Positions 1 to 64,000 of a stretch of 64,000 bases of DNA are shown here, one piece after another. Within the stretch, counting starts at the first letter, position 1. Each line of letters starts with the position of its first letter. Under the pieces are notes generated by a model. That model ran no database searches, was not told the DNA's origin, and worked only from the letters and a program-made list of their open reading frames with translations. The stretch lies in the NCBI GenBank assembly GCA_039033515.1, contig JBCCCM010000012.1:2710-66709 (forward strand), written 5' to 3'. The DNA comes from Pseudomonadota bacterium. Its GTDB lineage: Bacteria > Pseudomonadota > Alphaproteobacteria > Sphingomonadales > Sphingomonadaceae. The position numbers and the translations under genes are program-made.

Positions 1-56
1 AACTTTCGCAACAGCAGGGCTTGTGTGGTCCACGCAGCGGGGCGTTGGAGGCGGAC

Positions 57-833
57 CTAGCCCATGAAGTTGGGCTGGCCGTTGCTGGCGCTCACCCCGC
101 CGTCGACCGCGAGGTTCACGCCGGTGATGAAGCTTGCGTCTTCGCTGGCGAGGAAGGCGCAGGCCGCCGCGATGTCTTCGGGTTCGCCCACGCGCTTGAT
201 GGCCATGCGGTTCATCACCGCCTTCATCGCCTGCTCGTTGCCAAGGATGCCGTCCACCATGTCGGAGCGCGTGACCGAGGGGTTGATCGCGTTGACGCGC
301 ACGCCCATCGCGCCGACTTGCAGCGCGAGACCGCGCGTCAGGTTGGTAACCGCGCCCTTGGACGCGTTGTAGAGCGGCAGCATGGAGTCCCCGCCCGTGC
401 CCGACACGCTCGAAATGGTGATGATCGAGCCTTGCGTCTTGGTCAGCTCAGGAATGGCCGCGCGGCACATATACAGCACGCCTTTGACGTTGATGTCGAT
501 GACGCGGTCGATCTGGTCATCGCTCATCTTGTGCAACAGGCCCTGGTCGGCAACGCCCGCGTTGTTGACCATGCAGTCGAGCCCGCCAAACCGCTCGACC
601 GTTTTGGCGACGATGGCGTTGGCGAAGTCCGACTTCGACACATCGCCCGCGACCACCAGCGTGCGCTCTTCGCCAAGGTCTGCGGCGACCGCGGCGCACT
701 TCTCAGCGTTGCGGGCGTTGATGACGACATTGGCGCCCTCATCGTGGAAGCGCCGCGCGATCCCTTCGCCAATGCCGGTGGAGGAACCGGTGACGATGAT
801 GGTCTTGCCGGCGAAACGGGTGGATTGGGTCAT
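57..833 (-). CDS. SDR family NAD(P)-dependent oxidoreductase
   Basis: TGSSTGIG Rossmann motif, NNAG, YNASK catalytic YxxxK; 258 aa. Confidence 0.93.
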   Translation of the reverse strand: MTQSTRFAGKTIIVTGSSTGIGEGIARRFHDEGANVVINARNAEKCAAVAADLGEERTLVVAGDVSKSDFANAIVAKTVERFGGLDCMVNNAGVADQGLLHKMSDDQIDRVIDINVKGVLYMCRAAIPELTKTQGSIITISSVSGTGGDSMLPLYNASKGAVTNLTRGLALQVGAMGVRVNAINPSVTRSDMVDGILGNEQAMKAVMNRMAIKRVGEPEDIAAACAFLASEDASFITGVNLAVDGGVSASNGQPNFMG

Positions 834-917
834 GTTGGGAGGTGTCCTTGTATGAGCGAGTGCGGGCGCTGTGTGCGCGTTGCCAGGAGAGTGTTGTCAG
901 GAAAATGTATGGGGGCT

Positions 918-943
918 GTAACCGATCCCCGCGTGCGCGCGAA
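918..943 (+). promoter_or_regulatory. ECF sigma factor (Caulobacter SigF / Bradyrhizobium EcfF type) promoter
   Basis: GTAACC (918-923), 16 nt, CGAA (940-943), 57 bp upstream of the thioredoxin ATG; matches the GTAACC-N16-CGAA consensus as I recall it. Confidence 0.65.
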
Positions 944-1000
944 CCCCATGCGTACCGTCGGCTGTGCGCCGATGCCCCCTTATTGGAGTTTGCCTTGCCC

Positions 1001-1402
1001 ATGTTTCGCCTTTTCGCCCTTATCGCCGCTGTCGGTGCGCTGTTCGTCGGCGCCATGCAGCTCTCCGCCGCCGCCGATACCGAGGGCTGGACGACCTACG
1101 ACGCCGCCGACTTCATGATGGCGCAAAAGAAGGGCAAGACGATCGTCGTCGATGTCTACGCCGATTGGTGCCCGACCTGCCGCGCGCAGGCGCCCATCCT
1201 CGATGAACTGCGGGTGGAGAATCAATCGAGCGATGTGCTGTTCGTGAAGGTCAATTACGACGAGGAAAAGGACTTCCTGCGCGCCCATCGCATCCCGCGC
1301 CAATCCACCGTGCTGGTCTTCAAAGGCATGGACGAGACCGCGCGCTCGATTGCGCAGACCGATCGCGCGACCTTGCGCGGTATGGTTCTGGGCGCGCTGT
1401 GA
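1001..1402 (+). CDS. Exported thioredoxin-family protein
   Basis: Signal peptide then VDVYADWCPTC (CxxC); ATG 1001 with GGAG upstream; the ORF-track start at 842 is probably too long. Confidence 0.88.
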   Translation: MFRLFALIAAVGALFVGAMQLSAAADTEGWTTYDAADFMMAQKKGKTIVVDVYADWCPTCRAQAPILDELRVENQSSDVLFVKVNYDEEKDFLRAHRIPRQSTVLVFKGMDETARSIAQTDRATLRGMVLGAL

Positions 1403-1425
1403 GAGCGTTGAACTAGAGCACCATC

Positions 1426-2145
1426 ATGCTCGCCAGCATCGCTCTCGCCTTCGTTGCCGGTCTGGTGACGATCCTCAACCCTTGCGTCTTGCCGTTGGTG
1501 CCGATCCTTGTGGGCTCGGCGCTGGGCAAGGCGCGCAGCGGCCCGTTGGCCCTGGCGGCGGGGCTGGTGACGAGCTTTACGCTGTTCGGCTTTACCGTGA
1601 TCGCCTTTGGCTATTCGCTGGGGATCGATGAACGCCTCGTGCGGATGCTCGCGGGCGGATTGCTGGCGCTGGCCGGTGTCGTGCTGCTCGTGCCGCAAGC
1701 GCAAGCGGCGCTCAGCGCGGCCGCCGCGCCGCTGACCAATGCGGGCAATCGGCAGCTAGAGAGGGTCCGCGCCGACGGCGCGCTGGGACAGTATCTGGTC
1801 GGCCTGCTGCTGGGCCTTGTCTGGGCGCCGTGCGTTGGCCCGACCTTGGGCGTTGCGATCGCCGCCGCCAGCCAGGGCGAGGATTTGGCGAGCGCATTCC
1901 TCATTTTCCTCAGCTTTGGGCTGGGCGTTGCGACCTCGATCCTCGCCTTTGCCTATGGGTCGCGCCGCGCTTTGGGAGAGCGTGGCCGGGCGCTGCGCAC
2001 CCTCGCCCAATACGCCAAGCCGATCTTTGGCGCGGCGCTGCTCGCGGTCGGTCTGATGGTGCTCAGCGGGTTTGACAAGGTGGTCGAAATCGCGCTTCTA
2101 GACGCCCTCCCCGAGAGCCTCGTGCGCTTCACCACGTCGTTTTGA
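1426..2145 (+). CDS. CcdA-type cytochrome c biogenesis / thiol-disulfide transporter
   Basis: LNPCVLPLVP and WAPCVGP motifs, about 6 TM helices. Confidence 0.9.
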   Translation: MLASIALAFVAGLVTILNPCVLPLVPILVGSALGKARSGPLALAAGLVTSFTLFGFTVIAFGYSLGIDERLVRMLAGGLLALAGVVLLVPQAQAALSAAAAPLTNAGNRQLERVRADGALGQYLVGLLLGLVWAPCVGPTLGVAIAAASQGEDLASAFLIFLSFGLGVATSILAFAYGSRRALGERGRALRTLAQYAKPIFGAALLAVGLMVLSGFDKVVEIALLDALPESLVRFTTSF

Positions 2146-2234
2146 GCGCGCTGGCTGTCCACAAAACCCTTTTCACGCTCCCTTTGTCGGCGCACAACGG
2201 CGCCGGGATTGTAGGACTGGGGAGGGACATCGAC

Positions 2235-2642
2235 ATGAGCGCAGACACCACACCGCCGGCAACAGGGCCACGCGTCACCGGATTGGGCGGCGTCTTCTAC
2301 GTCGCCAGCGACCCTGAGGCGACCCGCGCGTGGTATCGCGACACGCTGGGCGTGGACGGCGCCTATGGCCCGCAATTCGCCTGGGCCGAGGATCCCAAGC
2401 AGAACCCCTATTCGCTGATCAGCCATTTCAAGGATGACGCCTATATCAAGCCGGGCCAAGGCGGCTTCATGATCAATCTGCGCGTGGTCGACCTCGACGG
2501 ATTTGTGGCGGGCCTCAAAGACAAAGGCGTCGATATCCTCGACACCGCCGACGAAGGGTACGGCAAATTCGCCTGGCTGCTCGACCCGAACGGCGTGAAA
2601 ATCGAGCTGTGGGAACAGGTCGCCGACCAACTGCCCGAATAG
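2235..2642 (+). CDS. VOC/glyoxalase family protein
   Basis: RVTGLGGVF, MINLRVVDLD, YGKFAWLLDPNGVKIELWE; ATG 2235 after GGAGG. Confidence 0.88.
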   Translation: MSADTTPPATGPRVTGLGGVFYVASDPEATRAWYRDTLGVDGAYGPQFAWAEDPKQNPYSLISHFKDDAYIKPGQGGFMINLRVVDLDGFVAGLKDKGVDILDTADEGYGKFAWLLDPNGVKIELWEQVADQLPE

Positions 2643-2686
2643 GCGGCCCGCCTGAGTCTCGAACCGATTGCGACGCGACGCCCACT

Positions 2687-2705
2687 ATGGTTAACGCCCC
2701 GTTAG
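2687..2705. promoter_or_regulatory. Candidate CtrA-binding site
   Basis: TTAA-N7-TTAG at 2691-2705 (one mismatch to TTAA-N7-TTAA), overlapping a reverse-strand TTAACCAT half-site at 2687-2694. Confidence 0.4.
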
Positions 2706-2754
2706 GCATAGACCGATAAGCTGCGCTGCAAACGCTAGGTAAGGGGCTTTAGGT

Positions 2755-3567
2755 ATGAAACGCCGTTTCGCATCGCATATCGCCCTACGCGTAAGAGGTT
2801 TGGTCGGCCTTGCCGCCGGCGCGATGGCTCTGTCCGCTTGCGGCGGGGTCATCCCCGGCGGCACCGCGCCCTCGCAAAGCCGCGCCGAAAACGAGCGCGT
2901 GCAAGTGGGCACCGGACGCGATTATCCGCGCGCGCGGCGCGAGGGTTCCGCGTCGAGCGACCGCGCTGGATCGAGCCGGCAATCGCTTGGCGTAGGCTCA
3001 TCGCCCTCGGCCTATCTGTCACATCCCGGCGACCGGTCCTGTTTTGCCGATCTGAGCGCATCGGGCGCGCGTTTCAGCCGCGTTCCCGACACGTACGCAG
3101 CGCCCGGTTGCAATAAGCTCGGCACGGTCAAGCTCACTGCACTTTCAGGAGACGCCACGCAGTTCGGCGTCAGCAATCTGGGCGCGGTTAAATGCGAGAC
3201 CGCCAAGACCTTCAGCGCCTGGGCCCGCTTTGGCGTTGACCGGGCCGCGCGCCAGATCCTGGGCAGCCCGCTGGCCCGGATCGAGACCATGGGCAGCTAC
3301 GCGTGCCGCAATGTGCTGGGCACCGGGCGCCGCTCGGCCCATGCGACGGGTAACGCGATCGACGTGTCCGCCTTTATCCTCGCCAACGGCCAGCGCATCT
3401 CGTTGAAAGGTGACTGGGACGAAGGCAGCCGGGCCGAGCGCGAGTTTCTGCGCGTGGTGCACAAAAGCGCCTGCAAGCGCTTTGGCACCGTGCTGGGCCC
3501 GGATTACAACAAAGCGCACGCCGATCACTTTCACCTCGAAGGTTCCGGCAGACAATTCTGCCGCTAA
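2755..3567 (+). CDS. Extensin-like C-terminal domain lipoprotein (M15-like metallopeptidase fold)
   Basis: Lipobox LSAC; GSYACRNV, SAHATGNAIDV and HADHFH motifs. Confidence 0.85.
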   Translation: MKRRFASHIALRVRGLVGLAAGAMALSACGGVIPGGTAPSQSRAENERVQVGTGRDYPRARREGSASSDRAGSSRQSLGVGSSPSAYLSHPGDRSCFADLSASGARFSRVPDTYAAPGCNKLGTVKLTALSGDATQFGVSNLGAVKCETAKTFSAWARFGVDRAARQILGSPLARIETMGSYACRNVLGTGRRSAHATGNAIDVSAFILANGQRISLKGDWDEGSRAEREFLRVVHKSACKRFGTVLGPDYNKAHADHFHLEGSGRQFCR

Positions 3568-3616
3568 GCCGCAGCGCCTGCGCGCGACCTCGCCAACCTT
3601 CTCACAAGAACGCGAA

Positions 3617-3658
3617 GGCCCCGCATCCAAAGCGGGGGCAAGCTTTGGATACGGGGCC
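3617..3658. terminator. 17-bp hairpin between convergent genes (terminator or sRNA 3' end)
   Basis: ggccccgcatccaaagc (3617-3633) and gctttggatacggggcc (3642-3658) pair at 16/17, with an 8-nt loop. Confidence 0.65.
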
Positions 3659-3766
3659 CCGGGTACGCCAACGACCATCTCTTACGAGGCGGTCCGGGCC
3701 AAAGCTTTTTACGTCATCACGCGGGCGGCGTGTCAGTGGGAAGCCGACCGGACGCCGGTGGCGGAT

Positions 3767-4393
3767 TTACGCGCGGATTTCGGGTTCCAGTTTCGCTTCG
3801 AGTTTGAGCCGCACCGCTTCGGCGGCGTGACGCGCGCCCAGCTTGCTCATCATGTTGGCGCGGTGAATTTCGACCGTGCGCGGGCTGATGTCGAGTGCGC
3901 GGGCGATCACTTTGTTGCTGCTGCCTTCGGCGAGCCAATCGAGCACTTCGCGTTCGCGGGTCGACAGGCTGGAGATTCGGTCGCGCGCTTCGATCATGCG
4001 GCGGCGCACCTGCCCGAACATTTCCGCCTCTTTCTCGATGCGCGTCAGACAGCGGGCGAACCGGTCCGGATCGAGCGGCAATGACAGGTAATCCAGAGCG
4101 CCCGCCTTGATCGCGTCCACGATGCGGCCCGGTCGCGGCTGTGTGTCAAAGGCGATCAGCGGCAGCCAGATGCCGAGCCGGCTGAGCCTTTCGAGGATGA
4201 CGGAGACACCGCCCTCCTCCGCAATGTCGCGGGCCACGATGATCCCTTCGCGCGGGGGGTGAACGGAAAGCTCGGACAGATCACCGTACACCTCCGAATG
4301 GTGGCCCAGGGAAAACCCGACCCGCGCAAGCTCGGCGCGATGCCGGCTGGAGGAGTCGATGAAGTGGAGAGAGGATTTGCGTGTCATGGCCAT
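3767..4393 (-). CDS. FixJ/LuxR-type response regulator with atypical receiver domain
   Basis: C-terminal LuxR HTH (LSTREREVL...SNKVIARALDISPRTVEIHRANMMSKL); the receiver lacks the usual DD/D/K signature. Confidence 0.88.
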   Translation of the reverse strand: MAMTRKSSLHFIDSSSRHRAELARVGFSLGHHSEVYGDLSELSVHPPREGIIVARDIAEEGGVSVILERLSRLGIWLPLIAFDTQPRPGRIVDAIKAGALDYLSLPLDPDRFARCLTRIEKEAEMFGQVRRRMIEARDRISSLSTREREVLDWLAEGSSNKVIARALDISPRTVEIHRANMMSKLGARHAAEAVRLKLEAKLEPEIRA

Positions 4394-4552
4394 CGTGTTG
4401 CGACAGCGCCCGCATTAATTCACGCGCGACCCCTTCCGATACGGAGTAATGATTGATAACCTTTGGAATTATCTTCGATAAATCAGAGTGTTACATCGGT
4501 CCGATTTGAACGTGAATTCACCTAAGCCACTCGGTGATACCCCTCAGGCGTT

Positions 4553-5305
4553 TCACTTTAAGGTTAAATCCTTAGCCGGTTCCATTGTGTAGTCGGGTAG
4601 AGAATCAAACGCCGATCTCAGCGCGTCACTCCAGCTTGATGAGATCGCGCTGAAATAGGGATCCTCGGCTGTGACCCGGCGCTGATGCGTGGGCGCAAAA
4701 TCGTCTTTGCCAATCACCATCAGATCGAGCGGCAGCCCCACCGAAAGGTTCGCCTTGAGCGTTGAATCAAACGACACCATCACCAGCTTCACCGCGTCCT
4801 CAAAGCTCATCTCGCGGTCATAGCCGCGGATCAGGATCGGACGGCCATATTTGGTCTCCCCGATCTGGAAGAACGGCGTGTCCCAGCCCGCTTCGATGAA
4901 GTTGCCTTCGGGGTAGATCATGAACAGACGCGGCTCCATCCCGGCGATCTGCCCGGCAAGGATGATCGTGGCCGTGAACCGCTTTGAATTGTTGGCTTTC
5001 TGGACGTCCGCAATGGTCGCGCGCAAAAGCCGCCCGACTTCGGTCGCAACGGTGAACATGGTCGCGCCGTTCAGCAGTGTGGTGTCGCGTTCGTCCGGGC
5101 TTTTGGTGCGCTCTTCAAGTTGGCTGACGACCGCCTGCGTGGTCGCCAGATTGCCTGCGGTCATGATCGCAATCATCCGCTCGCCCGGGACATTCCACGA
5201 GAACATCTTGCGAAAGGTCGAAATGTTGTCGACGCCCGAATTGGTGCGGGTGTCGCTCATCAGGACAAGGCCCTTGTCCACCACCATGCCCACGCAATAC
5301 GTCAT
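4553..5305 (-). CDS. Anbu proteasome-type (Ntn-hydrolase) protease
   Basis: MTYCVG start exposing Thr1, SDTRTNSGVD, QIGETKYGRPIL, SFDSTLKANLSVGLPLD. Confidence 0.93.
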   Translation of the reverse strand: MTYCVGMVVDKGLVLMSDTRTNSGVDNISTFRKMFSWNVPGERMIAIMTAGNLATTQAVVSQLEERTKSPDERDTTLLNGATMFTVATEVGRLLRATIADVQKANNSKRFTATIILAGQIAGMEPRLFMIYPEGNFIEAGWDTPFFQIGETKYGRPILIRGYDREMSFEDAVKLVMVSFDSTLKANLSVGLPLDLMVIGKDDFAPTHQRRVTAEDPYFSAISSSWSDALRSAFDSLPDYTMEPAKDLTLK

Positions 5306-5384
5306 GAAAAATGTCCTCTCGCTAAACTGTCGCGCGCTTTAGTCGAACCAGCCTCGCGCGCCTAGCGATAAAGACGAGCGGGTC

Positions 5385-6275
5385 TTACTGCTGTTTCTGA
5401 CCCTGAACCTGATCGCCCTGCGGCGTGATCGACTCGCCCATCGATTGGCTTTGCGACTGCCCGGCAACGCCCTGTTGCTCAACCTCGACATTGACCGTAA
5501 GCATTTGTTCGGCCTGACCAAAGCTGATCCCGGTGACAGGGGCTGCATCGCGGTAATCGCGGCCTGTGGCCACGCGCACATAGCGCGGATCGGGCGAGAT
5601 ACCGTTGGCGATGTCAAAACCGACCCAGCCCAACTCATCAACATGCGCTTCGGCCCAGGCGTGGCTGGCGTCCTGTTCGACCCGGTCGTTCATCATCAGG
5701 TAGCCGCTGACATAGCGTGCCGGGATATCCACCGCGCGCGCCGCGCCGATAAAGATCTGGGCGTGATCCTGGCACACGCCTTTGCCTGTGGTCAGCGCCT
5801 CTTCGGCGGTGGTGTTCACGCCGCTTGCACCGGTAACGAAGTCGACCTCGTCGCGGATGCGCGCGGACAAAGCGTGCAGATAGTCGAGCCGCGCCTCGTC
5901 ATCGCTGGGCGGCATATCGCGGACCAGCCCGCGCATTTTCACGCCCGGCTTTGTCAGCGGCGTCTGACCAAGAAAGCTCCACAAGGGCAAATGCCCGGAA
6001 TGTCGGCCGATGACCCCAGAATGATCGATAGTCTCGACCATGCCTTGGCTGGTGACGACCACTTCGCTGGAACCCGGTTCGATAGCGATCAGCGTGACCG
6101 TGTTGAAATGCTGGTCATCATATTCAAGCTCGGGATGGGCGTTTTCATAGCTCATATCCCAATGAATAACGCTTTGCCCCTGCGTTGCCTTGGGCGTCAG
6201 GCGCAGGCGTTGCAGAGCGTGAATCACGGGCTCGGAAAAGGCGTAGCGGGTCGCATGGCGGATCTTCAAACGCAT
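5385..6275 (-). CDS. Transglutaminase-like protein (Anbu operon)
   Basis: MRLKIRHATRY N-terminus; triad motifs GVCQDH, HAWAE, GFD; GRDYRDAAP. Confidence 0.92.
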   Translation of the reverse strand: MRLKIRHATRYAFSEPVIHALQRLRLTPKATQGQSVIHWDMSYENAHPELEYDDQHFNTVTLIAIEPGSSEVVVTSQGMVETIDHSGVIGRHSGHLPLWSFLGQTPLTKPGVKMRGLVRDMPPSDDEARLDYLHALSARIRDEVDFVTGASGVNTTAEEALTTGKGVCQDHAQIFIGAARAVDIPARYVSGYLMMNDRVEQDASHAWAEAHVDELGWVGFDIANGISPDPRYVRVATGRDYRDAAPVTGISFGQAEQMLTVNVEVEQQGVAGQSQSQSMGESITPQGDQVQGQKQQ

Positions 6276-6288
6276 CAGTGGGCCACCT

Positions 6289-7233
6289 TTAAGCGAGGAA
6301 CCGGTAGTCTTCGGCAATCGCATCGGCGATCGCGGCGTTGCTCGACATGAATTCGATCAGGAAATCGTGCAGGCCCTGTTCGAAGATTTCGTCGACCGTG
6401 ATGTGGCTCATCTTCATATCGGCCTCGGCCATCAATTCATGGCAGGATCCGCGATCACCGTGCATCCGGGCGAGCGCGGCCAGATTGTCGCGCAGCGCGC
6501 TGCGGCAAAAAGCAAGGCTGCGCGGGAAACGATCATCGAGCACCAGAAACTCAACGATCCCGCGCGCATCGACATGCCCCGCGTTAAGCCAGCCATAAGC
6601 GCTGGCCCCCGCGACCGAGCGCAGCACCTGATCCCATTGGCCGGTGTCGAGGCTGGAGCCGACGTGGGAAAGCGAGGGCAGAAGCAGGAAATACTTCATG
6701 TCGAGAATACGCGCGGTGCTTTCGGCGCGTTCGATATAGGTGCCCGCGCGCGCGAAGTGGAACCCTTCGTTGCGCAGCATCGATCCATCGAGCGAACCGT
6801 GCACCCGCGTGCCCGCGCGGCGAATGGTCTGCACCACATCGCGCACGGCGCTCTGGCTGACGGGCCGCGACAGCATCGGGTCCAGCTTGAGATAGCTTTC
6901 GTTGACCGCCGTCCACACTTCGGACGAGATATTGGTGCGCGCAATCCTCGCGTTGCTGCGCACCAGGCCGAACATTTCGCGGATGCTGGCGGGATTGGCT
7001 TTATCGCGCAGCACGAAATTCCACGCCGCGTTGCCTTCAAACGTGTCGTTCGTTTCCTGATAGAGCGCGCGCGTGCCCAGCGTTGAAATGACCGAGCGCC
7101 ACTCTTCCTCGGCGGTGGCGACATCGCGGGTGATTGCCATGCGCAGCGCCGCTTCGAGCAGGCGCGCGGTGTTTTCGGACCGCTCAAGGTAGCGGAACAT
7201 CCAAAACAGGCCGTTGGCTGTGCGTCCGAGCAT
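6289..7233 (-). CDS. Alpha-E domain protein (DUF403-like)
   Basis: MLGRTANGLFWMFRYLERSENTARLL and second ER motif YIERAESTARILD; FPRSLAFC. Confidence 0.92.
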   Translation of the reverse strand: MLGRTANGLFWMFRYLERSENTARLLEAALRMAITRDVATAEEEWRSVISTLGTRALYQETNDTFEGNAAWNFVLRDKANPASIREMFGLVRSNARIARTNISSEVWTAVNESYLKLDPMLSRPVSQSAVRDVVQTIRRAGTRVHGSLDGSMLRNEGFHFARAGTYIERAESTARILDMKYFLLLPSLSHVGSSLDTGQWDQVLRSVAGASAYGWLNAGHVDARGIVEFLVLDDRFPRSLAFCRSALRDNLAALARMHGDRGSCHELMAEADMKMSHITVDEIFEQGLHDFLIEFMSSNAAIADAIAEDYRFLA

Positions 7234-7245
7234 AGGTATCGCGCG

Positions 7246-8733
7246 CTAGTCCTTTAAAACCCAAGTGTCTTTCGTGCCGCCGCCCTGGCTCGAATTGACC
7301 ACGAGCGAGCCCTTCTTGAGCGCCACGCGGGTCAGGCCGCCGGGCGTCAGGTCAATGCCGTTGGGGCTCATCAGCACATAAGGGCGAAGATCGACATGGC
7401 GCGGGGCCAGACCCTTCTTCGTGTAGATCGGGCAAGTCGACAAAGAGAGCGTGGGCTGCGCGATGTAGTTTTCCGGGCGCGCTTCGAGCTTCGCGCGGAA
7501 CGCCTTGATCTCTTTGCGGCTGGCCGTGGGCCCGATCAGCATGCCGTAGCCGCCTGATCCATGGACTTCCTTGACCACCAGCTCCTCCAGATTGTCGAGC
7601 ACGTAAGCGAGGCTGTCCGGGTCCGCGCAGCGCCAGGTCTCCACGTTGGGCAGCAGCGGTTTCTCGCCGGTGTAAAACTCGACGATTTCCGGCATGAAGG
7701 AGTAGATCGCCTTGTCATCGCAAATGCCCGTGCCCGGCGCGTTGGCGATGGTGATGCCTCCGGCGCGGTAGACATCCATGATGCCCGGAACGCCCAGAAC
7801 ACTGTCGGGATTAAAGGTGAGCGGATCGAGAAATTCGTCGTCGACCCGGCGATAAAGCACGTCGATCGGTTTGTAGCCGCGCGTGGTGCGCATCTGAACG
7901 CGCCCCTCGACGACGCGCAGATCGCTGCCCTCGACCAGTTCCGCGCCCATTTGGTCGGCGAGAAAAGCGTGTTCGAAATAGGCGGAATTGTAGATGCCCG
8001 GCGTCAGCACGGCGACGGTCGGTTTCGCGCCGCCATTGGCGCTGAAGGCGGGCGGCGCGCAGGCCGCGAGACTTCGCGCGAGTCGGCGCGGATAGTTCGA
8101 CACCTGCTCAACCGGAACCTGGCTGAACAGGTCGGGGAACATCGCCATCATCGTCTCACGGTTCTCCAGCATATAGGAGACCCCCGAAGGCGTGCGCGCG
8201 TTGTCTTCGAGGACGAAGAAATCATCGGGCCCCGTGCGCACCAGATCAACGCCGACAATGTGGGTGTAGATGCCGCCCGGCGGCGTAAAGCCGACCATAT
8301 GCGGAAGCCACGCATCGTTCTGACGAAACAGCCGTTCGGGCACGCGCCCTGCGCGGATGATCTCTTGGCGATGGTACAGATCGTGCAGAAACGCGTTGAG
8401 CGCGCGCACGCGCTGTTCGATCCCGCGCGTCAGCTTGCGCCATTCCGCCGCGGTGATGATGCGCGGCACCATGTCGAACGGGATCAGGCGTTCTTCGGCC
8501 TCATCCTCGCCATAGACATTGAAGGTGATCCCGGTGCGGCGAAAGCTTTCATCGGCCTCCGCGCTCTTGCGTTTGAGCGCCGCGCTGTCCTGCTCGTCGA
8601 GCCAGCCGCAATAATCGGCGTAAGCGGGCCGGATAGCGCCGCTCTCGTCGGTCATTTCATCGAAGTTTGCGGAGCTGCCTGCTGCGGTTTCGACCGAAGT
8701 CGCAGCGCCTGATCCCGATTGCCGATTTTGCAT
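7246..8733 (-). CDS. Circularly permuted type 2 ATP-grasp protein
   Basis: VLEDNARTPSGVSYMLENR, RRVDDEFLDP, RHVDLRP, PGGLTRVAL, VVNSSQGGGTKDTWV; start uncertain. Confidence 0.93.
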   Translation of the reverse strand: MQNRQSGSGAATSVETAAGSSANFDEMTDESGAIRPAYADYCGWLDEQDSAALKRKSAEADESFRRTGITFNVYGEDEAEERLIPFDMVPRIITAAEWRKLTRGIEQRVRALNAFLHDLYHRQEIIRAGRVPERLFRQNDAWLPHMVGFTPPGGIYTHIVGVDLVRTGPDDFFVLEDNARTPSGVSYMLENRETMMAMFPDLFSQVPVEQVSNYPRRLARSLAACAPPAFSANGGAKPTVAVLTPGIYNSAYFEHAFLADQMGAELVEGSDLRVVEGRVQMRTTRGYKPIDVLYRRVDDEFLDPLTFNPDSVLGVPGIMDVYRAGGITIANAPGTGICDDKAIYSFMPEIVEFYTGEKPLLPNVETWRCADPDSLAYVLDNLEELVVKEVHGSGGYGMLIGPTASRKEIKAFRAKLEARPENYIAQPTLSLSTCPIYTKKGLAPRHVDLRPYVLMSPNGIDLTPGGLTRVALKKGSLVVNSSQGGGTKDTWVLKD

Positions 8734-8858
8734 ACTGCGCGACACTAACAAGCGTGCGCAAAAATGAAAGCGATCATTACCGCACCCTCTGCGCGGGGCG
8801 AGCCCACCCTCCGCCACGCATTGGCTGCGCGGCGGAAGGTTTGGCCAAAGTCGGCGCG

Positions 8859-9413
8859 TTATTCGTCGCAGTCGCCAATGCGATTTTGCTTGTAGGCGAC
8901 TTTCATCGACATCGCGCCAAGCTCGGGAACTTCGCCGTCCATCGTCATGGTCATATCCGAGCTGGTCGGCGTGACGGCGCCGTTGAGGGCCATGTTCATT
9001 TCCGAACCGGCCCCGCCTTCACCCGTCTTGCAGGTCATGGCCATGTCAAGATCGCCGCCATCAAGCGTGAAGGTTGAAACGGTGCAGTCGCCGTTCTGCC
9101 CTTCCTTGATCGAATCCGCGTAGCCTTTCTCAGCCATTTCCGGGGTCACGCAATATTCGATGCTCTGGCCCATGGCGGACTTCATCATGTCCTTCATGCC
9201 TTCGGGCGCGCCAGGCATATCGATTTCGAGGATGTCCATCGTGGTCGAATATTTGCCGGGCTCAGGCCGGATTTCATCGCCCGAAGCGGCCACCGCTTCA
9301 GCCATTTCTTCACTGGTTATGTTGCCGTCGCCATCCGCGTCCGCATCCACTACGCCGCCGCCACAAGCGGTCAGCGCAAAAGCGGCCAGAGCCGGTGTCA
9401 AAATGTACTTCAT
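8859..9413 (-). CDS. DUF3617-like lipoprotein with EF-hand loop
   Basis: Lipobox LTAC; DADGDGNITSEE; PGKYSTT...YCVTPEMA...RIGDC. Confidence 0.75.
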   Translation of the reverse strand: MKYILTPALAAFALTACGGGVVDADADGDGNITSEEMAEAVAASGDEIRPEPGKYSTTMDILEIDMPGAPEGMKDMMKSAMGQSIEYCVTPEMAEKGYADSIKEGQNGDCTVSTFTLDGGDLDMAMTCKTGEGGAGSEMNMALNGAVTPTSSDMTMTMDGEVPELGAMSMKVAYKQNRIGDCDE

Positions 9414-9457
9414 TCAATCCCCCTAAGCTTAGATTTCAAAGCGTCGCAAAAGCGCGA

Positions 9458-9925
9458 TCAGCAGTCACCGATCCGCTTTTGCTGCACGCGCATCGACATG
9501 GAACCGGGCCCGGTGCCCATGTCGCCGGTCATCTTCATCGTCACATCGGACGTGGTCGGCGTGCCGGTGCCCGACATCACCATCGTCATTTCGCCCTGTT
9601 CGGTGTCACACACCAGAACGGCGTCCATCTTGCCACCGGTCGCTGAAAAGCTGTCATAGCGGCAATCGCCGTCCTGCGCCTTGCGCAGCGCGTCTTTATA
9701 GCCCTGCTCGACCTCTTCGGCGGTAAGGCAGATTTTAACGCTGCGCTCAAAAACACCCTTCATCATGCTGGTCATGTTGGCGGGCAGACCGGGGATATCC
9801 ATCGACAGCAAGGTGATCTGGGATTCGTACTGACCCGGCTGCGGCTTCATATCTTCATCCACCGTCTGCGCGATTACCGCGCCCGTCCCCAGCAGCGCGA
9901 CCACACCGGCCAACCAAACCTTCAT
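9458..9925 (-). CDS. DUF3617-like exported protein (tandem paralog)
   Basis: Signal peptide; PQPGQYESQIT, ICLTAEEV, CRYDSF, KRIGDC parallel the neighbouring gene. Confidence 0.75.
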   Translation of the reverse strand: MKVWLAGVVALLGTGAVIAQTVDEDMKPQPGQYESQITLLSMDIPGLPANMTSMMKGVFERSVKICLTAEEVEQGYKDALRKAQDGDCRYDSFSATGGKMDAVLVCDTEQGEMTMVMSGTGTPTTSDVTMKMTGDMGTGPGSMSMRVQQKRIGDC

Positions 9926-10042
9926 CACCCCAGTCTCCCTGAAAAGGCGTCTTAACGACCCGACGCCTGAGTAAACCCGGTTGCACGCTAGGGCCGACGT
10001 CGCCACTTCACAAGCGGGCTACGCGCCCTCATATCCACATTC

Positions 10043-12235
10043 ATGGCAGAACTCGTAATCCGTCGCGGCCTTGAAGAGCCCGAAACCGGCGAAGACTTCA
10101 CCCCGCACCGCCCCGCCCGGCCCGAAAAATCGATGCCGGGCAAGCGGTTCGAAATCGTCTCGGATTACGAACCCGCGGGCGATCAGCCGACCGCGATCGC
10201 TGAACTGGTTCAAGGCGTTCACGAAGGCGACAAGACCCAGACGCTGCTCGGCGTGACCGGCTCAGGCAAAACCTTCACCATGGCCAAAGTGATCGAGGAA
10301 GTGCAGCGCCCCGCCCTGATCCTGGCGCCCAACAAGATCCTCGCCGCGCAATTGTATGGGGAGTTCAAAAGCTTCTTTCCCAACAACGCGGTCGAGTATT
10401 TCGTCAGCTATTACGACTATTACCAGCCCGAAGCCTACGTGCCGCGCTCCGACACGTATATCGAGAAAGAGTCGAGCGTGAACGAGGCCATCGACCGGAT
10501 GCGCCACTCGGCCACGCGCTCTTTGCTGGAACGCGATGATGTGATCATCGTCGCCTCGGTTTCGTGCCTCTACGGGATCGGTTCGGTCGAGACCTATTCG
10601 GCCATGATCTTCGACATCAAGAAAGAGGAGACCGTCGACCAGCGAGAGCTGATCCGGAAACTTGTTTCCCTCCAATACAAGCGCAACGACGCCGCCTTCA
10701 CTCGTGGGTGTTTCCGGGTGCGTGGGGACACTCTAGAAATCTTCCCCAGCCACTACGAAGACATGGCTTGGCGCATCAGTTTCTTCGGCGACGAGATCGA
10801 GGAAATCGCTGAATTCGACCCGCTGACCGGCAAGACCGGCGCGAAGCTCGACCGAGTGCGGGTCTACGCCAACTCGCACTATGTGACGCCCGGCCCGACG
10901 ATGAAGCAGGCCAGCGAAGCGATCAAATTCGAGCTCGCCGAACGTTTGAAAGAGCTGGAGGCGGAGGGAAAGCTGCTGGAGCACCAGCGGCTCGAACAGC
11001 GCACCCATTTCGATCTGGAAATGATCGCGGCGACGGGCAGCTGCAACGGGATCGAAAATTATTCGCGCTTTCTCACCGGACGCCTGCCGGGCGAGCCGCC
11101 CCCCACCCTGTTTGAGTACTTGCCTGAAAACGCACTGCTCTTCGTCGATGAGAGCCACCAGACGGTGCCGCAAATCGGCGCGATGGCGCGCGGCGACCAC
11201 CGGCGCAAGATCACGCTGGCCGAATACGGCTTTCGCCTGCCCAGCTGCATCGACAACCGCCCCTTGCGCTTCAACGAATGGGACGCGATGCGCCCGCAGA
11301 CCTTCTGCGTCTCGGCCACCCCCGGCCCATGGGAGCTGGAGCAAACCGGCGGTGTCTTTGCAGAGCAAGTCATCCGCCCCACTGGCCTGATCGACCCCCC
11401 CGTCGAAATCCGCCCGGTCGAAGACCAGGTGCAAGACTGCATCCAGGAATGCCTCGCCACCGCCAAGAAGGGCTACCGCACCCTTGTCACCACGCTGACC
11501 AAGCGGATGGCCGAAGACCTCACCGAATTCATGCACGAGGCGGGCGTGCGGGTCCGCTACATGCACTCCGATGTCGAGACGCTTGAGCGTATCGAGCTGA
11601 TCCGCGACCTGCGCCTTGGCGTCTATGACGTGCTGATCGGGATCAACCTTTTGCGCGAAGGCCTCGACATTCCCGAATGCGGGCTGGTGTGCATTCTGGA
11701 CGCGGACAAGGAGGGCTTTTTGCGCTCCGAAACGTCGCTAGTGCAAACCATCGGTCGCGCCGCGCGCAACGTCGATGGCCGCGTGATCCTCTACGCCGAC
11801 CGCATCACCGGATCGATGGAGCGCGCGATGGCCGAAACCGACCGCCGCCGGGCCAAACAAGAGGAATACAACAAAGAGCACGGCATCACGCCCAAGACGA
11901 TCAAGCGCGACATCGCCGACATCGTCGCCGACACCGCAAGCCAGGACGGCGTGGTGGTCGACACCGGCGATGACGAGGTCAACAATCTCGTTGGGCACAA
12001 TCTGCGCGCCTATATCGAAGACCTCGAAAAACGCATGCGCGACGCGGCGGCGAACCTTGAGTTTGAAGAGGCCGGACGCCTGCGCGATGAGATCCGCCGG
12101 TTGGAGAACGACGAGCTGGGTCTGCCGGATAACGAGAAGAAGGCGCCCAAGGTTGGGCGGTCGGATGCAGGTAGGCCGGGGACGCGCAAGGTTCGCGGGA
12201 AGGCGCGATACAAGCGGATGGGTGGGAAGCCTTGA
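10043..12235 (+). CDS. uvrB: Excinuclease ABC subunit B
   Basis: [10 protein letters not shown] Walker [11 protein letters not shown] beta-hairpin, DESH, C-terminal UVR domain. Confidence 0.99.
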
Positions 12236-12458
12236 TTATCTTAGTCTTTCGGCTGTTTTTCCACACTTTCTCATGTTGGAAGTATATGATTGAGATAACG
12301 CCCTGAAATCGTACTATGTTCGGCTGAGGGACTTAAGACTGTTGGAAGGATCAGCGATAAAAAGTCGTTTAAATTCAAGCCGGACATAAGTTTTTAGAAG
12401 CGTTGCAATTTTGGTTTGCCGCTGACCAATGCGCTGCACGTATTAACGGAGCGCCGCC

Positions 12459-12566
12459 ATGACCCCCTTCGAAACTATCAGCACCACTATCCTCTTGATC
12501 ACCCTAGCCGGTGGACTCGTCTTCGGAGGCATCCAGATCGGGCGTTGGATGGAGCGCGAACGTTGA
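12459..12566 (+). CDS. Candidate 35-aa single-TM microprotein (not in ORF track)
   Basis: MTPFETISTTILLITLAGGLVFGGIQIGRWMERER; GGAG 7 nt before the ATG; hydrophobic core with charged tail. Confidence 0.55.
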   Translation: MTPFETISTTILLITLAGGLVFGGIQIGRWMERER

Positions 12567-12574
12567 CCCCAACC

Positions 12575-12687
12575 CGTCATGCTGAACTCGTTTCAGCATC
12601 CATCGCCCGCGCGAAGTTGCGGATCTAGAGCCGGAGATGGACCCTGGAAGCGGAGCTGGCCATCGGCCAAACAAGTTCAGGGTGACG
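12575..12687. repeat. MITE/REP-like palindromic element
   Basis: Terminal inverted repeats cgtcatgctgaact and agttcagggtgacg (12/14); internal 8-bp hairpin atgctgaa/ttcagcat (12579-12599). Confidence 0.8.
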
Positions 12688-12703
12688 AAGTGCGCTATGC
12701 AAG

Positions 12704-12766
12704 CGTATATGCTTCACCTTCAACGACGGAGAAGCGCACGGTGTCGAAATCGTCGACTACCATTGA
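12704..12766 (+). pseudogene. higB: C-terminal remnant of HigB (RelE/ParE-fold) toxin
   Basis: Frame reads RICFTFNDGEAHGVEIVDYH-stop, a typical HigB C-terminus; in-frame stop at 12683-12685 and no start codon. Confidence 0.8.
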
Positions 12767-13061
12767 TACATCGGACTGGTTGCACATTCCGCATGCGGGC
12801 GAATTGCTTGTATCGGAATTTATGGAGCCGCTGAGACTGGACGTATCCGCCTTGGCGCAGGCCATAGCGGTCGAACCTGCACGGCTGCAAAATATGATCG
12901 ACGGGACAAAGCGGATTGATGGCGAACTCGACCTTCGCCTCGCGCGCTATTTCCGCATGTCCGAAGGGTTCTTCATGGGCCTTCAGATCGACTGCGAGCT
13001 GCGCAGAGCAAAGCGCGAATTGAACGGCGAACTTGACCGGATAACCCCGCGCGCGGCTTGA
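12741..13061 (+). CDS. higA: HigA family antitoxin (XRE HTH)
   Basis: GTG start overlapping the higB tail (MSKSSTTID), PHAGELL..EFMEP, DLRLARYF.MSEGFFMGLQ. Confidence 0.88.
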   Translation: MSKSSTTIDTSDWLHIPHAGELLVSEFMEPLRLDVSALAQAIAVEPARLQNMIDGTKRIDGELDLRLARYFRMSEGFFMGLQIDCELRRAKRELNGELDRITPRAA

Positions 13062-13094
13062 CCCTGAGGTCGATTTCCTGCCAATCGGCAGCCC

Positions 13095-14597
13095 ATGAAA
13101 ACACGCCTCTTTACCGCGCTCGCCACAACCCTCGCTCTTGCCTTCACCGCTTCACCCGCCCTCGCGGACCACCACAAGGAAGACAAAACCGCGCCAGCGC
13201 TCGTAGTGCCACAAGAAAAGACTACGCAGCACTCAGGCACCTTTGGCGGCGTATCCATCCGGTACTCCGCGACGATCAAGGAAACGGTGCTTAAGAGCGA
13301 CGATGGCAAGCCCGAGGCGGTCATCGTCACGACCACTTACATGAAAGACCCGGCGGACAAGGCGCGGCCCGTGTTCTTCATCTATAATGGTGGGCCGGGA
13401 TCGGGTTCGGTCTGGCTGCAAATGGGCGCGTTTGGTCCCAAGCGCGTGGCTATCCCGAGCGACGCGAAAGACGATGGCGCGCCGCCTTACCCGATCCTCG
13501 ACAATCCGGCGAGCTTGCTCGATGTCGCCGACCTAGTGTTTATCGACCCGCCGGGCACGGGTTTCAGCTACCTGACCAAGGGCACCGACACCTCGAAGTA
13601 TTACGGCCTGCGCCAGGACGCGCGCGTGGTCGCCGCCGTTATCCGCCGCTGGATCAGCGACAATGGCCGCTGGAACAGCCCCAAATATCTGGGCGGCGAG
13701 AGCTACGGCACCAGCCGCACCGCGATGGTCGTCGATGAGCTGGAGGGATCGACCTATAACGACGTCGCGCTCAACGGGCTGATCCTGATCTCGACCATCC
13801 TCGATTTTGCCGCGCGCGAGCCGACGCCGGGCAACGAGATGGCCTATATCGTCACCCTGCCCAACATGGCGACGGCGGCCTATTACCACGGCAAGGTGCA
13901 GGCGACGTCGGTCGAGGCCATCGCGCAGGAAGCGCGCGAGTTTGCCATCGGGCCGTTCGCCACAGCGCTGCTGAAAGGTCAGGACCTGCCGCAAGAGGAA
14001 CGCGCGGCTGTGCGCGCGCGCCTGTCGCAGCTCACCGGCCTGTCCGAAGCCTATCTTGACCGCGCCAATCTGCGCGTCACCTCGCAGCGCTTTTACAAGG
14101 AATTGCTGCGCGACCGGGGCCTCACCATTGGCCGTCTGGATTCCCGCTACACCGGTGTCGATTACGATAGCGCGGGCGAATATCCGGACAGCGACCCCAG
14201 CTTCTACGGCATTGATGCCGGCTACACCGCGGCGATCAACGAATGGGCGCGCGAAGGCTTAAGCTTTGAGACCGACCGCGCCTATTCCTCCATCGGTGGG
14301 CTTGGCGGGCGCTGGGACTGGAGCCTGCAAGGGCGCGGGCGCAACGCCTATTTGAACGTCGCGCCCTTCATCGGAACCGCCATGCGCCGCAACTCAGACC
14401 TGCGCGTCTTCAACGCTCAAGGCTGGTACGATTTCGCAACGCCCTTCTTCGGCGCGGAATATTCGCTCAACCGGATGGGCATTCCGCAAGACCGGATGAC
14501 CTACAAATATTACGACGCGGGCCACATGATGTATGTGCGCGACGAGGACCGCGCGCAGCTATCCGAAGACATCCGCGCCTTCATCCGCGCCCGATGA
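13095..14597 (+). CDS. Serine carboxypeptidase, family S10
   Basis: Signal peptide, NGGPGS, GGESYG nucleophile, AGHMMY. Confidence 0.92.
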   Translation: MKTRLFTALATTLALAFTASPALADHHKEDKTAPALVVPQEKTTQHSGTFGGVSIRYSATIKETVLKSDDGKPEAVIVTTTYMKDPADKARPVFFIYNGGPGSGSVWLQMGAFGPKRVAIPSDAKDDGAPPYPILDNPASLLDVADLVFIDPPGTGFSYLTKGTDTSKYYGLRQDARVVAAVIRRWISDNGRWNSPKYLGGESYGTSRTAMVVDELEGSTYNDVALNGLILISTILDFAAREPTPGNEMAYIVTLPNMATAAYYHGKVQATSVEAIAQEAREFAIGPFATALLKGQDLPQEERAAVRARLSQLTGLSEAYLDRANLRVTSQRFYKELLRDRGLTIGRLDSRYTGVDYDSAGEYPDSDPSFYGIDAGYTAAINEWAREGLSFETDRAYSSIGGLGGRWDWSLQGRGRNAYLNVAPFIGTAMRRNSDLRVFNAQGWYDFATPFFGAEYSLNRMGIPQDRMTYKYYDAGHMMYVRDEDRAQLSEDIRAFIRAR

Positions 14598-15148
14598 GGG
14601 CCCTCGGCCCGTGCCGCACGGCGGCGTTTAGTTGGGTTGCGCTCACCATCAGCGTCGCGGCGGTGTCGGCCTGCAAGCCGCCGCCGACCGATGCGGATAT
14701 GAACCGCGACCTGCCTGAGGTCGCGCCGACCTACGCGTCGGACCCACTGCCCTCGCCCGACACGCAGGGCGCGGTGTGGGCGATCAGCCCGAGCAACCCG
14801 GACCGCTTGATCTACGGCGTGCCCGGGTCGCCAGCGCTGCTGGCGCTTACATGCCTGACAGACACCCTCCCCGCGAGTCTGCGCATCACCCGGATGAGCC
14901 CGGCGGATGAAGGCGCAGGCGCGTTGCTCGCGATGGTGGGCAATGGCCATATCGGTCGAATTGAAGTGGACGCGGTCGAAGTCGGCAGACGCTTTGTGTG
15001 GCGCGGCGAGAAACTGGCTGCGGACGAAAAATGGGAGCCGCTCGCGGGGCCCCGGACGGTGACCGTCACCGTTCCCGGAGCCGGAATGGTGACCATCAAC
15101 GAGAACGAGATAGCGATGGCGTTTCTGGAGAAGTGCCGCGCGCGCTAA
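14594..15148 (+). CDS. Hypothetical lipoprotein
   Basis: Lipobox VSAC; ATGA overlap with the S10 peptidase stop. Confidence 0.7.
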   Translation: MRALGPCRTAAFSWVALTISVAAVSACKPPPTDADMNRDLPEVAPTYASDPLPSPDTQGAVWAISPSNPDRLIYGVPGSPALLALTCLTDTLPASLRITRMSPADEGAGALLAMVGNGHIGRIEVDAVEVGRRFVWRGEKLAADEKWEPLAGPRTVTVTVPGAGMVTINENEIAMAFLEKCRAR

Positions 15149-17220
15149 CGCTGGCGTTTGGCCAACTCGGTGAGCGTGTCCGGCGTCAGGACTTGCGGCA
15201 GTTGCTCCGCTTCACCGCCGGGCTCATACCACAGATAGAGCGGCACGCCCGCCGCGCCTTGCTTGGTCAGGAACGCGGTGATCGCTTCGTCGCGCACCGT
15301 CCAGTCGCCTACCATCGCGATGACGCCCGCTTGCTCGAATGCCTCCGCCGTCGCCTCGCGCTCAATCGCGACGCTTTCGTTGACCTTGCAGGTGACGCAC
15401 CAATCGGCGGTGAAATAGAGGAACACGGGCTGACCCGACGCGCGCGCCTGCGTCAGCGCCTCGGACGAGAACTCCTGCGCGGCGAGCAGCGAGGTCGAGG
15501 CGTCGCGGCTAGGCCGCTCAAAGCTGGCGGGCAGCGCTATGCTGCCGAAGACGAGGAACGGCGCCGCGACCAACGCGAAGGCGGGCCACGCCATCTTGCC
15601 CGAGCGTTGCAGCTTGCCCACGATAAACAGCGCGAGGATCACGCCAAAGGTCATCACCAGCGCGAACATCGCAAAGCCCTTGCCGCCCAATTGCGCGGTC
15701 AGCCAGATCAGCGCCAGCGCGGTCAGCCCCATCGGGATCGCCATGACGCGGCGGAACGTGTCCATCCACGCGCCAGGCTTTGGCAGGCGGTTGCGCAGAG
15801 CGGGCACGAAACCGAGCGCCAAGAACGGCAGCGCGAGGCCCAGCCCGAGCATGGCAAACAGCATCAAGGCCATTGGCGTTGGCAACAACAGCGCCGCGCC
15901 CAAAGCCGCGGCCATGAACGGCCCGGTGCACGGCGTAGCGGCAAAAGCGGCCAGCAGCCCAGTCGCAAACGCGCCGCCTGCGCCCTTCTTCGCGCCCGAT
16001 CCGGTGTCGATGCTCGGTAATTCGAACACGCCCGCGAAATTCGCGGTGATTGCAGCGGCCAGCACCAGCAGGACGATGACCACCGAGGGTTCTTGCAACT
16101 GGAACGCCCAGCCCACCTGCTCGCCCGCCGCGCGCAGGGCGAGCATGACCGCACCCAGCGCCACGCAAGCGAGCACCACGCCGGCGGTGTAGGCTAGCCC
16201 CTCAACCCGCGCCGCCGCTTCGCTCTCGCCCGCACGCGCAAGGCTGAGCGCTTTGAGGCTCAGGATCGGGAAGACGCAGGGCATGATGTTGAGGATCAAA
16301 CCGCCCACCAGCGCGCCAAGAGCCAGCGTCCAGAACGGAGGAATGTCGGGGCCTATCGGACCAGAAATCTGCTCACCGCCCGTTGGCACGTCGCCGGGCG
16401 TGGCGGCAAAGCGCACGCCGGTCTCTTCGCCAAAGGCCAGAATCCCCTCGATTGCCTCAGGCTGCGTATCGGTGAATTTGAGCGGGATATCGACCGTCAC
16501 AATGTCGCCAGAGCGGCGGAACACCTGCGCGGCGGCGTAATCCACCAGCTCTTCGTTGGCGATGAAGGCGTGCGGGGAGCTCAGCTCGACGCTTTCCGGC
16601 AGCGGGATCGCGAGGCGCAGCGCCGTGCCGGTGCGCTCGAAAGAGCTTTGCGCGTCGAGCAGCGGCGCGACCTGCGCGCGCCATTTGGGAAAATCGCCAA
16701 TTCCCGTCAATTCCTCGAGCACCGCGTCTTGCGGCACGCACACGCGGTCCGTGCAAGCAAGATACTCAACATAGGCTTTGAGGCCAACCATATCGGAATA
16801 GTCGACGCTGGGACCCACCGTCACGGGTACGAGTACCGTGTAGTCACCCTCATAAATGTGGTTCATCAAGTCGCCTATCATCAGTCGACTTGGAACCGGA
16901 TAAACGGGTTCGCCCACAGTCCAGTCATCAGGGACCTGCAAGTCCAATCGCATTCCCTGCCCTGCATCGCCGGGATTAGACCAATAACCGTGCCATTCGG
17001 CGCTCGAGGGGGAGAACCGCAGCGCGTACCACGTCACTTCACCTGCGACCCATGCACCCTCCGAGTAGAGTTCGACCGAGATATTGTCGTCGCCATAGTA
17101 AGGCGGCGTGCGCTCGGTCTGCGCCCACGCGCCTTGCGCCAAAAGGACGCTTGCGATGAGCGCACACAAACATGCAGCGAAGTGTTTGGGTGAAAGGGGG
17201 AAGAATCTTGCGTGGATCAC
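15145..17220 (-). CDS. DsbD-like protein-disulfide reductase (N-terminal Ig-like, TM, thioredoxin domains)
   Basis: WHGYWSNPGDAG, ACTDRVC, MPCVFP, ATPCTGP, FTADWCVTC. Confidence 0.93.
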   Translation of the reverse strand: MIHARFFPLSPKHFAACLCALIASVLLAQGAWAQTERTPPYYGDDNISVELYSEGAWVAGEVTWYALRFSPSSAEWHGYWSNPGDAGQGMRLDLQVPDDWTVGEPVYPVPSRLMIGDLMNHIYEGDYTVLVPVTVGPSVDYSDMVGLKAYVEYLACTDRVCVPQDAVLEELTGIGDFPKWRAQVAPLLDAQSSFERTGTALRLAIPLPESVELSSPHAFIANEELVDYAAAQVFRRSGDIVTVDIPLKFTDTQPEAIEGILAFGEETGVRFAATPGDVPTGGEQISGPIGPDIPPFWTLALGALVGGLILNIMPCVFPILSLKALSLARAGESEAAARVEGLAYTAGVVLACVALGAVMLALRAAGEQVGWAFQLQEPSVVIVLLVLAAAITANFAGVFELPSIDTGSGAKKGAGGAFATGLLAAFAATPCTGPFMAAALGAALLLPTPMALMLFAMLGLGLALPFLALGFVPALRNRLPKPGAWMDTFRRVMAIPMGLTALALIWLTAQLGGKGFAMFALVMTFGVILALFIVGKLQRSGKMAWPAFALVAAPFLVFGSIALPASFERPSRDASTSLLAAQEFSSEALTQARASGQPVFLYFTADWCVTCKVNESVAIEREATAEAFEQAGVIAMVGDWTVRDEAITAFLTKQGAAGVPLYLWYEPGGEAEQLPQVLTPDTLTELAKRQR

Positions 17221-17279
17221 GGATGAGCCTTTAGAGCGGGTGACATGGTATTCGCAAATGACCCATTCAAGGTGACACT

Positions 17280-18503
17280 ATGACCACAAGTTCCGACACC
17301 GCCGATCTGCTGATCCTGGGCGGAGGGCTTGTGGGCATGGCGCTCGCTCTGGCAGCCGCGAAAAAGGGCATGTCGAGCCACGTCATCGACCGCGCTGACC
17401 CGGCCGAGCTCACCGCCGAAGGGTTTGACGACCGCGCCACCGCGATCTCGACCGCCAGCTGGCACCTGTTCACCAATCTCGGCATCGCAAAAGGGCTTGA
17501 CGAATTTGCCTGCGACATCGCCTCAATCGCGGTGACGGACCAGCAAAAGCCGGGACGTATCGATTTCCAACCGGGCGAAGGCGAAGGGACGCTGGGCCGC
17601 ATGTTCCCGAACCGCCGCCTGCGTCTGGCCTTGTTTGAAGCGGCGGCGGACGAACCGCTGATCAACTGGGTGTCGAAGGCTGAAGTCGTCGAACGCCAGC
17701 GTTCCGAATACGGCGTCGCGGCGGTCTTGGCTTCGGGCGAAAAGCTTAAAGGCCGCCTGATGGTCGCCGCCGAAGGGCGCGGATCGCCCACGCGCGATGA
17801 GGCCGGGTTCAGCCTCGCCAAATGGGATTACCAGCACCGCGCGGTGATCGCCGGGCTCACCCATTCCAAGCCGCACGAAAACGTCGCCTGGGAGATTTTC
17901 TACCCCGCCGGTCCCTTCGCGCTGCTGCCGATGAACGATGACGCGGATGGCACGCACCGATCTTCGCTGGTCTGGACGGTGTCCGAAGAGGACGGAAAGG
18001 GCGTGATGAAGCTGGGCGACCGCGCGTTCCTGGCCGAAGTGCAAAAACGCATGGGCGATGTGCTGGGCGAAGTGATCAGCGTCGGGTCACGATCAAGCTG
18101 GCCGCTGGGCTTTCACCACACCGCCAAGATCACCGATGAGCGCTTGGCGCTGATTGGGGATGCGGCGCACGGCATCCACCCGATTGCCGGACAGGGGTTG
18201 AATCTTGGCCTGCGCGACGCGGCGGCTTTGACCGAAGTGCTGGCCGATGGCGCGCGGCTCGGGCTGGATCCGGGCGATGCGCAATTGCTGAAGCGCTATG
18301 AGAACTGGCGCGGGCTCGACAGCTTTATGGTCAGCCTTGCGACGGACACGCTCACGCGGCTGTTCGGGATGCCCGGCCCTCTCGCCTCGGCGGCGCGGCG
18401 TCTGGGGATGAGCGCGGTGCAGCGCACCGGCCCGCTCAAGACGTTCTTCATGGACGAAGCGCGCGGCGTCTCAGGCGATCTGCCGGAGCTTTTGAAGGCC
18501 TGA
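17280..18503 (+). CDS. UbiH/UbiF/VisC-family FAD-dependent hydroxylase
   Basis: GGGLVG, VAAEGRGS, GDAAHGIHPIAGQGLNLGLRD. Confidence 0.92.
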   Translation: MTTSSDTADLLILGGGLVGMALALAAAKKGMSSHVIDRADPAELTAEGFDDRATAISTASWHLFTNLGIAKGLDEFACDIASIAVTDQQKPGRIDFQPGEGEGTLGRMFPNRRLRLALFEAAADEPLINWVSKAEVVERQRSEYGVAAVLASGEKLKGRLMVAAEGRGSPTRDEAGFSLAKWDYQHRAVIAGLTHSKPHENVAWEIFYPAGPFALLPMNDDADGTHRSSLVWTVSEEDGKGVMKLGDRAFLAEVQKRMGDVLGEVISVGSRSSWPLGFHHTAKITDERLALIGDAAHGIHPIAGQGLNLGLRDAAALTEVLADGARLGLDPGDAQLLKRYENWRGLDSFMVSLATDTLTRLFGMPGPLASAARRLGMSAVQRTGPLKTFFMDEARGVSGDLPELLKA

Positions 18504-18514
18504 AGCCTTAGCGC

Positions 18515-19453
18515 TTACCCGCCCGATCCCACCGCGCTGGGCTGCGCGACCCGGTTGCCGGACCCATCGCGTAAGCCCCGCTGGTCGAGCACGGCGGCGG
18601 TCTCGATGTTCTCCAGCGCTTCCATCACCTCGGCAAAGCGCTGCGCGTCAGCGATCCACGCCTCCGCCCGATCCGCGCCGGGCAGGCCGCGCACTTCTTC
18701 GATGGCGCTGCGATAGCGGCCTTGCTCCATCGCGAAACGCGCGCGGTCCAGCCGCCTTTGCGGTTGGCTCGACGGGGTGGATTCGCGCCGGATCACGAAC
18801 AATTCGCCCACCTCGCGGGTGAAGGCGTCCCAAGACGGGCCCTCGCTGCGCTCCTGCAATTGCGGACCCAACCCATCGAGCCGCGCGAGCAGCCCGTCGA
18901 GCCGGATCGGCGGATCGCTGCGCGAAAAACTGATGATGGTGCTGACCGCGTTGGGCCGTTCATCGCCAAAGCGCAGGCGCAGTTGGTCGGCAAGATAGCC
19001 AAGCTCATCACCGCGTTCGATCAGGCGGCGCGTGGCGAACGCGATCAGCAGCGCCTCGGCGCGCGCGGCGTTGCCCGCCGCGGCCTGCGCCTGAATATCG
19101 AGCCGAGTTAGCCGCTGTTCGGCGGCGGCCAGACGCTGATCCAAGCCGCCTTGTTGCTCGGCCACGCGGGTCACGACCTCAACCGCCTCTTCCGGGGTTT
19201 CGGCCTCTTCCAACGCTTCAACCAGCGGCGTGGGCGATGGCGCAATGGCCGCGCTGGGCGGCGCAATCGGCGTCGCCGCGCCCCCACTCTCGGCGGTTTG
19301 TGCAGGCTTTTGTGTGGGCGTGTCTTCGCCTTGGGCCTCAGACCAGAAATAGTATCCGACCGCCGCGCCGCCCAGCAGGAACGACGCGGCTGACGCAAGC
19401 AAGGGCCCCTTCAGGGACGGGTTCTTGCGCCGGCTGCCATACTTCGATTCCAT
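18515..19453 (-). CDS. Mic60/mitofilin-like (COG4223-type) inner membrane protein
   Basis: N-terminal TM, coiled coil, C-terminal AEAWIADAQRF...ALE; directly downstream of hemC-hemD, the usual position. Confidence 0.7.
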   Translation of the reverse strand: MESKYGSRRKNPSLKGPLLASAASFLLGGAAVGYYFWSEAQGEDTPTQKPAQTAESGGAATPIAPPSAAIAPSPTPLVEALEEAETPEEAVEVVTRVAEQQGGLDQRLAAAEQRLTRLDIQAQAAAGNAARAEALLIAFATRRLIERGDELGYLADQLRLRFGDERPNAVSTIISFSRSDPPIRLDGLLARLDGLGPQLQERSEGPSWDAFTREVGELFVIRRESTPSSQPQRRLDRARFAMEQGRYRSAIEEVRGLPGADRAEAWIADAQRFAEVMEALENIETAAVLDQRGLRDGSGNRVAQPSAVGSGG

Positions 19454-19549
19454 ACGTGTCTTTGCTCTCGATGCGCGCCGCATGTGTCTGCCAGACCGCG
19501 AGTGGGTTTTGCAAACGCCCCGGCGGGCGAGATACGGTTCTTGCGCGCT

Positions 19550-20260
19550 TTATAGGCACAGCTCGCGGACCATGGCCAGCAAAGCGGCATCGCTGGGTTC
19601 GTGGCAAATGTGGATAGCGGCCCAGCGATCTTCAAGCGCGCCCCGCGCCGGGCCCGCGATCCGCTCGCCCATTGCGGCGAGCGTGATGCGGCTGCGATCC
19701 ACCTTCAGCCGCTCACATTCAGCCACGAATTGGCGCGTCATGGCCGCGGAATGGAGCAGGACGATTGCGTCTTTTTCGAGCAGCTTTGCGGGCGTGTCGA
19801 GGAACCTGCGCGGTCTGACCTCGTACACCTGCACCGGTTCGAACGAGACGCCCTCGGGCCAGGTGAGATCGACATATTCGTTGCCGACCAGCCGCAGATA
19901 ATGAACCGGGGGCTCGACCGCGTCGAGCACGCTTTGCAAGCCGCCTTTGCCAAGCCGCTCGACGGTAAAACCCGCCGCGCGCGCCTCTTTCGCCGTCGCC
20001 TCGCCCACTGCGTGAACGGGCAGTTTGGTGAGCTTTGCGAGGTTCCCCCCGCCCAGCCGCATGGCGTTGGCGCTGCCGATCAACAGCGCGTCAAACCGCG
20101 CGAGCGAAGGCACGTCCCACGCCACAGGGCTGACCCGCGAAAGCGCGAAACCGTGCATCGTAAGCCCCAAGCGCCGCCCGGCGGCCAGCGTTGAGGACAG
20201 GCCGGGCTCGGGCCGGATGGCAAGGACAGGAACCGATTGAGGCGTGGTGCCGCTTTTCAT
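19550..20260 (-). CDS. hemD: Uroporphyrinogen-III synthase
   Basis: VLAIRPEPG, GSANA, VHAVGEATA; follows hemC. Confidence 0.9.
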   Translation of the reverse strand: MKSGTTPQSVPVLAIRPEPGLSSTLAAGRRLGLTMHGFALSRVSPVAWDVPSLARFDALLIGSANAMRLGGGNLAKLTKLPVHAVGEATAKEARAAGFTVERLGKGGLQSVLDAVEPPVHYLRLVGNEYVDLTWPEGVSFEPVQVYEVRPRRFLDTPAKLLEKDAIVLLHSAAMTRQFVAECERLKVDRSRITLAAMGERIAGPARGALEDRWAAIHICHEPSDAALLAMVRELCL

Positions 20261-20292
20261 AGCAGGGGGCCCATCGCGCGCGCCGTGCTCAA

Positions 20293-21246
20293 TTATTGGG
20301 CACCGCCAAATTGCGCCGTGACCGCCTCGCTCGCGCGGGTGAGCAAATCTTGGGCAAGTTCGCGGATGGGACCGTGGTCGCCCGGCGCGCATAGCGTTTC
20401 GCCTTCGACGCGCTCCTTGCCATCGGGCGAGAAGATCGCCGCCTGCATGGCGAGACCGCGCGGCCCGTGCGTGCACAGCACCGCCACGGGCGAATGGCAG
20501 GTGCCGCCCAGCGCCGCGAGCAGCGCGCGTTCCGCCTCCAGTTCCGCGCGGGTTTCGGCGTGGTCCAGAGCGGCCAGCGCCGACAGCGTCGCCTCATCAT
20601 CCGCGCGGCACTCTAGCGCAATCGCGCCTTGGGCCGCAGCGGGGATCCACTCGTCGACCTCAATCGCAGAGCCCAGCGCGCTTTGATCCAATCGTTCGAG
20701 CCCGGCGGCGGCGAGGAAGGTTACATCCGCCTCGCCCGCTTTCAATTTGCCAAGGCGCGTGGCGACGTTGCCGCGAAAGGTCACAACGGAGCAATCGGGG
20801 CGGATGTTGAGCAGCTGCGCCGCGCGGCGCGGGGCGCTGGTGCCGACTACGGCGCCCGGCGGGATGGCGGCGATGCTGTCCGCCCCCACCAGACAATCGC
20901 GCCGATCCGCGCGCGGCAAGACCGCGCCGAAGGTGAACTCCTCAGGCCGCAGGGTCTCGACATCCTTGGCCGAATGGACCGCGACGTCGATGCGCCCTTC
21001 GTGCAGCCACACGTCGAGTTCCTTGGTCCACAGCGCCTTGCCGCCGATTTCGGCAAGCGGGCGGTCTAGCACTTTGTCCCCGCTCGCCAGAACCGGGACC
21101 AGCTCAACCTCATCTTCGCCCCACCCATGCGCGGCGCACAGCCGCCGCTGCGTTTCATAAGCCTGCGCCATCGCCAGCGGCGAATTGCGCGTGCCAAGCT
21201 TGATCCCATGGCGTATTCGCACCGAATTTATCGGTTGATCAGTCAT
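20293..21246 (-). CDS. hemC: Hydroxymethylbilane synthase
   Basis: LGTRNSPLAMAQ, GGKALWTKEL, VHSAKD, VGTSAPRR, FRGNVATRL. Confidence 0.97.
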   Translation of the reverse strand: MTDQPINSVRIRHGIKLGTRNSPLAMAQAYETQRRLCAAHGWGEDEVELVPVLASGDKVLDRPLAEIGGKALWTKELDVWLHEGRIDVAVHSAKDVETLRPEEFTFGAVLPRADRRDCLVGADSIAAIPPGAVVGTSAPRRAAQLLNIRPDCSVVTFRGNVATRLGKLKAGEADVTFLAAAGLERLDQSALGSAIEVDEWIPAAAQGAIALECRADDEATLSALAALDHAETRAELEAERALLAALGGTCHSPVAVLCTHGPRGLAMQAAIFSPDGKERVEGETLCAPGDHGPIRELAQDLLTRASEAVTAQFGGAQ

Positions 21247-21302
21247 CAATGTCCCTTCCGTCACGCTTGCCCTAGCTCGCGCAGTGACTAGATGGAAGCG
21301 CG

Positions 21303-22379
21303 ATGGGACGCGATGCACACATCTTGACCAAGCCCGCCATGGTGCTGGGCATCGAGTCCAGCTGCGATGAAACCGCCGTGGCGCTGGTGACGACGGATCG
21401 GAGCATTCTTGCCCAGCGGATCGCCAGCCAGGAAGCCGAGCACGCGCCCTATGGCGGCGTGGTGCCTGAAATCGCGGCGCGCGCCCACGCGCAGCGCCTC
21501 GCGCCGATGCTGAGCGCGGTGCTGGACGATGCGGGCGTCACGCTGGACGAGGTGGACGCGGTGGCGGCAACGGCGGGTCCGGGGCTGATCGGCGGGGTGA
21601 TGGTTGGCCTCGTCAGCGCCAAGGCGCTCGCCATGGCGAGCGACACGCCGCTGCTGGCGATCAACCATCTGGAAGGCCACGCGCTCTCGCCGCGTCTCTC
21701 GGACCCAGCGCTGGCGTTCCCTTATCTGCTGCTGCTGGTCTCAGGCGGGCATTGCCAGATTTTGCTGGTGGAGGGCGTGGACCAGTATCGCCGCTTCGCC
21801 ACCACGATTGACGACGCGCTGGGCGAAGCGTTTGACAAGACCGCCAAGATCCTCGGCCTCGGCTATCCCGGCGGGCCTGCGGTGGAGCGCCTCGCGCGCG
21901 AAGGTGATCCCAAAGCGGTTCCCCTGCCCCGCCCGTTGAAGGGATCGAAGGAGCCGCATTTCAGCTTTGCCGGGCTCAAGAGCGCGGTTTTGCGCGCGCA
22001 TGACGGCGGCGAGCACAAAGCCGCCGACTTAGCCGCCAGCTTTCAGCAAGCCGCGATTGACTGCCTGATCGATAGGCTCGACCACGCGCTCGCCAAAATC
22101 GACGCGCCGCCTGCTCTGGTCGTCGCGGGCGGGGTTGCGGCCAACCTCGCCGTGCGCGGGGCGTTGGAGGCTCTTGCCGAGCGGCACGCCATGCGCTTCA
22201 CCGCGCCGCCGCTGGCGCTGTGCACTGATAACGCAGCGATGATCGCTTGGGCCGGCTGCGAGCGAATGCTCGCGAGCGATGCGCCCCTTACCTCGGACCC
22301 GCTCGATTTTCGAGCGCGTCCCCGCTGGCCGCTTGATCCTGATGCGGACGCCGTGCGCGGCGCAGGAGTGAAGGCATGA
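21303..22379 (+). CDS. tsaD: tRNA N6-threonylcarbamoyltransferase
   Basis: LGIESSCDETA, NHLEGH, LLVSGGH, DDALGEAFDK, CTDNAAMIA. Confidence 0.98.
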   Translation: MGRDAHILTKPAMVLGIESSCDETAVALVTTDRSILAQRIASQEAEHAPYGGVVPEIAARAHAQRLAPMLSAVLDDAGVTLDEVDAVAATAGPGLIGGVMVGLVSAKALAMASDTPLLAINHLEGHALSPRLSDPALAFPYLLLLVSGGHCQILLVEGVDQYRRFATTIDDALGEAFDKTAKILGLGYPGGPAVERLAREGDPKAVPLPRPLKGSKEPHFSFAGLKSAVLRAHDGGEHKAADLAASFQQAAIDCLIDRLDHALAKIDAPPALVVAGGVAANLAVRGALEALAERHAMRFTAPPLALCTDNAAMIAWAGCERMLASDAPLTSDPLDFRARPRWPLDPDADAVRGAGVKA

Positions 22380-23437
22380 GCCATGCGAGCATGACCCTTC
22401 GACACGCTCAGGGTGAGCGGGAGACACTTGGCGTAATCGGCGCGGGCGCCTGGGGAACCGCCCTTGCACAGATGCTAGCCAGCGATGACCGCGATGTACG
22501 CATCTGGGCTTACGAGCCCGAGGTGGTCGAGGCGATCAACACCGAGCGTCGCAACCCGCTCTACCTGCCCAGCGCTCAGCTTGCGCCCTCCATCCGGGCA
22601 ACCGGCGATCTGGCGGATCTGGCCAGCGTCGATATCGCATTGGTCGTAACGCCCGCGCAGGTCATGGGCCGCGTCTTGGAGGGCCTGCCCGCCGCACCGC
22701 GCGACCTCGTGCTGTGCTCCAAAGGGATCGAAGCGGGCACCGGGCGGCTCATGAACGATGTCGCGCGCGCCGCTTGCCCGAACAGCGAGATCGCGGTGCT
22801 TTCCGGCCCCACCTTCGCGCACGAAGTCGCCGCCGGGCTGCCCACCGCTGTCACCCTCGCCTGCGCGGGCGGAGAGTCGCAATGGGAGCGCCTGTCCTCC
22901 GCCATCGCCCGGCCCGCCTTCCGCCCCTATTACTCCGATGATGTTACCGGCGCGGAGATCGGCGGGGCGATCAAGAACGTCCTCGCCATCGCCTGCGGTC
23001 TGGTCGAAGGGCTTGGCCTTGGCCAAAACGCGCGCGCGGCGCTGATCGCGCGCGGGGTCGCGGAAATGCTGCGCTTTGGAGAAGCTCTGGGCGCGCAGGC
23101 CGAGACGCTTTCAGGCCTGTGCGGCATCGGCGATCTGGTGCTGACCTGCACGTCCACCTCCAGCCGCAATTTCTCGCTGGGCAAAGCGCTGGGCGAAGGG
23201 GCGAGCGCAGCTGATCTGATGGCCGACCGCCGCACCGTGGCCGAAGGGGCGCACACCGCGCCCGTCCTCGCCGATCTCGCCGACAAGCGCGGCATCGCCA
23301 TGCCGATCATGACCAGCGTGCACGCCATCCTCGAAGGCGCGCCGCCGCGCGATGTGGTCGCGCAATTGCTCGCGCGCCCGCTTACCGCTGAAACGCCGAG
23401 CGATGCCCTGTCGTGGGAAAAAGAGCCACGTTTGTGA
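22376..23437 (+). CDS. gpsA: NAD(P)H-dependent glycerol-3-phosphate dehydrogenase
   Basis: GAGAWGTALA, SGPTFAHEV, GAIKNVLAIACG, GDLVLTC...SRN. Confidence 0.97.
   Translation: MSHASMTLRHAQGERETLGVIGAGAWGTALAQMLASDDRDVRIWAYEPEVVEAINTERRNPLYLPSAQLAPSIRATGDLADLASVDIALVVTPAQVMGRVLEGLPAAPRDLVLCSKGIEAGTGRLMNDVARAACPNSEIAVLSGPTFAHEVAAGLPTAVTLACAGGESQWERLSSAIARPAFRPYYSDDVTGAEIGGAIKNVLAIACGLVEGLGLGQNARAALIARGVAEMLRFGEALGAQAETLSGLCGIGDLVLTCTSTSSRNFSLGKALGEGASAADLMADRRTVAEGAHTAPVLADLADKRGIAMPIMTSVHAILEGAPPRDVVAQLLARPLTAETPSDALSWEKEPRL
22395..22420 (+). repeat. REP half-element inside the gpsA coding region
   Basis: cccttcgacacgctcagggtgagcgg matches the REP at 29999-30024 at 23/26; translated as LRHAQGER. 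Confidence 0.75.
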
Positions 23438-25035
23438 GCGCTGTCGTCGACCCTCCCGCTCCCCTCGACCCGGCTAAAGGCGGCGACGATATGGCGACGC
23501 TTGCCAAGGGCGGGCGCACCAACACGCTGGGTTTTGTGCTGCGACTGCTTGGCGGCATCCCGTTCCTGTTCATCGGATATCGCCTTTACGGCGTGGACGA
23601 AATGGGCCGCTTCGCCGCCGCCTTTGTCGTCATCGAGATCCTCGCGCTGATCTGCGCATTGGGAGAGAAACGCGGCCTAGCGCAGCGTCTGCGAGAAGGC
23701 GAGGAAGACCTCGCCACAGGAGAGGGAGCGCCCGAAGCCAACCTCGTCTTTGACGGGATGCTAACCTCGCTGTTGTTCTCGCTCACCGCTTGCGCACTGC
23801 TGCTCGCCTTCCCTGTGATCATCTTTCCCAGCGGGACCAATTCCGAGTGGGATATGTGGATGATCGCGGCCATTCCGGCCTTTGCGCTCACTGAAATCCT
23901 GCTCGCCGCGCAGGCGTATAAATACGATATCGCCACCACAGTGCGCGCGCGCGCGCTGGTCGAGCCGTGGACCAAATCGATCCTGCTGGGCGCCTTGTTC
24001 TTTATCCCCGCGCTGTATGATGGCGGGCTGGCGCTGTCTTTTGTCGGAGCGATCTACGCGGCCTTGTTCACCGCCGCTTGGTCGTTTCTGCGCACCTATG
24101 GCTGGCCCAAGGGGTGGCGGCCGCGCCCGCGCTATCTGGCGAAGATGACGGCGCGCGCGCTGCCGTTGATTGGCGCGGACGTGATCGAGCGCGGCACGCG
24201 GTTGATCGATGTGTTTCTGCTTGGCCAGTTCTGTTCGGCGGGCACGGTCGGCATCTATTGGTTCGCCAAGGAAATCGTGAGCCTGCCACAAAAGCTCAAA
24301 ACCAGTTTCGAACCGATCCTCGCTCCCGTCATCACCAAGAACCTGAAGACCGGCAATTTCACAGCCATCGCCGATCAGGTGCGCCAGGTGGGCTTCTGGA
24401 TCATCGCGCTGCAGTTCGGCATCGCGCTGACGCTGGCGATCCCAGGCGAAGCGGTCATGGGCCTCGGCGGGCCGCAGATCGTGGGCGGCACGGGCGCGCT
24501 GGCGATCCTGCTCGCCGCTGAAGTGGTCGCTTCGATGGCGGTCGTGTCCGAAAGCGTGCTGGTCTACATCGCACGCAAACGCAATCTGGGCATTTCGGTC
24601 GGCGTCATCACCTTGCAAGGGGTGCTGACCGTGGGTCTGATCCTGCTCGCCAAGGAGCTGAAACTCGACGAAGGGTTTCAGGCGGCGGGCGCAGCATTGG
24701 CGATGTTCTTTGCCCTTGGCGTCTCCAGCCTCATCAAGGCGATCGTGCTCAAGACGCTGCTCAAGGCGCCAGTCTCCAACTGGCGCTGGGCGCTGGTCTA
24801 CGCGGCGGCGCCGGCGGTGATCATCGGGTTCGTGTTCACCGAATTTACACCCGAATGGGTCGAGCTGATCATCGGCGGCCCCGCGATCTTGGCCGCCTAT
24901 ATGACCGTTATCTGGAAGCGCGGCTTTGACGAATCGGACAAGGTTCTGTTTCGCAAGAATGTGGCGCCGGCTGATCCAGCCTCCGACCCGGTCGCCCCAA
25001 TTGTGGCGAGCGAAGAGCCCGTCAAAAACGCCTGA
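23434..25035 (+). CDS. MOP/Wzx-like oligosaccharide flippase family protein
   Basis: Many TM helices, Wzx-like pattern (D..LLG....VGIY); GTGA overlap with the gpsA stop. Confidence 0.8.
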   Translation: MSAVVDPPAPLDPAKGGDDMATLAKGGRTNTLGFVLRLLGGIPFLFIGYRLYGVDEMGRFAAAFVVIEILALICALGEKRGLAQRLREGEEDLATGEGAPEANLVFDGMLTSLLFSLTACALLLAFPVIIFPSGTNSEWDMWMIAAIPAFALTEILLAAQAYKYDIATTVRARALVEPWTKSILLGALFFIPALYDGGLALSFVGAIYAALFTAAWSFLRTYGWPKGWRPRPRYLAKMTARALPLIGADVIERGTRLIDVFLLGQFCSAGTVGIYWFAKEIVSLPQKLKTSFEPILAPVITKNLKTGNFTAIADQVRQVGFWIIALQFGIALTLAIPGEAVMGLGGPQIVGGTGALAILLAAEVVASMAVVSESVLVYIARKRNLGISVGVITLQGVLTVGLILLAKELKLDEGFQAAGAALAMFFALGVSSLIKAIVLKTLLKAPVSNWRWALVYAAAPAVIIGFVFTEFTPEWVELIIGGPAILAAYMTVIWKRGFDESDKVLFRKNVAPADPASDPVAPIVASEEPVKNA

Positions 25036-25144
25036 ATTCGCGCAATTTCCTCGGCAATCAGGCGCGCTGATCGCCCCAATTGTGGCGAAAATAAGGCGTT
25101 TCTGATCGCAACTCATACACCGTTCATCTGATGAGGCGGACCAT

Positions 25145-25240
25145 GCGCGAGCGAGGGTCGGGGCGCCCCTAACGCTCCACCTCGCACACCGCTTGGGGTG
25201 GCCAGCCGGTGCTCGGGGCTAATCCGTGGGCCTCGTGCGC
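25145..25240 (+). ncRNA. Candidate structured RNA / leader upstream of the VWA lipoprotein
   Basis: Hairpin 25151-25185, hairpin 25187-25211, plus alternative pairing of 25145-25156 with 25231-25240; identity unknown. Confidence 0.3.
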
Positions 25241-25300
25241 TCCCCTTCAATGGCCGCTTCGCCAAAAGCGTTTGCAAGGCAAGGGGAAGGAGGACGTTTG

Positions 25301-27046
25301 ATGCCGACCACCGAGACTTATGACAGCCGATCCAACATCCGCCGGTTCGCGATCCTTGGCGCTGTGGCGCTGGGCCATGTTCTGGCGCTCGCCGCGTGCA
25401 GCACCGCTGACGGCAGCGCAGAGCTGGCTGAAAGCGCCGATGCGAAAAGCTATGAGCGGGTGACCTCGCTCAACGTGGAAGCGCCGCCCGAGCAGGACGC
25501 CGCCGATCTGGCCGTCGCCCCGCCGCCTGCTAGGGAGATAGCGCCCGCCTCACCGCTAAGCCGGATGATCACCGTCACCGGATCGCGCATGGCTGGCCAA
25601 AGTGCCGATGACTATTCGGTCATGGCCGTCCAAACCGCCACCGATCCAGGCCGTGAGCGTTACAAGGGCGAGGAAGTTTCCTCGGTCAAGCTGACGGGCA
25701 TTGAACCCGTCTCCACCTTCAGCGTCGACGTCGACACTGGCGCCTACACCAACACACGGCGGTTCCTGAATGATGGCATGCTGCCGCCCAAGGCGGCGGT
25801 GCGCACCGAGGAAATGATCAACTATTTCCGTTACGATTACCCGCGCCCGATCAGCACGCAGGTGCCCTTTAGCGTGACCACCGATGTCGCGAAGAGCCCT
25901 TGGAACGAGGGCAGCTACCTAATGCGCATTGGCCTGCGCGGATACGACATTGACCGGGCCGAGCGCCCGCCCGCCAACCTCGTCTTCCTGATGGACGTGT
26001 CCGGTTCGATGAGCGCGCAGGACAAATTGCCGCTGGTCAAAACCGCTTTGTCCGGCCTCGCGGGCGAATTGGGGCCGCAGGACACGGTTTCGATCGTCGT
26101 TTACGCGGGCGCGGCGGGGCTGGTGCTCGAACCCACCAACGACATTCGCAAGATCCGCCGGGCGCTGGCCGACCTCGACGCGGGCGGCTCGACCGCGGGC
26201 GGCGCGGGGATCAAGCTTGCCTACAACATCGCCGAAGACAATTTCATCAAAGGCGGCGTCAACCGCGTGATCCTGGCGACCGATGGCGATTTCAACGTCG
26301 GCGTCTCGGACAAGGACGCGCTGGTCGAGATGATCGAGGCGAACCGCGACCGGGGCATCACGCTCACCACGCTCGGCTTTGGTCAGGGCAATTACAACGA
26401 AGCGATGATGGAGCAGATCGCCAATAAGGGGAACGGCAATTACGCCTATATCGATAGCGCGCTGGAGGCGAAAAAGGTGCTGGGCGATGAGATGTCCTCC
26501 ACCCTCTTCACCATCGCCAAGGATGTGAAAATCCAGGTCGAATTTAACCCCGCCGTGATCAGCCAGTACCGCCTTGTCGGCTATGAAAACCGCGCGCTTC
26601 GCGAAGAGGATTTCAACAACGACACGGTGGATGCGGGCGATATCGGCGCAGGCCATCAGGTAACCGCGATCTACGAAGTGGTGCTAACCGGCAAATCGGG
26701 CTGGATCCCGGCGCGCCGTTACGAAGACCGCATTCCGTCGGCCGCGTCCAAGAAGATGGCCGAGGCCGCGCATGTCAAACTGCGCTACAAATTGCCGCAG
26801 GGCAAAAAGTCGAAACTGCTCGACCGCGTGGTCTCCTATGAGCAGATTCGCCGTGCCAAAGCGCCCACGGGCGACTTCGCCTTTGCCGCCTCGGTCGCGG
26901 CCTTTGGCCAGATCCTTCGGGGTGACACGCTGATGCGCGATTTCGACTTTGACGATGTGGGCCAGCTGGCCGGGCGTCAGAAGAATTACTGGCGTCAGGA
27001 ATTTCTCCAATTGAACGCGGTAGCCGAAAGCATGAAAGGCGGCTAA
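25301..27046 (+). CDS. YfbK-like VWA domain lipoprotein (DUF3520-type C-terminus)
   Basis: AGGAGG RBS, lipobox LAAC, STFSVDVDTGAY, MIDAS DVSGS, LATDGDFNVG, DAGDIGAGH. Confidence 0.92.
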   Translation: MPTTETYDSRSNIRRFAILGAVALGHVLALAACSTADGSAELAESADAKSYERVTSLNVEAPPEQDAADLAVAPPPAREIAPASPLSRMITVTGSRMAGQSADDYSVMAVQTATDPGRERYKGEEVSSVKLTGIEPVSTFSVDVDTGAYTNTRRFLNDGMLPPKAAVRTEEMINYFRYDYPRPISTQVPFSVTTDVAKSPWNEGSYLMRIGLRGYDIDRAERPPANLVFLMDVSGSMSAQDKLPLVKTALSGLAGELGPQDTVSIVVYAGAAGLVLEPTNDIRKIRRALADLDAGGSTAGGAGIKLAYNIAEDNFIKGGVNRVILATDGDFNVGVSDKDALVEMIEANRDRGITLTTLGFGQGNYNEAMMEQIANKGNGNYAYIDSALEAKKVLGDEMSSTLFTIAKDVKIQVEFNPAVISQYRLVGYENRALREEDFNNDTVDAGDIGAGHQVTAIYEVVLTGKSGWIPARRYEDRIPSAASKKMAEAAHVKLRYKLPQGKKSKLLDRVVSYEQIRRAKAPTGDFAFAASVAAFGQILRGDTLMRDFDFDDVGQLAGRQKNYWRQEFLQLNAVAESMKGG

Positions 27047-27086
27047 ACGGGAGCTCCTGCGTCGGAACGGGGGTGCCGGTGCGATT

Positions 27087-27130
27087 AAAGGGTCGGCGCT
27101 GAACGAAAGGTTCAACGCCGACCCTTTTTT
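27087..27130 (+). terminator. Rho-independent terminator
   Basis: 15-bp stem (14 pairs) 27090-27124 followed by T6. Confidence 0.88.
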
Positions 27131-27262
27131 GCTGCGGGGTTGAGCCGGGTCCGCGCGCCCTCTTGCCCGCGCCGCGCCTCAAAGCGCCCGCTTTGCACGA
27201 CCGCCTCGCGCTGCTAAAGCGCGCGCGTCTGTTTTCCTTTTCATTCAAAGGTCCATCCGCCC

Positions 27263-27895
27263 ATGTCCGCTTCGTTCAACACCGCTGTCCCCCTGATCAT
27301 TATCGGGCTTGTCCTGCTCGTGATCGCCGTCTGGTTGATCATGCGGCTTGGCAAGACGACGACAATTGTCGGCGATGGAAGCGTCAAGAAAGACGTCCTC
27401 GACGAAGGCGCCGCGCCCGCGCAGCGCAACCAGGCCCTGATCGACGCCGCGCCCGCCGCGGTCGCGAACAATTTCGGTACGACCAGCGCGGTGGCAAACA
27501 CCGCCCCCGTCGCCGCCGCGCCCGCCACGGCCGACGCCGAAGCGGGGCCGGCCATCACGCCCACGCGCGCGCCGGTCTCTGAAACGGCCCCCGCTCCCGA
27601 GCCGACACCCGAGCCTGCCCCGGCTTCTGCGCCGACACCCTCGGCCACCGTCAAGTCCGACGACCTGCGCCGTATCAAAGGCGTGGGCCCCAAACTGGTG
27701 ACATTGCTGGCGCAGGAAGGCGTCACGCACTTCGCCCAGATCGCCGCCTGGTCCGATTCGGACGTGGCCAAGATTGACGCCAAGCTCGGCCGCTTCAAAG
27801 GCCGGATCGAGCGCGACCAATGGGTTGAGCAAGCCAAGCTGCTGATTTCGGACGATAAAGACGCCTATGCCGCGAAATTCGGCAATAACGGCTAA
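27263..27895 (+). CDS. Membrane-anchored protein with C-terminal helix-hairpin-helix domain
   Basis: N-terminal TM, Ala/Pro linker, DDLRRIKGVGPKL...FAQIAAW...GRIERDQWVEQAKLL. Confidence 0.82.
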   Translation: MSASFNTAVPLIIIGLVLLVIAVWLIMRLGKTTTIVGDGSVKKDVLDEGAAPAQRNQALIDAAPAAVANNFGTTSAVANTAPVAAAPATADAEAGPAITPTRAPVSETAPAPEPTPEPAPASAPTPSATVKSDDLRRIKGVGPKLVTLLAQEGVTHFAQIAAWSDSDVAKIDAKLGRFKGRIERDQWVEQAKLLISDDKDAYAAKFGNNG

Positions 27896-27958
27896 GAAAC
27901 TAAGACGACATTCGTCAAATTTATGATACACTCCTTACCGTCAAGTAGGGAGAGCAAC

Positions 27959-28327
27959 ATGAGTCAGAGAATTCTGGTCGCCGAAGACGAGCCGATCGTC
28001 GCGTTCGATCTGTGCGACACCGTGGAAGAAGCGGGCTACGAAGTCGAAGGCCCCTATAGCGGGATTTGCTCTGCAACCGACGCCTATGAAGCGGACGCGC
28101 CGGATCTCGCAATCTTGGACATCACGCTCGAAGATGGCGAGGTCTACGCGCTGGCGGAAAAGCTCGAAGCGGACAATGTGCCGATCATCTTCCACTCGGG
28201 CGCGAACGCCGGGGCCGAGCTCAAGGCGCGCTTTCCCGGCTCGACCACGCTGGTTAAACCGTGCCCGCCCGCTGACATGCTGAGCGCGGTCAACGGCGCG
28301 CTGGAACGCAAGCTGGCTCAGGCTTAG
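27959..28327 (+). CDS. Single-domain response regulator (receiver)
   Basis: ILVAEDE, AILDI, LVKP. Confidence 0.9.
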   Translation: MSQRILVAEDEPIVAFDLCDTVEEAGYEVEGPYSGICSATDAYEADAPDLAILDITLEDGEVYALAEKLEADNVPIIFHSGANAGAELKARFPGSTTLVKPCPPADMLSAVNGALERKLAQA

Positions 28328-28523
28328 TCAACCCCACTACATCTGAGGCGCCTCATTGCCGCGACCCGCACGCTGCCCTCGCTGCCGCGCTCTCCGGCAG
28401 CGGTGCCCAGCACGGTGACGATCAGAACACAACATGGGGTGACCCAGCGCTCAGCCGCGTGTAACACGGGCTCCAACACTGTTTTGCAGCGCCCTAGCCT
28501 GCTGCACAAAGGAGCCATTTGCC

Positions 28524-29759
28524 GTGAACGCCCCCTTCAATTCGCCCCACGCTGAAACCGAGCAACGAGACCCGAGCGCCGGGATCGTCCCGTTCAACTG
28601 GGAAGACCCGTTCGATCTGGAAAACCAGCTCACCGAAGACGAGCGCATGATCCGCGACGCGGCGAACGCCTTTGCGCAAAGCGAGCTGCAAAGCCGCGTG
28701 ATCGAAGCGTACCGCAACGAGGTTTCCGCGCCCGAACTCTTCCCGCTGATGGGACAGGCCGGCGTGCTCGGCGTCACCATTCCCGAAGAGTTTGGCGGCG
28801 TTGGCGCATCCTATGTCGCCTACGGCCTCGTCGCGCGTGAGATTGAACGCGTCGACTCAGGCTACCGCTCCATGGCGAGCGTCCAGTCGAGCCTCGTGAT
28901 GCACCCGATCTACGCTTACGGATCGGACGAGCAGCGCGCCAAGTACCTGCCCGGCCTTGCGAGCGGCGAACTGATCGGCTGCTTCGGCCTGACCGAACCC
29001 GATGCCGGCTCCGACCCGGCGGGCATGAAAACCTACGCCAAGAAGGACGGCGATGACTACGTGATCTCAGGGTCCAAAACCTGGATTTCCAACTCGCCCT
29101 TCGCCGATGTCTTCGTCGTCTGGGCCAAGAGCGAAGAGCATGGCGGCGGCATTCGCGGCTTTATCCTTGAAAAGGGGATGGAAGGCCTCTCCGCGCCCAA
29201 GATCGAAGGCAAGATCTCGCTGCGCGCCTCGACCACCGGCATGATCATGATGGACGAAGTCCGGGTGCCCAAAACCGCGCTGCTACCGCATGTTCAGGGC
29301 CTCAAAGGCCCGTTCGGCTGCCTCAACCGCGCGCGCTACGGCATCAGCTGGGGCGCGATGGGCGCGGCGGAATTCTGCCTCTACGCCGCGCGCCAATACG
29401 GCCTCGACCGCAAGCAGTTCGGTCGGCCTCTGGCGGGAACGCAGCTTTATCAAAAGAAGCTCGCCGACATGATGAGCGACATCGCGCTGGGCCTTCAAGC
29501 TTCGCTGCGCGTCGGTCGCCTGATCGATGAAGGCCGCTTCAGCCCCGACATGATCAGCATCGTGAAGCGCAACAATGTCGGCAAGGCCTTGGACATCGCG
29601 CGACAAGCCCGCGACATGCACGGCGGCAACGGCATCTCCGAGGAATACCAAGTCATCCGCCACGCGGTGAACCTGGAGACGGTCAACACCTACGAAGGCA
29701 CACACGACGTCCACGCGCTGATCCTTGGGCGCGGGATTACGGGGATTGCGGCGTTTTGA
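28524..29759 (+). CDS. gcdH: Glutaryl-CoA dehydrogenase-like acyl-CoA dehydrogenase
   Basis: [51 protein letters not shown]. Confidence 0.88.
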
Positions 29760-29840
29760 ATGGAGGTGTTGCTTCCAGAGGTCGAAAGGCTGTCGTTCTG
29801 AAAGCGACGTCAAAAGATACAAAGCAAGCAAGTTCCACGT

Positions 29841-30024
29841 CCGCTCAGCCAGAGCTTGTCGAAGGCTATACGCAAAGCTCTCAATAAAGGGCTGTTTGGC
29901 CTCGCGATACATACTAAAAAGCAACACCGAGCGTCATACTATCCTCCTGCAAAAATGAAGCAAAGAACAGCAGTCACTGCGGCTGGCGTTGGCGCGTGGC
30001 CTTCGACAGGCTCAGGCTGAGCGG
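29841..30024. repeat. Inverted pair of 26-bp REP elements enclosing a 132-bp AT-rich spacer
   Basis: ccgctcagccagagcttgtcgaaggc (29841-29866) matches the reverse complement of 29999-30024 at 24/26. Confidence 0.85.
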
Positions 30025-30027
30025 AAC

Positions 30028-30219
30028 CTGTTCACTGGCGGCTCAGCCTTTTGCCGTCGTTATGGTCTCAACCGACTGGTCCATGCCCAGCCCCACCCTG
30101 AAATCGCCGACGCCAACGCGAGAGAAAAGGCGATGAAAGCATGGAAGCGCGCGTGGAAGATCAAGCTGATCGACAAGAGCAACCCGGAATGGCACGACCT
30201 GTTCGACACCAGCCCCTGA
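30028..30219 (+). pseudogene. 5'-truncated GIY-YIG nuclease family gene
   Basis: GSAFCRRYGLNRLV...A.AREKAMKAWKRAWKIKLIDKSNPEWHDLF is the typical C-terminal part; the N-terminal GIY/YIG motifs are absent. Confidence 0.82.
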
Positions 30220-30227
30220 CCGCTAGC

Positions 30228-30251
30228 GATCCCAGCTTTCGCTGGGATGAC
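30228..30251. repeat. REP-like hairpin (second family)
   Basis: atcccagc-tttc-gctgggat followed by gac, 9 bp after the GIY-YIG remnant stop. Confidence 0.75.
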
Positions 30252-30372
30252 GTCGAAAACTGGCAGGAATTGCCTAGTTACTAATTTGTAGTGCTGGCAA
30301 TAAGCAAGAAGCGGACTGGCGGCTAACGACTCAACTCCGGTCATTTGCGCGGAAACAGTTTCCTGCCATAGC

Positions 30373-31200
30373 TTGGTCATGTCGTCACATCGCAATCCCG
30401 CGCGCCGCAGTCGCAATATCGGAACGTCAAAGCAGGGACATGGCCAAGACAATTCTTTGGTAATCCCCGACAGGTCAGATGGTCGTTACTGGCTCGATAG
30501 CATTGGCGATTGCCAAATCGAAGATCATGTGATCGCAAGTCGCACTGTTCGCTTTATCGTTGAGCAAAATGCACTTGGGTGTGTGCATCCGTGCAGCGTT
30601 CAAGATGTGGTTTGGATGCTAAAAGCGCTCCCGCAAAGCGACTGGGCTGGATTGGATACGATTGTGTTCAGACAACCCACACGTAAACAGCTTATCCTGT
30701 CTCCAGTTTGGGGAAGGCTTCTCTATTTTTCTGAAATCGCAACCGCGAAAGGGCAGCGTTTGGCGAGTGGGCCGGCAATATTTCTAGACGCAATTAAGCC
30801 TGACCAGACCATCAAATGGAGCACATCCCTTGATCCCGATGACTCGAAGGAATTGGAGAGGTTGATCGAGGACGGACATCAAGTGCAAAGATCGGGGCGA
30901 AAGTTCAACATCACGGTGAGCGCACTCTCAGCCCGAAACACCCAACTCTACAGAACCCTGTTACACGAAGTTGGCCATTGGTTTGACTGGCTTTCGAAGG
31001 TTGAAGGGCCAGCTTGTAAGGGTAAAGATTGGGAGCGACTGGAGCAGTCCTATTTCTCCCGCCCGAAAGCAGAGCGAGAAGCCTTCGCTCACCGCTATGC
31101 AGATGAACAACGCAGATTGCTGACATCCAAAGGCATCATTCCGTTTGGGCAACAGTGCACTGAAGCAATGTCCACATCCCCCCATTTTCGGCCTCTATAG
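30373..31200 (+). CDS. Low-GC hypothetical protein with HExxH motif (putative zinc metallopeptidase)
   Basis: 275-codon ORF; LLHEVGH; about 45-50% GC in lines counted versus about 65% in flanking genes; start uncertain. Confidence 0.7.
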   Translation: MVMSSHRNPARRSRNIGTSKQGHGQDNSLVIPDRSDGRYWLDSIGDCQIEDHVIASRTVRFIVEQNALGCVHPCSVQDVVWMLKALPQSDWAGLDTIVFRQPTRKQLILSPVWGRLLYFSEIATAKGQRLASGPAIFLDAIKPDQTIKWSTSLDPDDSKELERLIEDGHQVQRSGRKFNITVSALSARNTQLYRTLLHEVGHWFDWLSKVEGPACKGKDWERLEQSYFSRPKAEREAFAHRYADEQRRLLTSKGIIPFGQQCTEAMSTSPHFRPL

Positions 31201-31447
31201 CGCTCGATCACTTCGCTTGAGGATAGACAGCAAGGTAATTCTCCCCAAAACCACTGGCCGCGCTCACTTGGGCGAGAAATGGGCCACTGTCCTACAGCCT
31301 ATTTGTCCGCTAGAGATCGGACGAGATGGCCATGAATCAAACTCCAACAATGCGCGTACCGCTGCGATCCAAAACCGCCGGAATTCCGCCAATTTTTCTT
31401 CCCCTGGACCGTGTAACACGTGGTCCATGTCTCGGGGCGCTCAGGTC

Positions 31448-32095
31448 ATGATGAAGCTCTACGGCTACTACCGCAGCTCGACCTCCTATCGCCTGCGCAT
31501 CGCGCTGGAACTTAAGGGGCTGGCGTTTGAGAATGTGCCGGTGAACCTGCTCAAGACCGAGCAGAAGGGTGAGGCGTTCACCAGCCGCAACCCGTTCGGT
31601 TCGGTGCCCATGCTGGAGGCCGACGGGCGTGACCGCGCGCAGTCGATGGCGCTGCTGGAGTGGCTGGACGAGGCCTATCCCGACAGCCCGCTCCTGCCGA
31701 GCGATCCCGAAGACCGCTACACCGTGCGCGAGCTGACCTACGCCATCGCGACCGAGCTGCACGCGCCGCTCAACCTGCCGGTGCTCAAATGGCTCAAGGA
31801 CGAATACGGCAAGTCGCAGGACGAGATCGGCGAGTGGTATCGCCACTGGCTCGCGCGCACACTGGAGCCGGTCGAGGCGCGGCTGGCGCAGCTCGAAACG
31901 CGCGACTTCCTGATGGACGCGCCCGGCCTGTTCGAGACCGTGCTGCTTCCGCAGGTCTACAACGCGCAGCGCTTTGGCTATGACTTTGGCGATAGCCCGC
32001 ACATAACGCGCATCGAGCAGGCGTGCCTCGCCCTGCCCGCCTTCCAGCGCGCGCACCCTGACAATCAGATAGACAATCCGGAGAGAGATGCATGA
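31448..32095 (+). CDS. maiA: Maleylacetoacetate isomerase (GST zeta)
   Basis: LYGYYRSSTSYRLRIAL, NP.GSVP, AHPDNQ. Confidence 0.93.
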   Translation: MMKLYGYYRSSTSYRLRIALELKGLAFENVPVNLLKTEQKGEAFTSRNPFGSVPMLEADGRDRAQSMALLEWLDEAYPDSPLLPSDPEDRYTVRELTYAIATELHAPLNLPVLKWLKDEYGKSQDEIGEWYRHWLARTLEPVEARLAQLETRDFLMDAPGLFETVLLPQVYNAQRFGYDFGDSPHITRIEQACLALPAFQRAHPDNQIDNPERDA

Positions 32096-33102
32096 AACTC
32101 GCCACCCTCAACGATGGCACACGCGACGGCAAACTGGTCGTTGTGTCCAAGGATCTGACCCGCTGCTGCGCGGCAGGCTACATTGCGCCCACGATGCAGG
32201 CGGCGCTCGACAATTGGGAGCGGGTGGCGCCGGAACTCGAACTGCTCGCGGTCGATGTCGAACACGAGGCGGTGCCGTGCGAGCGGTTCCACGAACGCCA
32301 GGCGCATTCGCCTCTGCCGCGCGCGTACCAATGGGCGGACGGCAGCGCCTATATCAACCACGTCGAACTGGTGAGGAAAGCGCGCGGCGCCGAGGTGCCC
32401 GACAGCTTCTACCACGATCCGCTGATGTATCAGGGCGGCAGCGACGGCTTCCTGCCCCCGCGCGCGGACATCCCCTTGGGCGACACCAAATGGGGCTGCG
32501 ACATGGAAGGCGAGATCGCGGTGGTGGTCGATGACGTGCCGATGGGTGTCTCGGCTGAGGACGCGGCGGGCCATATCAAGCTGGTCATGCTGGTGAACGA
32601 TGTGTCCTTGCGCGGGCTGATCCCCGGCGAACTCGCCAAGGGTTTTGGCTTCTTCCAGAGCAAGCCCGCCAGCGCCTTCTCCCCCGTCGCGGTGACGCCG
32701 GACGAGCTGGGCGAGGCGTGGAAGGACAGCCTCGTCCACCTGCCGCTGATGGTCGACTATAACGGAGAGCCCTTTGGCCGCGCCGAGGTGGGCGTGGACG
32801 CAACCTTCAACATGGCGCAGTTAGTCGCGCACGCAGCCAAGACGCGGAGCCTGTGCGCGGGCTCGATCATTGGGTCGGGCACGATCAGCAATAAGAGCGC
32901 AGATGGCGGTCCGGGCAAGCCAGTTTCGGAAGGCGGCCTTGGCTATTCGTGCATCGCGGAGATCCGCATGATCGAGACCATCGCGAACGGTGAGCCGACC
33001 ACGCGCTTCATGGCGCCGGGCGACACGGTGAAGGTGGAAATGCGCGATGCGGAAAACCACTCAATCTTCGGCAGTATCGAGCAAACGGTGGTGGAAGCCT
33101 GA
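32092..33102 (+). CDS. Fumarylacetoacetate hydrolase family protein
   Basis: MKLATLNDGTRDG, QWADGSAYINH, DMEGE, NDVSLR, GSGTISN; coupled to maiA. Confidence 0.92.
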   Translation: MKLATLNDGTRDGKLVVVSKDLTRCCAAGYIAPTMQAALDNWERVAPELELLAVDVEHEAVPCERFHERQAHSPLPRAYQWADGSAYINHVELVRKARGAEVPDSFYHDPLMYQGGSDGFLPPRADIPLGDTKWGCDMEGEIAVVVDDVPMGVSAEDAAGHIKLVMLVNDVSLRGLIPGELAKGFGFFQSKPASAFSPVAVTPDELGEAWKDSLVHLPLMVDYNGEPFGRAEVGVDATFNMAQLVAHAAKTRSLCAGSIIGSGTISNKSADGGPGKPVSEGGLGYSCIAEIRMIETIANGEPTTRFMAPGDTVKVEMRDAENHSIFGSIEQTVVEA

Positions 33103-33105
33103 CGT

Positions 33106-33600
33106 TCAGAGCTTGGGCAGGTCCACTACGCGTGGCTGGTGGCCCCAGCCTCTCGCGGCGGCGAGGATCTCGGTGCCTTTGAGCACCGTCGTCGCGGTGT
33201 TGCGCAAGGGGTGAACGCCTACGGGCTGATCGACCGCAAGCGCTTCGTCGAGCACCAGCGTGATCGCGCCCGGCTCAGCGTTGATCATCGCCAGCGGTGT
33301 GACCGAACCGGGCGTCACGCCGATCAGCGCCTCCATTGCATCAGGCTTGCCGAAACTGAGGCGGCGGCATTGCAGCAGCGGATGCACGCGCTTGAGATCA
33401 ATCCGCGCTTCGGCGGGAACAGTCAGCAGAAAGAACGCGCCGCCGGCGTCTTTGAGGAACAGGTTCTTGGTGTGTAGGCAATCGATATCGGTCTTGATCG
33501 CTGCGGACTCTTCGACGGTGAAGACCGCCGCGTGTTCATACACCTGATAGGCGATGCCCGCGCTGGTGAGGTCGGCGTAGAGGCGCTCTTCGGACGGCAC
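33106..33600 (-). CDS. YbaK/ProXp-ala (PrdX-like) aminoacyl-tRNA deacylase
   Basis: EHAAVFTVEES, HTKNLFLKD, GVTPGSVTP, HPLRNTAT. Confidence 0.9.
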   Translation of the reverse strand: MPSEERLYADLTSAGIAYQVYEHAAVFTVEESAAIKTDIDCLHTKNLFLKDAGGAFFLLTVPAEARIDLKRVHPLLQCRRLSFGKPDAMEALIGVTPGSVTPLAMINAEPGAITLVLDEALAVDQPVGVHPLRNTATTVLKGTEILAAARGWGHQPRVVDLPKL

Positions 33601-33605
33601 GCAGC

Positions 33606-33962
33606 TTAGACCTCCACAGGCGTGTACGCGGTGGCCTCATCGCCGGTGTTGGGCGTGCCCGCTGCGTCCATGATTAGCACCTTGACCTCGCCCTTGTTGG
33701 CGCGCGGGCAATGCTCGGTGCCGCGTGGGACGACGATCATCTCGCCCGAAGAGAGCGTCTGCGTACCGTCGCGAAATTCGATGTCGAGCTCGCCTTCGAT
33801 AACGAGGAACAGCTCGTCCGTGTCGGGGTGGGAATGCCAGTGAAAGTCGCCCTCCAGCTTAGCGAGGCGCACTTCGTTGCCGTTGTAGCGCGCGGCGAGG
33901 CGCGGCGCCCATTGCTCGTCGAACAGCGCGAACTTGTCGGCGAGGGAGACCTTTGAGGGCAT
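33606..33962 (-). CDS. Cupin domain protein
   Basis: FHWHSHPDTDELFLV, VVPRGTEHCP. Confidence 0.9.
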   Translation of the reverse strand: MPSKVSLADKFALFDEQWAPRLAARYNGNEVRLAKLEGDFHWHSHPDTDELFLVIEGELDIEFRDGTQTLSSGEMIVVPRGTEHCPRANKGEVKVLIMDAAGTPNTGDEATAYTPVEV

Positions 33963-33975
33963 CAGAACACCACCC

Positions 33976-35082
<1,107 letters not shown>

Positions 35083-35170
35083 ACGAAAAAATTCCCCTCA
35101 AACCCGCCGTTACGACGAGCATGAGGGGAGCGTCAAATCAAGCGCGATGATCGCGCGTTCGGGCGCCATT

Positions 35171-35941
35171 CTATTCAGCCGGTTCGCGCTCGCGTTCCTG
35201 CTGGAACAGGTCGTCGTGCAGCGAAGCCTTGGGCATGGCGGGCTCGGGGCTTTCGAGGCCCGGCGTCTGGATCGGCTTGTGCCCTTTGCGCGCGTCCATC
35301 ACGTCGACAAAGCTGTGGTTCACATCGCGATGCTCCGCCTCATCCGCGCGCACGGCAATGATCACATCGCGCAGCCGCGCGTCTTGCGGCAGCTGCCAAT
35401 AATCGATCGCGATCTGCGGCGCGGGTACGTTTTCATGGCGGCCCGCATCGACCTCAGCGAGGTAGGAGGTATAGCTGATGACCGCCTCTTCTTCGAAATA
35501 GCCCACCACCCTGTGCGCCGTGCGCGGGGCGAAGAGGTAGAGGAAGAAGTAGAAATTGTAGAACACCATCTGCGTGACCGCGATCAGCGCGCGCTCAAAC
35601 CAGTTGGGCTGCGCGATCTCGATAAAGGTCATCAGGTGCATCCGCTCGTTCTCCGCTTCGTCCAGAAGCGTGCGGATCCAGCCTTCATCATCGCGCATCG
35701 TGCGCAGCGCGGTCAGGTGCTGCCACAGCCCGCCGACCATGCCGGGGACCGCCGCCACCGTTTCAAGCACGACGGCGCGGTGGCCATAGCGTTTGGCGAA
35801 GAACGTATCCGCGACGAAGCGCAGCGCTTTGCAAAAGCCGTAAGCGATCTTGTCGCTCACCGTTTGCGGGGCGACGTGGCTGTCGATTACGGCGTCATAA
35901 TTGACCTGGCGAACCAGCGGTTGAGGGGGAACATGTTGCAT
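35171..35941 (-). CDS. aox: Alternative oxidase (di-iron ubiquinol oxidase)
   Basis: [38 protein letters not shown] di-iron motifs. Confidence 0.95.
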
Positions 35942-35978
35942 ATCAGGGATCTACCCAGGTTTGGCGCGGCCCCTTCGA

Positions 35979-35995
35979 CCTGATCTCATATCAGG
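35979..35995. promoter_or_regulatory. Palindromic operator candidate upstream of aox
   Basis: CCTGAT-N5-ATCAGG; CATATCAGG recurs at 35939-35947 over the start codon. Confidence 0.35.
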
Positions 35996-36103
35996 CGCCC
36001 TGACCGCGTCTCTCTCGGCGCACCCGATATAGGCATTTTTCCCTGAATGGCTGCTGAAATCGGCCTGAGAAGCGCTCAAGCCGTGTTCGATTTGATGCAA
36101 CAA

Positions 36104-37186
36104 CTAAAAGCCGAGTGACTGCGCAACTGCAGAATTTACAATCTTGCCCGCGTGCACATTCAGGCCCGGCGCGAGGTGCGGATCATCGTCGCACGCCTTC
36201 AGACCCTTCTTGGCCAGCGCCAGACCAAAGGGCAGCGTCGCGTTGTTGAGCGCGTAGCTTGACGTGTGCGGCACCGCGCCGGGCATGTTGGCGACGCAGT
36301 AATGGATGATCTCATCGACCAGATAGGTCGGGTTTTCGTGCGTGGTCGCTTTTGAGGTTTCAAAGCAGCCGCCCTGATCAATCGCGACATCGACCAGCAC
36401 CGCGCGGCGCTTCATCGCGCCCAGCATTGCGCGCGTGACCAGACGCGGCGCGCTGGCGCCGGGGACCAGAACCGCGCCAATCACCACATCCGCCTCTGCA
36501 ATGGCGTGCTCGATCGTGCCCGCGTTCGAATAGCGCGTGGTGGCCCGCCCCTGGAACATGTCGTCCAACTCGCGGATGCGCGGCAGCGAGCGGTCGAGGA
36601 TCTCGACATTCGCGCCCAGCCCCACCGCCATGCGCGCGGCCTGCGTGCCGACCACGCCGCCACCGATCACAACGACCTTGGCGGGCAGAACGCCGGGAAC
36701 GCCTCCCATCAGGATGCCGCGTCCGCCATTGTTGGCGTGGCTTGCAATCGCGCTCGCCTCGATGCTGAGGCGTCCGGCCACTTCGCTCATCGGGGCGAGC
36801 AAGGGGAGTGACCCGTCAGCGGCGGTCACCGTCTCGTAAGCGACGGCCGAAACGCCGCTCTCCATCAGGCCGCGCGCCTGATCCGGGTCGGGCGCCAAAT
36901 GCAGATAGGTGAACAGGATCTGCCCTTCGCGCAGTTGCACCCATTCGGTAGGTTGCGGTTCCTTCACTTTCACGATCATGTCGGCGCGCGCGAAAACCTC
37001 TTGCGCGGTGTCGACAATCTCAGCGCCGATGGCGCGGTAATCCGCGTCGGTTTTGCTGATCCCGATGCCGGCGTTCGTCTCCATGACGACGCGGTGACCC
37101 ACCGCGATATATTCGCGCGCGGCCTCTGGGGTCAGGCCGACACGGTATTCGTGGTTTTTGATTTCCTTGGGGACGCCAACCAGCAT
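36104..37186 (-). CDS. ald: Alanine dehydrogenase
   Basis: [55 protein letters not shown]. Confidence 0.97.
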
Positions 37187-37493
37187 GATTCTCTCCGCCG
37201 TGTGAAGAACCGCGACATCATACTGCTCGCGTAACAAAGTTACAATCCAGAAGCACACTATTACGCAAGTTTTGACCGTGTCCCAACCACGCGGCTTTCC
37301 TACGAAGGCGGTTTGTGCGAAAGGCTGGGCAATCGCGAGTGCGGGAACGAAGGCTGATGACGCCGACCATGTGTCAACTTCGAAAGACCGTTTATTCTCG
37401 CATGAATTGAACACTTTACGGCGGACTTCGGCGAATGACACGGTGTCAATGTTGTCAACTTCGCCCGCCGCTGAAACAGAAAAGGACACGCCA

Positions 37494-38945
37494 ATGACCG
37501 CCTATCCCCAAGTCAAGATGCTGATTGGCGGCGAATGGACCGCGAGTGGTGGCGACGGCGAAATGCCGGTCGTGAACCCGGCGACGGGCGCGGTGATTGC
37601 GCCTTGTCCCAAAGTGTCCGCTGAACAGCTTAACGCTGCCCTGGCCGCCGCTGATGATGCGTTTCCGGCGTGGTCCAAAACGCCCGGCGCCGAGCGGCAC
37701 GCGATCATGCGCCGCGCGGCGGATCTGGTGCGCGAGCGGGCCGAGGGGATCGCGCGCGTCGTGACGCTGGAAATGGGCAAGCCGCACGCGCAGGCCATGG
37801 GCGAGATCCTCAACGCGGCGGAAATCATCGATTTCATGGGCGAAGAGGCCAAGCGCCAGGGCGGGCGCCTGGTGCCCACGCGATCGGCAAACCTTCTCGA
37901 ACAGCGGGTGACCAACGAACCGATTGGCCCTGCCGCGCTGTTCACCCCATGGAATTTCCCGATCAACCTGCCGGCCAAGAAGCTGTCTGGCGCGCTGGCG
38001 GCGGGCTGCACCTGCATCCTGAAACCCGCTGAGACCACGCCGGTCTCTGCGCAGATGCTGGTCGAATGCTTCGTCGAGGCGGGCGTGCCATCGGGCGCGG
38101 TGAACCTCGTCTATGGCGATCCGGCGATGATTTCCGAGCACCTCATCACCTCGGACGAAATCCGCAAGGTCAGCTTCACCGGCTCAACCGCCGTGGGCAA
38201 GCAGCTGGGCGCGATGGCGGCGCAAGGCCTCAAGCGTTTTACCGCCGAGTTGGGCGGCCACGCGCCGGTCGTTATTGGCGAAAGCGCGGACTTCGAGCGC
38301 ACCATCACCGCCTGCGCCACCACCAAGTTCCGCAACGCCGGCCAAGTCTGCGTCAGCCCCACCCGCTTCCTCGTTGCGCGAGGCATTTACGACAACTTCG
38401 TCGCAGAGTTTGCGTCCCGCGCGCAAGCGTTGAAAGTGGGCGATGCGAGCGCGGATGACAGCGTCACGATGGGCCCGCTCGCGCATTCTGGCCGTGTCGC
38501 GGCGATGGCCGATCTGATGGGATCGATGGGCGGCGCCAACGGCGAGATCGTCACTGGCGGCGCGGCCATCGATGGTCCGGGCAATTTCTTCCAGCCCACC
38601 GTGATCGCGGGGCCCGCTCCGCAAAGCCGCCTGATGACCGAGGAACCCTTTGGCCCGGTCGCAGGCATCGTGCCCTATGACGACATCGAAGACGCGGTGC
38701 GGATCGCCAATTCGCTGCGCTATGGCCTCGCCGCTTACGCTTTCACCGGTTCGCTGGATGAAAGCCACTATCTGGGCAGCGCGCTCAAAGCGGGCATGGT
38801 CGCGATCAACCACTTCGCCGTGGGATCGCCCGAAACCCCGTTTGGCGGAACCGGCGACAGCGGCTTTGGCTCCGAAAGCGGGACCGAGGGGTATCTGGGC
38901 TACACCGAAACCAAGCTGGTCACGGTCGCCAAATCGGGCGCGTGA
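37494..38945 (+). CDS. NAD-dependent succinate-semialdehyde dehydrogenase-like aldehyde dehydrogenase
   Basis: TPWNFP, FTGSTAVG, ELGGHAP, FRNAGQVC, EEPFGP. Confidence 0.92.
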   Translation: MTAYPQVKMLIGGEWTASGGDGEMPVVNPATGAVIAPCPKVSAEQLNAALAAADDAFPAWSKTPGAERHAIMRRAADLVRERAEGIARVVTLEMGKPHAQAMGEILNAAEIIDFMGEEAKRQGGRLVPTRSANLLEQRVTNEPIGPAALFTPWNFPINLPAKKLSGALAAGCTCILKPAETTPVSAQMLVECFVEAGVPSGAVNLVYGDPAMISEHLITSDEIRKVSFTGSTAVGKQLGAMAAQGLKRFTAELGGHAPVVIGESADFERTITACATTKFRNAGQVCVSPTRFLVARGIYDNFVAEFASRAQALKVGDASADDSVTMGPLAHSGRVAAMADLMGSMGGANGEIVTGGAAIDGPGNFFQPTVIAGPAPQSRLMTEEPFGPVAGIVPYDDIEDAVRIANSLRYGLAAYAFTGSLDESHYLGSALKAGMVAINHFAVGSPETPFGGTGDSGFGSESGTEGYLGYTETKLVTVAKSGA

Positions 38946-39009
38946 CCCTGCGCGACCCGCGCGCTGCGTTAGTTCAGCTATAAGGAGACAAGCTAACCGA
39001 GCCCAAGGC

Positions 39010-39168
39010 TCAGCGGCGCATCCACCGCGTCAGCCGACGCAACAACGTGTTTCGTTGCGGCATCGGGCGGATACGTCCGTAACGCGCCTGTCGTGTGAAT
39101 TCGTCACCAAAGCAGACAGTACGGCCCATGACATCCGGCCCGCTCGAAACGAACGTTGGCTTTTCCAT
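39010..39168 (-). CDS. Candidate 52-aa small protein (not in ORF track)
   Basis: MEKPTFVSSGPDVMGRTVCFGDEFTRQARYGRIRPMPQRNTLLRRLTRWMRR; GGGGA before the ATG; occupies a 360-bp gap. Confidence 0.3.
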   Translation of the reverse strand: MEKPTFVSSGPDVMGRTVCFGDEFTRQARYGRIRPMPQRNTLLRRLTRWMRR

Positions 39169-39307
39169 TGATCGCGTCCCCGATTCGCGAGTTGTTATCC
39201 TTGCAAGGCTAACACGATAACTGTGGAAAACGAGCGCTATTTTGCGCTGCGCCGAAGTTTTTTACCGATAGGTCAGTTTCAGCGGGCGCTAGGCTACGCT
39301 TCGAGAC

Positions 39308-39697
39308 TTAGCTGACCAGCTTTTGCAGGCGTGGCCGGACCTTGAGAAAGTGGATGTAAGCGCGCTCCAAAAGGCTGAGCACAAAGCGGTTGCGAGCGAT
39401 CAGGCCTAGCGGGCGCAGAACCGGAATGGCGCGCCACATCGCCGCGAACGCCGCCGCGCCGCTTACCACCCGGCCGTTCTCTTCGGCGTGGAAACGGGCG
39501 AGCAGGTCGGCTTGATCCACCGGGCACGAAGGGTCTGCGCCTTGCGACACGTCGACGAAGTCGATCGCCCCGCGCGCATCCAAGCGCCGCATCATCGCGA
39601 TCTCGCGCAGGCACAAAGGGCACGCGCCGTCATACCAGACCCGCACGCGGGCCTTTGTGGGAGGATCAATAGAATGCGAAGCGGTCGGATCAGCCAT
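39308..39697 (-). CDS. DCC1-like thiol-disulfide oxidoreductase (DUF393)
   Basis: VWYDGACPLC (DxxCxxC), FVDV, GAAAFAAMW. Confidence 0.9.
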   Translation of the reverse strand: MADPTASHSIDPPTKARVRVWYDGACPLCLREIAMMRRLDARGAIDFVDVSQGADPSCPVDQADLLARFHAEENGRVVSGAAAFAAMWRAIPVLRPLGLIARNRFVLSLLERAYIHFLKVRPRLQKLVS

Positions 39698-39758
39698 ACG
39701 CCAAGATACGAAAGCCGCTGGCAAATGGTTCCGCTTCGCCAACAACGCCAGCGCTGGA

Positions 39759-41357
39759 TCAGGGCCGAAAGTCCGCCCAGCTTAGACCAAAGCGCGCCAG
39801 ATATTTGCGCAAACGGTCCGCATCGTTGGTGGAGCTGCGGGCCTTGCGCGATTGGGCGAACAGTGTCCGCCCCGCTTCGGACAAAGTGCGCGAGGCGCGG
39901 CAGATTTCGGCGACGTAGTCCAACTGGACCAGATCAAACGGATCGATCGCGTCCAATTGCTCGCGCGTCATCAGCTCCGCCAATTCGGCCCCATGCCGCG
40001 ATGCGGCGGTCGGCTCGCCATGCCACAAGGCCTCAAGCCGCGCGATCTCATGGCTGACCGCTTCGGCGTCGATCCGGCCCGTGGGGCTGAGCGTCGCCAT
40101 GCGTGTCACGCTGGCGGCGAGATCGCGGAAATTGCCCGCCCACGCCGCATCGGGCCCTTGCGCAAACGTAAGATAGGCCCGGCGCGCTTCGGCGTTGAAG
40201 GTGACGCGCTCGCCCTCGGCTTCGGCAAACCGTTCAAGTTCGTATTCGAGGTTTGGCGCGATATCTTCGCGCCGTTCGGCAAGACCCGGCAGTTCGAAGG
40301 TCCAAAGGTTAAGGCGCGCAAACAGGTCTTCGCGAAAGTTCCCTTGCGCAACCTCGGACATGAGATTGCGATTGGTGCCCGCGATCAGCTGAAATTGCGA
40401 GGTAGCCTCTTTGTCCGCGCCGACGGGCAAGAAGCGGCCTTCCTCAATGGCGCGCAGGATCATCGCCTGTTCGTCGAGGCCCAGTTCCCCGATCTCGTCA
40501 AGGAACAGCACACCGGTGTCCGCGCTCTTGAGCAGCCCTGCGCGATCCGCTGCCGCGCCGGTGAACGCGCCCTTTTTGTGGCCAAACAGCGCGGACATCG
40601 CGCTGTCACCTGTCAGCGTTGCGCAGTTCACCTCAACGAACGGTCCGGCGACCTGGTGGCGCAGTTTCTTAAGCTCGTAGATCTTGCGCGCCAACTGGCT
40701 TTTGCCCGCCCCCGTCGGCCCCATCAGCAAGATCGCCGCGCGGCTGCGCATCGCGACCTGCTCGATCTCTTCGATCAGGCGATTAAAGGCCGCGTTGCGC
40801 GTTTCGATCCCGCTTTTGAGGAAACTGGCGCTTTGCGCGCTCGTCTCGGCGAAGCGGCTGGCGATGGAATCGTAACGCGACAGGTCCAGATCAATCGCAC
40901 CCCAACTGCCCACGGGTTGCGACATGCCACGCTTTGGCTGGGTCTGAAGCAGTTTGCCCGGAAGAAAGCGCGCTTCGGTCAACAAGAACAGGCAAATCTG
41001 CACAACATGCGTGCCGGTCGTGATGTGGATCAGGTAATCGTTGGTGTCCGGATCGAACGGATAGCTCTGCGCGAAATCGAGCAGCGTGGTATAAACCTCT
41101 TCAAAATCCCACGGATCCTTGAACTCGATCAGGCGCTCTTCAACGTCGGTTTCCGGCGACACGTCGGCGATATCGCTGGTGACGCGGGTGGCGAGCTTCT
41201 GGTGGCGCTCGGAATGCAGCAGCACAAAGCGATCCACGCGCAGATCTTCGTGCATGCAAAGACCGACGCTGGGCCGCCACTTGTTCCAGCGTTCGGGGCC
41301 AAACTTGGCGGCGTCGAGCGTGGTGCCGAGAAATCCGATGACCGTGAGGGGCTTCAT
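39759..41357 (-). CDS. rtcR: Sigma54-dependent RNA-repair activator RtcR (CARF + AAA+)
   Basis: VIGFLGTTLD...RWNKWRPSV, DPWDFEEVY, HITTGTH; GPTGAGKS, GAFTGA, LFLDEIGE. Confidence 0.97.
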   Translation of the reverse strand: MKPLTVIGFLGTTLDAAKFGPERWNKWRPSVGLCMHEDLRVDRFVLLHSERHQKLATRVTSDIADVSPETDVEERLIEFKDPWDFEEVYTTLLDFAQSYPFDPDTNDYLIHITTGTHVVQICLFLLTEARFLPGKLLQTQPKRGMSQPVGSWGAIDLDLSRYDSIASRFAETSAQSASFLKSGIETRNAAFNRLIEEIEQVAMRSRAAILLMGPTGAGKSQLARKIYELKKLRHQVAGPFVEVNCATLTGDSAMSALFGHKKGAFTGAAADRAGLLKSADTGVLFLDEIGELGLDEQAMILRAIEEGRFLPVGADKEATSQFQLIAGTNRNLMSEVAQGNFREDLFARLNLWTFELPGLAERREDIAPNLEYELERFAEAEGERVTFNAEARRAYLTFAQGPDAAWAGNFRDLAASVTRMATLSPTGRIDAEAVSHEIARLEALWHGEPTAASRHGAELAELMTREQLDAIDPFDLVQLDYVAEICRASRTLSEAGRTLFAQSRKARSSTNDADRLRKYLARFGLSWADFRP

Positions 41358-41501
41358 ATCATATTTATACGATGGGATAATTTCTTATACAATAGGAGCT
41401 TTACCTCAGGCTTCGCGCTGGAAGCGGTCCAAGCAGAGAGATTCGCTTTTCCCATTATATTTCATATGTTTGGAAGATAATCAGTGTCGAAGAATCAATT
41501 T

Positions 41502-41517
41502 TGGCACGCCCCCTGCT
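41502..41517 (+). promoter_or_regulatory. Sigma54 (-24/-12) promoter of rtcBA
   Basis: TGGCACG-ccccc-TGCT with exact GG-N10-GC; inverted ATGGGA(T/A)AA sites at 41372-41380 and 41447-41455 are candidate activator sites. Confidence 0.9.
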
Positions 41518-41528
41518 GTATTGTGAGC

Positions 41529-41617
41529 GTCGGGCATGTCGAACGCCCGGCATAGCGGCGGAAACAGGGGTGGCCGGAATGGGCCGGCCACCCCCAGAGC
41601 CTCCAAGAGCCCGCCGC
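41529..41617 (+). ncRNA. Structured RNA in the rtcB 5' leader (candidate)
   Basis: Perfect 11-bp stem 41567-41577/41584-41594 inside a 7-bp stem 41555-41561/41611-41617, preceded by hairpin 41529-41551. Confidence 0.45.
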
Positions 41618-41635
41618 AGCACAGGATTAGAGACG

Positions 41636-42859
41636 ATGGAACAGACCTACGAAACCACCCATGTCGAAGACGGAGCGCCGATCAAATCGTGGACGCGCGG
41701 TGTGCCCGTGGATGCCAAGGCGAAAGAGCAGATGGCGCTCGCCGCCAAGCTGCCCTTCATCTTCAAGCATGTGGCCGCGATGCCCGATGTTCACGTCGGC
41801 ATCGGCGCGACCGTGGGTTCGGTTATCCCGACCAAAGGCGCGGTGATCCCGGCGGCGGTGGGCGTGGATATTGGCTGCGGCATGATGGCCGCGCGCACCT
41901 CGCTCATGGCGAGCGATCTTCCCGATAACCTCGCCGGTATCCGCTCCGCTATCGAAGCGGCGGTGCCGCATGGTCGGACCAATGGTCGCGGTCGCCGGGA
42001 CAAAGGCGCGTGGGGCGATCCGCCCGCATCGGTGATTGACGCCTGGGCTTCGCTCAAGGTTCGGTTTGACGCGCTGTGCGAGAAATACCCGCGGCTTCGC
42101 AACACCAACAACGTGATGCATCTCGGCACGCTGGGGACGGGCAACCACTTTGTGGAAGTCTGCCTCGACACCGAGCAGCGCGTGTGGGTGATGCTGCATT
42201 CCGGTTCGCGCGGTGTGGGGAACGCCATCGGGCGGTTCTTCATCGAACTTGCGAAGAAGGACATGCGCCAGTGGCACATCAACCTGCCCGACGAAGACCT
42301 TGCCTATTTCCCGGAAGGGACCGAGCACTTTGACGATTATCTCGAGGCGGTCGGCTGGGCGCAGGACTTCGCCGCGCTGAACCGGCGGGTGATGATGACA
42401 CACGCGCTTGACGCGCTGCGGTCACAAATCGCCAAGCCGTTCGAGGCTGAATGCGAAGCGGTGAACTGCCATCACAACTATGTGACGCGCGAGAACCACT
42501 TCGGCGAAAACGTGCTCGTGACCCGCAAGGGCGCGGTGCGGGCGGCGAAGGGCACGCTGGGCATTATCCCGGGCTCGATGGGAGCAAAAAGCTTCATCGT
42601 GCGCGGGCTGGGCAACGCGGACAGCTTCGAAAGCTGCTCGCACGGCGCGGGCCGGGTGATGAGCCGGACCCAGGCGAAAAAGCTGGTGTCGCTCGACGAG
42701 CACATCGCCGACACCGCTGGGGTCGAATGCCGCAAGGACGAAGGCGTGATCGATGAAACGCCCAAGGCCTATAAGCCGATCGAAAAGGTCATGGCCGCGC
42801 AGTCGGACCTTGTTGAGATCGTGCACACGTTGAAGCAGGTGGTGTGTGTGAAGGGGTGA
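41636..42859 (+). CDS. rtcB: RNA-splicing/repair ligase RtcB
   Basis: MPDVHVG, VGVDIGCG, GTLGTGNHF, HSGSRG, HHNY, HGAGR. Confidence 0.98.
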   Translation: MEQTYETTHVEDGAPIKSWTRGVPVDAKAKEQMALAAKLPFIFKHVAAMPDVHVGIGATVGSVIPTKGAVIPAAVGVDIGCGMMAARTSLMASDLPDNLAGIRSAIEAAVPHGRTNGRGRRDKGAWGDPPASVIDAWASLKVRFDALCEKYPRLRNTNNVMHLGTLGTGNHFVEVCLDTEQRVWVMLHSGSRGVGNAIGRFFIELAKKDMRQWHINLPDEDLAYFPEGTEHFDDYLEAVGWAQDFAALNRRVMMTHALDALRSQIAKPFEAECEAVNCHHNYVTRENHFGENVLVTRKGAVRAAKGTLGIIPGSMGAKSFIVRGLGNADSFESCSHGAGRVMSRTQAKKLVSLDEHIADTAGVECRKDEGVIDETPKAYKPIEKVMAAQSDLVEIVHTLKQVVCVKG

Positions 42860-42899
42860 TACCCTTTCGCCCACGCCCCCTGCCCTTTAGGAAAACACG

Positions 42900-43919
42900 A
42901 TGATTACGATCGATGGCTCTAAGGGTGAAGGCGGGGGGCAGGTGCTGCGGTACGCGGCGGGCCTTTCGCTTATCACCGGGGAGCCTTTCACCATTGAGAA
43001 CATTCGCGGCGGACGCAAAAAGCCGGGCATGATGCGCCAGCATGTGACCGCGCTTGAGGCGGCCTGTGCGATTGGCGGGGCTGAGGCGAGCGGGCTCGCC
43101 GTAGGGTCGGAGACGTTGACCTTTCGGCCCGGCCGCGTGACACCGGGCGAATACCACTTTGCTGTGGGCACGGCGGGCAGCACGGGGATGGTCCTTCAGG
43201 CCATCCTCGCGCCGCTGATGCTTGCCGACGGGCCGAGCCGGGTTGTGATCGAAGGGGGCACTCATGCGAGTTTCGCGCCGCCCTTCGAGTTTACGGCAAA
43301 GACGCTTTTGCCGCTGCTCAGCCAGATGGGGCCCAAGGTCTCCGCGACGCTGGAACGGCACGGCTTCTTTCCGCGCGGTGGTGGCCGGATCGTGGTTGAA
43401 TTTGACCCGGCGGGACTGTCGCCCGTGGATCTCGTGGATCGCGGAGAGCTTGTTTCGACCTCGGCGGAAGCCCTAGTCGCGGGCATCGCTTTCGATGTCG
43501 CGGGCCGCGAGCTCAAATCGGCGCGCAAAGTGCTCAACGCATGGCCCGAAGACGCGTTCGCGCCGGTTCAGCTGCCCGCCGATCACGGTCCGGGCAACGC
43601 TCTGCTGCTCACCGCGCGGTTTGAGCGGGTGACCGAGGTGGTGTCGGGCATTGGTCAAATGGGCCTGTCCGCGGAACGGATCGGCAAGACGGCGGCCAAG
43701 CGGATGGCGGGTTACCTCGCGAGCGGCGCGTTTGCGGGGCCGTATTTGCAGGATCAGCTCTTGCTGCCGTTTGCGCTGGCGCGCGGCGGGGCCTTTACGA
43801 CGGTCAAGATCAGCGAGCATTCGCGCACCGCGATGGACCTGATTGAACGCTTCACGGGCACTCGCTTTGCGGTGTCGGGGGAGCCGGACAAAGGCTGGCG
43901 GATTGAGGTGGCGGGGTAG
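42900..43919 (+). CDS. rtcA: RNA 3'-terminal phosphate cyclase
   Basis: IDGSKGEGGGQVLR, GTAGS, GGTH, RHGFFPRGGG, QDQL, EH.RT. Confidence 0.96.
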   Translation: MITIDGSKGEGGGQVLRYAAGLSLITGEPFTIENIRGGRKKPGMMRQHVTALEAACAIGGAEASGLAVGSETLTFRPGRVTPGEYHFAVGTAGSTGMVLQAILAPLMLADGPSRVVIEGGTHASFAPPFEFTAKTLLPLLSQMGPKVSATLERHGFFPRGGGRIVVEFDPAGLSPVDLVDRGELVSTSAEALVAGIAFDVAGRELKSARKVLNAWPEDAFAPVQLPADHGPGNALLLTARFERVTEVVSGIGQMGLSAERIGKTAAKRMAGYLASGAFAGPYLQDQLLLPFALARGGAFTTVKISEHSRTAMDLIERFTGTRFAVSGEPDKGWRIEVAG

Positions 43920-43931
43920 CGTTTGGCGGCG

Positions 43932-44285
43932 TTACCGCGCCATCTTGCGCACGTCGATGTCGGCGCCTGCAAACGCTTTTTCGATCACGCCGATCGCCAG
44001 ATCGATCCGGGCCGCGCCGCACATAAAGATGTCGAGCGCGGCAAAGCCGGTTTCAGGCCACGTGTGGATCGAGATGTGGCTTTCCGCCAGCATCAGCACG
44101 CCCGTGACGCCCATCGCAGGTCCGAAATGGTGAAAGTGCCCTTGCAACACGGTGGCTCCAGCGGCCTTCGCGGCGCGGCGCAGCACGGCTTCGACATGGT
44201 CGGGCTCGTCCAATCGCCTGGCCCCGCGCACATCGATCAGCGCGTGGGTTCCAACCTGAGTGATAGCTTGATCAGTCATCGCCAT
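43932..44285 (-). CDS. speD: S-adenosylmethionine decarboxylase proenzyme (class 1B)
   Basis: GTHALID, GVTGVLMLAESHISIHTWPE (ES cleavage site), DIFMCG; GGAGG RBS. Confidence 0.95.
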   Translation of the reverse strand: MAMTDQAITQVGTHALIDVRGARRLDEPDHVEAVLRRAAKAAGATVLQGHFHHFGPAMGVTGVLMLAESHISIHTWPETGFAALDIFMCGAARIDLAIGVIEKAFAGADIDVRKMAR

Positions 44286-45870
44286 ACGCCCTCCATTCCT
44301 TTGTGAAGAGCTGGACGAGCGCCTGATTTTCAAGCCGGTTTATATCGGGCGCGGCGGCGCGCATATCAGCTGGGAATTCGCGCATGCGCGCCTCTTCGCT
44401 CGGCGTGAAATAGCGCAATCCGTCGGGCAAGTTCGCGATCTTGGGCAGGGCCCCGCGCGCCGCCAGAGTAAAGCCCCAATCGCCAAAGCTGGGCACATAA
44501 GTGTGGTAGGGATGCGTCGCAAAACCCGCCGCATTGAGCGTTGCGCCGATCATCGCAAAGCTGCGGGTCGAGACATAAGGCGCGGTGCTCTGCACGCTCA
44601 TCACCCCCGCAGGGGCGAGAAGCGCGCCGAGATTGCGGTAGAATTCCAGACTGTACAGCCGACCAATCGAATAATTGGTGGGATCCGGCAGATCGACGAG
44701 GATCACGTCGAACTGGCGATCCGTGTCCCTGGCCCAGGTGAAAGCATCAGCGTTGATCACTTCGACGCGTGGGTCCGCAAACGCGTCCGCGTTGAGCCGG
44801 GTGAGGACGGGTGCGGCGCGAAACAGCTCGGTGATGGCCGGGTCCAGATCGACAAGCGTGGCCGAGGCGACCGCGTCCTCTTTCAACACTTCGCGCAGCG
44901 CCAGCCCGTCCCCTCCGCCGAGGATCAGCACGCGCGAAGGAGCTGCGACGCGGCCCATGGCGGGCCAGACAAGGCTTTCGTGATAGCGGTATTCATCGCG
45001 GCTGGAGAATTGCAGATTGCCGTCGAGAAACAGGCGAATGTCGCCCTTTTTCTGCGTCAGCACGATGCGTTGATATTGGCTCGATTTCGCGTAGATCAGG
45101 TTGTCGTTGTAGAGACCCGCCTCGGACAGACGCTGCAAGGCTTCCGACGCGACGGCGCCCACGACCAGTAAGACTGCGACGAGGATCGCCGACACTCGCT
45201 CCAGCGCGAGCGAGCGATCACGGCGCAAGCGGAAGACGAGCAACAGCGCGACAAGAATATTGACGAAGCCGATCACAAACCCGGCGCGGATCAGCCCCAC
45301 GAAGGGCACCAGAACCAGCGGGAACAACAGCGATGCCGCTAGCGCGCCGATATAATCGTAGGTCAGCACGTTGGAGACCAGATCGCCAAAACTGAACTCG
45401 TCCTTCAAAATGCGGATGAGCAGCGGGATTTCGAGGCCGACCAGAAACCCGATCAACAGGACAAGGCCGTAAAGGATCGGGCGGAAATCATCGACCAACG
45501 GGAACAGCAGAAACAACGCCGCCGCCGAGGTTCCTCCGACCGCCGCGATGATAATCTCGATCCGGATAAACCATGCGAGCAGCCGCCCCTCGATATAGCG
45601 CGAAAACCAGCTGCCGATCCCCATCGCGAACAGATAGGTGCCGATCACGGTTGAGAACTGGGTGACGCTGTCGCCCAGCAGATAGGTCGCAATCGTGCCC
45701 GCCAGCAATTCGTAGATCAGCCCGCAAGTCGCAACCACGAAGACCGAGACCAGCAGGATCAGCGAGAGACCATCGGTCTTCGCTCCCACCGTCTCAGGCG
45801 ATGCCCCTGCCGGTTGAGCACCAGCTGGCTGAGCTCCCGCGCGAAGTGCAGGAGCCCCGTTTTCAGCCAT
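44272..45870 (-). CDS. Membrane-bound polyamine aminopropyltransferase (spermidine synthase-like with N-terminal TM domain)
   Basis: TM region (CGLIYEL, GLEIPLL, DYIGAL) then QFSSRDEYRYHE, LGGGDG, VDLDP, NADAF, VDLPDP. Confidence 0.93.
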   Translation of the reverse strand: MAENGAPALRAGAQPAGAQPAGASPETVGAKTDGLSLILLVSVFVVATCGLIYELLAGTIATYLLGDSVTQFSTVIGTYLFAMGIGSWFSRYIEGRLLAWFIRIEIIIAAVGGTSAAALFLLFPLVDDFRPILYGLVLLIGFLVGLEIPLLIRILKDEFSFGDLVSNVLTYDYIGALAASLLFPLVLVPFVGLIRAGFVIGFVNILVALLLVFRLRRDRSLALERVSAILVAVLLVVGAVASEALQRLSEAGLYNDNLIYAKSSQYQRIVLTQKKGDIRLFLDGNLQFSSRDEYRYHESLVWPAMGRVAAPSRVLILGGGDGLALREVLKEDAVASATLVDLDPAITELFRAAPVLTRLNADAFADPRVEVINADAFTWARDTDRQFDVILVDLPDPTNYSIGRLYSLEFYRNLGALLAPAGVMSVQSTAPYVSTRSFAMIGATLNAAGFATHPYHTYVPSFGDWGFTLAARGALPKIANLPDGLRYFTPSEEARMREFPADMRAAAPDINRLENQALVQLFTKEWRAYGDD

Positions 45871-46114
45871 GGATGGCAGCGGCGATAATGATCGCAATCG
45901 AAAGCGCCATGGCGCCCGCTAGAACGGCCACACCGGTGTTGCGGTTATCGACAATCTCCACGCGCAGTTTAGTCGGCGTGATGATGTCGACGATCACGAA
46001 GGTGACGAGGAAAACGAAAATTCCCAGAAAGGAATAGGCGAGGCTCGCCAGAAAAGTGTCGAGAGTGAGCATAGCGCCCCCTGATGATGTTGCGAGAAGT
46101 GTCAGATTAGTCAT
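45863..46114 (-). CDS. DUF350-like small membrane protein
   Basis: Two TM helices, DIITP...EIVDNRNTGVAVL.GAMALSIAIIIAAAIHG; start is 46114 (ATGA overlap) or 46072. Confidence 0.85.
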   Translation of the reverse strand: MTNLTLLATSSGGAMLTLDTFLASLAYSFLGIFVFLVTFVIVDIITPTKLRVEIVDNRNTGVAVLAGAMALSIAIIIAAAIHG

Positions 46115-46251
46115 TTGTGCGTAGGCCCCCCACCGCGTGAATAAATATTGCGCGCCTGAACGCCGTCGCCAAACGGCGAATAGCCATACCAGCCTGCGGT
46201 CGCGTGCAGGCCGACGCACAGCGCGCACCAGACCATGAATGTCTTCTTCAT
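46111..46251 (-). CDS. 46-aa membrane/secreted microprotein (not in ORF track)
   Basis: MKKTFMVWCALCVGLHATAGWYGYSPFGDGVQARNIYSRGGGPTHK; GGAG RBS; fills the operon gap and overlaps the next ATG. Confidence 0.75.
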   Translation of the reverse strand: MKKTFMVWCALCVGLHATAGWYGYSPFGDGVQARNIYSRGGGPTHK

Positions 46252-46266
46252 GCCTTGGCTCCTGAT

Positions 46267-47595
46267 TTAGTCGTCATCGTCATCGTCCGCTCCGTCATAG
46301 CCGCTTTGCCGGGCGGTTTCGAAACTGGCCGCGCGCATCCCGACCCAGATAACCGGCCCAAACAGCGCCAGAAACAGTAGGAAGAAATGCGAATTGAACG
46401 TCCCGTTCGAGGTGACCACGACGCTCACCGCGCGTCCCGGCTGCGCGCCTGACCCGACCCAGACCTGGTCCAGCTTGGCCGTGGCCACCGGCCCTCTTGC
46501 CTCGTCTTCGGGCAAAAGCACTTCGGCGGTCAGCTGATATGTGCCGGGAGGGACCGAGGCGATCTTGACCGTGCCGCGCCGGTCATCTTCCTTCCAATCG
46601 CGTCCATAGTAGTATTCGATCGGCTGGCTTGCGATGATCTCTTCATCGGTTGCGGTGTTGGTCAGGGTGTATTCCAGATACATCCAGTTGTTATCGCCCG
46701 GTTCCCCGCGCGCGGTGATCGTTACCGGCTTGGGACGCCCGGTCATCGTGAACGTCCCGACATCAAAACTGCGCGCCGAGGTCGCCGGGTTCGCGGTGAA
46801 GGCCATGTGCCGTTCCTCACCCCCGAACGACAGCAGGACCGAGATCAGAAGCGCGGCGGCAAAAGCGATCGATGCGATCAGCGCGCTGGTCATGACGCCG
46901 TTGCCATAGGGGTTGGGATGGTGCGGCTGGGGGTAATCGCCGGACGCGGGATATTGCCCGGTGTCCTCGATCCCAAAAGCTTTGGCGACCGCTTTGGACT
47001 CGACAAATTCCTCCAGCGTCCAGTTGTTTTCGTCCCCGGTGATCTCGCACGAGAGCACCTTGCCCCCGCCGACATAGCTGGTGGATTTGACCTTATCGCC
47101 CTTCTTGACCTGCCAGTAAAACTCGCCAATCGCGCGCTCGACTGTGCTTTCGGCCGGGTCGTAGATGCGCTTCATCCGCGCGCCTTCATATTCGAAGGTG
47201 TCCTGGCGCGGGCTGGCGAGTTGCGAGAGGATCGGCGTGCCCACGCTCCAGCCGCTCGCTTGCCAGATCAGCCAGCGATAGCCGTGATAGGGGTTGAACA
47301 GGAGGAATTCCTCCCATGTGTCCCAGCCATCGTTTTTCTCGATATTGCCGACGCAGACCCATTCGACGCCGTTGATGGTGCCCTTGGTTCCGAGTGGGAT
47401 TTGCAGCGTCTTGGCCGCCTCAACATGCGCCGCGACCAGGCGGGTGTCATCGTTGGTAAGGTCAATCTCGCTGCCGCAATATTGGCACATATGCAGCGTG
47501 GAATAGCCCGCCGCGTGCAGCTCGAACGGGCCGCCGCATGACGGGCATTCGAGCGCCTTGGTCGAGGCGACGACTGTGCCTGCGGGCGCGTTCAC
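46267..47595 (-). CDS. Zn-ribbon + DUF4178-like membrane protein
   Basis: CPSCG...CQYCG; W.EFLLFNP..GYRWL; GEFYW.V..GD; two TM helices; poly-Asp tail. Confidence 0.85.
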   Translation of the reverse strand: MNAPAGTVVASTKALECPSCGGPFELHAAGYSTLHMCQYCGSEIDLTNDDTRLVAAHVEAAKTLQIPLGTKGTINGVEWVCVGNIEKNDGWDTWEEFLLFNPYHGYRWLIWQASGWSVGTPILSQLASPRQDTFEYEGARMKRIYDPAESTVERAIGEFYWQVKKGDKVKSTSYVGGGKVLSCEITGDENNWTLEEFVESKAVAKAFGIEDTGQYPASGDYPQPHHPNPYGNGVMTSALIASIAFAAALLISVLLSFGGEERHMAFTANPATSARSFDVGTFTMTGRPKPVTITARGEPGDNNWMYLEYTLTNTATDEEIIASQPIEYYYGRDWKEDDRRGTVKIASVPPGTYQLTAEVLLPEDEARGPVATAKLDQVWVGSGAQPGRAVSVVVTSNGTFNSHFFLLFLALFGPVIWVGMRAASFETARQSGYDGADDDDDD

Positions 47596-48284
47596 CGGGC
47601 GACCTCAAAATCGGGAGCGGACCAGTGTTCGAACCGGCGCAGCCCCGCAGGCTCCAGATCTTCAAGCCGGTAGTAAGCGCCGCGCCACAGGCTGTGCCCA
47701 TCGCGATCTCGCTGATAGGTGATCACCGCGCCTTTCTTGGTGCGAAAGTCGATGCTGAACCGCCCCTGCTGCGCCGGAATGATATGCGGCAGCGATCCTT
47801 CGACCGCGACGCAGCGCACGCGTTTGATATCCGAGAGGAAATGCGGCGAACAGCCGATCCAGACGCGCTCGCCCAGCCCGCCATTGGCCTTGCGCTGCGC
47901 GGCTTCGATATTGGCGATGTCCTCGTCGGTGGGTTCGACCTCTTTCATCACCATGTATTTGCCGGTTTCCTCGGCCACCCAGAAGGCCTCGCCGCCCGGA
48001 AATTGCAGCAGCCATTCGTTCCAGAAACCGCCATCAAAAGCCCAGCGTTCGCGCCCGACGATTTCGCCCCGTTGACCATTGGGCGCGCCGCCGACGGTGA
48101 GCCGCGTTCCGATCTGGATGGGGCTGACATCGAAGGGCACTTGCCCCGCCTCGCCGACTTTGGAAAGCGCATCGCCCGCCTTGCTCAAAAGCGAGTTGCA
48201 CGATCCGCAGGTCACGACCGGCAGGCCGGGCACTCCCGTCCCGATCAACGCCCCGCAATTCGGGCAGTTTTGCTGCGCCTCCAC
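47592..48284 (-). CDS. Zn-ribbon + DUF4178-like protein
   Basis: CPNCG...CGSC; SPIQIGT, GFWNEW, WVAEETG, VEGSLP. Confidence 0.85.
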   Translation of the reverse strand: MEAQQNCPNCGALIGTGVPGLPVVTCGSCNSLLSKAGDALSKVGEAGQVPFDVSPIQIGTRLTVGGAPNGQRGEIVGRERWAFDGGFWNEWLLQFPGGEAFWVAEETGKYMVMKEVEPTDEDIANIEAAQRKANGGLGERVWIGCSPHFLSDIKRVRCVAVEGSLPHIIPAQQGRFSIDFRTKKGAVITYQRDRDGHSLWRGAYYRLEDLEPAGLRRFEHWSAPDFEVAR

Positions 48285-48308
48285 GAAGTAGCCCCCTAAG
48301 GTGGTCGC

Positions 48309-49307
48309 TTACAGTATCTTGGCGAGGAGTTGGGCCTTCTTGGCCTCGAACTCTTCTTTGCTCAGCGCGCCCGCTTCGTGCAGCGCGTGGAGCTTTTCTA
48401 TCACCTTGATCGGGTCTTCGGCGGGCGCGGCCGGAGCCGCAGCGGGGTTGGCCGCCGCCGCGCCGCCCGTAAGGCCACCCTGCATCACCTGACCCAGCGC
48501 CATCGCCGCCGCCACCCCAGCGCCAGCGCCCGCAACGCCGCCCGATGCGGCCATCGCTTCATCAAGCGAGTCCGCCGCTTTGAAGGTCGCGTAGTCTTGC
48601 AGGTTGCCGATCGCCCCCATCGAAGCGCGGTTGTCGATCGCTTCCTGCACTTTCTCAGGCAAGGAAAGGCTCTCTACATAAAGCGAAGGGATCACGATGC
48701 CCCATTGATCAGTCGCGTTGTCGGCGGCCTGTTGCAGCTCTTGGCTGAGCGCGGCCTGATCGGCGGCCATATCGAGAAACGGCGTCTTGCCCGACCCCAA
48801 AAGCGCGGCCAGGCTGGTCGCGATGATCGAGCGCATCTGCGCTTCCATATCGCTGATCCACAGCTGGTCGAGATTGGCGAAAGTCGTGTTGTAGAACTGG
48901 TCCACATTACCAAGTTTGAACGAATAGGTGCCAAAGGCGCGGATGCGCACCGCGCCAAATTCCGGGTCGCGCACGGTGATCGGCTGCGCGGTGCCCCATT
49001 TGAGCCCCGTGATCTCGCGCGTGGAGAAGAACATCACGTCCGACTTGAACGGGGACTTGAACATCTTGTCCCAGTTTTCCAGTGCGGTGATGATCGGCAG
49101 CGTGTCGGTCTCAAGCTCGTACATGCCCGGATCAAAGTGATCGGCCAGCTTGCCGTTGTTGAGGAACACCGCCTGTTGCCCCTCCCGCACCGTCAGGTTG
49201 GCGCCGTACTGGATCTCGTTATCCTCCATCGGCACGCGCCAGGCGAGCTGGCCCGGCTTTTCAACCCATTCGATGATGTCGATTAACTGTTTGGAAAAGA
49301 AACCCAT
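48309..49307 (-). CDS. SPFH/Band-7 domain protein with C-terminal SHOCT domain
   Basis: IDIIEW, LTVREGQQAVF, SPFKSDV, WGT..PI..RD.EFG.VRIRAFG; DPIKVIEKLHALHEAGALSKEEFEAKKAQLL. Confidence 0.92.
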   Translation of the reverse strand: MGFFSKQLIDIIEWVEKPGQLAWRVPMEDNEIQYGANLTVREGQQAVFLNNGKLADHFDPGMYELETDTLPIITALENWDKMFKSPFKSDVMFFSTREITGLKWGTAQPITVRDPEFGAVRIRAFGTYSFKLGNVDQFYNTTFANLDQLWISDMEAQMRSIIATSLAALLGSGKTPFLDMAADQAALSQELQQAADNATDQWGIVIPSLYVESLSLPEKVQEAIDNRASMGAIGNLQDYATFKAADSLDEAMAASGGVAGAGAGVAAAMALGQVMQGGLTGGAAAANPAAAPAAPAEDPIKVIEKLHALHEAGALSKEEFEAKKAQLLAKIL

Positions 49308-49511
49308 GGGTGATCCTCGATAAAAGTGGCTGGAGCGCGCCAGTGTGTGACCCGCATGGTAGGGGGAACATAGGCCTCGTGCCAAGGGCGCAAGCGATAC
49401 AAATACACCGGTAACGCCGCGGTCCCACAAAGCCTTGACCAAAACCGGTTAACGCAGGTGATCAGAGCGCGCTTTGCAACGGACGCTACGGAAGCGTCGC
49501 GCGGCGTTCAC

Positions 49512-49556
49512 TTTCCGCAACGTAAAGCCGAAAACAAAAGTTTCCGTAAACGTCAA
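49512..49556. promoter_or_regulatory. Tandem imperfect palindromes resembling LiuR-type operators
   Basis: tttccgcaacgtaaa (49512-49526) and tttccgtaaacgtcaa (49541-49556) upstream of the acyl-CoA dehydrogenases. Confidence 0.35.
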
Positions 49557-49637
49557 TCGCCCCTTGATCTTTGCTCTGCAAGCGGCATGACACCCGTTGT
49601 GGAAGGATACTGACGAGAGATTTGGGAGCAGTATAGC

Positions 49638-50837
49638 ATGAACCTCGACTTCACCCCCGAAGAGCAAGCGTTTCGCGAAGAAGTGCGCGCCTTCATCGAA
49701 GAGAATTACCCCAAGCACCTGAGGGATGGCGGCCAACGCGAAGATCTGCCGCCCGAAGACTTCGTCGCCTGGCATAAAGTGCTTGGCGAAAAAGGCTGGT
49801 CGGTGCCCGCATGGCCGACCGAATATGGCGGCACCGGCTGGACGCCGACGCAGCGTTACATCTGGTCGGAGGAAAACGCCCGCGTGAACGCGCTGATGCC
49901 GCTTCCCTTTGGCGTCTCGATGGTCGGCCCGGTAATCTACACCTTCGGCAACGACGAACAGAAGGCCAAGCACCTGCCCGGCATCCGCGATGGCAGCGTG
50001 TGGTGGTGTCAGGGCTATTCCGAGCCGGGCGCGGGTTCGGACCTCGCCAGCCTCAAAACCACCGCCGTGCGCGATGGCGATCATTATGTGATCAACGGGC
50101 AGAAGACCTGGACGACGCTGGCCCAGCACGCCGATTGGGGCTTCTTCCTGTGCCGCACCGATCCCGACGCGGCCAAGCCGCAAGAAGGCATCAGCTTCAT
50201 CCTGATCGACATGAAGACGCCGGGCGTCGAAGTGAAGCCGATCAAGCTTCTCGACGGCACGCATGAAGTCAACGAAACCTGGCTCACCGATGTGCGCGTT
50301 CCGGTCGAAAACCTCGTGGGTCAGGAAAACATGGGCTGGACCTACGCCAAATTCCTGCTCGCGCATGAGCGCAGCGGTATCGCCGGTGTCGCACGGTCCA
50401 AGCGCGGGGTTGAAAAGCTGCGCGATATCGCCGCTCAGGAAGAGCTCTATGGCGAGCCGCTGATCGAGGATTTCGATTTTGCGCGAAAAGTCAGCCAGCT
50501 TGAGATTGATCTGGCCGCGCTTGAAATCACCGAACTGCGCACGCTGGCCGGTGAACAGGCGGGCAAGGGTCCGGGCCCGGAAAGCTCGATCCTCAAGATC
50601 AAGGGCACCGAAATCCAGCAACGCCTGACCGAGCTCACATTGGAAGCGGTCGGCAGCTATGGCGCGCCTTATTATCTCGAAGCGGCCAACGATGAGGGTT
50701 CGAACGAGTACCAAATCGGTCCCGACTACGCTGCGCATTCGGCGGAGAACTACTTCAACATGCGCAAGACGTCGATCTATGGCGGATCGAACGAAATTCA
50801 GCGCAACATCATCACCAAGATGATCTTGGGCCTTTAA
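49638..50837 (+). CDS. Acyl-CoA dehydrogenase (PimC-like large subunit)
   Basis: WWCQGYSEPGAGSDLASL, NGQKTWTT, SIYGGSNEIQRNII. Confidence 0.92.
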   Translation: MNLDFTPEEQAFREEVRAFIEENYPKHLRDGGQREDLPPEDFVAWHKVLGEKGWSVPAWPTEYGGTGWTPTQRYIWSEENARVNALMPLPFGVSMVGPVIYTFGNDEQKAKHLPGIRDGSVWWCQGYSEPGAGSDLASLKTTAVRDGDHYVINGQKTWTTLAQHADWGFFLCRTDPDAAKPQEGISFILIDMKTPGVEVKPIKLLDGTHEVNETWLTDVRVPVENLVGQENMGWTYAKFLLAHERSGIAGVARSKRGVEKLRDIAAQEELYGEPLIEDFDFARKVSQLEIDLAALEITELRTLAGEQAGKGPGPESSILKIKGTEIQQRLTELTLEAVGSYGAPYYLEAANDEGSNEYQIGPDYAAHSAENYFNMRKTSIYGGSNEIQRNIITKMILGL

Positions 50838-50921
50838 GGTCCAACGGGATGGCTTGAGACGGGTATGGCGGTTTTATAAGACCGCCAACCCACGTTGAGC
50901 CACTGGGAGAAAGAACAAGAA

Positions 50922-52052
50922 ATGGATTTCAACTTCACCGAAGAACAGGACATGGTCCGCGATGGTCTCTCGCGCATGGTCCGCGAACAATATGACTGGG
51001 AAACCCGCCAGAAAGCCATCGCCAGCGAAGCCGGATGGAGCCCCGACGTTTGGGCGCAACTGGCGGAACTCGGCATTCTCGGCATGCCCTTCTCCGAAGA
51101 GGTCGGCGGCTTCGGCGGCGGCGCGATTGACGCGATGGTCGTTATGGAAGAATTCGGCAAAGGCCTCGTGGTCGAGCCCTTCGTCCCCACGGTCGTGTGC
51201 GCAGGCGGCTTTCTGAAGCACGCGGGCACATCGGCTCAGCAGGAAGAGCATCTGTCCGCGATCATCAGCGGTGAGCGCGTCTTTGCCTTCGCCTATGGCG
51301 AGCCCAAGGGCCGTTTCGACTATTCGGACATCGGCACGACCGCGAAGAAGGACGGTGACGGCTATGTCCTCAACGGTCACAAGGCGGTCGTGATCGGCGC
51401 GCCTTGGGCCAGCCACCTGATCGTCACCGCCCGCACCGGCGGCGCGCGCCGCGAAGCCGAGGGCGTGAGCGTCTTCATCGTCGACAAGTCAGCCGCCGGC
51501 ATCTCCACGCGCGACTACGCCACGGTCGATGGCCGCCGCGCTTCGGAAGTGTATTTCGAGAACGTCTCGGTCGCCGCTGACGCTCTGATCGGTGAAGAGG
51601 GCGGCGCCCTCCCCTTGATCGAGCTGGTCACCGACGAGGCTATCGCCGCCCTATGTGCGGAAGCGTGCGGCGCGATGAAGGTCGCCCACGCGCAAACGCT
51701 GGAATATTCCAAGCAGCGCAAGCAATTCGGCGTTCCGATCGGCAAGTTCCAGGTGCTGCAACACCGCATGGTCGACATGTACACCGCCTATGAAACGGCT
51801 GTATCGCTAACCTATCTCGCGACGCTCAAGCTGGGCGAGGAAGAGCGGTCACGCAAACGCCACGTCTCAGCCGCCAAGGTTGGCGTCGGGCAATCCGCGC
51901 GGCTTGTGGGTCAGGACGCGGTGCAGATCCACGGCGGCAACGGCGTGACCGACGAATATCAGATCGGTCACTACTTTAAGCGCCTCACCCTGTTCGACGC
52001 CGAATTCGGCAATGTCGATCACCACATGAAGCGCCACGTCTCGCTCGCCTAA
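50922..52052 (+). CDS. Acyl-CoA dehydrogenase (PimD-like small subunit)
   Basis: MDFNFTEEQ, RKQFGVPIGKFQVLQHR, QIHGGNG; paired with the upstream paralog. Confidence 0.9.
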   Translation: MDFNFTEEQDMVRDGLSRMVREQYDWETRQKAIASEAGWSPDVWAQLAELGILGMPFSEEVGGFGGGAIDAMVVMEEFGKGLVVEPFVPTVVCAGGFLKHAGTSAQQEEHLSAIISGERVFAFAYGEPKGRFDYSDIGTTAKKDGDGYVLNGHKAVVIGAPWASHLIVTARTGGARREAEGVSVFIVDKSAAGISTRDYATVDGRRASEVYFENVSVAADALIGEEGGALPLIELVTDEAIAALCAEACGAMKVAHAQTLEYSKQRKQFGVPIGKFQVLQHRMVDMYTAYETAVSLTYLATLKLGEEERSRKRHVSAAKVGVGQSARLVGQDAVQIHGGNGVTDEYQIGHYFKRLTLFDAEFGNVDHHMKRHVSLA

Positions 52053-52081
52053 AGCCGCAGGCTTACGGCTCAATAAAAGAG

Positions 52082-52118
52082 AAGGCCGGTACCGCGTGCA
52101 GCGGGACCGGCCTTTTTT
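52082..52118. terminator. Intrinsic terminator (probably bidirectional)
   Basis: aaggccggtaccgc/gcgggaccggcctt stem with T6 on the right and an A-rich run on the left, between convergent genes. Confidence 0.85.
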
Positions 52119-52139
52119 CTTTACGTCGGCGCCCCAAGG

Positions 52140-55100
52140 CTAACGCGGCCAGGTCGGCACTCCGCTGCCCGGCGTGTACGGCGCGCCCTTGGTGCCCAGC
52201 TCCGCTTCGAGAGCTTCTACGCGGAGCTCGATATCGCGAAGCTGCTCGAGCGCAGTGGCAAACTCAGCCTTGGCGATTTCCAGCGCCGTCTTGTCCGAAC
52301 CCGTCACAGGCGACTGGTGCGACCAGCCCCAACCTCGGATCTGGCCAAGCCGCTGCACGATCGAGAACGGCACCGGCTCATTGCGGCTCGCTACCGAGCC
52401 GTCGCCGTACATTGCCACCCGCGCTTCATCGAGAAGCGTTTCGATGGCCTGCACATTCGCGCGCTGCGCCTCGTTGGCCTCAGGCAATGCCTCGATAGCG
52501 CGTTTGAGGTGGCTGATGCGATTTTGCAGTTCCGCGCCCGCCGCGCCCGCGCCGGTCACCGCGCGCGCGAACTCCGCCGTCTCCTGCTGGAAGGCCAGCG
52601 CGCCAGTGCGATCAGGCGCGACCTCGGGGCTGCGATCCAGCGCTTTGACGGTGAAGGTCTTCGGCGATCCCAAAGGTGTCACCACGCCATTGATCCGCTT
52701 ACCCATTTGCGCCGTGTATTGGCCGGGCACCACCAGCGGCCCGTCGCTTTGCCCGCCAAAGGGCGATGGCGGACCTTGCTGCAAGCGCACCGGATCAGGC
52801 GCGCCGTAGCGCAGGTTCCAAGCGACCCGGTGCAGACCCTTGGTCGACGGCGCGTCCATACGGCGCACGATATTGCCGCTGGCATCGGTTATGGTGAAGA
52901 CGATGGCGGGCGGATCCTCGCGATCCTCGGCGCGCAATGTCGCCCACGACGGATAGGGCGTGTCCCCGCCCTTCTTCGTGGTTTCTTGTTCAGCCTTGCG
53001 CCGCGCCTTGGCGCGGGTCTCTAACCCATCGCGCAAAGTGTAGGTGAGGACCGCGCCAAAGGGCGGGTTTTCCGCGAACCAGAAATCATCGCCGTTAAAG
53101 GCGCGCGGGCCGCCATAGGTGCCCCACAGATCCCCCTCGACGTAAAGCCACGGATCGCGCACATCGAACAAGGTCGCCTCGGCGCTGGCGACGCTGGCCG
53201 CGCTGGTGCGCAGCGGCGAATAATCGTCGAGCACATAAATGCTGCGGCCAAAGGTGCCGACCACCAAGTCGTTTTCGCGCCGCTGGATCTCCAGATCGCG
53301 AACGGCAATGGTCGGGAAGTTCGCCTTTAGCGCGTGCCAACTGCCCCCGCGATCCTGTGAGTAGAACAGGCCCAATTCGGTGCCCAGGAACAGCAGCTTT
53401 GGATCGACATGATCCTCCGCAATCGTGTGCGCCGCGCCGCGCATCGGCAGATCGCCCATGATCGGTTGCCAAGAGCGGCCCTTATCGCTGGTGCGGAAAA
53501 CATAGGGCTTGTCATCGCCGCGCTTATGGTTGTCGAACACGGCGTAGGCGACGTTGGCGTCGCTTTGCGAGGTTACGATATCCTCGACCAGCGTCATGTC
53601 GGGCACGCCCCGGATCATTTCCAACCGCCGCCAGGTCGCGCCGTTATCCTCCGTCACCGAGATCACGCCGTCATCCGTGCCGACATAGATCAGCCCTTGT
53701 TGAACCGGGCTTTCGCTGATCGAGATCGCCGCGCCAAAGATCGATGTGGAATCGTTCTTGGCCACCGCATCGACGCTCCACACGCGCCCCATCACGGGCA
53801 GCGCGTTGCGATCGATCTGACGAGTGAGATCGGGGCTGATCTTCTTCCAGGAGTTGCCGCGATCGTCGGAGGCAAACAGATATTCCGCCGCGTAGTAAAT
53901 CCGGTCGGGATTGTGCGGGCTGATGAGAACCGGCGTGTTCCAGTTCCACTTATAGGCCCGCTCACCCGGTTCGGGCTGCGGGGTCAGGAACACGCGTTCC
54001 TGCGTGCGTCGGTCATAGCGCGCGAGGCCGCCATATTGGTACTGGGTGTATACGATGTTGGGATCGCGCGGATCAATCTGCGGCTTGTACCCATCACCGC
54101 CGAGCACGATGTGCCAGTCCGAATTGGTGATCCCATGCTTGGTCGTGGTGCGCGATGGGCCGCACAGCGAGTTGTTGTCCTGCGTGCCCCCGCACACATT
54201 GTAGAACGGCAGCGCGTTGTCGGGCTGGATGCGGTAAAACTGCACAATCGGCAGGTTGCGCGTGTGGCGCCATTGCTGGCCACCATCCCAGCTTTCGTAG
54301 ATGCCGCCATCGCCGCCCATCAGCATATGCTGCGTGTTCGTCTCATCAATCCACAGCGCGTGATCATCGACGTGGCGCGCCGTGTTGCTGAGCGGGGCAA
54401 AAGTCTTGCCGCCGTCGGTGGAGCGGGTCGAAAAGGTGTCGAGCGAATAGAGCACCTCGGGATCTTTGGGATCGACGATGATCTCGTTGTAATATTGCGG
54501 GCTGGTGGTCATGTGGCCCGAACGCTTGGTCCAGCTTTGCCCGAAATCGGACGTGCGATAGACGCCCTGCTGGTCCGGCTGCCCTTCAACAATGGCGTAG
54601 ACCATGTCCGGGTCCGATGGCGCCATGGCAAGGCCGATGCGCCCCATCTCATCGCCGGGCAGCCCCGCGCCGACCTTGCTCCAGTTTTCGCCGCCATCGC
54701 TGGAGCGGTGGATGCCAGAGCCCGGCCCGCCATTGATCAGCGTCCAGACATGGCGTCGCCGCTGGTAGGAGCTCGCAACGATCTGGTCCGGGTCATCGGG
54801 ATGGACGACGAATTCGTTAATGCCGGTGTGTTCGTCGATTTCCAGCACGCGTTTCCACGTCGCGCCGCCATCCGTGGTCTTGTAGAGCCCGCGATCCCCA
54901 CCTGCGGACCACAGCGGCCCTTGGGCAGCGACGAGCACGTGATCGGCGTTTTCCGGGTTGATCCAGATCTGTCCGATATGGCCCGATTGCTTGAGCCCCA
55001 TATTGGTCCACGATTTGCCGCCATCGGTCGATTTGTAGACCCCGTCGCCATTCGCGACCGAGCGCTGGGCGTTGTTCTCGCCTGTGCCGACCCAGATCGT

Positions 55101-55442
55101 CTTGTCGTCGCTGGGCGCGATTTCGACGACGCCCACCGCATACGCGCCTTCGCGGTCGAAGATCGGGGTCCAGCTAACGCCCGCGTTTGTGGTCATCCAC
55201 ACCCCGCCCGATGCGGTCGCGACGATGTAATGGTGCGATCCGTCGCCGAAGAAGGCAAAGTCCGAAATGCGGCCCGAGACATAGGCCGGACCGATCAGCC
55301 GCAGCGGAAGGTTCGAGAGATCGCTCGGTTTTGTGTCTTGCGCCTGCGCGGCCAGCGGGCTGATCGGCACCGCAGCCCCGACGCTCACCAAAGCGGCGCC
55401 CGCCAAAAGTCCTGCGCTCGCGCGCTTTGCCCAATGTACCAT
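52140..55442 (-). CDS. Exported BNR/Asp-box (VPS10-like) beta-propeller protein, putative glycosyl hydrolase
   Basis: 1100 aa with signal peptide; repeated SxDGGxxW boxes (STDGGKSW, TTDGGATW, SSDGGENW, SWDGGQQW, SDDRGNSW). Confidence 0.9.
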   Translation of the reverse strand: MVHWAKRASAGLLAGAALVSVGAAVPISPLAAQAQDTKPSDLSNLPLRLIGPAYVSGRISDFAFFGDGSHHYIVATASGGVWMTTNAGVSWTPIFDREGAYAVGVVEIAPSDDKTIWVGTGENNAQRSVANGDGVYKSTDGGKSWTNMGLKQSGHIGQIWINPENADHVLVAAQGPLWSAGGDRGLYKTTDGGATWKRVLEIDEHTGINEFVVHPDDPDQIVASSYQRRRHVWTLINGGPGSGIHRSSDGGENWSKVGAGLPGDEMGRIGLAMAPSDPDMVYAIVEGQPDQQGVYRTSDFGQSWTKRSGHMTTSPQYYNEIIVDPKDPEVLYSLDTFSTRSTDGGKTFAPLSNTARHVDDHALWIDETNTQHMLMGGDGGIYESWDGGQQWRHTRNLPIVQFYRIQPDNALPFYNVCGGTQDNNSLCGPSRTTTKHGITNSDWHIVLGGDGYKPQIDPRDPNIVYTQYQYGGLARYDRRTQERVFLTPQPEPGERAYKWNWNTPVLISPHNPDRIYYAAEYLFASDDRGNSWKKISPDLTRQIDRNALPVMGRVWSVDAVAKNDSTSIFGAAISISESPVQQGLIYVGTDDGVISVTEDNGATWRRLEMIRGVPDMTLVEDIVTSQSDANVAYAVFDNHKRGDDKPYVFRTSDKGRSWQPIMGDLPMRGAAHTIAEDHVDPKLLFLGTELGLFYSQDRGGSWHALKANFPTIAVRDLEIQRRENDLVVGTFGRSIYVLDDYSPLRTSAASVASAEATLFDVRDPWLYVEGDLWGTYGGPRAFNGDDFWFAENPPFGAVLTYTLRDGLETRAKARRKAEQETTKKGGDTPYPSWATLRAEDREDPPAIVFTITDASGNIVRRMDAPSTKGLHRVAWNLRYGAPDPVRLQQGPPSPFGGQSDGPLVVPGQYTAQMGKRINGVVTPLGSPKTFTVKALDRSPEVAPDRTGALAFQQETAEFARAVTGAGAAGAELQNRISHLKRAIEALPEANEAQRANVQAIETLLDEARVAMYGDGSVASRNEPVPFSIVQRLGQIRGWGWSHQSPVTGSDKTALEIAKAEFATALEQLRDIELRVEALEAELGTKGAPYTPGSGVPTWPR

Positions 55443-55524
55443 CGCTGAAACCCCTATCCCTTAACCGTCCAACGCGGACTTTAATGGGCGAGGTTGGTTT
55501 GGCAATTGCGCTTGGTCGAAAGCC

Positions 55525-57120
55525 CTAGGCCTCGGCGAGCGATCCCGGTGCGCCGTGACCAACCGTCATGCGTTTGCGTGTGCTGAGCGACCCGCCCTTG
55601 GTGGAGATTTTGTCGACCACCTTGAACTCGGTCATCCACTGATCGCGGCTCACATCACAGATGACGTAGCCGCGCTGCGAGTTGAACCATTTAAGGCACT
55701 CGTTTTCCTGCTGTATCGCAAGGGTATCGGCCCGCTTATCCTCTCCGTCACCGCTAGAGGAGATGGAGGTGGTCACGAACTCGGTCGCGATTGGCTTGGC
55801 CTCGGGTCTCTGGCCGTCCATGTGCAGCTCGCCCGCGTAATTCTGGTGCTCATCGCCCGTAAGAACGATTACGCTGTCGCGGCCCAGATCCTTGATCTGA
55901 TCAAGCATTCGGGCGCGCGGCGTGCGGTATCCGGCCCAGCTGTCGAGATTCTCGGTGCGCCCCTCGCCCGGACGGCGATCGAGGTCCATGACCATGATCT
56001 GCTGCGCCAGAACCTGCCAGCGCGCGCTTGAGGCACCCAGTTTCTCGTACAGCCATTGCTCCTGCGCGCGGCCGAGCACTTCGAGGTTGGGATCGTTGAC
56101 CGCCTCGCATTCCACGCCCCAGCGATCACCGCAGGGCTGGTCGCTGCGATAGCTGCGCGTGTCGAGCAGGTTGAAATCAAGCAAATCGCCAAACCGCGCC
56201 TGACGATAAAGCTGCATGCGCGCCCCCATCGGCATGGAAGACACGCGCAGCGGCATATGTTCGTAATAGGCCTGCATCGCCATCTGCTTACGCAACTGAA
56301 ACGCGTATTGCGGCGTTTCGTCCTGATCGATCGCGGAGACCCAGTTGTTATCGATCTCGTGATCGTCCCACATCACGAACCACGGCGCTGAAGCGTGCGC
56401 GGCCTGTAGATCGGGATCCATCTTGTATTGCGCGTAGCGCCGGCGATAATCGGAAATCGTGTAGATCTCCTGCCCGAAATGCTGGCGCGGGTTGACCACC
56501 GGGCCATTGCGGCTGTTCCACACACGGTTGCCACGCCCTTCGTAAATGTAATCGCCATAGCAGTAGACGAAGTCGGCCTGCTCATCCGCCAGATAGCGGT
56601 GCGCGGTGTAATAGCCGCTTTCGTAATGCTGGCAGCCTGCGACGGCAAAGCGGACGTTTTCAACCGGTTGACCGATGGCGGGCGTGGTGCGGCTGCGCCC
56701 TCTGGGACTGCGTTCGCGTCCGGCGAAGAAGCGGTAGAAATATTCGCGGTTAGGTTCGAGATCGGCGACCTCAACATGCACCGCGTGGCCCAATTCCGGA
56801 CGCGCAATGGCGGTGCCCTCGGCGACCTTCATCCGCATACCGGGGTCGCTGGCGACTTCCCAACGCACTTCGACCGGAGCGGGCGGCATGCCATAGCCGA
56901 TCTCAAACGGTTCGGGCGCCAGCCGCGTCCAGATGACAAACCCATCGAACGAAGGCTCACCCGAGGCGATGCCCAGTTGAAACGGATAGGCCTGAAAGAT
57001 CGGTTGAGCGATCGCGCGCGCGCCGGACACCAGCGCCAGACCCGTAATGGCCGAGGCGCCAAAGGCCTTAAGCGCGAAACGACGGCTGAGCTCCAGCCGC
57101 TTGGAAGTGAAATCGTTCAT
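55525..57120 (-). CDS. phoD: Alkaline phosphatase D (Tat-exported)
   Basis: SRRFALK Tat motif, FQLGIASG, IWTRLAP, GDYIYE, WDDHE, LLDTRSYR, GDEH. Confidence 0.95.
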   Translation of the reverse strand: MNDFTSKRLELSRRFALKAFGASAITGLALVSGARAIAQPIFQAYPFQLGIASGEPSFDGFVIWTRLAPEPFEIGYGMPPAPVEVRWEVASDPGMRMKVAEGTAIARPELGHAVHVEVADLEPNREYFYRFFAGRERSPRGRSRTTPAIGQPVENVRFAVAGCQHYESGYYTAHRYLADEQADFVYCYGDYIYEGRGNRVWNSRNGPVVNPRQHFGQEIYTISDYRRRYAQYKMDPDLQAAHASAPWFVMWDDHEIDNNWVSAIDQDETPQYAFQLRKQMAMQAYYEHMPLRVSSMPMGARMQLYRQARFGDLLDFNLLDTRSYRSDQPCGDRWGVECEAVNDPNLEVLGRAQEQWLYEKLGASSARWQVLAQQIMVMDLDRRPGEGRTENLDSWAGYRTPRARMLDQIKDLGRDSVIVLTGDEHQNYAGELHMDGQRPEAKPIATEFVTTSISSSGDGEDKRADTLAIQQENECLKWFNSQRGYVICDVSRDQWMTEFKVVDKISTKGGSLSTRKRMTVGHGAPGSLAEA

Positions 57121-57229
57121 GAAAAGCCCAGCCTTGGTTCGATGGCAACGTTAACGCGCATGAGCGCTTCGTGTTTCGCTTTTATGGCGGGGATGCCGCA
57201 CCCGCGTCCATAGCCGAGGGCTCGGTGGC

Positions 57230-57237
57230 TTAACCAT
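57230..57237 (+). promoter_or_regulatory. TTAACCAT CtrA half-site candidate
   Basis: Exact TTAACCAT about 75 bp upstream of the glycosylation cluster. Confidence 0.3.
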
Positions 57238-57312
57238 ATCTACAGCCTCGTGGGATAGGCGGGATGCGGCTGAAACCCCTTAAGCAACCGCGAGCGCGCC
57301 CGAGCACGACCC

Positions 57313-58308
57313 ATGAGCACTCAAAGCTCCCCAGTTGAGAACGCTGCCTGCAACGCGGGCCTTATCGGCCACACCGGCTTTGTCGGCTCGACACTGGCGC
57401 GCCAAACGCGTTTTGCCGCTGGCTTCAACAGCGCCACTATCTCTGAAAGCGCGGGCGCGCATTTTGACACGCTGGTCTGCGCCGCCGCGCCCGGCTCCAT
57501 GCTGGAGGCCAACACCGCGCCCGAAGTCGACCGAGCCAAAATCCACGCGCTGATCAATCATTTGTCGCGCATCAAGGCCGACCGGTTTGTCCTGATTTCC
57601 TCCATCGCTGTGCTCGCCGAATTTGCGGGCGGCGATGACGAAGGGACGCGCGCGTTTCAGACGCAGCTCGCCTACGGCAAACACCGCCGCGAGCTTGAAG
57701 CCTTCGTCGAAGATCACTTTGCCGATCATCTGATCGTGCGCTTGCCCGCACTGTTTGGACAGGGCCTGCGCAAGAACTTCATCTTCGACCTGATGAACCC
57801 GGTGCCCTCGATGCTGAACGCGGCGCGGTTGGATGCGTTAATTGACACTCTGCCTCAAGCGCTGTCAGATCAAGCAAAACAGCTCTACGCGCACCCCGAT
57901 CCCGTAACCGGACTAATCCGTTTGGACCGCGCCGCGCTCAACGCCAGCGCGCATCGCCGCAGCTTGGAAGAGGCAGTGGCAAACCATGGCTTTAGCGCGG
58001 TCGGGTTTCACAACCCGGCGACGACGTATCAGTATTACGAGATGGCGCGCCTGTGGTCCGATATCGGCGTCGCGCTGGAGCATGGTTTGACCCACCTACA
58101 CCTCGTCGCCCACCCGCTCGAAACCGCGCGCATTCATCAGGAAGTTCTAGGCCGCGCCATGCCCGACAGCGGGGCACGGCTGCACCGCGAAGATATGCGC
58201 ACCCGCCACGCCGATCTTTGGGGCGCGCGCGGGCCCTACCAGTTCAGCGCTGAGGCCACCTTGGATAGCCTTGCCGCGTTCGTGGCCGAAGAAAGAGCGC
58301 CCGCGTGA
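57313..58308 (+). CDS. NAD-dependent epimerase/reductase-like protein
   Basis: GLIGHTGFVGS, LISSIAV, YGKHR, VRLPALFG. Confidence 0.82.
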   Translation: MSTQSSPVENAACNAGLIGHTGFVGSTLARQTRFAAGFNSATISESAGAHFDTLVCAAAPGSMLEANTAPEVDRAKIHALINHLSRIKADRFVLISSIAVLAEFAGGDDEGTRAFQTQLAYGKHRRELEAFVEDHFADHLIVRLPALFGQGLRKNFIFDLMNPVPSMLNAARLDALIDTLPQALSDQAKQLYAHPDPVTGLIRLDRAALNASAHRRSLEEAVANHGFSAVGFHNPATTYQYYEMARLWSDIGVALEHGLTHLHLVAHPLETARIHQEVLGRAMPDSGARLHREDMRTRHADLWGARGPYQFSAEATLDSLAAFVAEERAPA

Positions 58309-59174
58309 AACCGCTCCCCTTCACCTTGGCCATGTCGAACATCGCATGGGCCCCGGACGAGCGGCTCGACGCCTATCGCCTGATGGCAAACGCCGGGCTG
58401 ACGAGCCTAGAGATCGCGCCGGGCCTGTTCTTCCACGCGGCTGACAACCCGTTTGTCCCGGATAAAAGCGTTGCTGATCAAGCGGTGCGCGAAGCCGAAG
58501 CGTTCGGACTGCGCCTCGTCTCGATGCAGTCGCTGTTGTTCGGTGTCGCAGGCGCGGCCTTGTTCGAGGGCCACCGCGCGCGCGCCACGCTGGTCGAAGG
58601 GATGCGCCGCGCGATTGATCTGGCTGGGCGCTTTGAAATTCCCAACCTCGTCTTTGGCTCGCCGGGCCAACGCAACGTGCCCGACACCGTCGCGATGGAC
58701 CGCGCGCGGGATGAAGCCGCGCAGGTGTTTCACGACTTGGCCGATTACGCCTCCAAAGCGGGCACACGCATCGCGTTTGAGCCCAACCCGGCGGCCTATG
58801 GCACCAATTTCGTCAACACGCTGGATGAGGCGTTGGCTTTTATCGAGCGAGTAAACCACCCCGCGCTCGTCCCGATCCTTGATCTGGGCGCGATGCATAT
58901 GAACGGCGAGTTTCACGAGGTGCCCACGCGCGCGCCCGCTCTCGCCTCGCGCCTCAGCCATGTGCATATCAGCGAGCCCAATCTCGACCCCGCGCCCGCG
59001 CGCGCCGTGGAATTGGCCCCCGTGCTAAGCGCTTTGGGAGAGGCGGGCTACACCCGCGCGGTCTCGATCGAAATGAAGCGCCCGGAAGGCGGCCTCGCCG
59101 AAGTCGAAGCGGCCCTGTCGCGCCTGATCGAAGCGACCCGATCGCACGAAACGCAAGAGGCCTCGCATGCATGA
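58305..59174 (+). CDS. Sugar phosphate isomerase/epimerase (xylose-isomerase-like TIM barrel)
   Basis: SNIAW, LEIAP, LVFGSP, FEPNP, LDLG, HVHISEP, SIEM. Confidence 0.88.
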   Translation: MKPLPFTLAMSNIAWAPDERLDAYRLMANAGLTSLEIAPGLFFHAADNPFVPDKSVADQAVREAEAFGLRLVSMQSLLFGVAGAALFEGHRARATLVEGMRRAIDLAGRFEIPNLVFGSPGQRNVPDTVAMDRARDEAAQVFHDLADYASKAGTRIAFEPNPAAYGTNFVNTLDEALAFIERVNHPALVPILDLGAMHMNGEFHEVPTRAPALASRLSHVHISEPNLDPAPARAVELAPVLSALGEAGYTRAVSIEMKRPEGGLAEVEAALSRLIEATRSHETQEASHA

Positions 59175-60211
59175 GCCTCTCTCGAAATCGTTCAAGCAGC
59201 GCCGCGAGGATGTCGTCGTATCCGCGTGTTTTTCCGACCTTGCGCCGACACCGCGCAGCTTTGCCATCATCCGCGATCTCGCCGCGACGCTCGACACGCA
59301 ATACCGTTTTCGCGAGATCATCCTCGTAGTCGAGGAAGACGCTCGCGAAGCGTTTCTGCCGCTCGTCGAAGAAGTCAGCGATCTGCGCCTTTTCGTGGTC
59401 CGCAAAGGCACCGAATATTACGAACGCCGCGTGATCGCCGCCCAAGAAGCCATCGGCGATCTAGTGCTGATCGGCCATCTCGAAGAGGTCGCGGCAATGG
59501 ACGCGCTCGCTTTCTTCGCCCGCGCGGAAAGTTCAAACGCCATCGCCATAGCCAATCGCTTTGCGCGACGTCCGATCAAGGATCTGATCGCCTGGCCGTT
59601 TCGCGCGCTTGGACGACTTGCTGGCTTTCGCGTTGACCCCAGCGATTTTCAGACCATCGCGATGCCGCGCACGCTGTTGAACCCGATCCTCGCGCATGAT
59701 GAGCCGCGCCTTGCCCTGCGCTATCCGCCGCGCGATCCGCGCCTGCCGGTCGCGGGGTTTCGGGTGGAGCAGAACGTCACCACGCGCAGCGCTTGGCGCG
59801 ACATTCCACGCCGCGCGCTGCTGTTTCAAACGCTGCTGGTGTACCTCACCCCGATCATCCTCTCAGCGGTCGCGATTTCATCCTCCGTGCTGACACTCGT
59901 GGGGCTGGCCTACGCCGCGTGGATCGTGGGCGCGGTGATCGTGGTGGAGCGGCTCGCGGATGGGGTGGCTGACGACCAACGCGATGCTGGCGATGAGCGC
60001 GATCTTCATGGGGGCATCGACGCTGGGGCTCAGCCTGGGCCTCCAGCACCTGCTCAAACTGCACTCGCGCGGGCAAAGCGGCGATGCCCCCGAAGAGGTC
60101 AACCGCATTGATCTGTTCGGCAAAGTCGCCGGCGACCTGAATGTCGAACTCGAAAGCGATATCGGCGCGCCTGCGCTCCCCTCATCCCCTTCGGTCAAAG
60201 GCGATGATTAA
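59167..60211 (+). pseudogene. GtrB/GT2-like membrane protein split by a single-base frameshift
   Basis: The 59167 frame matches a GT2/GtrB pattern to ...VERLADG; the C-terminal TM (GWLTTNAML...) continues in the 59960 frame; deleting one G from GGGG 59962-59965 gives a 347-aa ORF. Confidence 0.75.
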
Positions 60212-61365
60212 TGGAGCCTCGCGCGCGTCACTCTTATGATTACGTCGTGATCGGCGGCGGCTTTTATGGCTGCTGTCTTGCGCTCTATCTGCGGTCAATC
60301 TCTGAGCGCGTGCTGCTGGTCGAGGCGAGCGATGCGCTGATGACGCGCGCCTCGCGGGTCAACCAGGCGCGCGTCCACACCGGGTTTCACTACCCGCGTT
60401 CGGCCGTCACCGCGGTCAAATCGATGCTGCTGCACCAAAAATTCCTGCGCGATTTTCCCGAGGCGGTCGTCGATGATTTTCAGATGCTCTACGCCATCGC
60501 CCGGCGTCGCTCGAAAATCACCGCGAAGAAATTCCACCGCATGTTCCGCGATATCGGCGCGCCGATTGAACCCGCCCGCCCCGATCAGCGCGCGCTGTTC
60601 AACCCCGACCGGATCGAAGACGTGTTCGCCTGTTTCGAAGTCGCCTTCGATTATTCGATCCTCGCGCGCGATATGGCGAAGCGGCTGGATCAAGCGGGCG
60701 TCGAAGTGCGGCTGTCAACGCAGCTGATGACCCTGTCCGACAGGGCGCAAGGCGTCGTCGCCGGGCTATCGGATGGAAGCGAGGTGAGCGCGCGCTACGC
60801 CTTCAACATCACCTATTCGCAGATCAACTCCGTGCTCGCGAAAGCCGATTTGCCGCCCGCCAGCCTCAAACACGAGATCGCCGAAATCGCGCTGGTCGAA
60901 CCGCCCGAAGAGCTCGCAAGCGCGGGCGTCACGGTCATGGATGGGCCGTTTTTCAGCTGCATGCCCTACCCTGCCGCCGGGCTCCATTCGCTCACCCATG
61001 TGCGCTACACCCCGCATGAAAGCTGGGCCGACACGAGCGCGCGCGACCCCTACGCGTATTTCGCCGCATGCGATTCGGAGACGCGTTACGCCTTCATGCT
61101 GCGCGATGCACAGTTGTATATGCCGTGCTTGGGTGAGGCGCGCTATCACCGTTCGATCTATGATGTGAAGACCGTTCTGATCAAGAACGAGCAGGATGAC
61201 GGCCGTCCGATCCTCTACCATCAAAAGCCGGACGACGCGCGCGTGATCTCGATCCTCGGCGGCAAGATCGACAACATTTACGACCTCTTCGACGCGGTGA
61301 AGATGACCGCGCCCGAATTTGCAGACGCCAGCGCGCGCTTCGTGTTCGAGGGCGAATATGCCTAG
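60211..61365 (+). CDS. FAD-dependent oxidoreductase (DAO/LhgO-like fold)
   Basis: VVIGGGFYG, ASRVNQARVHTGFHYPRS, VMDGPFFS, GGKIDNIYD. Confidence 0.88.
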   Translation: MEPRARHSYDYVVIGGGFYGCCLALYLRSISERVLLVEASDALMTRASRVNQARVHTGFHYPRSAVTAVKSMLLHQKFLRDFPEAVVDDFQMLYAIARRRSKITAKKFHRMFRDIGAPIEPARPDQRALFNPDRIEDVFACFEVAFDYSILARDMAKRLDQAGVEVRLSTQLMTLSDRAQGVVAGLSDGSEVSARYAFNITYSQINSVLAKADLPPASLKHEIAEIALVEPPEELASAGVTVMDGPFFSCMPYPAAGLHSLTHVRYTPHESWADTSARDPYAYFAACDSETRYAFMLRDAQLYMPCLGEARYHRSIYDVKTVLIKNEQDDGRPILYHQKPDDARVISILGGKIDNIYDLFDAVKMTAPEFADASARFVFEGEYA

Positions 61366-63499
61366 CCTCGCGCCCACTCAGGCGGTTGGGCAGGCGCAGC
61401 CCGCGCCTGCGCCGGTGCGCGCCGCTGAGCGTAGTTGGACACAGATTTCCAGCGGCTGGTTCATGGTCGCGCTGGCCTGCGTCCTTATCGGCCTCAAAGG
61501 CGCGACCCTGCTGACCACGCACAGCCTGCATTCGATTGATGGCGCCATGCAGACATGGTTCGCTCTCAACGGGTTCGCGGACGGTCAGCAATTGGGTGTC
61601 GAGTTTCAGTCCTATCTCGGGATCACGATGATCCTTGCGCTTTTGCCCGCTTTTCTGGCGCTAGGCCAAACGCTGTTCGCCTCGACCTTTGCCGCGTATG
61701 CCGCCGTGATCGCAGGCGCGTTTGCCTCGGCCTATGCCATCGCATGGTGGCTCAGGATTGTGCCGCGCAGCTGGCGTGGATTTGCGGCAATCGCGATCGT
61801 CTTCACCTTCTACTATGCGCTGCGGCTTGCGGGGGAAGCGGTGGGCTATCCGACGCCCGCGAGCTTTGATCCCGGCGTCTCGCTGAGGCCGCTGCGCGGG
61901 TTCCTGCCGTTTCTCGCTTTACCTCTGTTTGTCATAGGTTTGCGCGCCCTTCTTCGAACGCAGTCTTGGATATATGGAGGCGCGTTGGGCGGTGCGGCGG
62001 GGCTTGGCCTGCTGTGGTCGAACGATGCTGGCATTCCGCTGGTCATCGCGATGGCCATAGGCCTGACCGCCGCGCTGTGGCCCCGCGCTGGACTGTTGGC
62101 CAAGGCGCTTGCCGCCTACGCCGTGGGCGCGCTGGCCAGCGCCGCTGCGCTGCTTCTGATCGTCACGCGCGGCGCGCCCAGTGGCTGGCTGAAATACAAT
62201 TTCATCGCCGTTGCGGGCGACCAGTTCTGGTATTTCGGCCCATGGGACCGCGAAGCGCGCATCCTGTCACCGCTTGATGCACCGGGCATCCTTGCCCAAG
62301 GCGAGCCGCTTGGCGTGATCGGGCTGGTCCTGCTCGCCACCTATGTGCTGATCGCGCTCATTCGCCGCGCGAGGGGACGCGGTTCGCCGGTACGCGAGGG
62401 CGCGTTTGTTTTCGTCGGCGCTGCGGTGCTGGGCACGGCTCTGATCCCGCAAATCGGCGGGCATATCGGCGCAGAATACAACGCCATCACTTTCGTGCTC
62501 GGCGCGTGCGCGCCGGTGATCGTCTTCCAACGCATGATCCTGCGCGCGGTGAAGCCGTGGCTTCGCGCCATCCCGCCGCGCGCGCCCGCGCTCGCCGCTG
62601 TTGCTGCTGGTGCGATCATGGTGCTGGTCGACACAGCGTCTCTGGCCGCCGCCCGCGACACGCTGCGCACCGAATACATCGAAAAGCTCGGGTTTTTCGT
62701 CACACCAGACTTCGCCGCTGACACACGCGCCATCCAGCGACTGAACACCTTTTGGGAGGAGCGCGGCGTTCTTCCGCGCGGCCGCCGCCTTCTCTCGGTC
62801 TACACCTCCGCGCTTGATGTGGCGGCGGGCACACAGAGCCCCGCCCCGGTGGGCTCGCTGATCCACGCGCTCGGGGCCGAGAACCGCGCTAGCTACACCG
62901 CTCTTGTCGCCAATCTCGATGTGGCGAGCGTGACCACCATCGCGCCCGATTACAGCGGTTGGGAGGGGTGGAACCTACGCGCCAACTGGCCTTTCTTTCG
63001 CGCTCTTCGCCGCTTCTACACGCCGATCGCGCGCACCGATCAGCACGTCTTGTGGGTCGCCGGAGGCGGTCAGACCGCCGCCACGCCCGCTTCGTGCGAG
63101 GTAATTCGCGATGCGACGGGCACCATGCGGATAAAGGTAGAGGCACAGCGCAGCGGTCTCGCCTCGGTCACGCTTGCACGGCGCGATTTCGAAACTACTG
63201 GGCGCGCCGCGATGCTGACCGTCAGTGAAGATTCGCCCTTCAGCCGCGCCTTCGATCAAAGCGACAAAGGCCCGCCTTGGGGTGGGTTCCCCCGCTACGG
63301 CGTCGCCAATGCGCGAGAGCTCGCGCTTGTCGCCCCGGTCGAACCCGATGCACTCACGCAGCTAACGCTGGAAACGCTGGGCCGCGTGCCACTTGGCGAG
63401 GCGACCTGCTCGGCGCTTGTCTATGAGACGATCGACTTTACCGCGCTCCCGACGCTTTCGACCGGGATTGATCGCCTGATAGGAAGGGCGCGGCCATGA
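61358..63499 (+). CDS. Large polytopic membrane protein, possible GT-C-like transferase
   Basis: More than 10 predicted TM helices then a soluble C-terminal domain; sits between sugar-modifying enzymes and GtrA. Confidence 0.7.
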   Translation: MPSLAPTQAVGQAQPAPAPVRAAERSWTQISSGWFMVALACVLIGLKGATLLTTHSLHSIDGAMQTWFALNGFADGQQLGVEFQSYLGITMILALLPAFLALGQTLFASTFAAYAAVIAGAFASAYAIAWWLRIVPRSWRGFAAIAIVFTFYYALRLAGEAVGYPTPASFDPGVSLRPLRGFLPFLALPLFVIGLRALLRTQSWIYGGALGGAAGLGLLWSNDAGIPLVIAMAIGLTAALWPRAGLLAKALAAYAVGALASAAALLLIVTRGAPSGWLKYNFIAVAGDQFWYFGPWDREARILSPLDAPGILAQGEPLGVIGLVLLATYVLIALIRRARGRGSPVREGAFVFVGAAVLGTALIPQIGGHIGAEYNAITFVLGACAPVIVFQRMILRAVKPWLRAIPPRAPALAAVAAGAIMVLVDTASLAAARDTLRTEYIEKLGFFVTPDFAADTRAIQRLNTFWEERGVLPRGRRLLSVYTSALDVAAGTQSPAPVGSLIHALGAENRASYTALVANLDVASVTTIAPDYSGWEGWNLRANWPFFRALRRFYTPIARTDQHVLWVAGGGQTAATPASCEVIRDATGTMRIKVEAQRSGLASVTLARRDFETTGRAAMLTVSEDSPFSRAFDQSDKGPPWGGFPRYGVANARELALVAPVEPDALTQLTLETLGRVPLGEATCSALVYETIDFTALPTLSTGIDRLIGRARP

Positions 63500-63909
63500 G
63501 TGAGCTGATCCGCTTTTTCGCCGTCACCGTGCTGGGCGTGATGATCGACATCGCTATCGCGTGGGCGTTGCACACCTATGCGGGCGTTCCGCTCTGGCTG
63601 GCCGCGACCTGTGGCTTCGTCCTCGCGGCGAGCGGGAACTATGTCCTCCACCAAATCTGGAGCTTTCAGGACGGGTCGCGCCAGCTTTCCGCCGCGCGAG
63701 GGGCGAAATACGGCGCGGTTGCCCTCGTCACGCTGGCCGCGCGGATTGCCACGGTCGCCGGGCTTGAGCGCGTGTGGGAAGTGGGCTGGCCGCTTGCTAT
63801 CCTGATCGGCGGCGCGGGCGTCTCGTTCTTCGTCAATTTCTCCCTGAGCAAGCTGTTCGTCTTCGCTGAGCGCCCAACGCTTAGCCCACCAAAGCGGAGC
63901 CGATCATGA
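63496..63909 (+). CDS. GtrA-family lipid-linked sugar flippase
   Basis: ELIRFFAV, NYVLHQIWSF, NFSLSKLFVF; 4 TM. Confidence 0.9.
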   Translation: MSELIRFFAVTVLGVMIDIAIAWALHTYAGVPLWLAATCGFVLAASGNYVLHQIWSFQDGSRQLSAARGAKYGAVALVTLAARIATVAGLERVWEVGWPLAILIGGAGVSFFVNFSLSKLFVFAERPTLSPPKRSRS

Positions 63910-64000
63910 GAGATCCGACCGTCTACGCCTTTGATGACAGCGAGTGGGAGGTGCCCGCGCACGAGGTCGCGCTTTACGCGGACAAGCGCCACAAACACGC
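63906..64000 (+). CDS. 5' part of the next gene (probably a GT2 glycosyltransferase), cut off by the window edge
   Basis: ATGA overlap with gtrA; open to the window end: MRDPTVYAFDDSEWEVPAHEVALYADKRHKH. Confidence 0.5.
   Translation, partial: MRDPTVYAFDDSEWEVPAHEVALYADKRHKH

Follow-up and report, generated by a model that had tools for sequence, protein, structure and literature searches.

The locus examined here raises the question of how a gene for a small GIY-YIG protein came to lose its 5′ part next to a palindromic repeat, and of what this gene and the repeats around it are to each other. It lies within the 64-kb stretch of DNA that was analyzed (the window), in the slot between gcdH and maiA, and the locus as a whole is probably the debris of two small nuclease-plus-repeat elements in this strain-variable slot. 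An earlier note on this DNA had described an inverted pair of REP elements, a GIY-YIG gene without its N-terminus beside the REP edge, and a different hairpin 9 bp past the stop codon. All three descriptions held, with the pair having 37-nt arms that are 84% complementary and cores that differ at two positions, the gene matching only positions 34–92 of a family profile of 93 positions, and the stem of the hairpin lying at 30229–30236 / 30241–30248.

Homology at the protein, profile and DNA levels identified the gene (30037–30219, plus strand) as a 5′-truncated Ssn-type GIY-YIG gene, hereafter type-1, which retains residues ~35/36 to 94 and the stop codon of a 94-aa family. The ORF that contains it (29989–30219) encodes 76 aa, the first 16 of which are, as the alignment revealed, an arm of the inverted pair in translation. 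A protein search with the 76-aa ORF returned 385 proteins, nearly all of them 87–97 aa in length with PF01541, and these relatives are hosted by Erythrobacter, Qipengyuania and other Sphingomonadales. The 94-aa PF01541 proteins share 81–84% identity with the ORF over its last ~58 residues only, with the homology starting at their G36-S37-A38, and the profile, which was built from 75 intact relatives, matches the window with an E-value of 5e-31. No Pfam or NCBIfam match was obtained for the 76-aa ORF on its own, and a profile search found no type-1 N-terminal piece in the six frames of 29760–30260 or elsewhere in the 64 kb. At the DNA level, homology to intact type-1 cassettes runs from 30040 to 30252–30258, beginning 11–14 nt past the end of the right arm at 30025.

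The active site of GIY-YIG nucleases, formed by the tyrosines of the GIY and YIG motifs, an arginine and a histidine, falls in the N-terminal part of the fold. The remnant at 30037–30219 has neither the GIY nor the YIG tyrosine, nor the arginine or the histidine, and because these catalytic residues are gone it cannot be a nuclease. In addition, it carries the substitutions E52Q, I61N and E80D, the original residues being kept in 99%, 100% and 93% of the 75 relatives, respectively, which is drift as expected of a sequence released from selection. The gene is a pseudogene, a remnant rather than a working member of the Ssn family, and it falls outside the description of that family as single-domain GIY-YIG proteins of ~90–150 aa, while its intact relatives are 87–97 aa long and carry PF01541. 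The label Ssn-type is used here on the grounds of size, PF01541 and hairpin layout, whereas Chenal and colleagues (2025, Nat Commun, PMC11893778) define the family by a top CDD match to cd10448, or by a blastp E-value <1e-10 to the N. meningitidis SsnA (CAX49033.1).

Downstream of the stop codon (30217–30219) stands the cognate 3′ hairpin, an SRM/NTS-like element and CGTC-1-type REP at 30225–30252, which reads CGTCATCCCAGCGAAAGCTGGGATCGCT on the minus strand. Its stem is a perfect 8 bp closed by a 4-nt loop and starts 9 nt past the stop, and the DNA fold of 30229–30248 reaches −8.9 kcal/mol (z −2.6). Only one copy of the hairpin was observed within the 64-kb window, and the 5′ hairpin of the ssnA cassette is absent. 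No Rfam family was detected in 29600–30500, and a promoter and terminator scan yielded nothing, so that a terminator role of the hairpins is not supported.

The comparison set consisted of 79 loci with intact type-1 relatives, covering 1.36 Mb, of which 77 have enough flank. In the intact layout observed there, a hairpin is followed after 29 nt by the 94-codon GIY-YIG gene, which is followed after 15 nt by the inverted hairpin; these are median distances, from the hairpin CGTCATCCCAGCGAAAGCTGGGATCGC to the start of the gene and from the stop to its reverse complement. The hairpin was found on both sides of the gene in 63 of the 77 loci, on one side in nine and on neither in five. Most of the 20-kb type-1 loci contain exactly two copies, and among the 181 copies detected in the 1.36 Mb with at most three mismatches, 140 flank a type-1 gene while 41 are located elsewhere. 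Erythrobacter sanguineus DSM 11032 harbors at least seven hairpin-ssnA-hairpin cassettes in differing contexts (L001, L003, L008, L011, L014, L015 and L019). In six of seven copies the ATG is replaced by ATC, and three contain in-frame stops, suggesting that most of them are inactive.

The link between such nucleases and hairpins is known and has been in print since 2025 (PMC11893778), and the ssnA locus is mostly a known kind of selfish DNA. Ssn GIY-YIG proteins flanked by SRM motifs were reported across phyla, with Sphingomonadales named among the hosts; Ssn proteins bind the CGTC-tagged hairpins in ssDNA, and four purified homologues cut only ssDNA, on one strand, just upstream of the hairpin; the NTS-ssnA-NTS layout was likened to IS elements and to REP/RAYT, and restriction of transforming ssDNA was reported as the role of Ssn in Neisseria (PMC11893778). 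The type-1 loci of the relatives resemble the Ssn/SRM system (SsnA of Neisseria meningitidis) in having a small single-domain GIY-YIG gene between inverted CGTC-tagged hairpins. They differ from the Ssn/SRM systems with hundreds of copies in that the hairpin of these Erythrobacteraceae is mostly restricted to the flanks of the gene, and the window copy differs further, being a 5′-truncated pseudogene with the 3′ hairpin alone. Of the 28 positions of the Neisseria NTS consensus CGTCATTCCCGCGMAVGCGGGAATCYRG, the window hairpin shares 21, and two compensated pairs account for the four differences in the stem. The published SRM pattern, HGTCWYN(0-2)YYVSBRHN(0-5)WNVSBRGN(0-2)RNCYNB, has no match in the window, the hairpin missing it by one base in the tail. 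The window hairpin also shares the CGTC tag, an 8-bp stem starting with AT, the 4-nt loop and an alphaproteobacterial host with the CGTC-1 REPs of Di Nocera, De Gregorio and Rocco (BMC Genomics 2013, PMC3733652), from which it differs in its tail (CGC instead of CCA). The CGTC REPs were said there to “lack a dedicated transposase”, and the GIY-YIG gene that they flank was not noticed (PMC3733652). Small GIY-YIG nucleases as the partners of these alphaproteobacterial palindromes answer the question, raised in 2013, of the CGTC REP enzyme, and the ssnA locus adds that nuclease-repeat cassettes decay and get truncated, and that they sit in strain-variable slots. Judged on sequence, 30037–30252 is a decayed SRM-ssnA-SRM cassette with only its 3′ end kept, and very probably it would be the 3′ part of a Ssn-type cassette whose 5′ hairpin, leader and codons 1–35 are gone.

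A pair of a second CGTC-tagged hairpin was observed at 12577–12683, consisting of CGTCATGCTGAACTCGTTTCAGCATCCA and a degenerate inverted partner just upstream of a short higB-like stump; it belongs to a SRM-like family distinct from the hairpin at 30225–30252.

On the 5′ side of the remnant lies the inverted pair, here named REP1, with its left arm at 29840–29876 on the plus strand (core CAGAGCTTGTCGAAG at 29850–29864) and its right arm at 29989–30025 on the minus strand (core at 30001–30015). The arms are separated by a spacer of 112 nt (29877–29988) with 49% GC and no gene. The 25-nt REP1 core, CCTTCGACAGGCTCAGGCTGAGCGG, has three copies in the window with at most two mismatches, and not a single match was obtained in any of 100 shuffled windows. 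The third copy is a solo unit on the minus strand at 22396–22420, within the gap of 0–60 nt from the tsaD stop to the conserved start of gpsA. It is read as ‘TLRHAQGER’ if an upstream ATG of gpsA is used, and it probably accounts for a gene start that is extended in error.

In the 79 type-1 loci the REP1 core is sparse, with 18 matches (at most four mismatches), usually as inward-facing pairs. In two of these loci, L010 (1538–1849) and L033 (10470–10715), a REP1 pair encloses a gene, and the products are GIY-YIG proteins of 81–103 aa, hereafter type-2, which are only 36% identical to type-1. The type-2 proteins match the UPF0213 structures 1zg2 and 1ywl with E-values of 2e-13 and 1e-10, compared with 1.5e-5 and 0.4 for type-1. 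Over 50 nt (88%), the right REP1 arm of the window and its inner flank align with an arm and the leader of the type-2 cassette that L033 (Qipengyuania) carries. A scan of metagenome contigs with the type-2 proteins of L010 and L033 revealed 80 loci, 73 of them with enough flank, and in 61 of the 73 the type-2 gene lies between inverted REP1 cores, one of which stands a median of 28 nt ahead of the start, while the other overlaps the 3′ end of the gene or comes directly after it. A further 73 REP1 units were found away from the flanks of type-2 genes in the 453 kb of these metagenome loci. The statement in the earlier note that small GIY-YIG genes often sit beside palindromes is borne out, by the 140 of 181 hairpin copies that flank a type-1 gene and by the bracketing of type-2 genes by REP1. 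The term ‘REP’ covers two repeat types here that cannot be exchanged for each other, the hairpin pairing with type-1 and REP1 with type-2. By its sequence, then, REP1 is a repeat family other than the downstream hairpin, and its predicted GIY-YIG subfamily is absent from the window.

The structure of REP1 was deduced from 102 distinct units and consists of a 5-bp stem, 94.9% paired, around a conserved 11-nt loop, GAGCYTGTCGA. The stem displays 107 double-sided changes at three positions, a number reached by none of 500 shuffles, and shifting the structure by one to three columns did not give this result either. Single REP1 units fold no better than shuffles, and the stem is therefore supported by covariation and not by folding energy. 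The units often stand tail-to-tail with a spacing of ~20 nt. Inward-facing pairs are bimodal in their spacing, with 24 pairs below 80 nt, which have no gene, and 62 pairs at 250–400 nt, which have one, and the core-to-core distance of 136 nt in the window falls between these two usual modes. Profiles of both subfamilies found no type-2 remnant in any frame of the spacer or of 29760–30260. A minus-strand reading of the spacer as the N-terminal end of a GIY-YIG gene, with an RBS-like AGGAGG, an ATG and the peptide ‘F*YVSRGQTALY’, was considered and rejected, as both subfamily profiles match nothing there. Since the spacer holds no trace of type-2, a decayed cassette is not established over two independently placed REP1 units. 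Whereas a REP1/UPF0213-like cassette has a gene of 81–103 codons between its inverted repeats, the window has a REP1 pair with no gene. With good confidence, such a gene-less inverted pair would have taken the place of the missing 5′ part of the ssnA cassette, its repeat being one that elsewhere brackets a UPF0213-like GIY-YIG gene.

The type-2 proteins have the same size and single domain as the members of UPF0213 / COG2827 (1zg2 BH0048, 1ywl EF2693 and the E. coli YhbQ type), for which no repeat partner is described in the literature searched; of the two parts, the window has the REP1 pair and not the gene. In the literature searched, neither the REP1 core nor a pairing of REP1 with GIY-YIG genes was found, and no paper emerged that ties GIY-YIG to ‘repetitive extragenic palindromic’ sequences or to UPF0213. 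The pairing of REP1 with type-2 genes appears undescribed but the same kind of thing as Ssn/SRM. It adds a second repeat family in which the loop is conserved and the stem is free, a different recognition logic, and which is tied just as closely to a GIY-YIG subfamily of its own. Should biochemistry confirm the pair, the known range of ssDNA nucleases that recognize both sequence and structure would grow, and there would be a handle on the spread of the very common ‘SLSKG / FDKLR’ repeats, which corrupt gene annotations. The likeness to REPtrons (REP plus RAYT), which have an enzyme gene between inverted repeats and scattered gene-less pairs, is clearest for REP1. However, the enzymes are GIY-YIG nucleases instead of HUH/Y1 transposases and the repeats are CGTC-tagged or untagged instead of GTAG-tagged, and no HUH/Y1 transposase gene between GTAG-tagged REPs is present at the locus. 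We tentatively suggest, as a conjecture that might well prove wrong, that REP1 and the UPF0213-like genes could form a second, undescribed nuclease-repeat system parallel to Ssn/SRM, that the gene-less pairs might be its non-autonomous copies, and that recombination at their ends might truncate neighbors, in this case a rival Ssn cassette.

In Qipengyuania sp. 902, the 3′ Ssn hairpin of L033 (10290–10350) has a 24-nt insertion in its loop, and a complete REP1-flanked type-2 cassette (10419–10808) follows ~90 nt past the Ssn cassette, so the two systems stand in tandem.

The genomic surroundings were compared with the closest genomes. The gene upstream of the REP1 pair, gcdH (28524–29759), encodes a glutaryl-CoA dehydrogenase with Pfam Acyl-CoA_dh domains and is 97–98% identical in these genomes, where homology stops at 29759–29809 and resumes at 31251–31281. 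The slots compared with 29760–31280 of the window were L160 (6177–7770), L162 (6177–10066) and L161 (6231 onward). As the sisters carry other genes between the shared flanks, the 1.45-kb segment is strain-specific; it was delimited to 29810–31250 by blastn against L160, L161 and L162. The GC content of the segment is ~50–59%, against ~63% in gcdH, and with GC below that of the flanks the break may have occurred in another genome. Neither the hairpin nor REP1 occurs in the slots of L160, L161 and L162; an intact ssnA locus at this site was found in none of the sister genomes, and none of the 79 cassettes lies beside gcdH. No related locus overlaps the window. The segment also contains orf275 (30373–31200, plus strand), whose hypothetical product displays the HExxH motif HEVGH. 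Its module is 91% homologous to L163 from 30308 on, orf275 homologues occur alone at other places in other genomes, and no ssnA gene was found next to any of them. The slot is hypervariable, one sister containing a 333-aa abhydrolase and another a 693-aa TPR protein with two small ORFs.

At the junction, 11 nt of filler (30026–30036) separate the right REP1 arm from the remnant, and the octamer GCTCAGCC follows at 30041–30048. The same octamer forms the outer end of REP1 at 29843–29850 (direct repeat D1). The ssnA homology starts at GGCTCAGCC, codons 36–38, where the octamer is present in only two of 72 type-1 relatives. A possible, though doubtful, origin of the truncation would be illegitimate recombination at the shared GCTCAGCC, with the outer REP1 end as one partner and codons 36–38 of ssnA as the other, which would have deleted the 5′ part of the cassette. 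In such an event a third REP1 unit would recombine, at its outer end, with codons 36–38, with loss of that unit, the 5′ hairpin and codons 1–35, and this would leave exactly the filler of 11–14 nt that is observed. The microhomology route to the truncation, as read from the sequence, is a hypothesis with modest support, and an identity of 8 nt is weak evidence of a mechanism.

The main competing reading, to which we give about the same rather low probability as to the recombination step, is that the two elements are chance neighbors in an insertion hot spot, the ssnA fragment having been broken beforehand, perhaps in another genome, or cut by an ordinary deletion, and REP1 merely adjoining it. 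The wholly different cargo of the sister gcdH–maiA slots, the lowered GC of the segment and the occurrence of the orf275 module alone in other contexts are in line with this reading, and so is the frequency with which REP1 approaches type-1 genes. REP1 was found within ~150 nt of a type-1 cassette in two of the 79 loci (L033 and L049), where ~0.5 pairs are expected at raw background, a rate uncorrected for the preference of repeats for intergenic DNA, so that this is not clearly an enrichment. Of the enrichment of REPs beside GIY-YIG genes that the earlier note had in mind, the part concerning the hairpin is very strong in the relatives, whereas the part concerning REP1 beside type-1 is not clear. 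However, chance proximity sits poorly with a gene homology that begins within 11–14 nt of a REP1 arm, and exactly at an octamer common to the end of REP1 that so few relatives have, and with the presence of a REP1 pair or cassette so close to the Ssn cassette in both L033 and L049.

A less likely reading casts the GIY-YIG nuclease in the role of a RAYT-like transposase of the palindromes, with an activity that makes bounded deletions, of which the ssnA locus and the higB stump would be examples. The layout is indeed IS-like or REPtron-like, the cassettes of E. sanguineus are repeated in differing contexts, gene-less REP1 pairs are common, the higB stump likewise abuts a CGTC-type pair, and the same analogy was raised by the authors of the Ssn study (PMC11893778). 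Against this, no Ssn or UPF0213 protein is known to transpose or to make deletions, and the published role in Neisseria is the restriction of transforming ssDNA (PMC11893778). In contrast to RAYT-spread REPs, the hairpin has few copies other than those beside its gene (41 in the 1.36 Mb of relatives), and the two cut sites predicted for a cassette would lie on opposite strands, unlike the single-strand excision of the IS200/IS605 type. Moreover, the local gene is dead. The proposal of the earlier note that GIY-YIG proteins mobilize or cut REPs therefore stands as far as cutting is concerned, through the biochemistry of Ssn (PMC11893778), while RAYT-like mobilization has architectural analogy only. 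REP-bounded deletions generated by GIY-YIG proteins are a hypothesis, to which the 8-nt microhomology at the junction is the sole pointer.

It is very improbable that the assembler made the junction, from a copy of REP1 and a piece of ssnA that belong to different places or organisms. The window apparently comes from a metagenome-assembled genome, both repeats are at high depth in a marine metagenome run (X1), and the Logan unitigs break at them. Word depths in X1 are ~1170 for the hairpin, ~565 for the right REP1 arm and 15–22 for the flanks, values that are totals over every organism sampled rather than copy numbers. Compact REP1 pairs with spacers of 16–17 nt are also present in X1, and both repeats recur in relatives. 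Nevertheless, one independent Logan unitig from X1 (depth 22) spans 29998–30252 without a difference, starting within the right REP1 arm, crossing the junction and reaching the hairpin; the neighboring unitigs are of similar depth (14.6 and 16.8). Because this unitig crosses the junction between REP1 and the gene, the junction is real and no assembly join. Least probable of all is a functional, domesticated DNA-binding fragment encoded by the 76-codon ORF at 29989–30219, whose frame is open and which retains most of the conserved C-terminal residues, for translation would have to begin at a TTG within the REP1 arm, no promoter-like site was detected, three of its residues are replaced at positions conserved at 93–100%, and the same truncated form appears among the 385 proteins only as two database fragments.

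Some minor observations concern the edges of the segment. The protein encoded by orf275 is a member of a ~260-aa hypothetical family common in Sphingomonadales in unrelated contexts, and its match to Tox-MPTase3 is weak (E 0.01) and below the cut-off. A motif named REP3, GCTGTCGTTCTGAAAGCGAC, lies on the plus strand at 29789–29808, just past the gcdH stop, where sister synteny ends, and a second REP3-like motif, GCGGACTGGCGGCTAACGAC, lies at 30311–30330 (plus strand) at the left edge of the orf275 module. The pattern, GCNGNC-N3-4-CNG-N4-CGAC, marks the left edges of strain-variable modules, and it may serve as a target for insertions or delimit a cassette. It is also found ahead of an orf275 homologue in L164 (3935–3954), and in 11 of the 79 type-1 loci (within L001–L037), where ~0.15 would be expected by chance, it precedes the start of ssnA by 71–91 nt.

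Follow-up and report, generated by a model that had tools for sequence, protein, structure and literature searches.

The seven genes at 43932-49307 of the window (the whole stretch of DNA analysed, 64,000 nucleotides) probably combine a "Psp-like" membrane module that lacks PspA with an aminopropyl-transfer pair of its own. We propose that they carry out an envelope-directed aminopropylation that is coupled to transmembrane cation passage and scaffolded by the SPFH/DUF4178 set, a reading to which we assign a probability of about 0.55. The membrane module would comprise an SPFH/SHOCT scaffold, two Zn-ribbon DUF4178 proteins (g2 and g3), a one-helix microprotein and a two-helix DUF350 protein, and the transfer pair would be SpeD and a transferase fused to seven transmembrane (TM) helices (mSpeE). 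The features, all on the minus strand, are as follows.

49356..49385, minus strand: weak candidate sigma-70-like promoter upstream of the SPFH gene, TTGGCA-18-TACCAT, from a consensus scan only
48309..49307, minus strand: SPFH protein, 332 aa, with an SPFH domain (Band_7_1; PF13421, 2.9e-68), a hydrophobic stretch rich in Gly and Ala, and SHOCT at the C-terminus (PF09851, 3e-08)
47592..48284, minus strand: g2, a soluble protein of 230 aa with a GTG start, a Zn ribbon (CxxC...CxxC) and a divergent DUF4178 domain
46267..47595, minus strand: g3, 442 aa, with a Zn ribbon, DUF4178 (PF13785, 9.4e-16), a TM helix, an extracytoplasmic beta-sandwich, a second TM helix and an acidic tail
46270..46296, minus strand: acidic C-terminal tail of g3, DGADDDDDD, by direct sequence reading
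46111..46251, minus strand: microprotein, 46 aa, with a short basic N-terminus, one hydrophobic helix and a Gly/Arg-rich tail ending ...PTHK
46114..46119, minus strand: near-invariant C-terminal His-Lys codons of the microprotein
45863..46114, minus strand: DUF350 two-TM protein, 83 aa, ATG at 46114 (alternative ATG at 46072), PF03994 at 2.9e-11
44272..45870, minus strand: mSpeE, 532 aa, with a seven-TM domain and an aminopropyltransferase domain (PF01564, 6.5e-33)
45151..45786, minus strand: membrane domain of mSpeE, residues 29-240, seven helices (AF2 helices; hydropathy and conservation in 81 sequences)
44275..45108, minus strand: catalytic domain of mSpeE, residues 255-532, with all aminopropyltransferase motifs and a conserved C-terminal extension/helix
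43932..44285, minus strand: SpeD, class-1b pyruvoyl S-adenosylmethionine decarboxylase proenzyme, 117 aa (TIGR03330, PF02675)

The open reading frames and their translations show seven co-oriented genes whose neighbours overlap or abut, and the coordinates and overlaps confirm the original prediction on this point. The GTG start of g2 lies 24 nt past the SPFH stop, the g2 stop and g3 start overlap as GTGA, the microprotein ATG follows the g3 stop by 15 nt, the microprotein stop and DUF350 start overlap as ATGA, and the overlaps between DUF350 and mSpeE and between mSpeE and SpeD are 8 and 14 nt, respectively. No convincing terminator was found within the seven-gene block, and the sequence supports a single operon-like block. 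The ATG of the SPFH gene is preceded by GAGGA, and that of the microprotein by AGGAG 7 nt upstream (spacer CCAAGGC). For the promoter candidate upstream of the SPFH gene, consensus-scan matches are no more frequent than in shuffles. The sequencing runs that contain the operon sequence are DNA metagenomes only.

HMM searches showed the domain assignments of the original prediction to be right. The window copy of g2 alone falls below the Pfam DUF4178 (PF13785) cut-off (14 bits vs 25), and its assignment is supported by family evidence: 25 of 26 g2 orthologues match PF13785, all four Cys of the Zn ribbon are invariant in the 26, and profile-profile comparison of the g2 and g3 families with hhalign gives 99.2% probability across Zn ribbon and DUF4178. 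The AF2 model of g3 (pLDDT 88) has strands at 71-198, a helix at 231-256, strands at 261-396 and a helix at 401-431, and Foldseek relates the fold only to generic jelly-roll or lectin-like folds. In an alignment of 45 g3 family sequences, most members have an acidic tail after a conserved FExAR motif. This tail is predicted to be cytoplasmic, and it had been named as a possible acceptor; a poly-Asp tail has no amine and is therefore unable to take an aminopropyl group, so that this suggestion fails. The SPFH protein shows weak sequence similarity to stomatin structures, and the PF03994 match of DUF350 spans half of the model, equal to one two-helix repeat. The microprotein is 76% identical in L001 and 70% in L002, and, by a count read from ORF lists, each of the 72 loci with a gap between g3 and DUF350 has a microprotein-equivalent ORF there. 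By profile search, its family numbers at least 1514 clusters of sequences, all unnamed and none with Pfam domains; among the matches listed, 119 of 120 clusters have Lys as the last residue, after His or Gly, the usual endings being ...HK or ...GGK.

The same gene order was seen in 80 loci spanning more than 10 phyla, well outside the Sphingomonadales across which a survey had been suggested. It was found in Sphingomonadales, Burkholderiales, Verrucomicrobiota, Acidobacteriota and Bacteroidota, and also in Leptospiraceae, Gemmatimonadota, Nitrospirota, Melainabacteria and Acidimicrobiia, and the arrangement is far beyond chance. Among the 43 relatives with enough flanking DNA, to which the presence counts are restricted, g3 is present in 42, g2 in 40, DUF350 in 38, SpeD in 37 and SPFH in 31, and an FAD amine oxidase directly follows mSpeE in 40. 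No amine oxidase was found in the window. The earlier statement that the operon has none is thus correct for the window but not for the operon class, and the absence here is a lineage-specific loss. The N-termini of 55 of 67 oxidases carry an RR motif and then a hydrophobic stretch, with a lipobox-like Cys in addition in 18; because most have such a Tat signal, they are predicted to be periplasmic.

mSpeE passes the NCBIfam model NF002956 (PRK03612, the long-form "polyamine aminopropyltransferase" equivalog; 642.6 bits vs a cut-off of 472) and misses the canonical SpeE model TIGR00417 (134.8 vs 249.55). It is also below the cut-off of NCBIfam "MFS_SpdSyn" (fused MFS/spermidine synthase; 33.9 vs 40), and may therefore belong to a sister subfamily. 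In an alignment of 81 sequences, the invariant residues of the catalytic domain are Q267, D292-E293-x-x-Y296-H297-E298, GGGDG at 318-322, D341/D343, D375, D393-x-P-D396-P and N511...W526, and by these motifs the enzyme is catalytically intact. In canonical aminopropyltransferases, a D-x-x-D pair holds the diamine. The corresponding D393-x-x-D396 is intact in mSpeE, so its sequence is compatible with a free polyamine as acceptor, putrescine included. Both sequence and fold searches identify the triamine/agmatine aminopropyltransferase of T. thermophilus (1UIR/3ANX) as the closest solved structure to mSpeE (catalytic domain: 1.2e-33 by sequence; Foldseek 4e-17, 31-33% identity), and it ranks above putrescine-using spermidine synthases among the matches listed. 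The two share GGGDG, D-x-D and D-x-x-D-P, but the Thermus thermophilus SpeE is soluble and has no membrane domain, whereas mSpeE adds seven helices and the conserved C-terminal extension. The membrane domain itself has nine invariant residues in the 81 sequences (Y53, E54, Y63, D67, E105, Y134, E147, D172 and Y173). The AF2 model of mSpeE has a pLDDT of 86. Lys plus Arg counts are 10.6 for the side with the N-terminus and loops 2-3, 4-5 and 6-7 vs 3.4 for the opposite side, and by the positive-inside rule the catalytic domain is predicted to be outside the cytoplasm. We know of no bacterial precedent for an extracytoplasmic enzyme dependent on decarboxylated AdoMet. SpeD scores 113.5 bits against TIGR03330 (cut-off 75.65), and both its LAESHISIHTWPE and the Cys downstream of it can be aligned with the enzymes of A. 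aeolicus and T. maritima; judged by these motifs it is a bona fide AdoMetDC.

Exactly this operon class is described in Ravi et al. 2024 (mSystems; PMC11237479), which bears out the proposed link to Psp-like envelope stress. Its Band-7 + 2TM + SHOCT variant has, like the window, a 7TM-fused spermidine-synthase-like enzyme, DUF350 (YjfL family), DUF4178, a small membrane/"lipoprotein" gene, an AdoMet decarboxylase, and a Band-7/SHOCT protein replacing the CesT/Tir-PspA pair; neither PspA nor CesT is encoded inside the operon of the window. A polyamine oxidase is listed in the published operons but absent from the window. The part of PMC11237479 available to us terms the small protein a lipoprotein and does not mention a family with a near-constant terminal Lys; nor does it describe, for the operon class, the conserved amine-less poly-Asp tail, the Tat-type oxidase after mSpeE with its lineage loss, or the invariant acidic/aromatic residues of the mSpeE bundle with an outward catalytic domain. 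Its hypothesis, "aminopropylation of other substrates", means that the idea of a non-putrescine acceptor, also raised in the original prediction, is not new. This idea is consistent with PMC12803844, which states, citing Li et al. 2019 (Biochem J 476:2579), that bacterial membrane-protein/APT-like fusions were shown by experiment to have no part in spermidine/spermine synthesis. The fusion clusters of Li et al. reportedly resemble the window in having a class-1b AdoMetDC beside a membrane-fused aminopropyltransferase and DUF350, but mSpeE, under the "MFS_SpdSyn" cut-off, may be from a sister subfamily to those fusions. In B. subtilis PspA-YdjGHI (SamGHI), a Zn-ribbon membrane protein and another protein of the membrane recruit a cytosolic SPFH protein (PMC8581546; bioRxiv 10.64898/2026.02.06.704340). 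The window SPFH is likewise co-encoded with Zn-ribbon proteins, of which g3 spans the membrane; unlike in SamGHI, the Zn ribbons adjoin DUF4178, the operon lacks PspA, and polyamine genes are present, which the Bacillus operon does not have. Presumably, YdjI belongs to PF13421, the family of the window SPFH.

The 2019 study by Li and colleagues reportedly described clusters of a membrane-protein/SpdSyn-like fusion with AdoMetDC and DUF350 and is said to have proposed an acceptor other than putrescine; the proteins tested there may be of the same subfamily as mSpeE. It is rather improbable that SpeD and a SpeE tethered to the membrane do no more than supply the cell with spermidine made from putrescine, with the upstream genes unrelated or mere regulators. 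The NF002956 equivalog match, the full set of catalytic and diamine-anchoring residues and the SpeD motifs all fit such a role, but the canonical SpeE model is missed, the overlaps are tight and the order with the DUF genes is constant across more than 10 phyla, homologous fusions reportedly make no spermidine/spermine (PMC12803844), and a predicted periplasmic amine oxidase in nearly all relatives would be odd for a housekeeping pathway. Anti-phage defence via polyamine chemistry or membrane disruption is highly implausible: SPFH and SHOCT-type proteins do occur in some defence contexts and the methyltransferase-fold domain has a weak PADLOC match to "mad2", but the remaining six proteins match no PADLOC model, and the locus is chromosomal and vertically conserved with housekeeping genes on its flanks and no mobile-element features seen.

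The microprotein had also been suggested as acceptor, in which case its C-terminal Lys would become a membrane-anchored aminopropyl-lysine, by chemistry analogous to deoxyhypusine or the polyamine-modified lysines of diatom silaffins. Its constant place in the g3-DUF350 gap, the near-invariant Lys and the reported use of an acceptor other than putrescine (PMC12803844) speak for this, but we consider it unlikely. In L032 the microprotein is duplicated along with g3 and DUF350. All five minimal loci checked (L037, L053, L066, L073 and L075) are without the microprotein; they keep the transferase, accompanied by oxidase and/or SpeD except in L066, but lack the g3/DUF350 module. The microprotein therefore tracks the DUF module rather than being an obligatory companion of the enzyme. 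Moreover, its tail has a net charge of +3 to +4 and its topology is ambiguous, which may put the Lys and the mSpeE catalytic domain on opposite sides of the membrane. A lipid acceptor is doubtful as well. Here, an aminopropyl group added to phosphatidylethanolamine (PE) or another amine-bearing envelope lipid would yield a cationic lipid and alter surface charge, resembling the outcome of MprF or EptA, with the oxidase of the relatives as eraser. The conserved seven-helix domain embeds the enzyme in the membrane, the enzyme is linked to membrane-stress scaffolds, the phyla concerned have few envelope amines in common besides PE and peptidoglycan, and the partner oxidase is predicted to be periplasmic and often a lipoprotein; however, the invariant acidic/aromatic helix residues suit a soluble organic cation at least equally, and no aminopropylated envelope lipid of this kind is known to us. 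MprF (lysyl-phosphatidylglycerol synthase/flippase) combines a transporter-like membrane domain with an enzyme that renders an envelope component more positively charged, but its chemistry, donor (aminoacyl-tRNA) and fold differ from those of mSpeE, and the likeness is one of analogy, not of claimed homology.

Under the preferred reading, envelope-directed aminopropylation, SpeD, by its class and motifs, would make decarboxylated AdoMet in the cytoplasm, and the mSpeE bundle with its invariant Glu, Asp and Tyr residues would move an organic cation (donor, acceptor or product) across the inner membrane. The aminopropylated amine would therefore end up at the outer face of that membrane or farther out, and not in the bulk spermidine pool. 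By analogy with the recruitment of YdjI by YdjG/H in B. subtilis, we infer that the DUF4178 proteins, microprotein, DUF350 and SPFH may form the sensing or scaffolding part. In most relatives, the FAD amine oxidase, with its Tat signal peptide, may then use the product as its periplasmic substrate; the window lineage has lost this step, so its operon would only write the modification.

The seven genes on the minus strand at 43932-49307 were originally predicted to form one co-oriented and overlapping block, and this is confirmed by their coordinates and by a gene order that is kept across phyla. The features are as follows:

49307..48309, minus strand: SPFH/SHOCT protein, 332 aa; Band_7_1 SPFH domain, then a SHOCT domain at the C-terminus
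48284..47592, minus strand: g2, one of two Zn-ribbon DUF4178 proteins, 230 aa; GTG start 24 nt past the SPFH stop
47595..46267, minus strand: g3, the other Zn-ribbon DUF4178 protein, 442 aa; its GTG shares GTGA with the g2 stop
46251..46111, minus strand: microprotein, 46 aa; ATG 15 nt past the g3 stop, with AGGAG 7 nt upstream
46114..45863, minus strand: DUF350 protein; its ATG shares ATGA with the microprotein stop
45870..44272, minus strand: mSpeE, the aminopropyltransferase fused to seven TM helices, 532 aa; 8-nt overlap with the DUF350 end
44285..43932, minus strand: SpeD, the AdoMet decarboxylase; 14-nt overlap with mSpeE

A longer GTG ORF (45863..46228, 121 aa), which runs across the microprotein in a different frame, was rejected as the DUF350 gene and put down to ORF calling; DUF350 most likely starts at the ATG at 46114 (the ATGA overlap) or at the one at 46072. 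No convincing terminator was found inside the seven-gene block, and the SPFH gene is preceded by a weak sigma-70-like promoter candidate. Because RtcR is encoded nearby, a sigma-54 promoter was also considered at this position; TGGCAC is present, but inspection by eye places the -12 GC at the wrong spacing, and the candidate was discarded. A search for riboswitches and other RNA elements gave no Rfam match at E ≤ 1 in 43000-50000. Three runs contain the operon sequence, all of them DNA metagenomes. The window sequence itself comes from a marine metagenome and is closest to Erythrobacter and to unclassified Pseudomonadota metagenome assemblies, so the placement in Sphingomonadales is reasonable.

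Directly downstream of the operon (39759-43919) lie genes for RNA repair, rtcR (a sigma-54 activator, minus strand) and rtcB-rtcA (plus strand). The rtcA gene converges on speD with 12 nt between the stops, and rtcB and rtcR are further out. The rtc genes adjoin the operon also in the related loci of an Erythrobacter (L002) and of Novosphingobium organovorum (L016), and in no other locus. On the far side of the operon (49638-52052 and 52140-55442), two plus-strand ORFs divergent from the SPFH gene look like acyl-CoA dehydrogenases and are followed by a minus-strand protein of 1100 aa, whose many W..T.DGG.SW repeats have a BNR/sortilin-type look; these labels were given by eye.

The SPFH protein matches PF13421 at 230.1 bits (gathering threshold 24, E = 2.9e-68) and the SHOCT family PF09851 at 33.6 bits (threshold 27, E = 3e-08), and a Gly/Ala-rich hydrophobic segment lies between the two domains. 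g3 has a four-Cys Zn ribbon and matches DUF4178 (PF13785) at 58.6 bits (gathering threshold 25, E = 9.4e-16), and the window g2 scores 14 bits against the same threshold of 25. Because 25 of 26 g2 orthologues match PF13785 at E < 0.01, and because the g2 and g3 families align profile to profile (hhalign) with 99.2% probability over the Zn ribbon and DUF4178, the original description of two Zn-ribbon DUF4178 proteins appears correct; by these profile comparisons, g2 is a homologous yet divergent DUF4178 copy. In the AF2 model of g3 (pLDDT 88), the Zn ribbon and the beta-rich DUF4178, described as cytoplasmic, occupy the N-terminal side and are followed by a helix (231-256), a beta-sandwich (261-396), another helix (401-431) and an acidic tail, which after a conserved FExAR motif is a feature of the g3 family. 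The fold search with g3 returned only generic jelly-roll, lectin and capsid-like sandwiches at low TM-scores, with no functional lead. The DUF350 protein matches PF03994/YjfL at 44 bits (gathering threshold 26) over model positions 3-66 of 133, which is one two-helix unit.

Residues 35-529 of mSpeE match positions 18-521 of the 522 in the model for long-form membrane polyamine aminopropyltransferases, NF002956/PRK03612, at 642.6 bits (cut-off 472). mSpeE fails the canonical SpeE model TIGR00417 (134.8 bits, cut-off 249.55) and the fused MFS/spermidine synthase model NF037959 (33.9 bits, cut-off 40), the match to the latter covering both the membrane and the catalytic parts. Its AF2 model (pLDDT 86) shows seven long helices at 29-240 and then a complete aminopropyltransferase fold, for which the triamine/agmatine aminopropyltransferase of Thermus thermophilus is the best match in both sequence and structure; the fold search was dominated by the catalytic domain and gave no information on the fold family of the membrane domain. 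Among 81 sequences from many phyla, Q267, D292-E293, Y296-H297-E298, GGGDG, D341/D343, D375 and D393-x-P-D396-P are invariant. The motifs of the PF01564 superfamily (GGGDG, the acidic ribose/adenine contacts, the D-x-x-D-P loop and Y-H-E) align with the T. thermophilus enzyme and, since every catalytic motif is invariant, mSpeE should be active, as judged from these alignments. SpeD, the neighboring gene product, matches the class-1b AdoMet decarboxylase model TIGR03330 at 113.5 bits (cut-off 75.65; also PF02675), its LAESHISIHTWPE...CG aligns with PDB 2III and 1VR7, and it retains the self-processing Glu-Ser site and the catalytic His and Cys.

The helices of mSpeE also carry invariant residues (Y53, E54, Y63, D67, E105, Y134, E147, D172 and Y173), an acidic and aromatic pattern typical of organic-cation binding sites. 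The best 17-residue hydropathy exceeds 1.0 for each helix in 81/81 sequences (minimum for TM7, 1.61). In the same 81 sequences, the mean number of Lys+Arg is 10.6 in the N-terminus and loops 2-3, 4-5 and 6-7, and 3.4 in loops 1-2, 3-4 and 5-6 and the segment past helix 7. Under the positive-inside rule, this bias predicts a cytoplasmic N-terminus and a catalytic domain on the outside, a prediction that conflicts with the expected use of decarboxylated AdoMet in the cytoplasm. mSpeE further has a C-terminal extension (44275-44420, residues ~484-532) that is absent from soluble SpeE enzymes, with invariant F499, P500, D502 and M503 and an amphipathic helix (N511, L513, Q516, V519 and W526).

We surveyed relatives of the operon with one genome per species; at least 594 species have a relative, and 80 loci were kept. 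In tblastn searches with the window proteins, the order SPFH, g2, g3, small ORF, DUF350, mSpeE is common to more than 10 phyla. The 43 loci with enough flanking sequence contain g3 in 42, g2 in 40, DUF350 in 38, SpeD in 37 and SPFH in 31 cases, and in 40 of the 43 a FAD amine oxidase of ~540 aa (PF01593) lies directly downstream of mSpeE. This oxidase, the tightest partner of mSpeE, is absent from the window: no homologue was found by tblastn in the whole 64 kb, so the original remark that the operon lacks an amine oxidase holds for the entire window. Only in the window and four related loci (L001, L002, L009 and L015) does speD adjoin mSpeE in place of the oxidase, and we infer that the loss is specific to the window's lineage. 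Among 67 oxidase N-termini, 55 show an RR motif with a hydrophobic stretch after it, and 18 have a lipobox-like Cys in addition. These twin-arginine signals predict that the oxidase of the relatives works in the periplasm, and the mSpeE product is likewise predicted to be handled outside the cytoplasm in most lineages.

Within the related locus L004, the oxidase lies at 11508-13142, a position equivalent to that in 69 of the 80 loci, with its start near or overlapping the mSpeE end. Its sequence is distant from all solved amine oxidases, which it matches in the FAD-binding N-terminus alone (best E = 2.7e-05). In a Candidatus Obscuribacteraceae locus (L026:4440-4930), a long repetitive Ser/Asp/Glu/Ala-rich stretch (...SSNEASDDA...) upstream of the oxidase domain replaces the plain signal peptide. 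For the loci without SPFH, PspA/CesT was sought upstream of g2, and the ten ORFs sampled there were PAP2, TraT, TetR or without a Pfam family.

An ORF of 45-60 aa fills the gap between g3 and DUF350 in 72 of the 72 loci that have this gap, a count read from ORF lists, for which scripted tallies are lower. Their products begin with a short basic segment, continue with a single hydrophobic helix and finish with a tail rich in Gly, Ser and Arg. All 72 end in Lys, and the residue before it is His in most phyla but Gly in Acidobacteriota and Gemmatimonadota. With the 46-aa microprotein as the sole query, a search gave only 10 matches; a profile search was needed, and it yielded at least 1514 clusters, none of them named and none with a Pfam domain; among the matches listed, 119 of 120 clusters end in Lys, and the sole exception has ...YYHK plus six extra residues. 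The window microprotein has no canonical lipobox. With about 1.1 Lys+Arg in the N-terminal flank and a net charge of +3 to +4 in the tail, its predicted orientation is ambiguous. In Solitalea agri (L032:6545-9964), the g3/microprotein/DUF350 triad is duplicated in tandem upstream of one mSpeE, and both microprotein copies end in ...RSYYHK. Moreover, five minimal loci were checked (L037, L053, L066, L073 and L075), and none has the microprotein; they retain the transferase, in most cases accompanied by the oxidase and/or SpeD, and lack g3 and DUF350. From this co-duplication and co-absence, the microprotein appears to be part of the g3/DUF350 module rather than an obligate partner of mSpeE.

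Ravi et al. 2024 (PMC11237479), citing Li et al. [quoted passage not shown] Like the Band-7/SHOCT variant, the window encodes the 7TM-SpdSyn, DUF350, DUF4178, Band-7/SHOCT and AdoMetDC proteins; unlike it, the window has no polyamine oxidase. The window operon is therefore a further member of a published class, and one that has lost the oxidase. Four features are not described in the accessible part of that paper: the Tat signals of the oxidase, the Lys that ends nearly all members of the microprotein family, the predicted outward position of the mSpeE catalytic domain and the co-duplication of g3, microprotein and DUF350. The best functional analogue of the window's SPFH and Zn-ribbon proteins is the Bacillus subtilis system in which a Zn-ribbon membrane protein and a partner bring the SPFH protein YdjI/SamI to the membrane, where it recruits PspA (PMC8581546; bioRxiv 10.64898/2026.02.06.704340). 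Membership in an anti-phage defence system was considered and rejected: the PADLOC defence models gave a weak methyltransferase-fold match of mSpeE to mad2 and none for the other six proteins.

Taken together, we favor an envelope-directed, membrane-coupled aminopropylation that is scaffolded by the SPFH/DUF set, with a probability of about 0.55. SpeD would supply decarboxylated AdoMet, and mSpeE would couple aminopropyl transfer to the movement of a cation (donor, acceptor or product) through its membrane domain; with such a passage, the modified amine would act on the outer face of the inner membrane or beyond it, and not as bulk spermidine. The microprotein and the DUF4178, DUF350 and SPFH proteins may sense or scaffold the transfer, and the window's lineage would have dropped the oxidative follow-up step. 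The acceptor may be a lipid head group, the Lys of the microprotein or a polyamine other than putrescine, to which we give roughly equal and modest weight. The original interpretation is thus supported in part: the operon-like block and its domains stand, and the poly-Asp tail of g3, offered there as an acceptor, is excluded by its chemistry, which offers no nucleophilic amine. That tail could, as a speculation, pair with the basic tail of the microprotein or bind polyamines. Plain spermidine synthesis is improbable; according to a later paper from the laboratory of Li et al. 2019 (PMC12803844), bacterial fusions of membrane and aminopropyltransferase-like proteins are, by experiment, not involved in spermidine or spermine synthesis.

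A bolder and rather doubtful possibility is that mSpeE is a periplasmic aminopropyltransferase, fed with decarboxylated AdoMet through its own acid-lined seven-helix domain. It would write aminopropyl groups onto an amine of the envelope, whether in a lipid head group, in peptidoglycan or in a protein lysine; the Tat oxidase of the relatives would erase these groups, and DUF4178, microprotein, DUF350 and SPFH would signal their state to the cytoplasmic side. This is partly favored by the Lys+Arg bias (10.6 versus 3.4) and the seven hydrophobic helices, and by the predicted periplasmic location of the partner oxidase. We know of no bacterial enzyme that uses an AdoMet-derived donor outside the cytoplasm, and a periplasmic mSpeE would, if true, be the first known to us.

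Because the class was already published, the window locus does not itself open the question of the acceptor; its operon is a naturally simplified version without the oxidase. Thousands of bacteria, M. tuberculosis among them, have a dedicated AdoMet decarboxylase, together with an aminopropyltransferase embedded in the membrane, beside membrane-stress scaffolds. Once the acceptor is named, a new envelope modification or a new polyamine route would come to light, and DUF4178, DUF350 and a large family of unannotated microproteins would gain functions.
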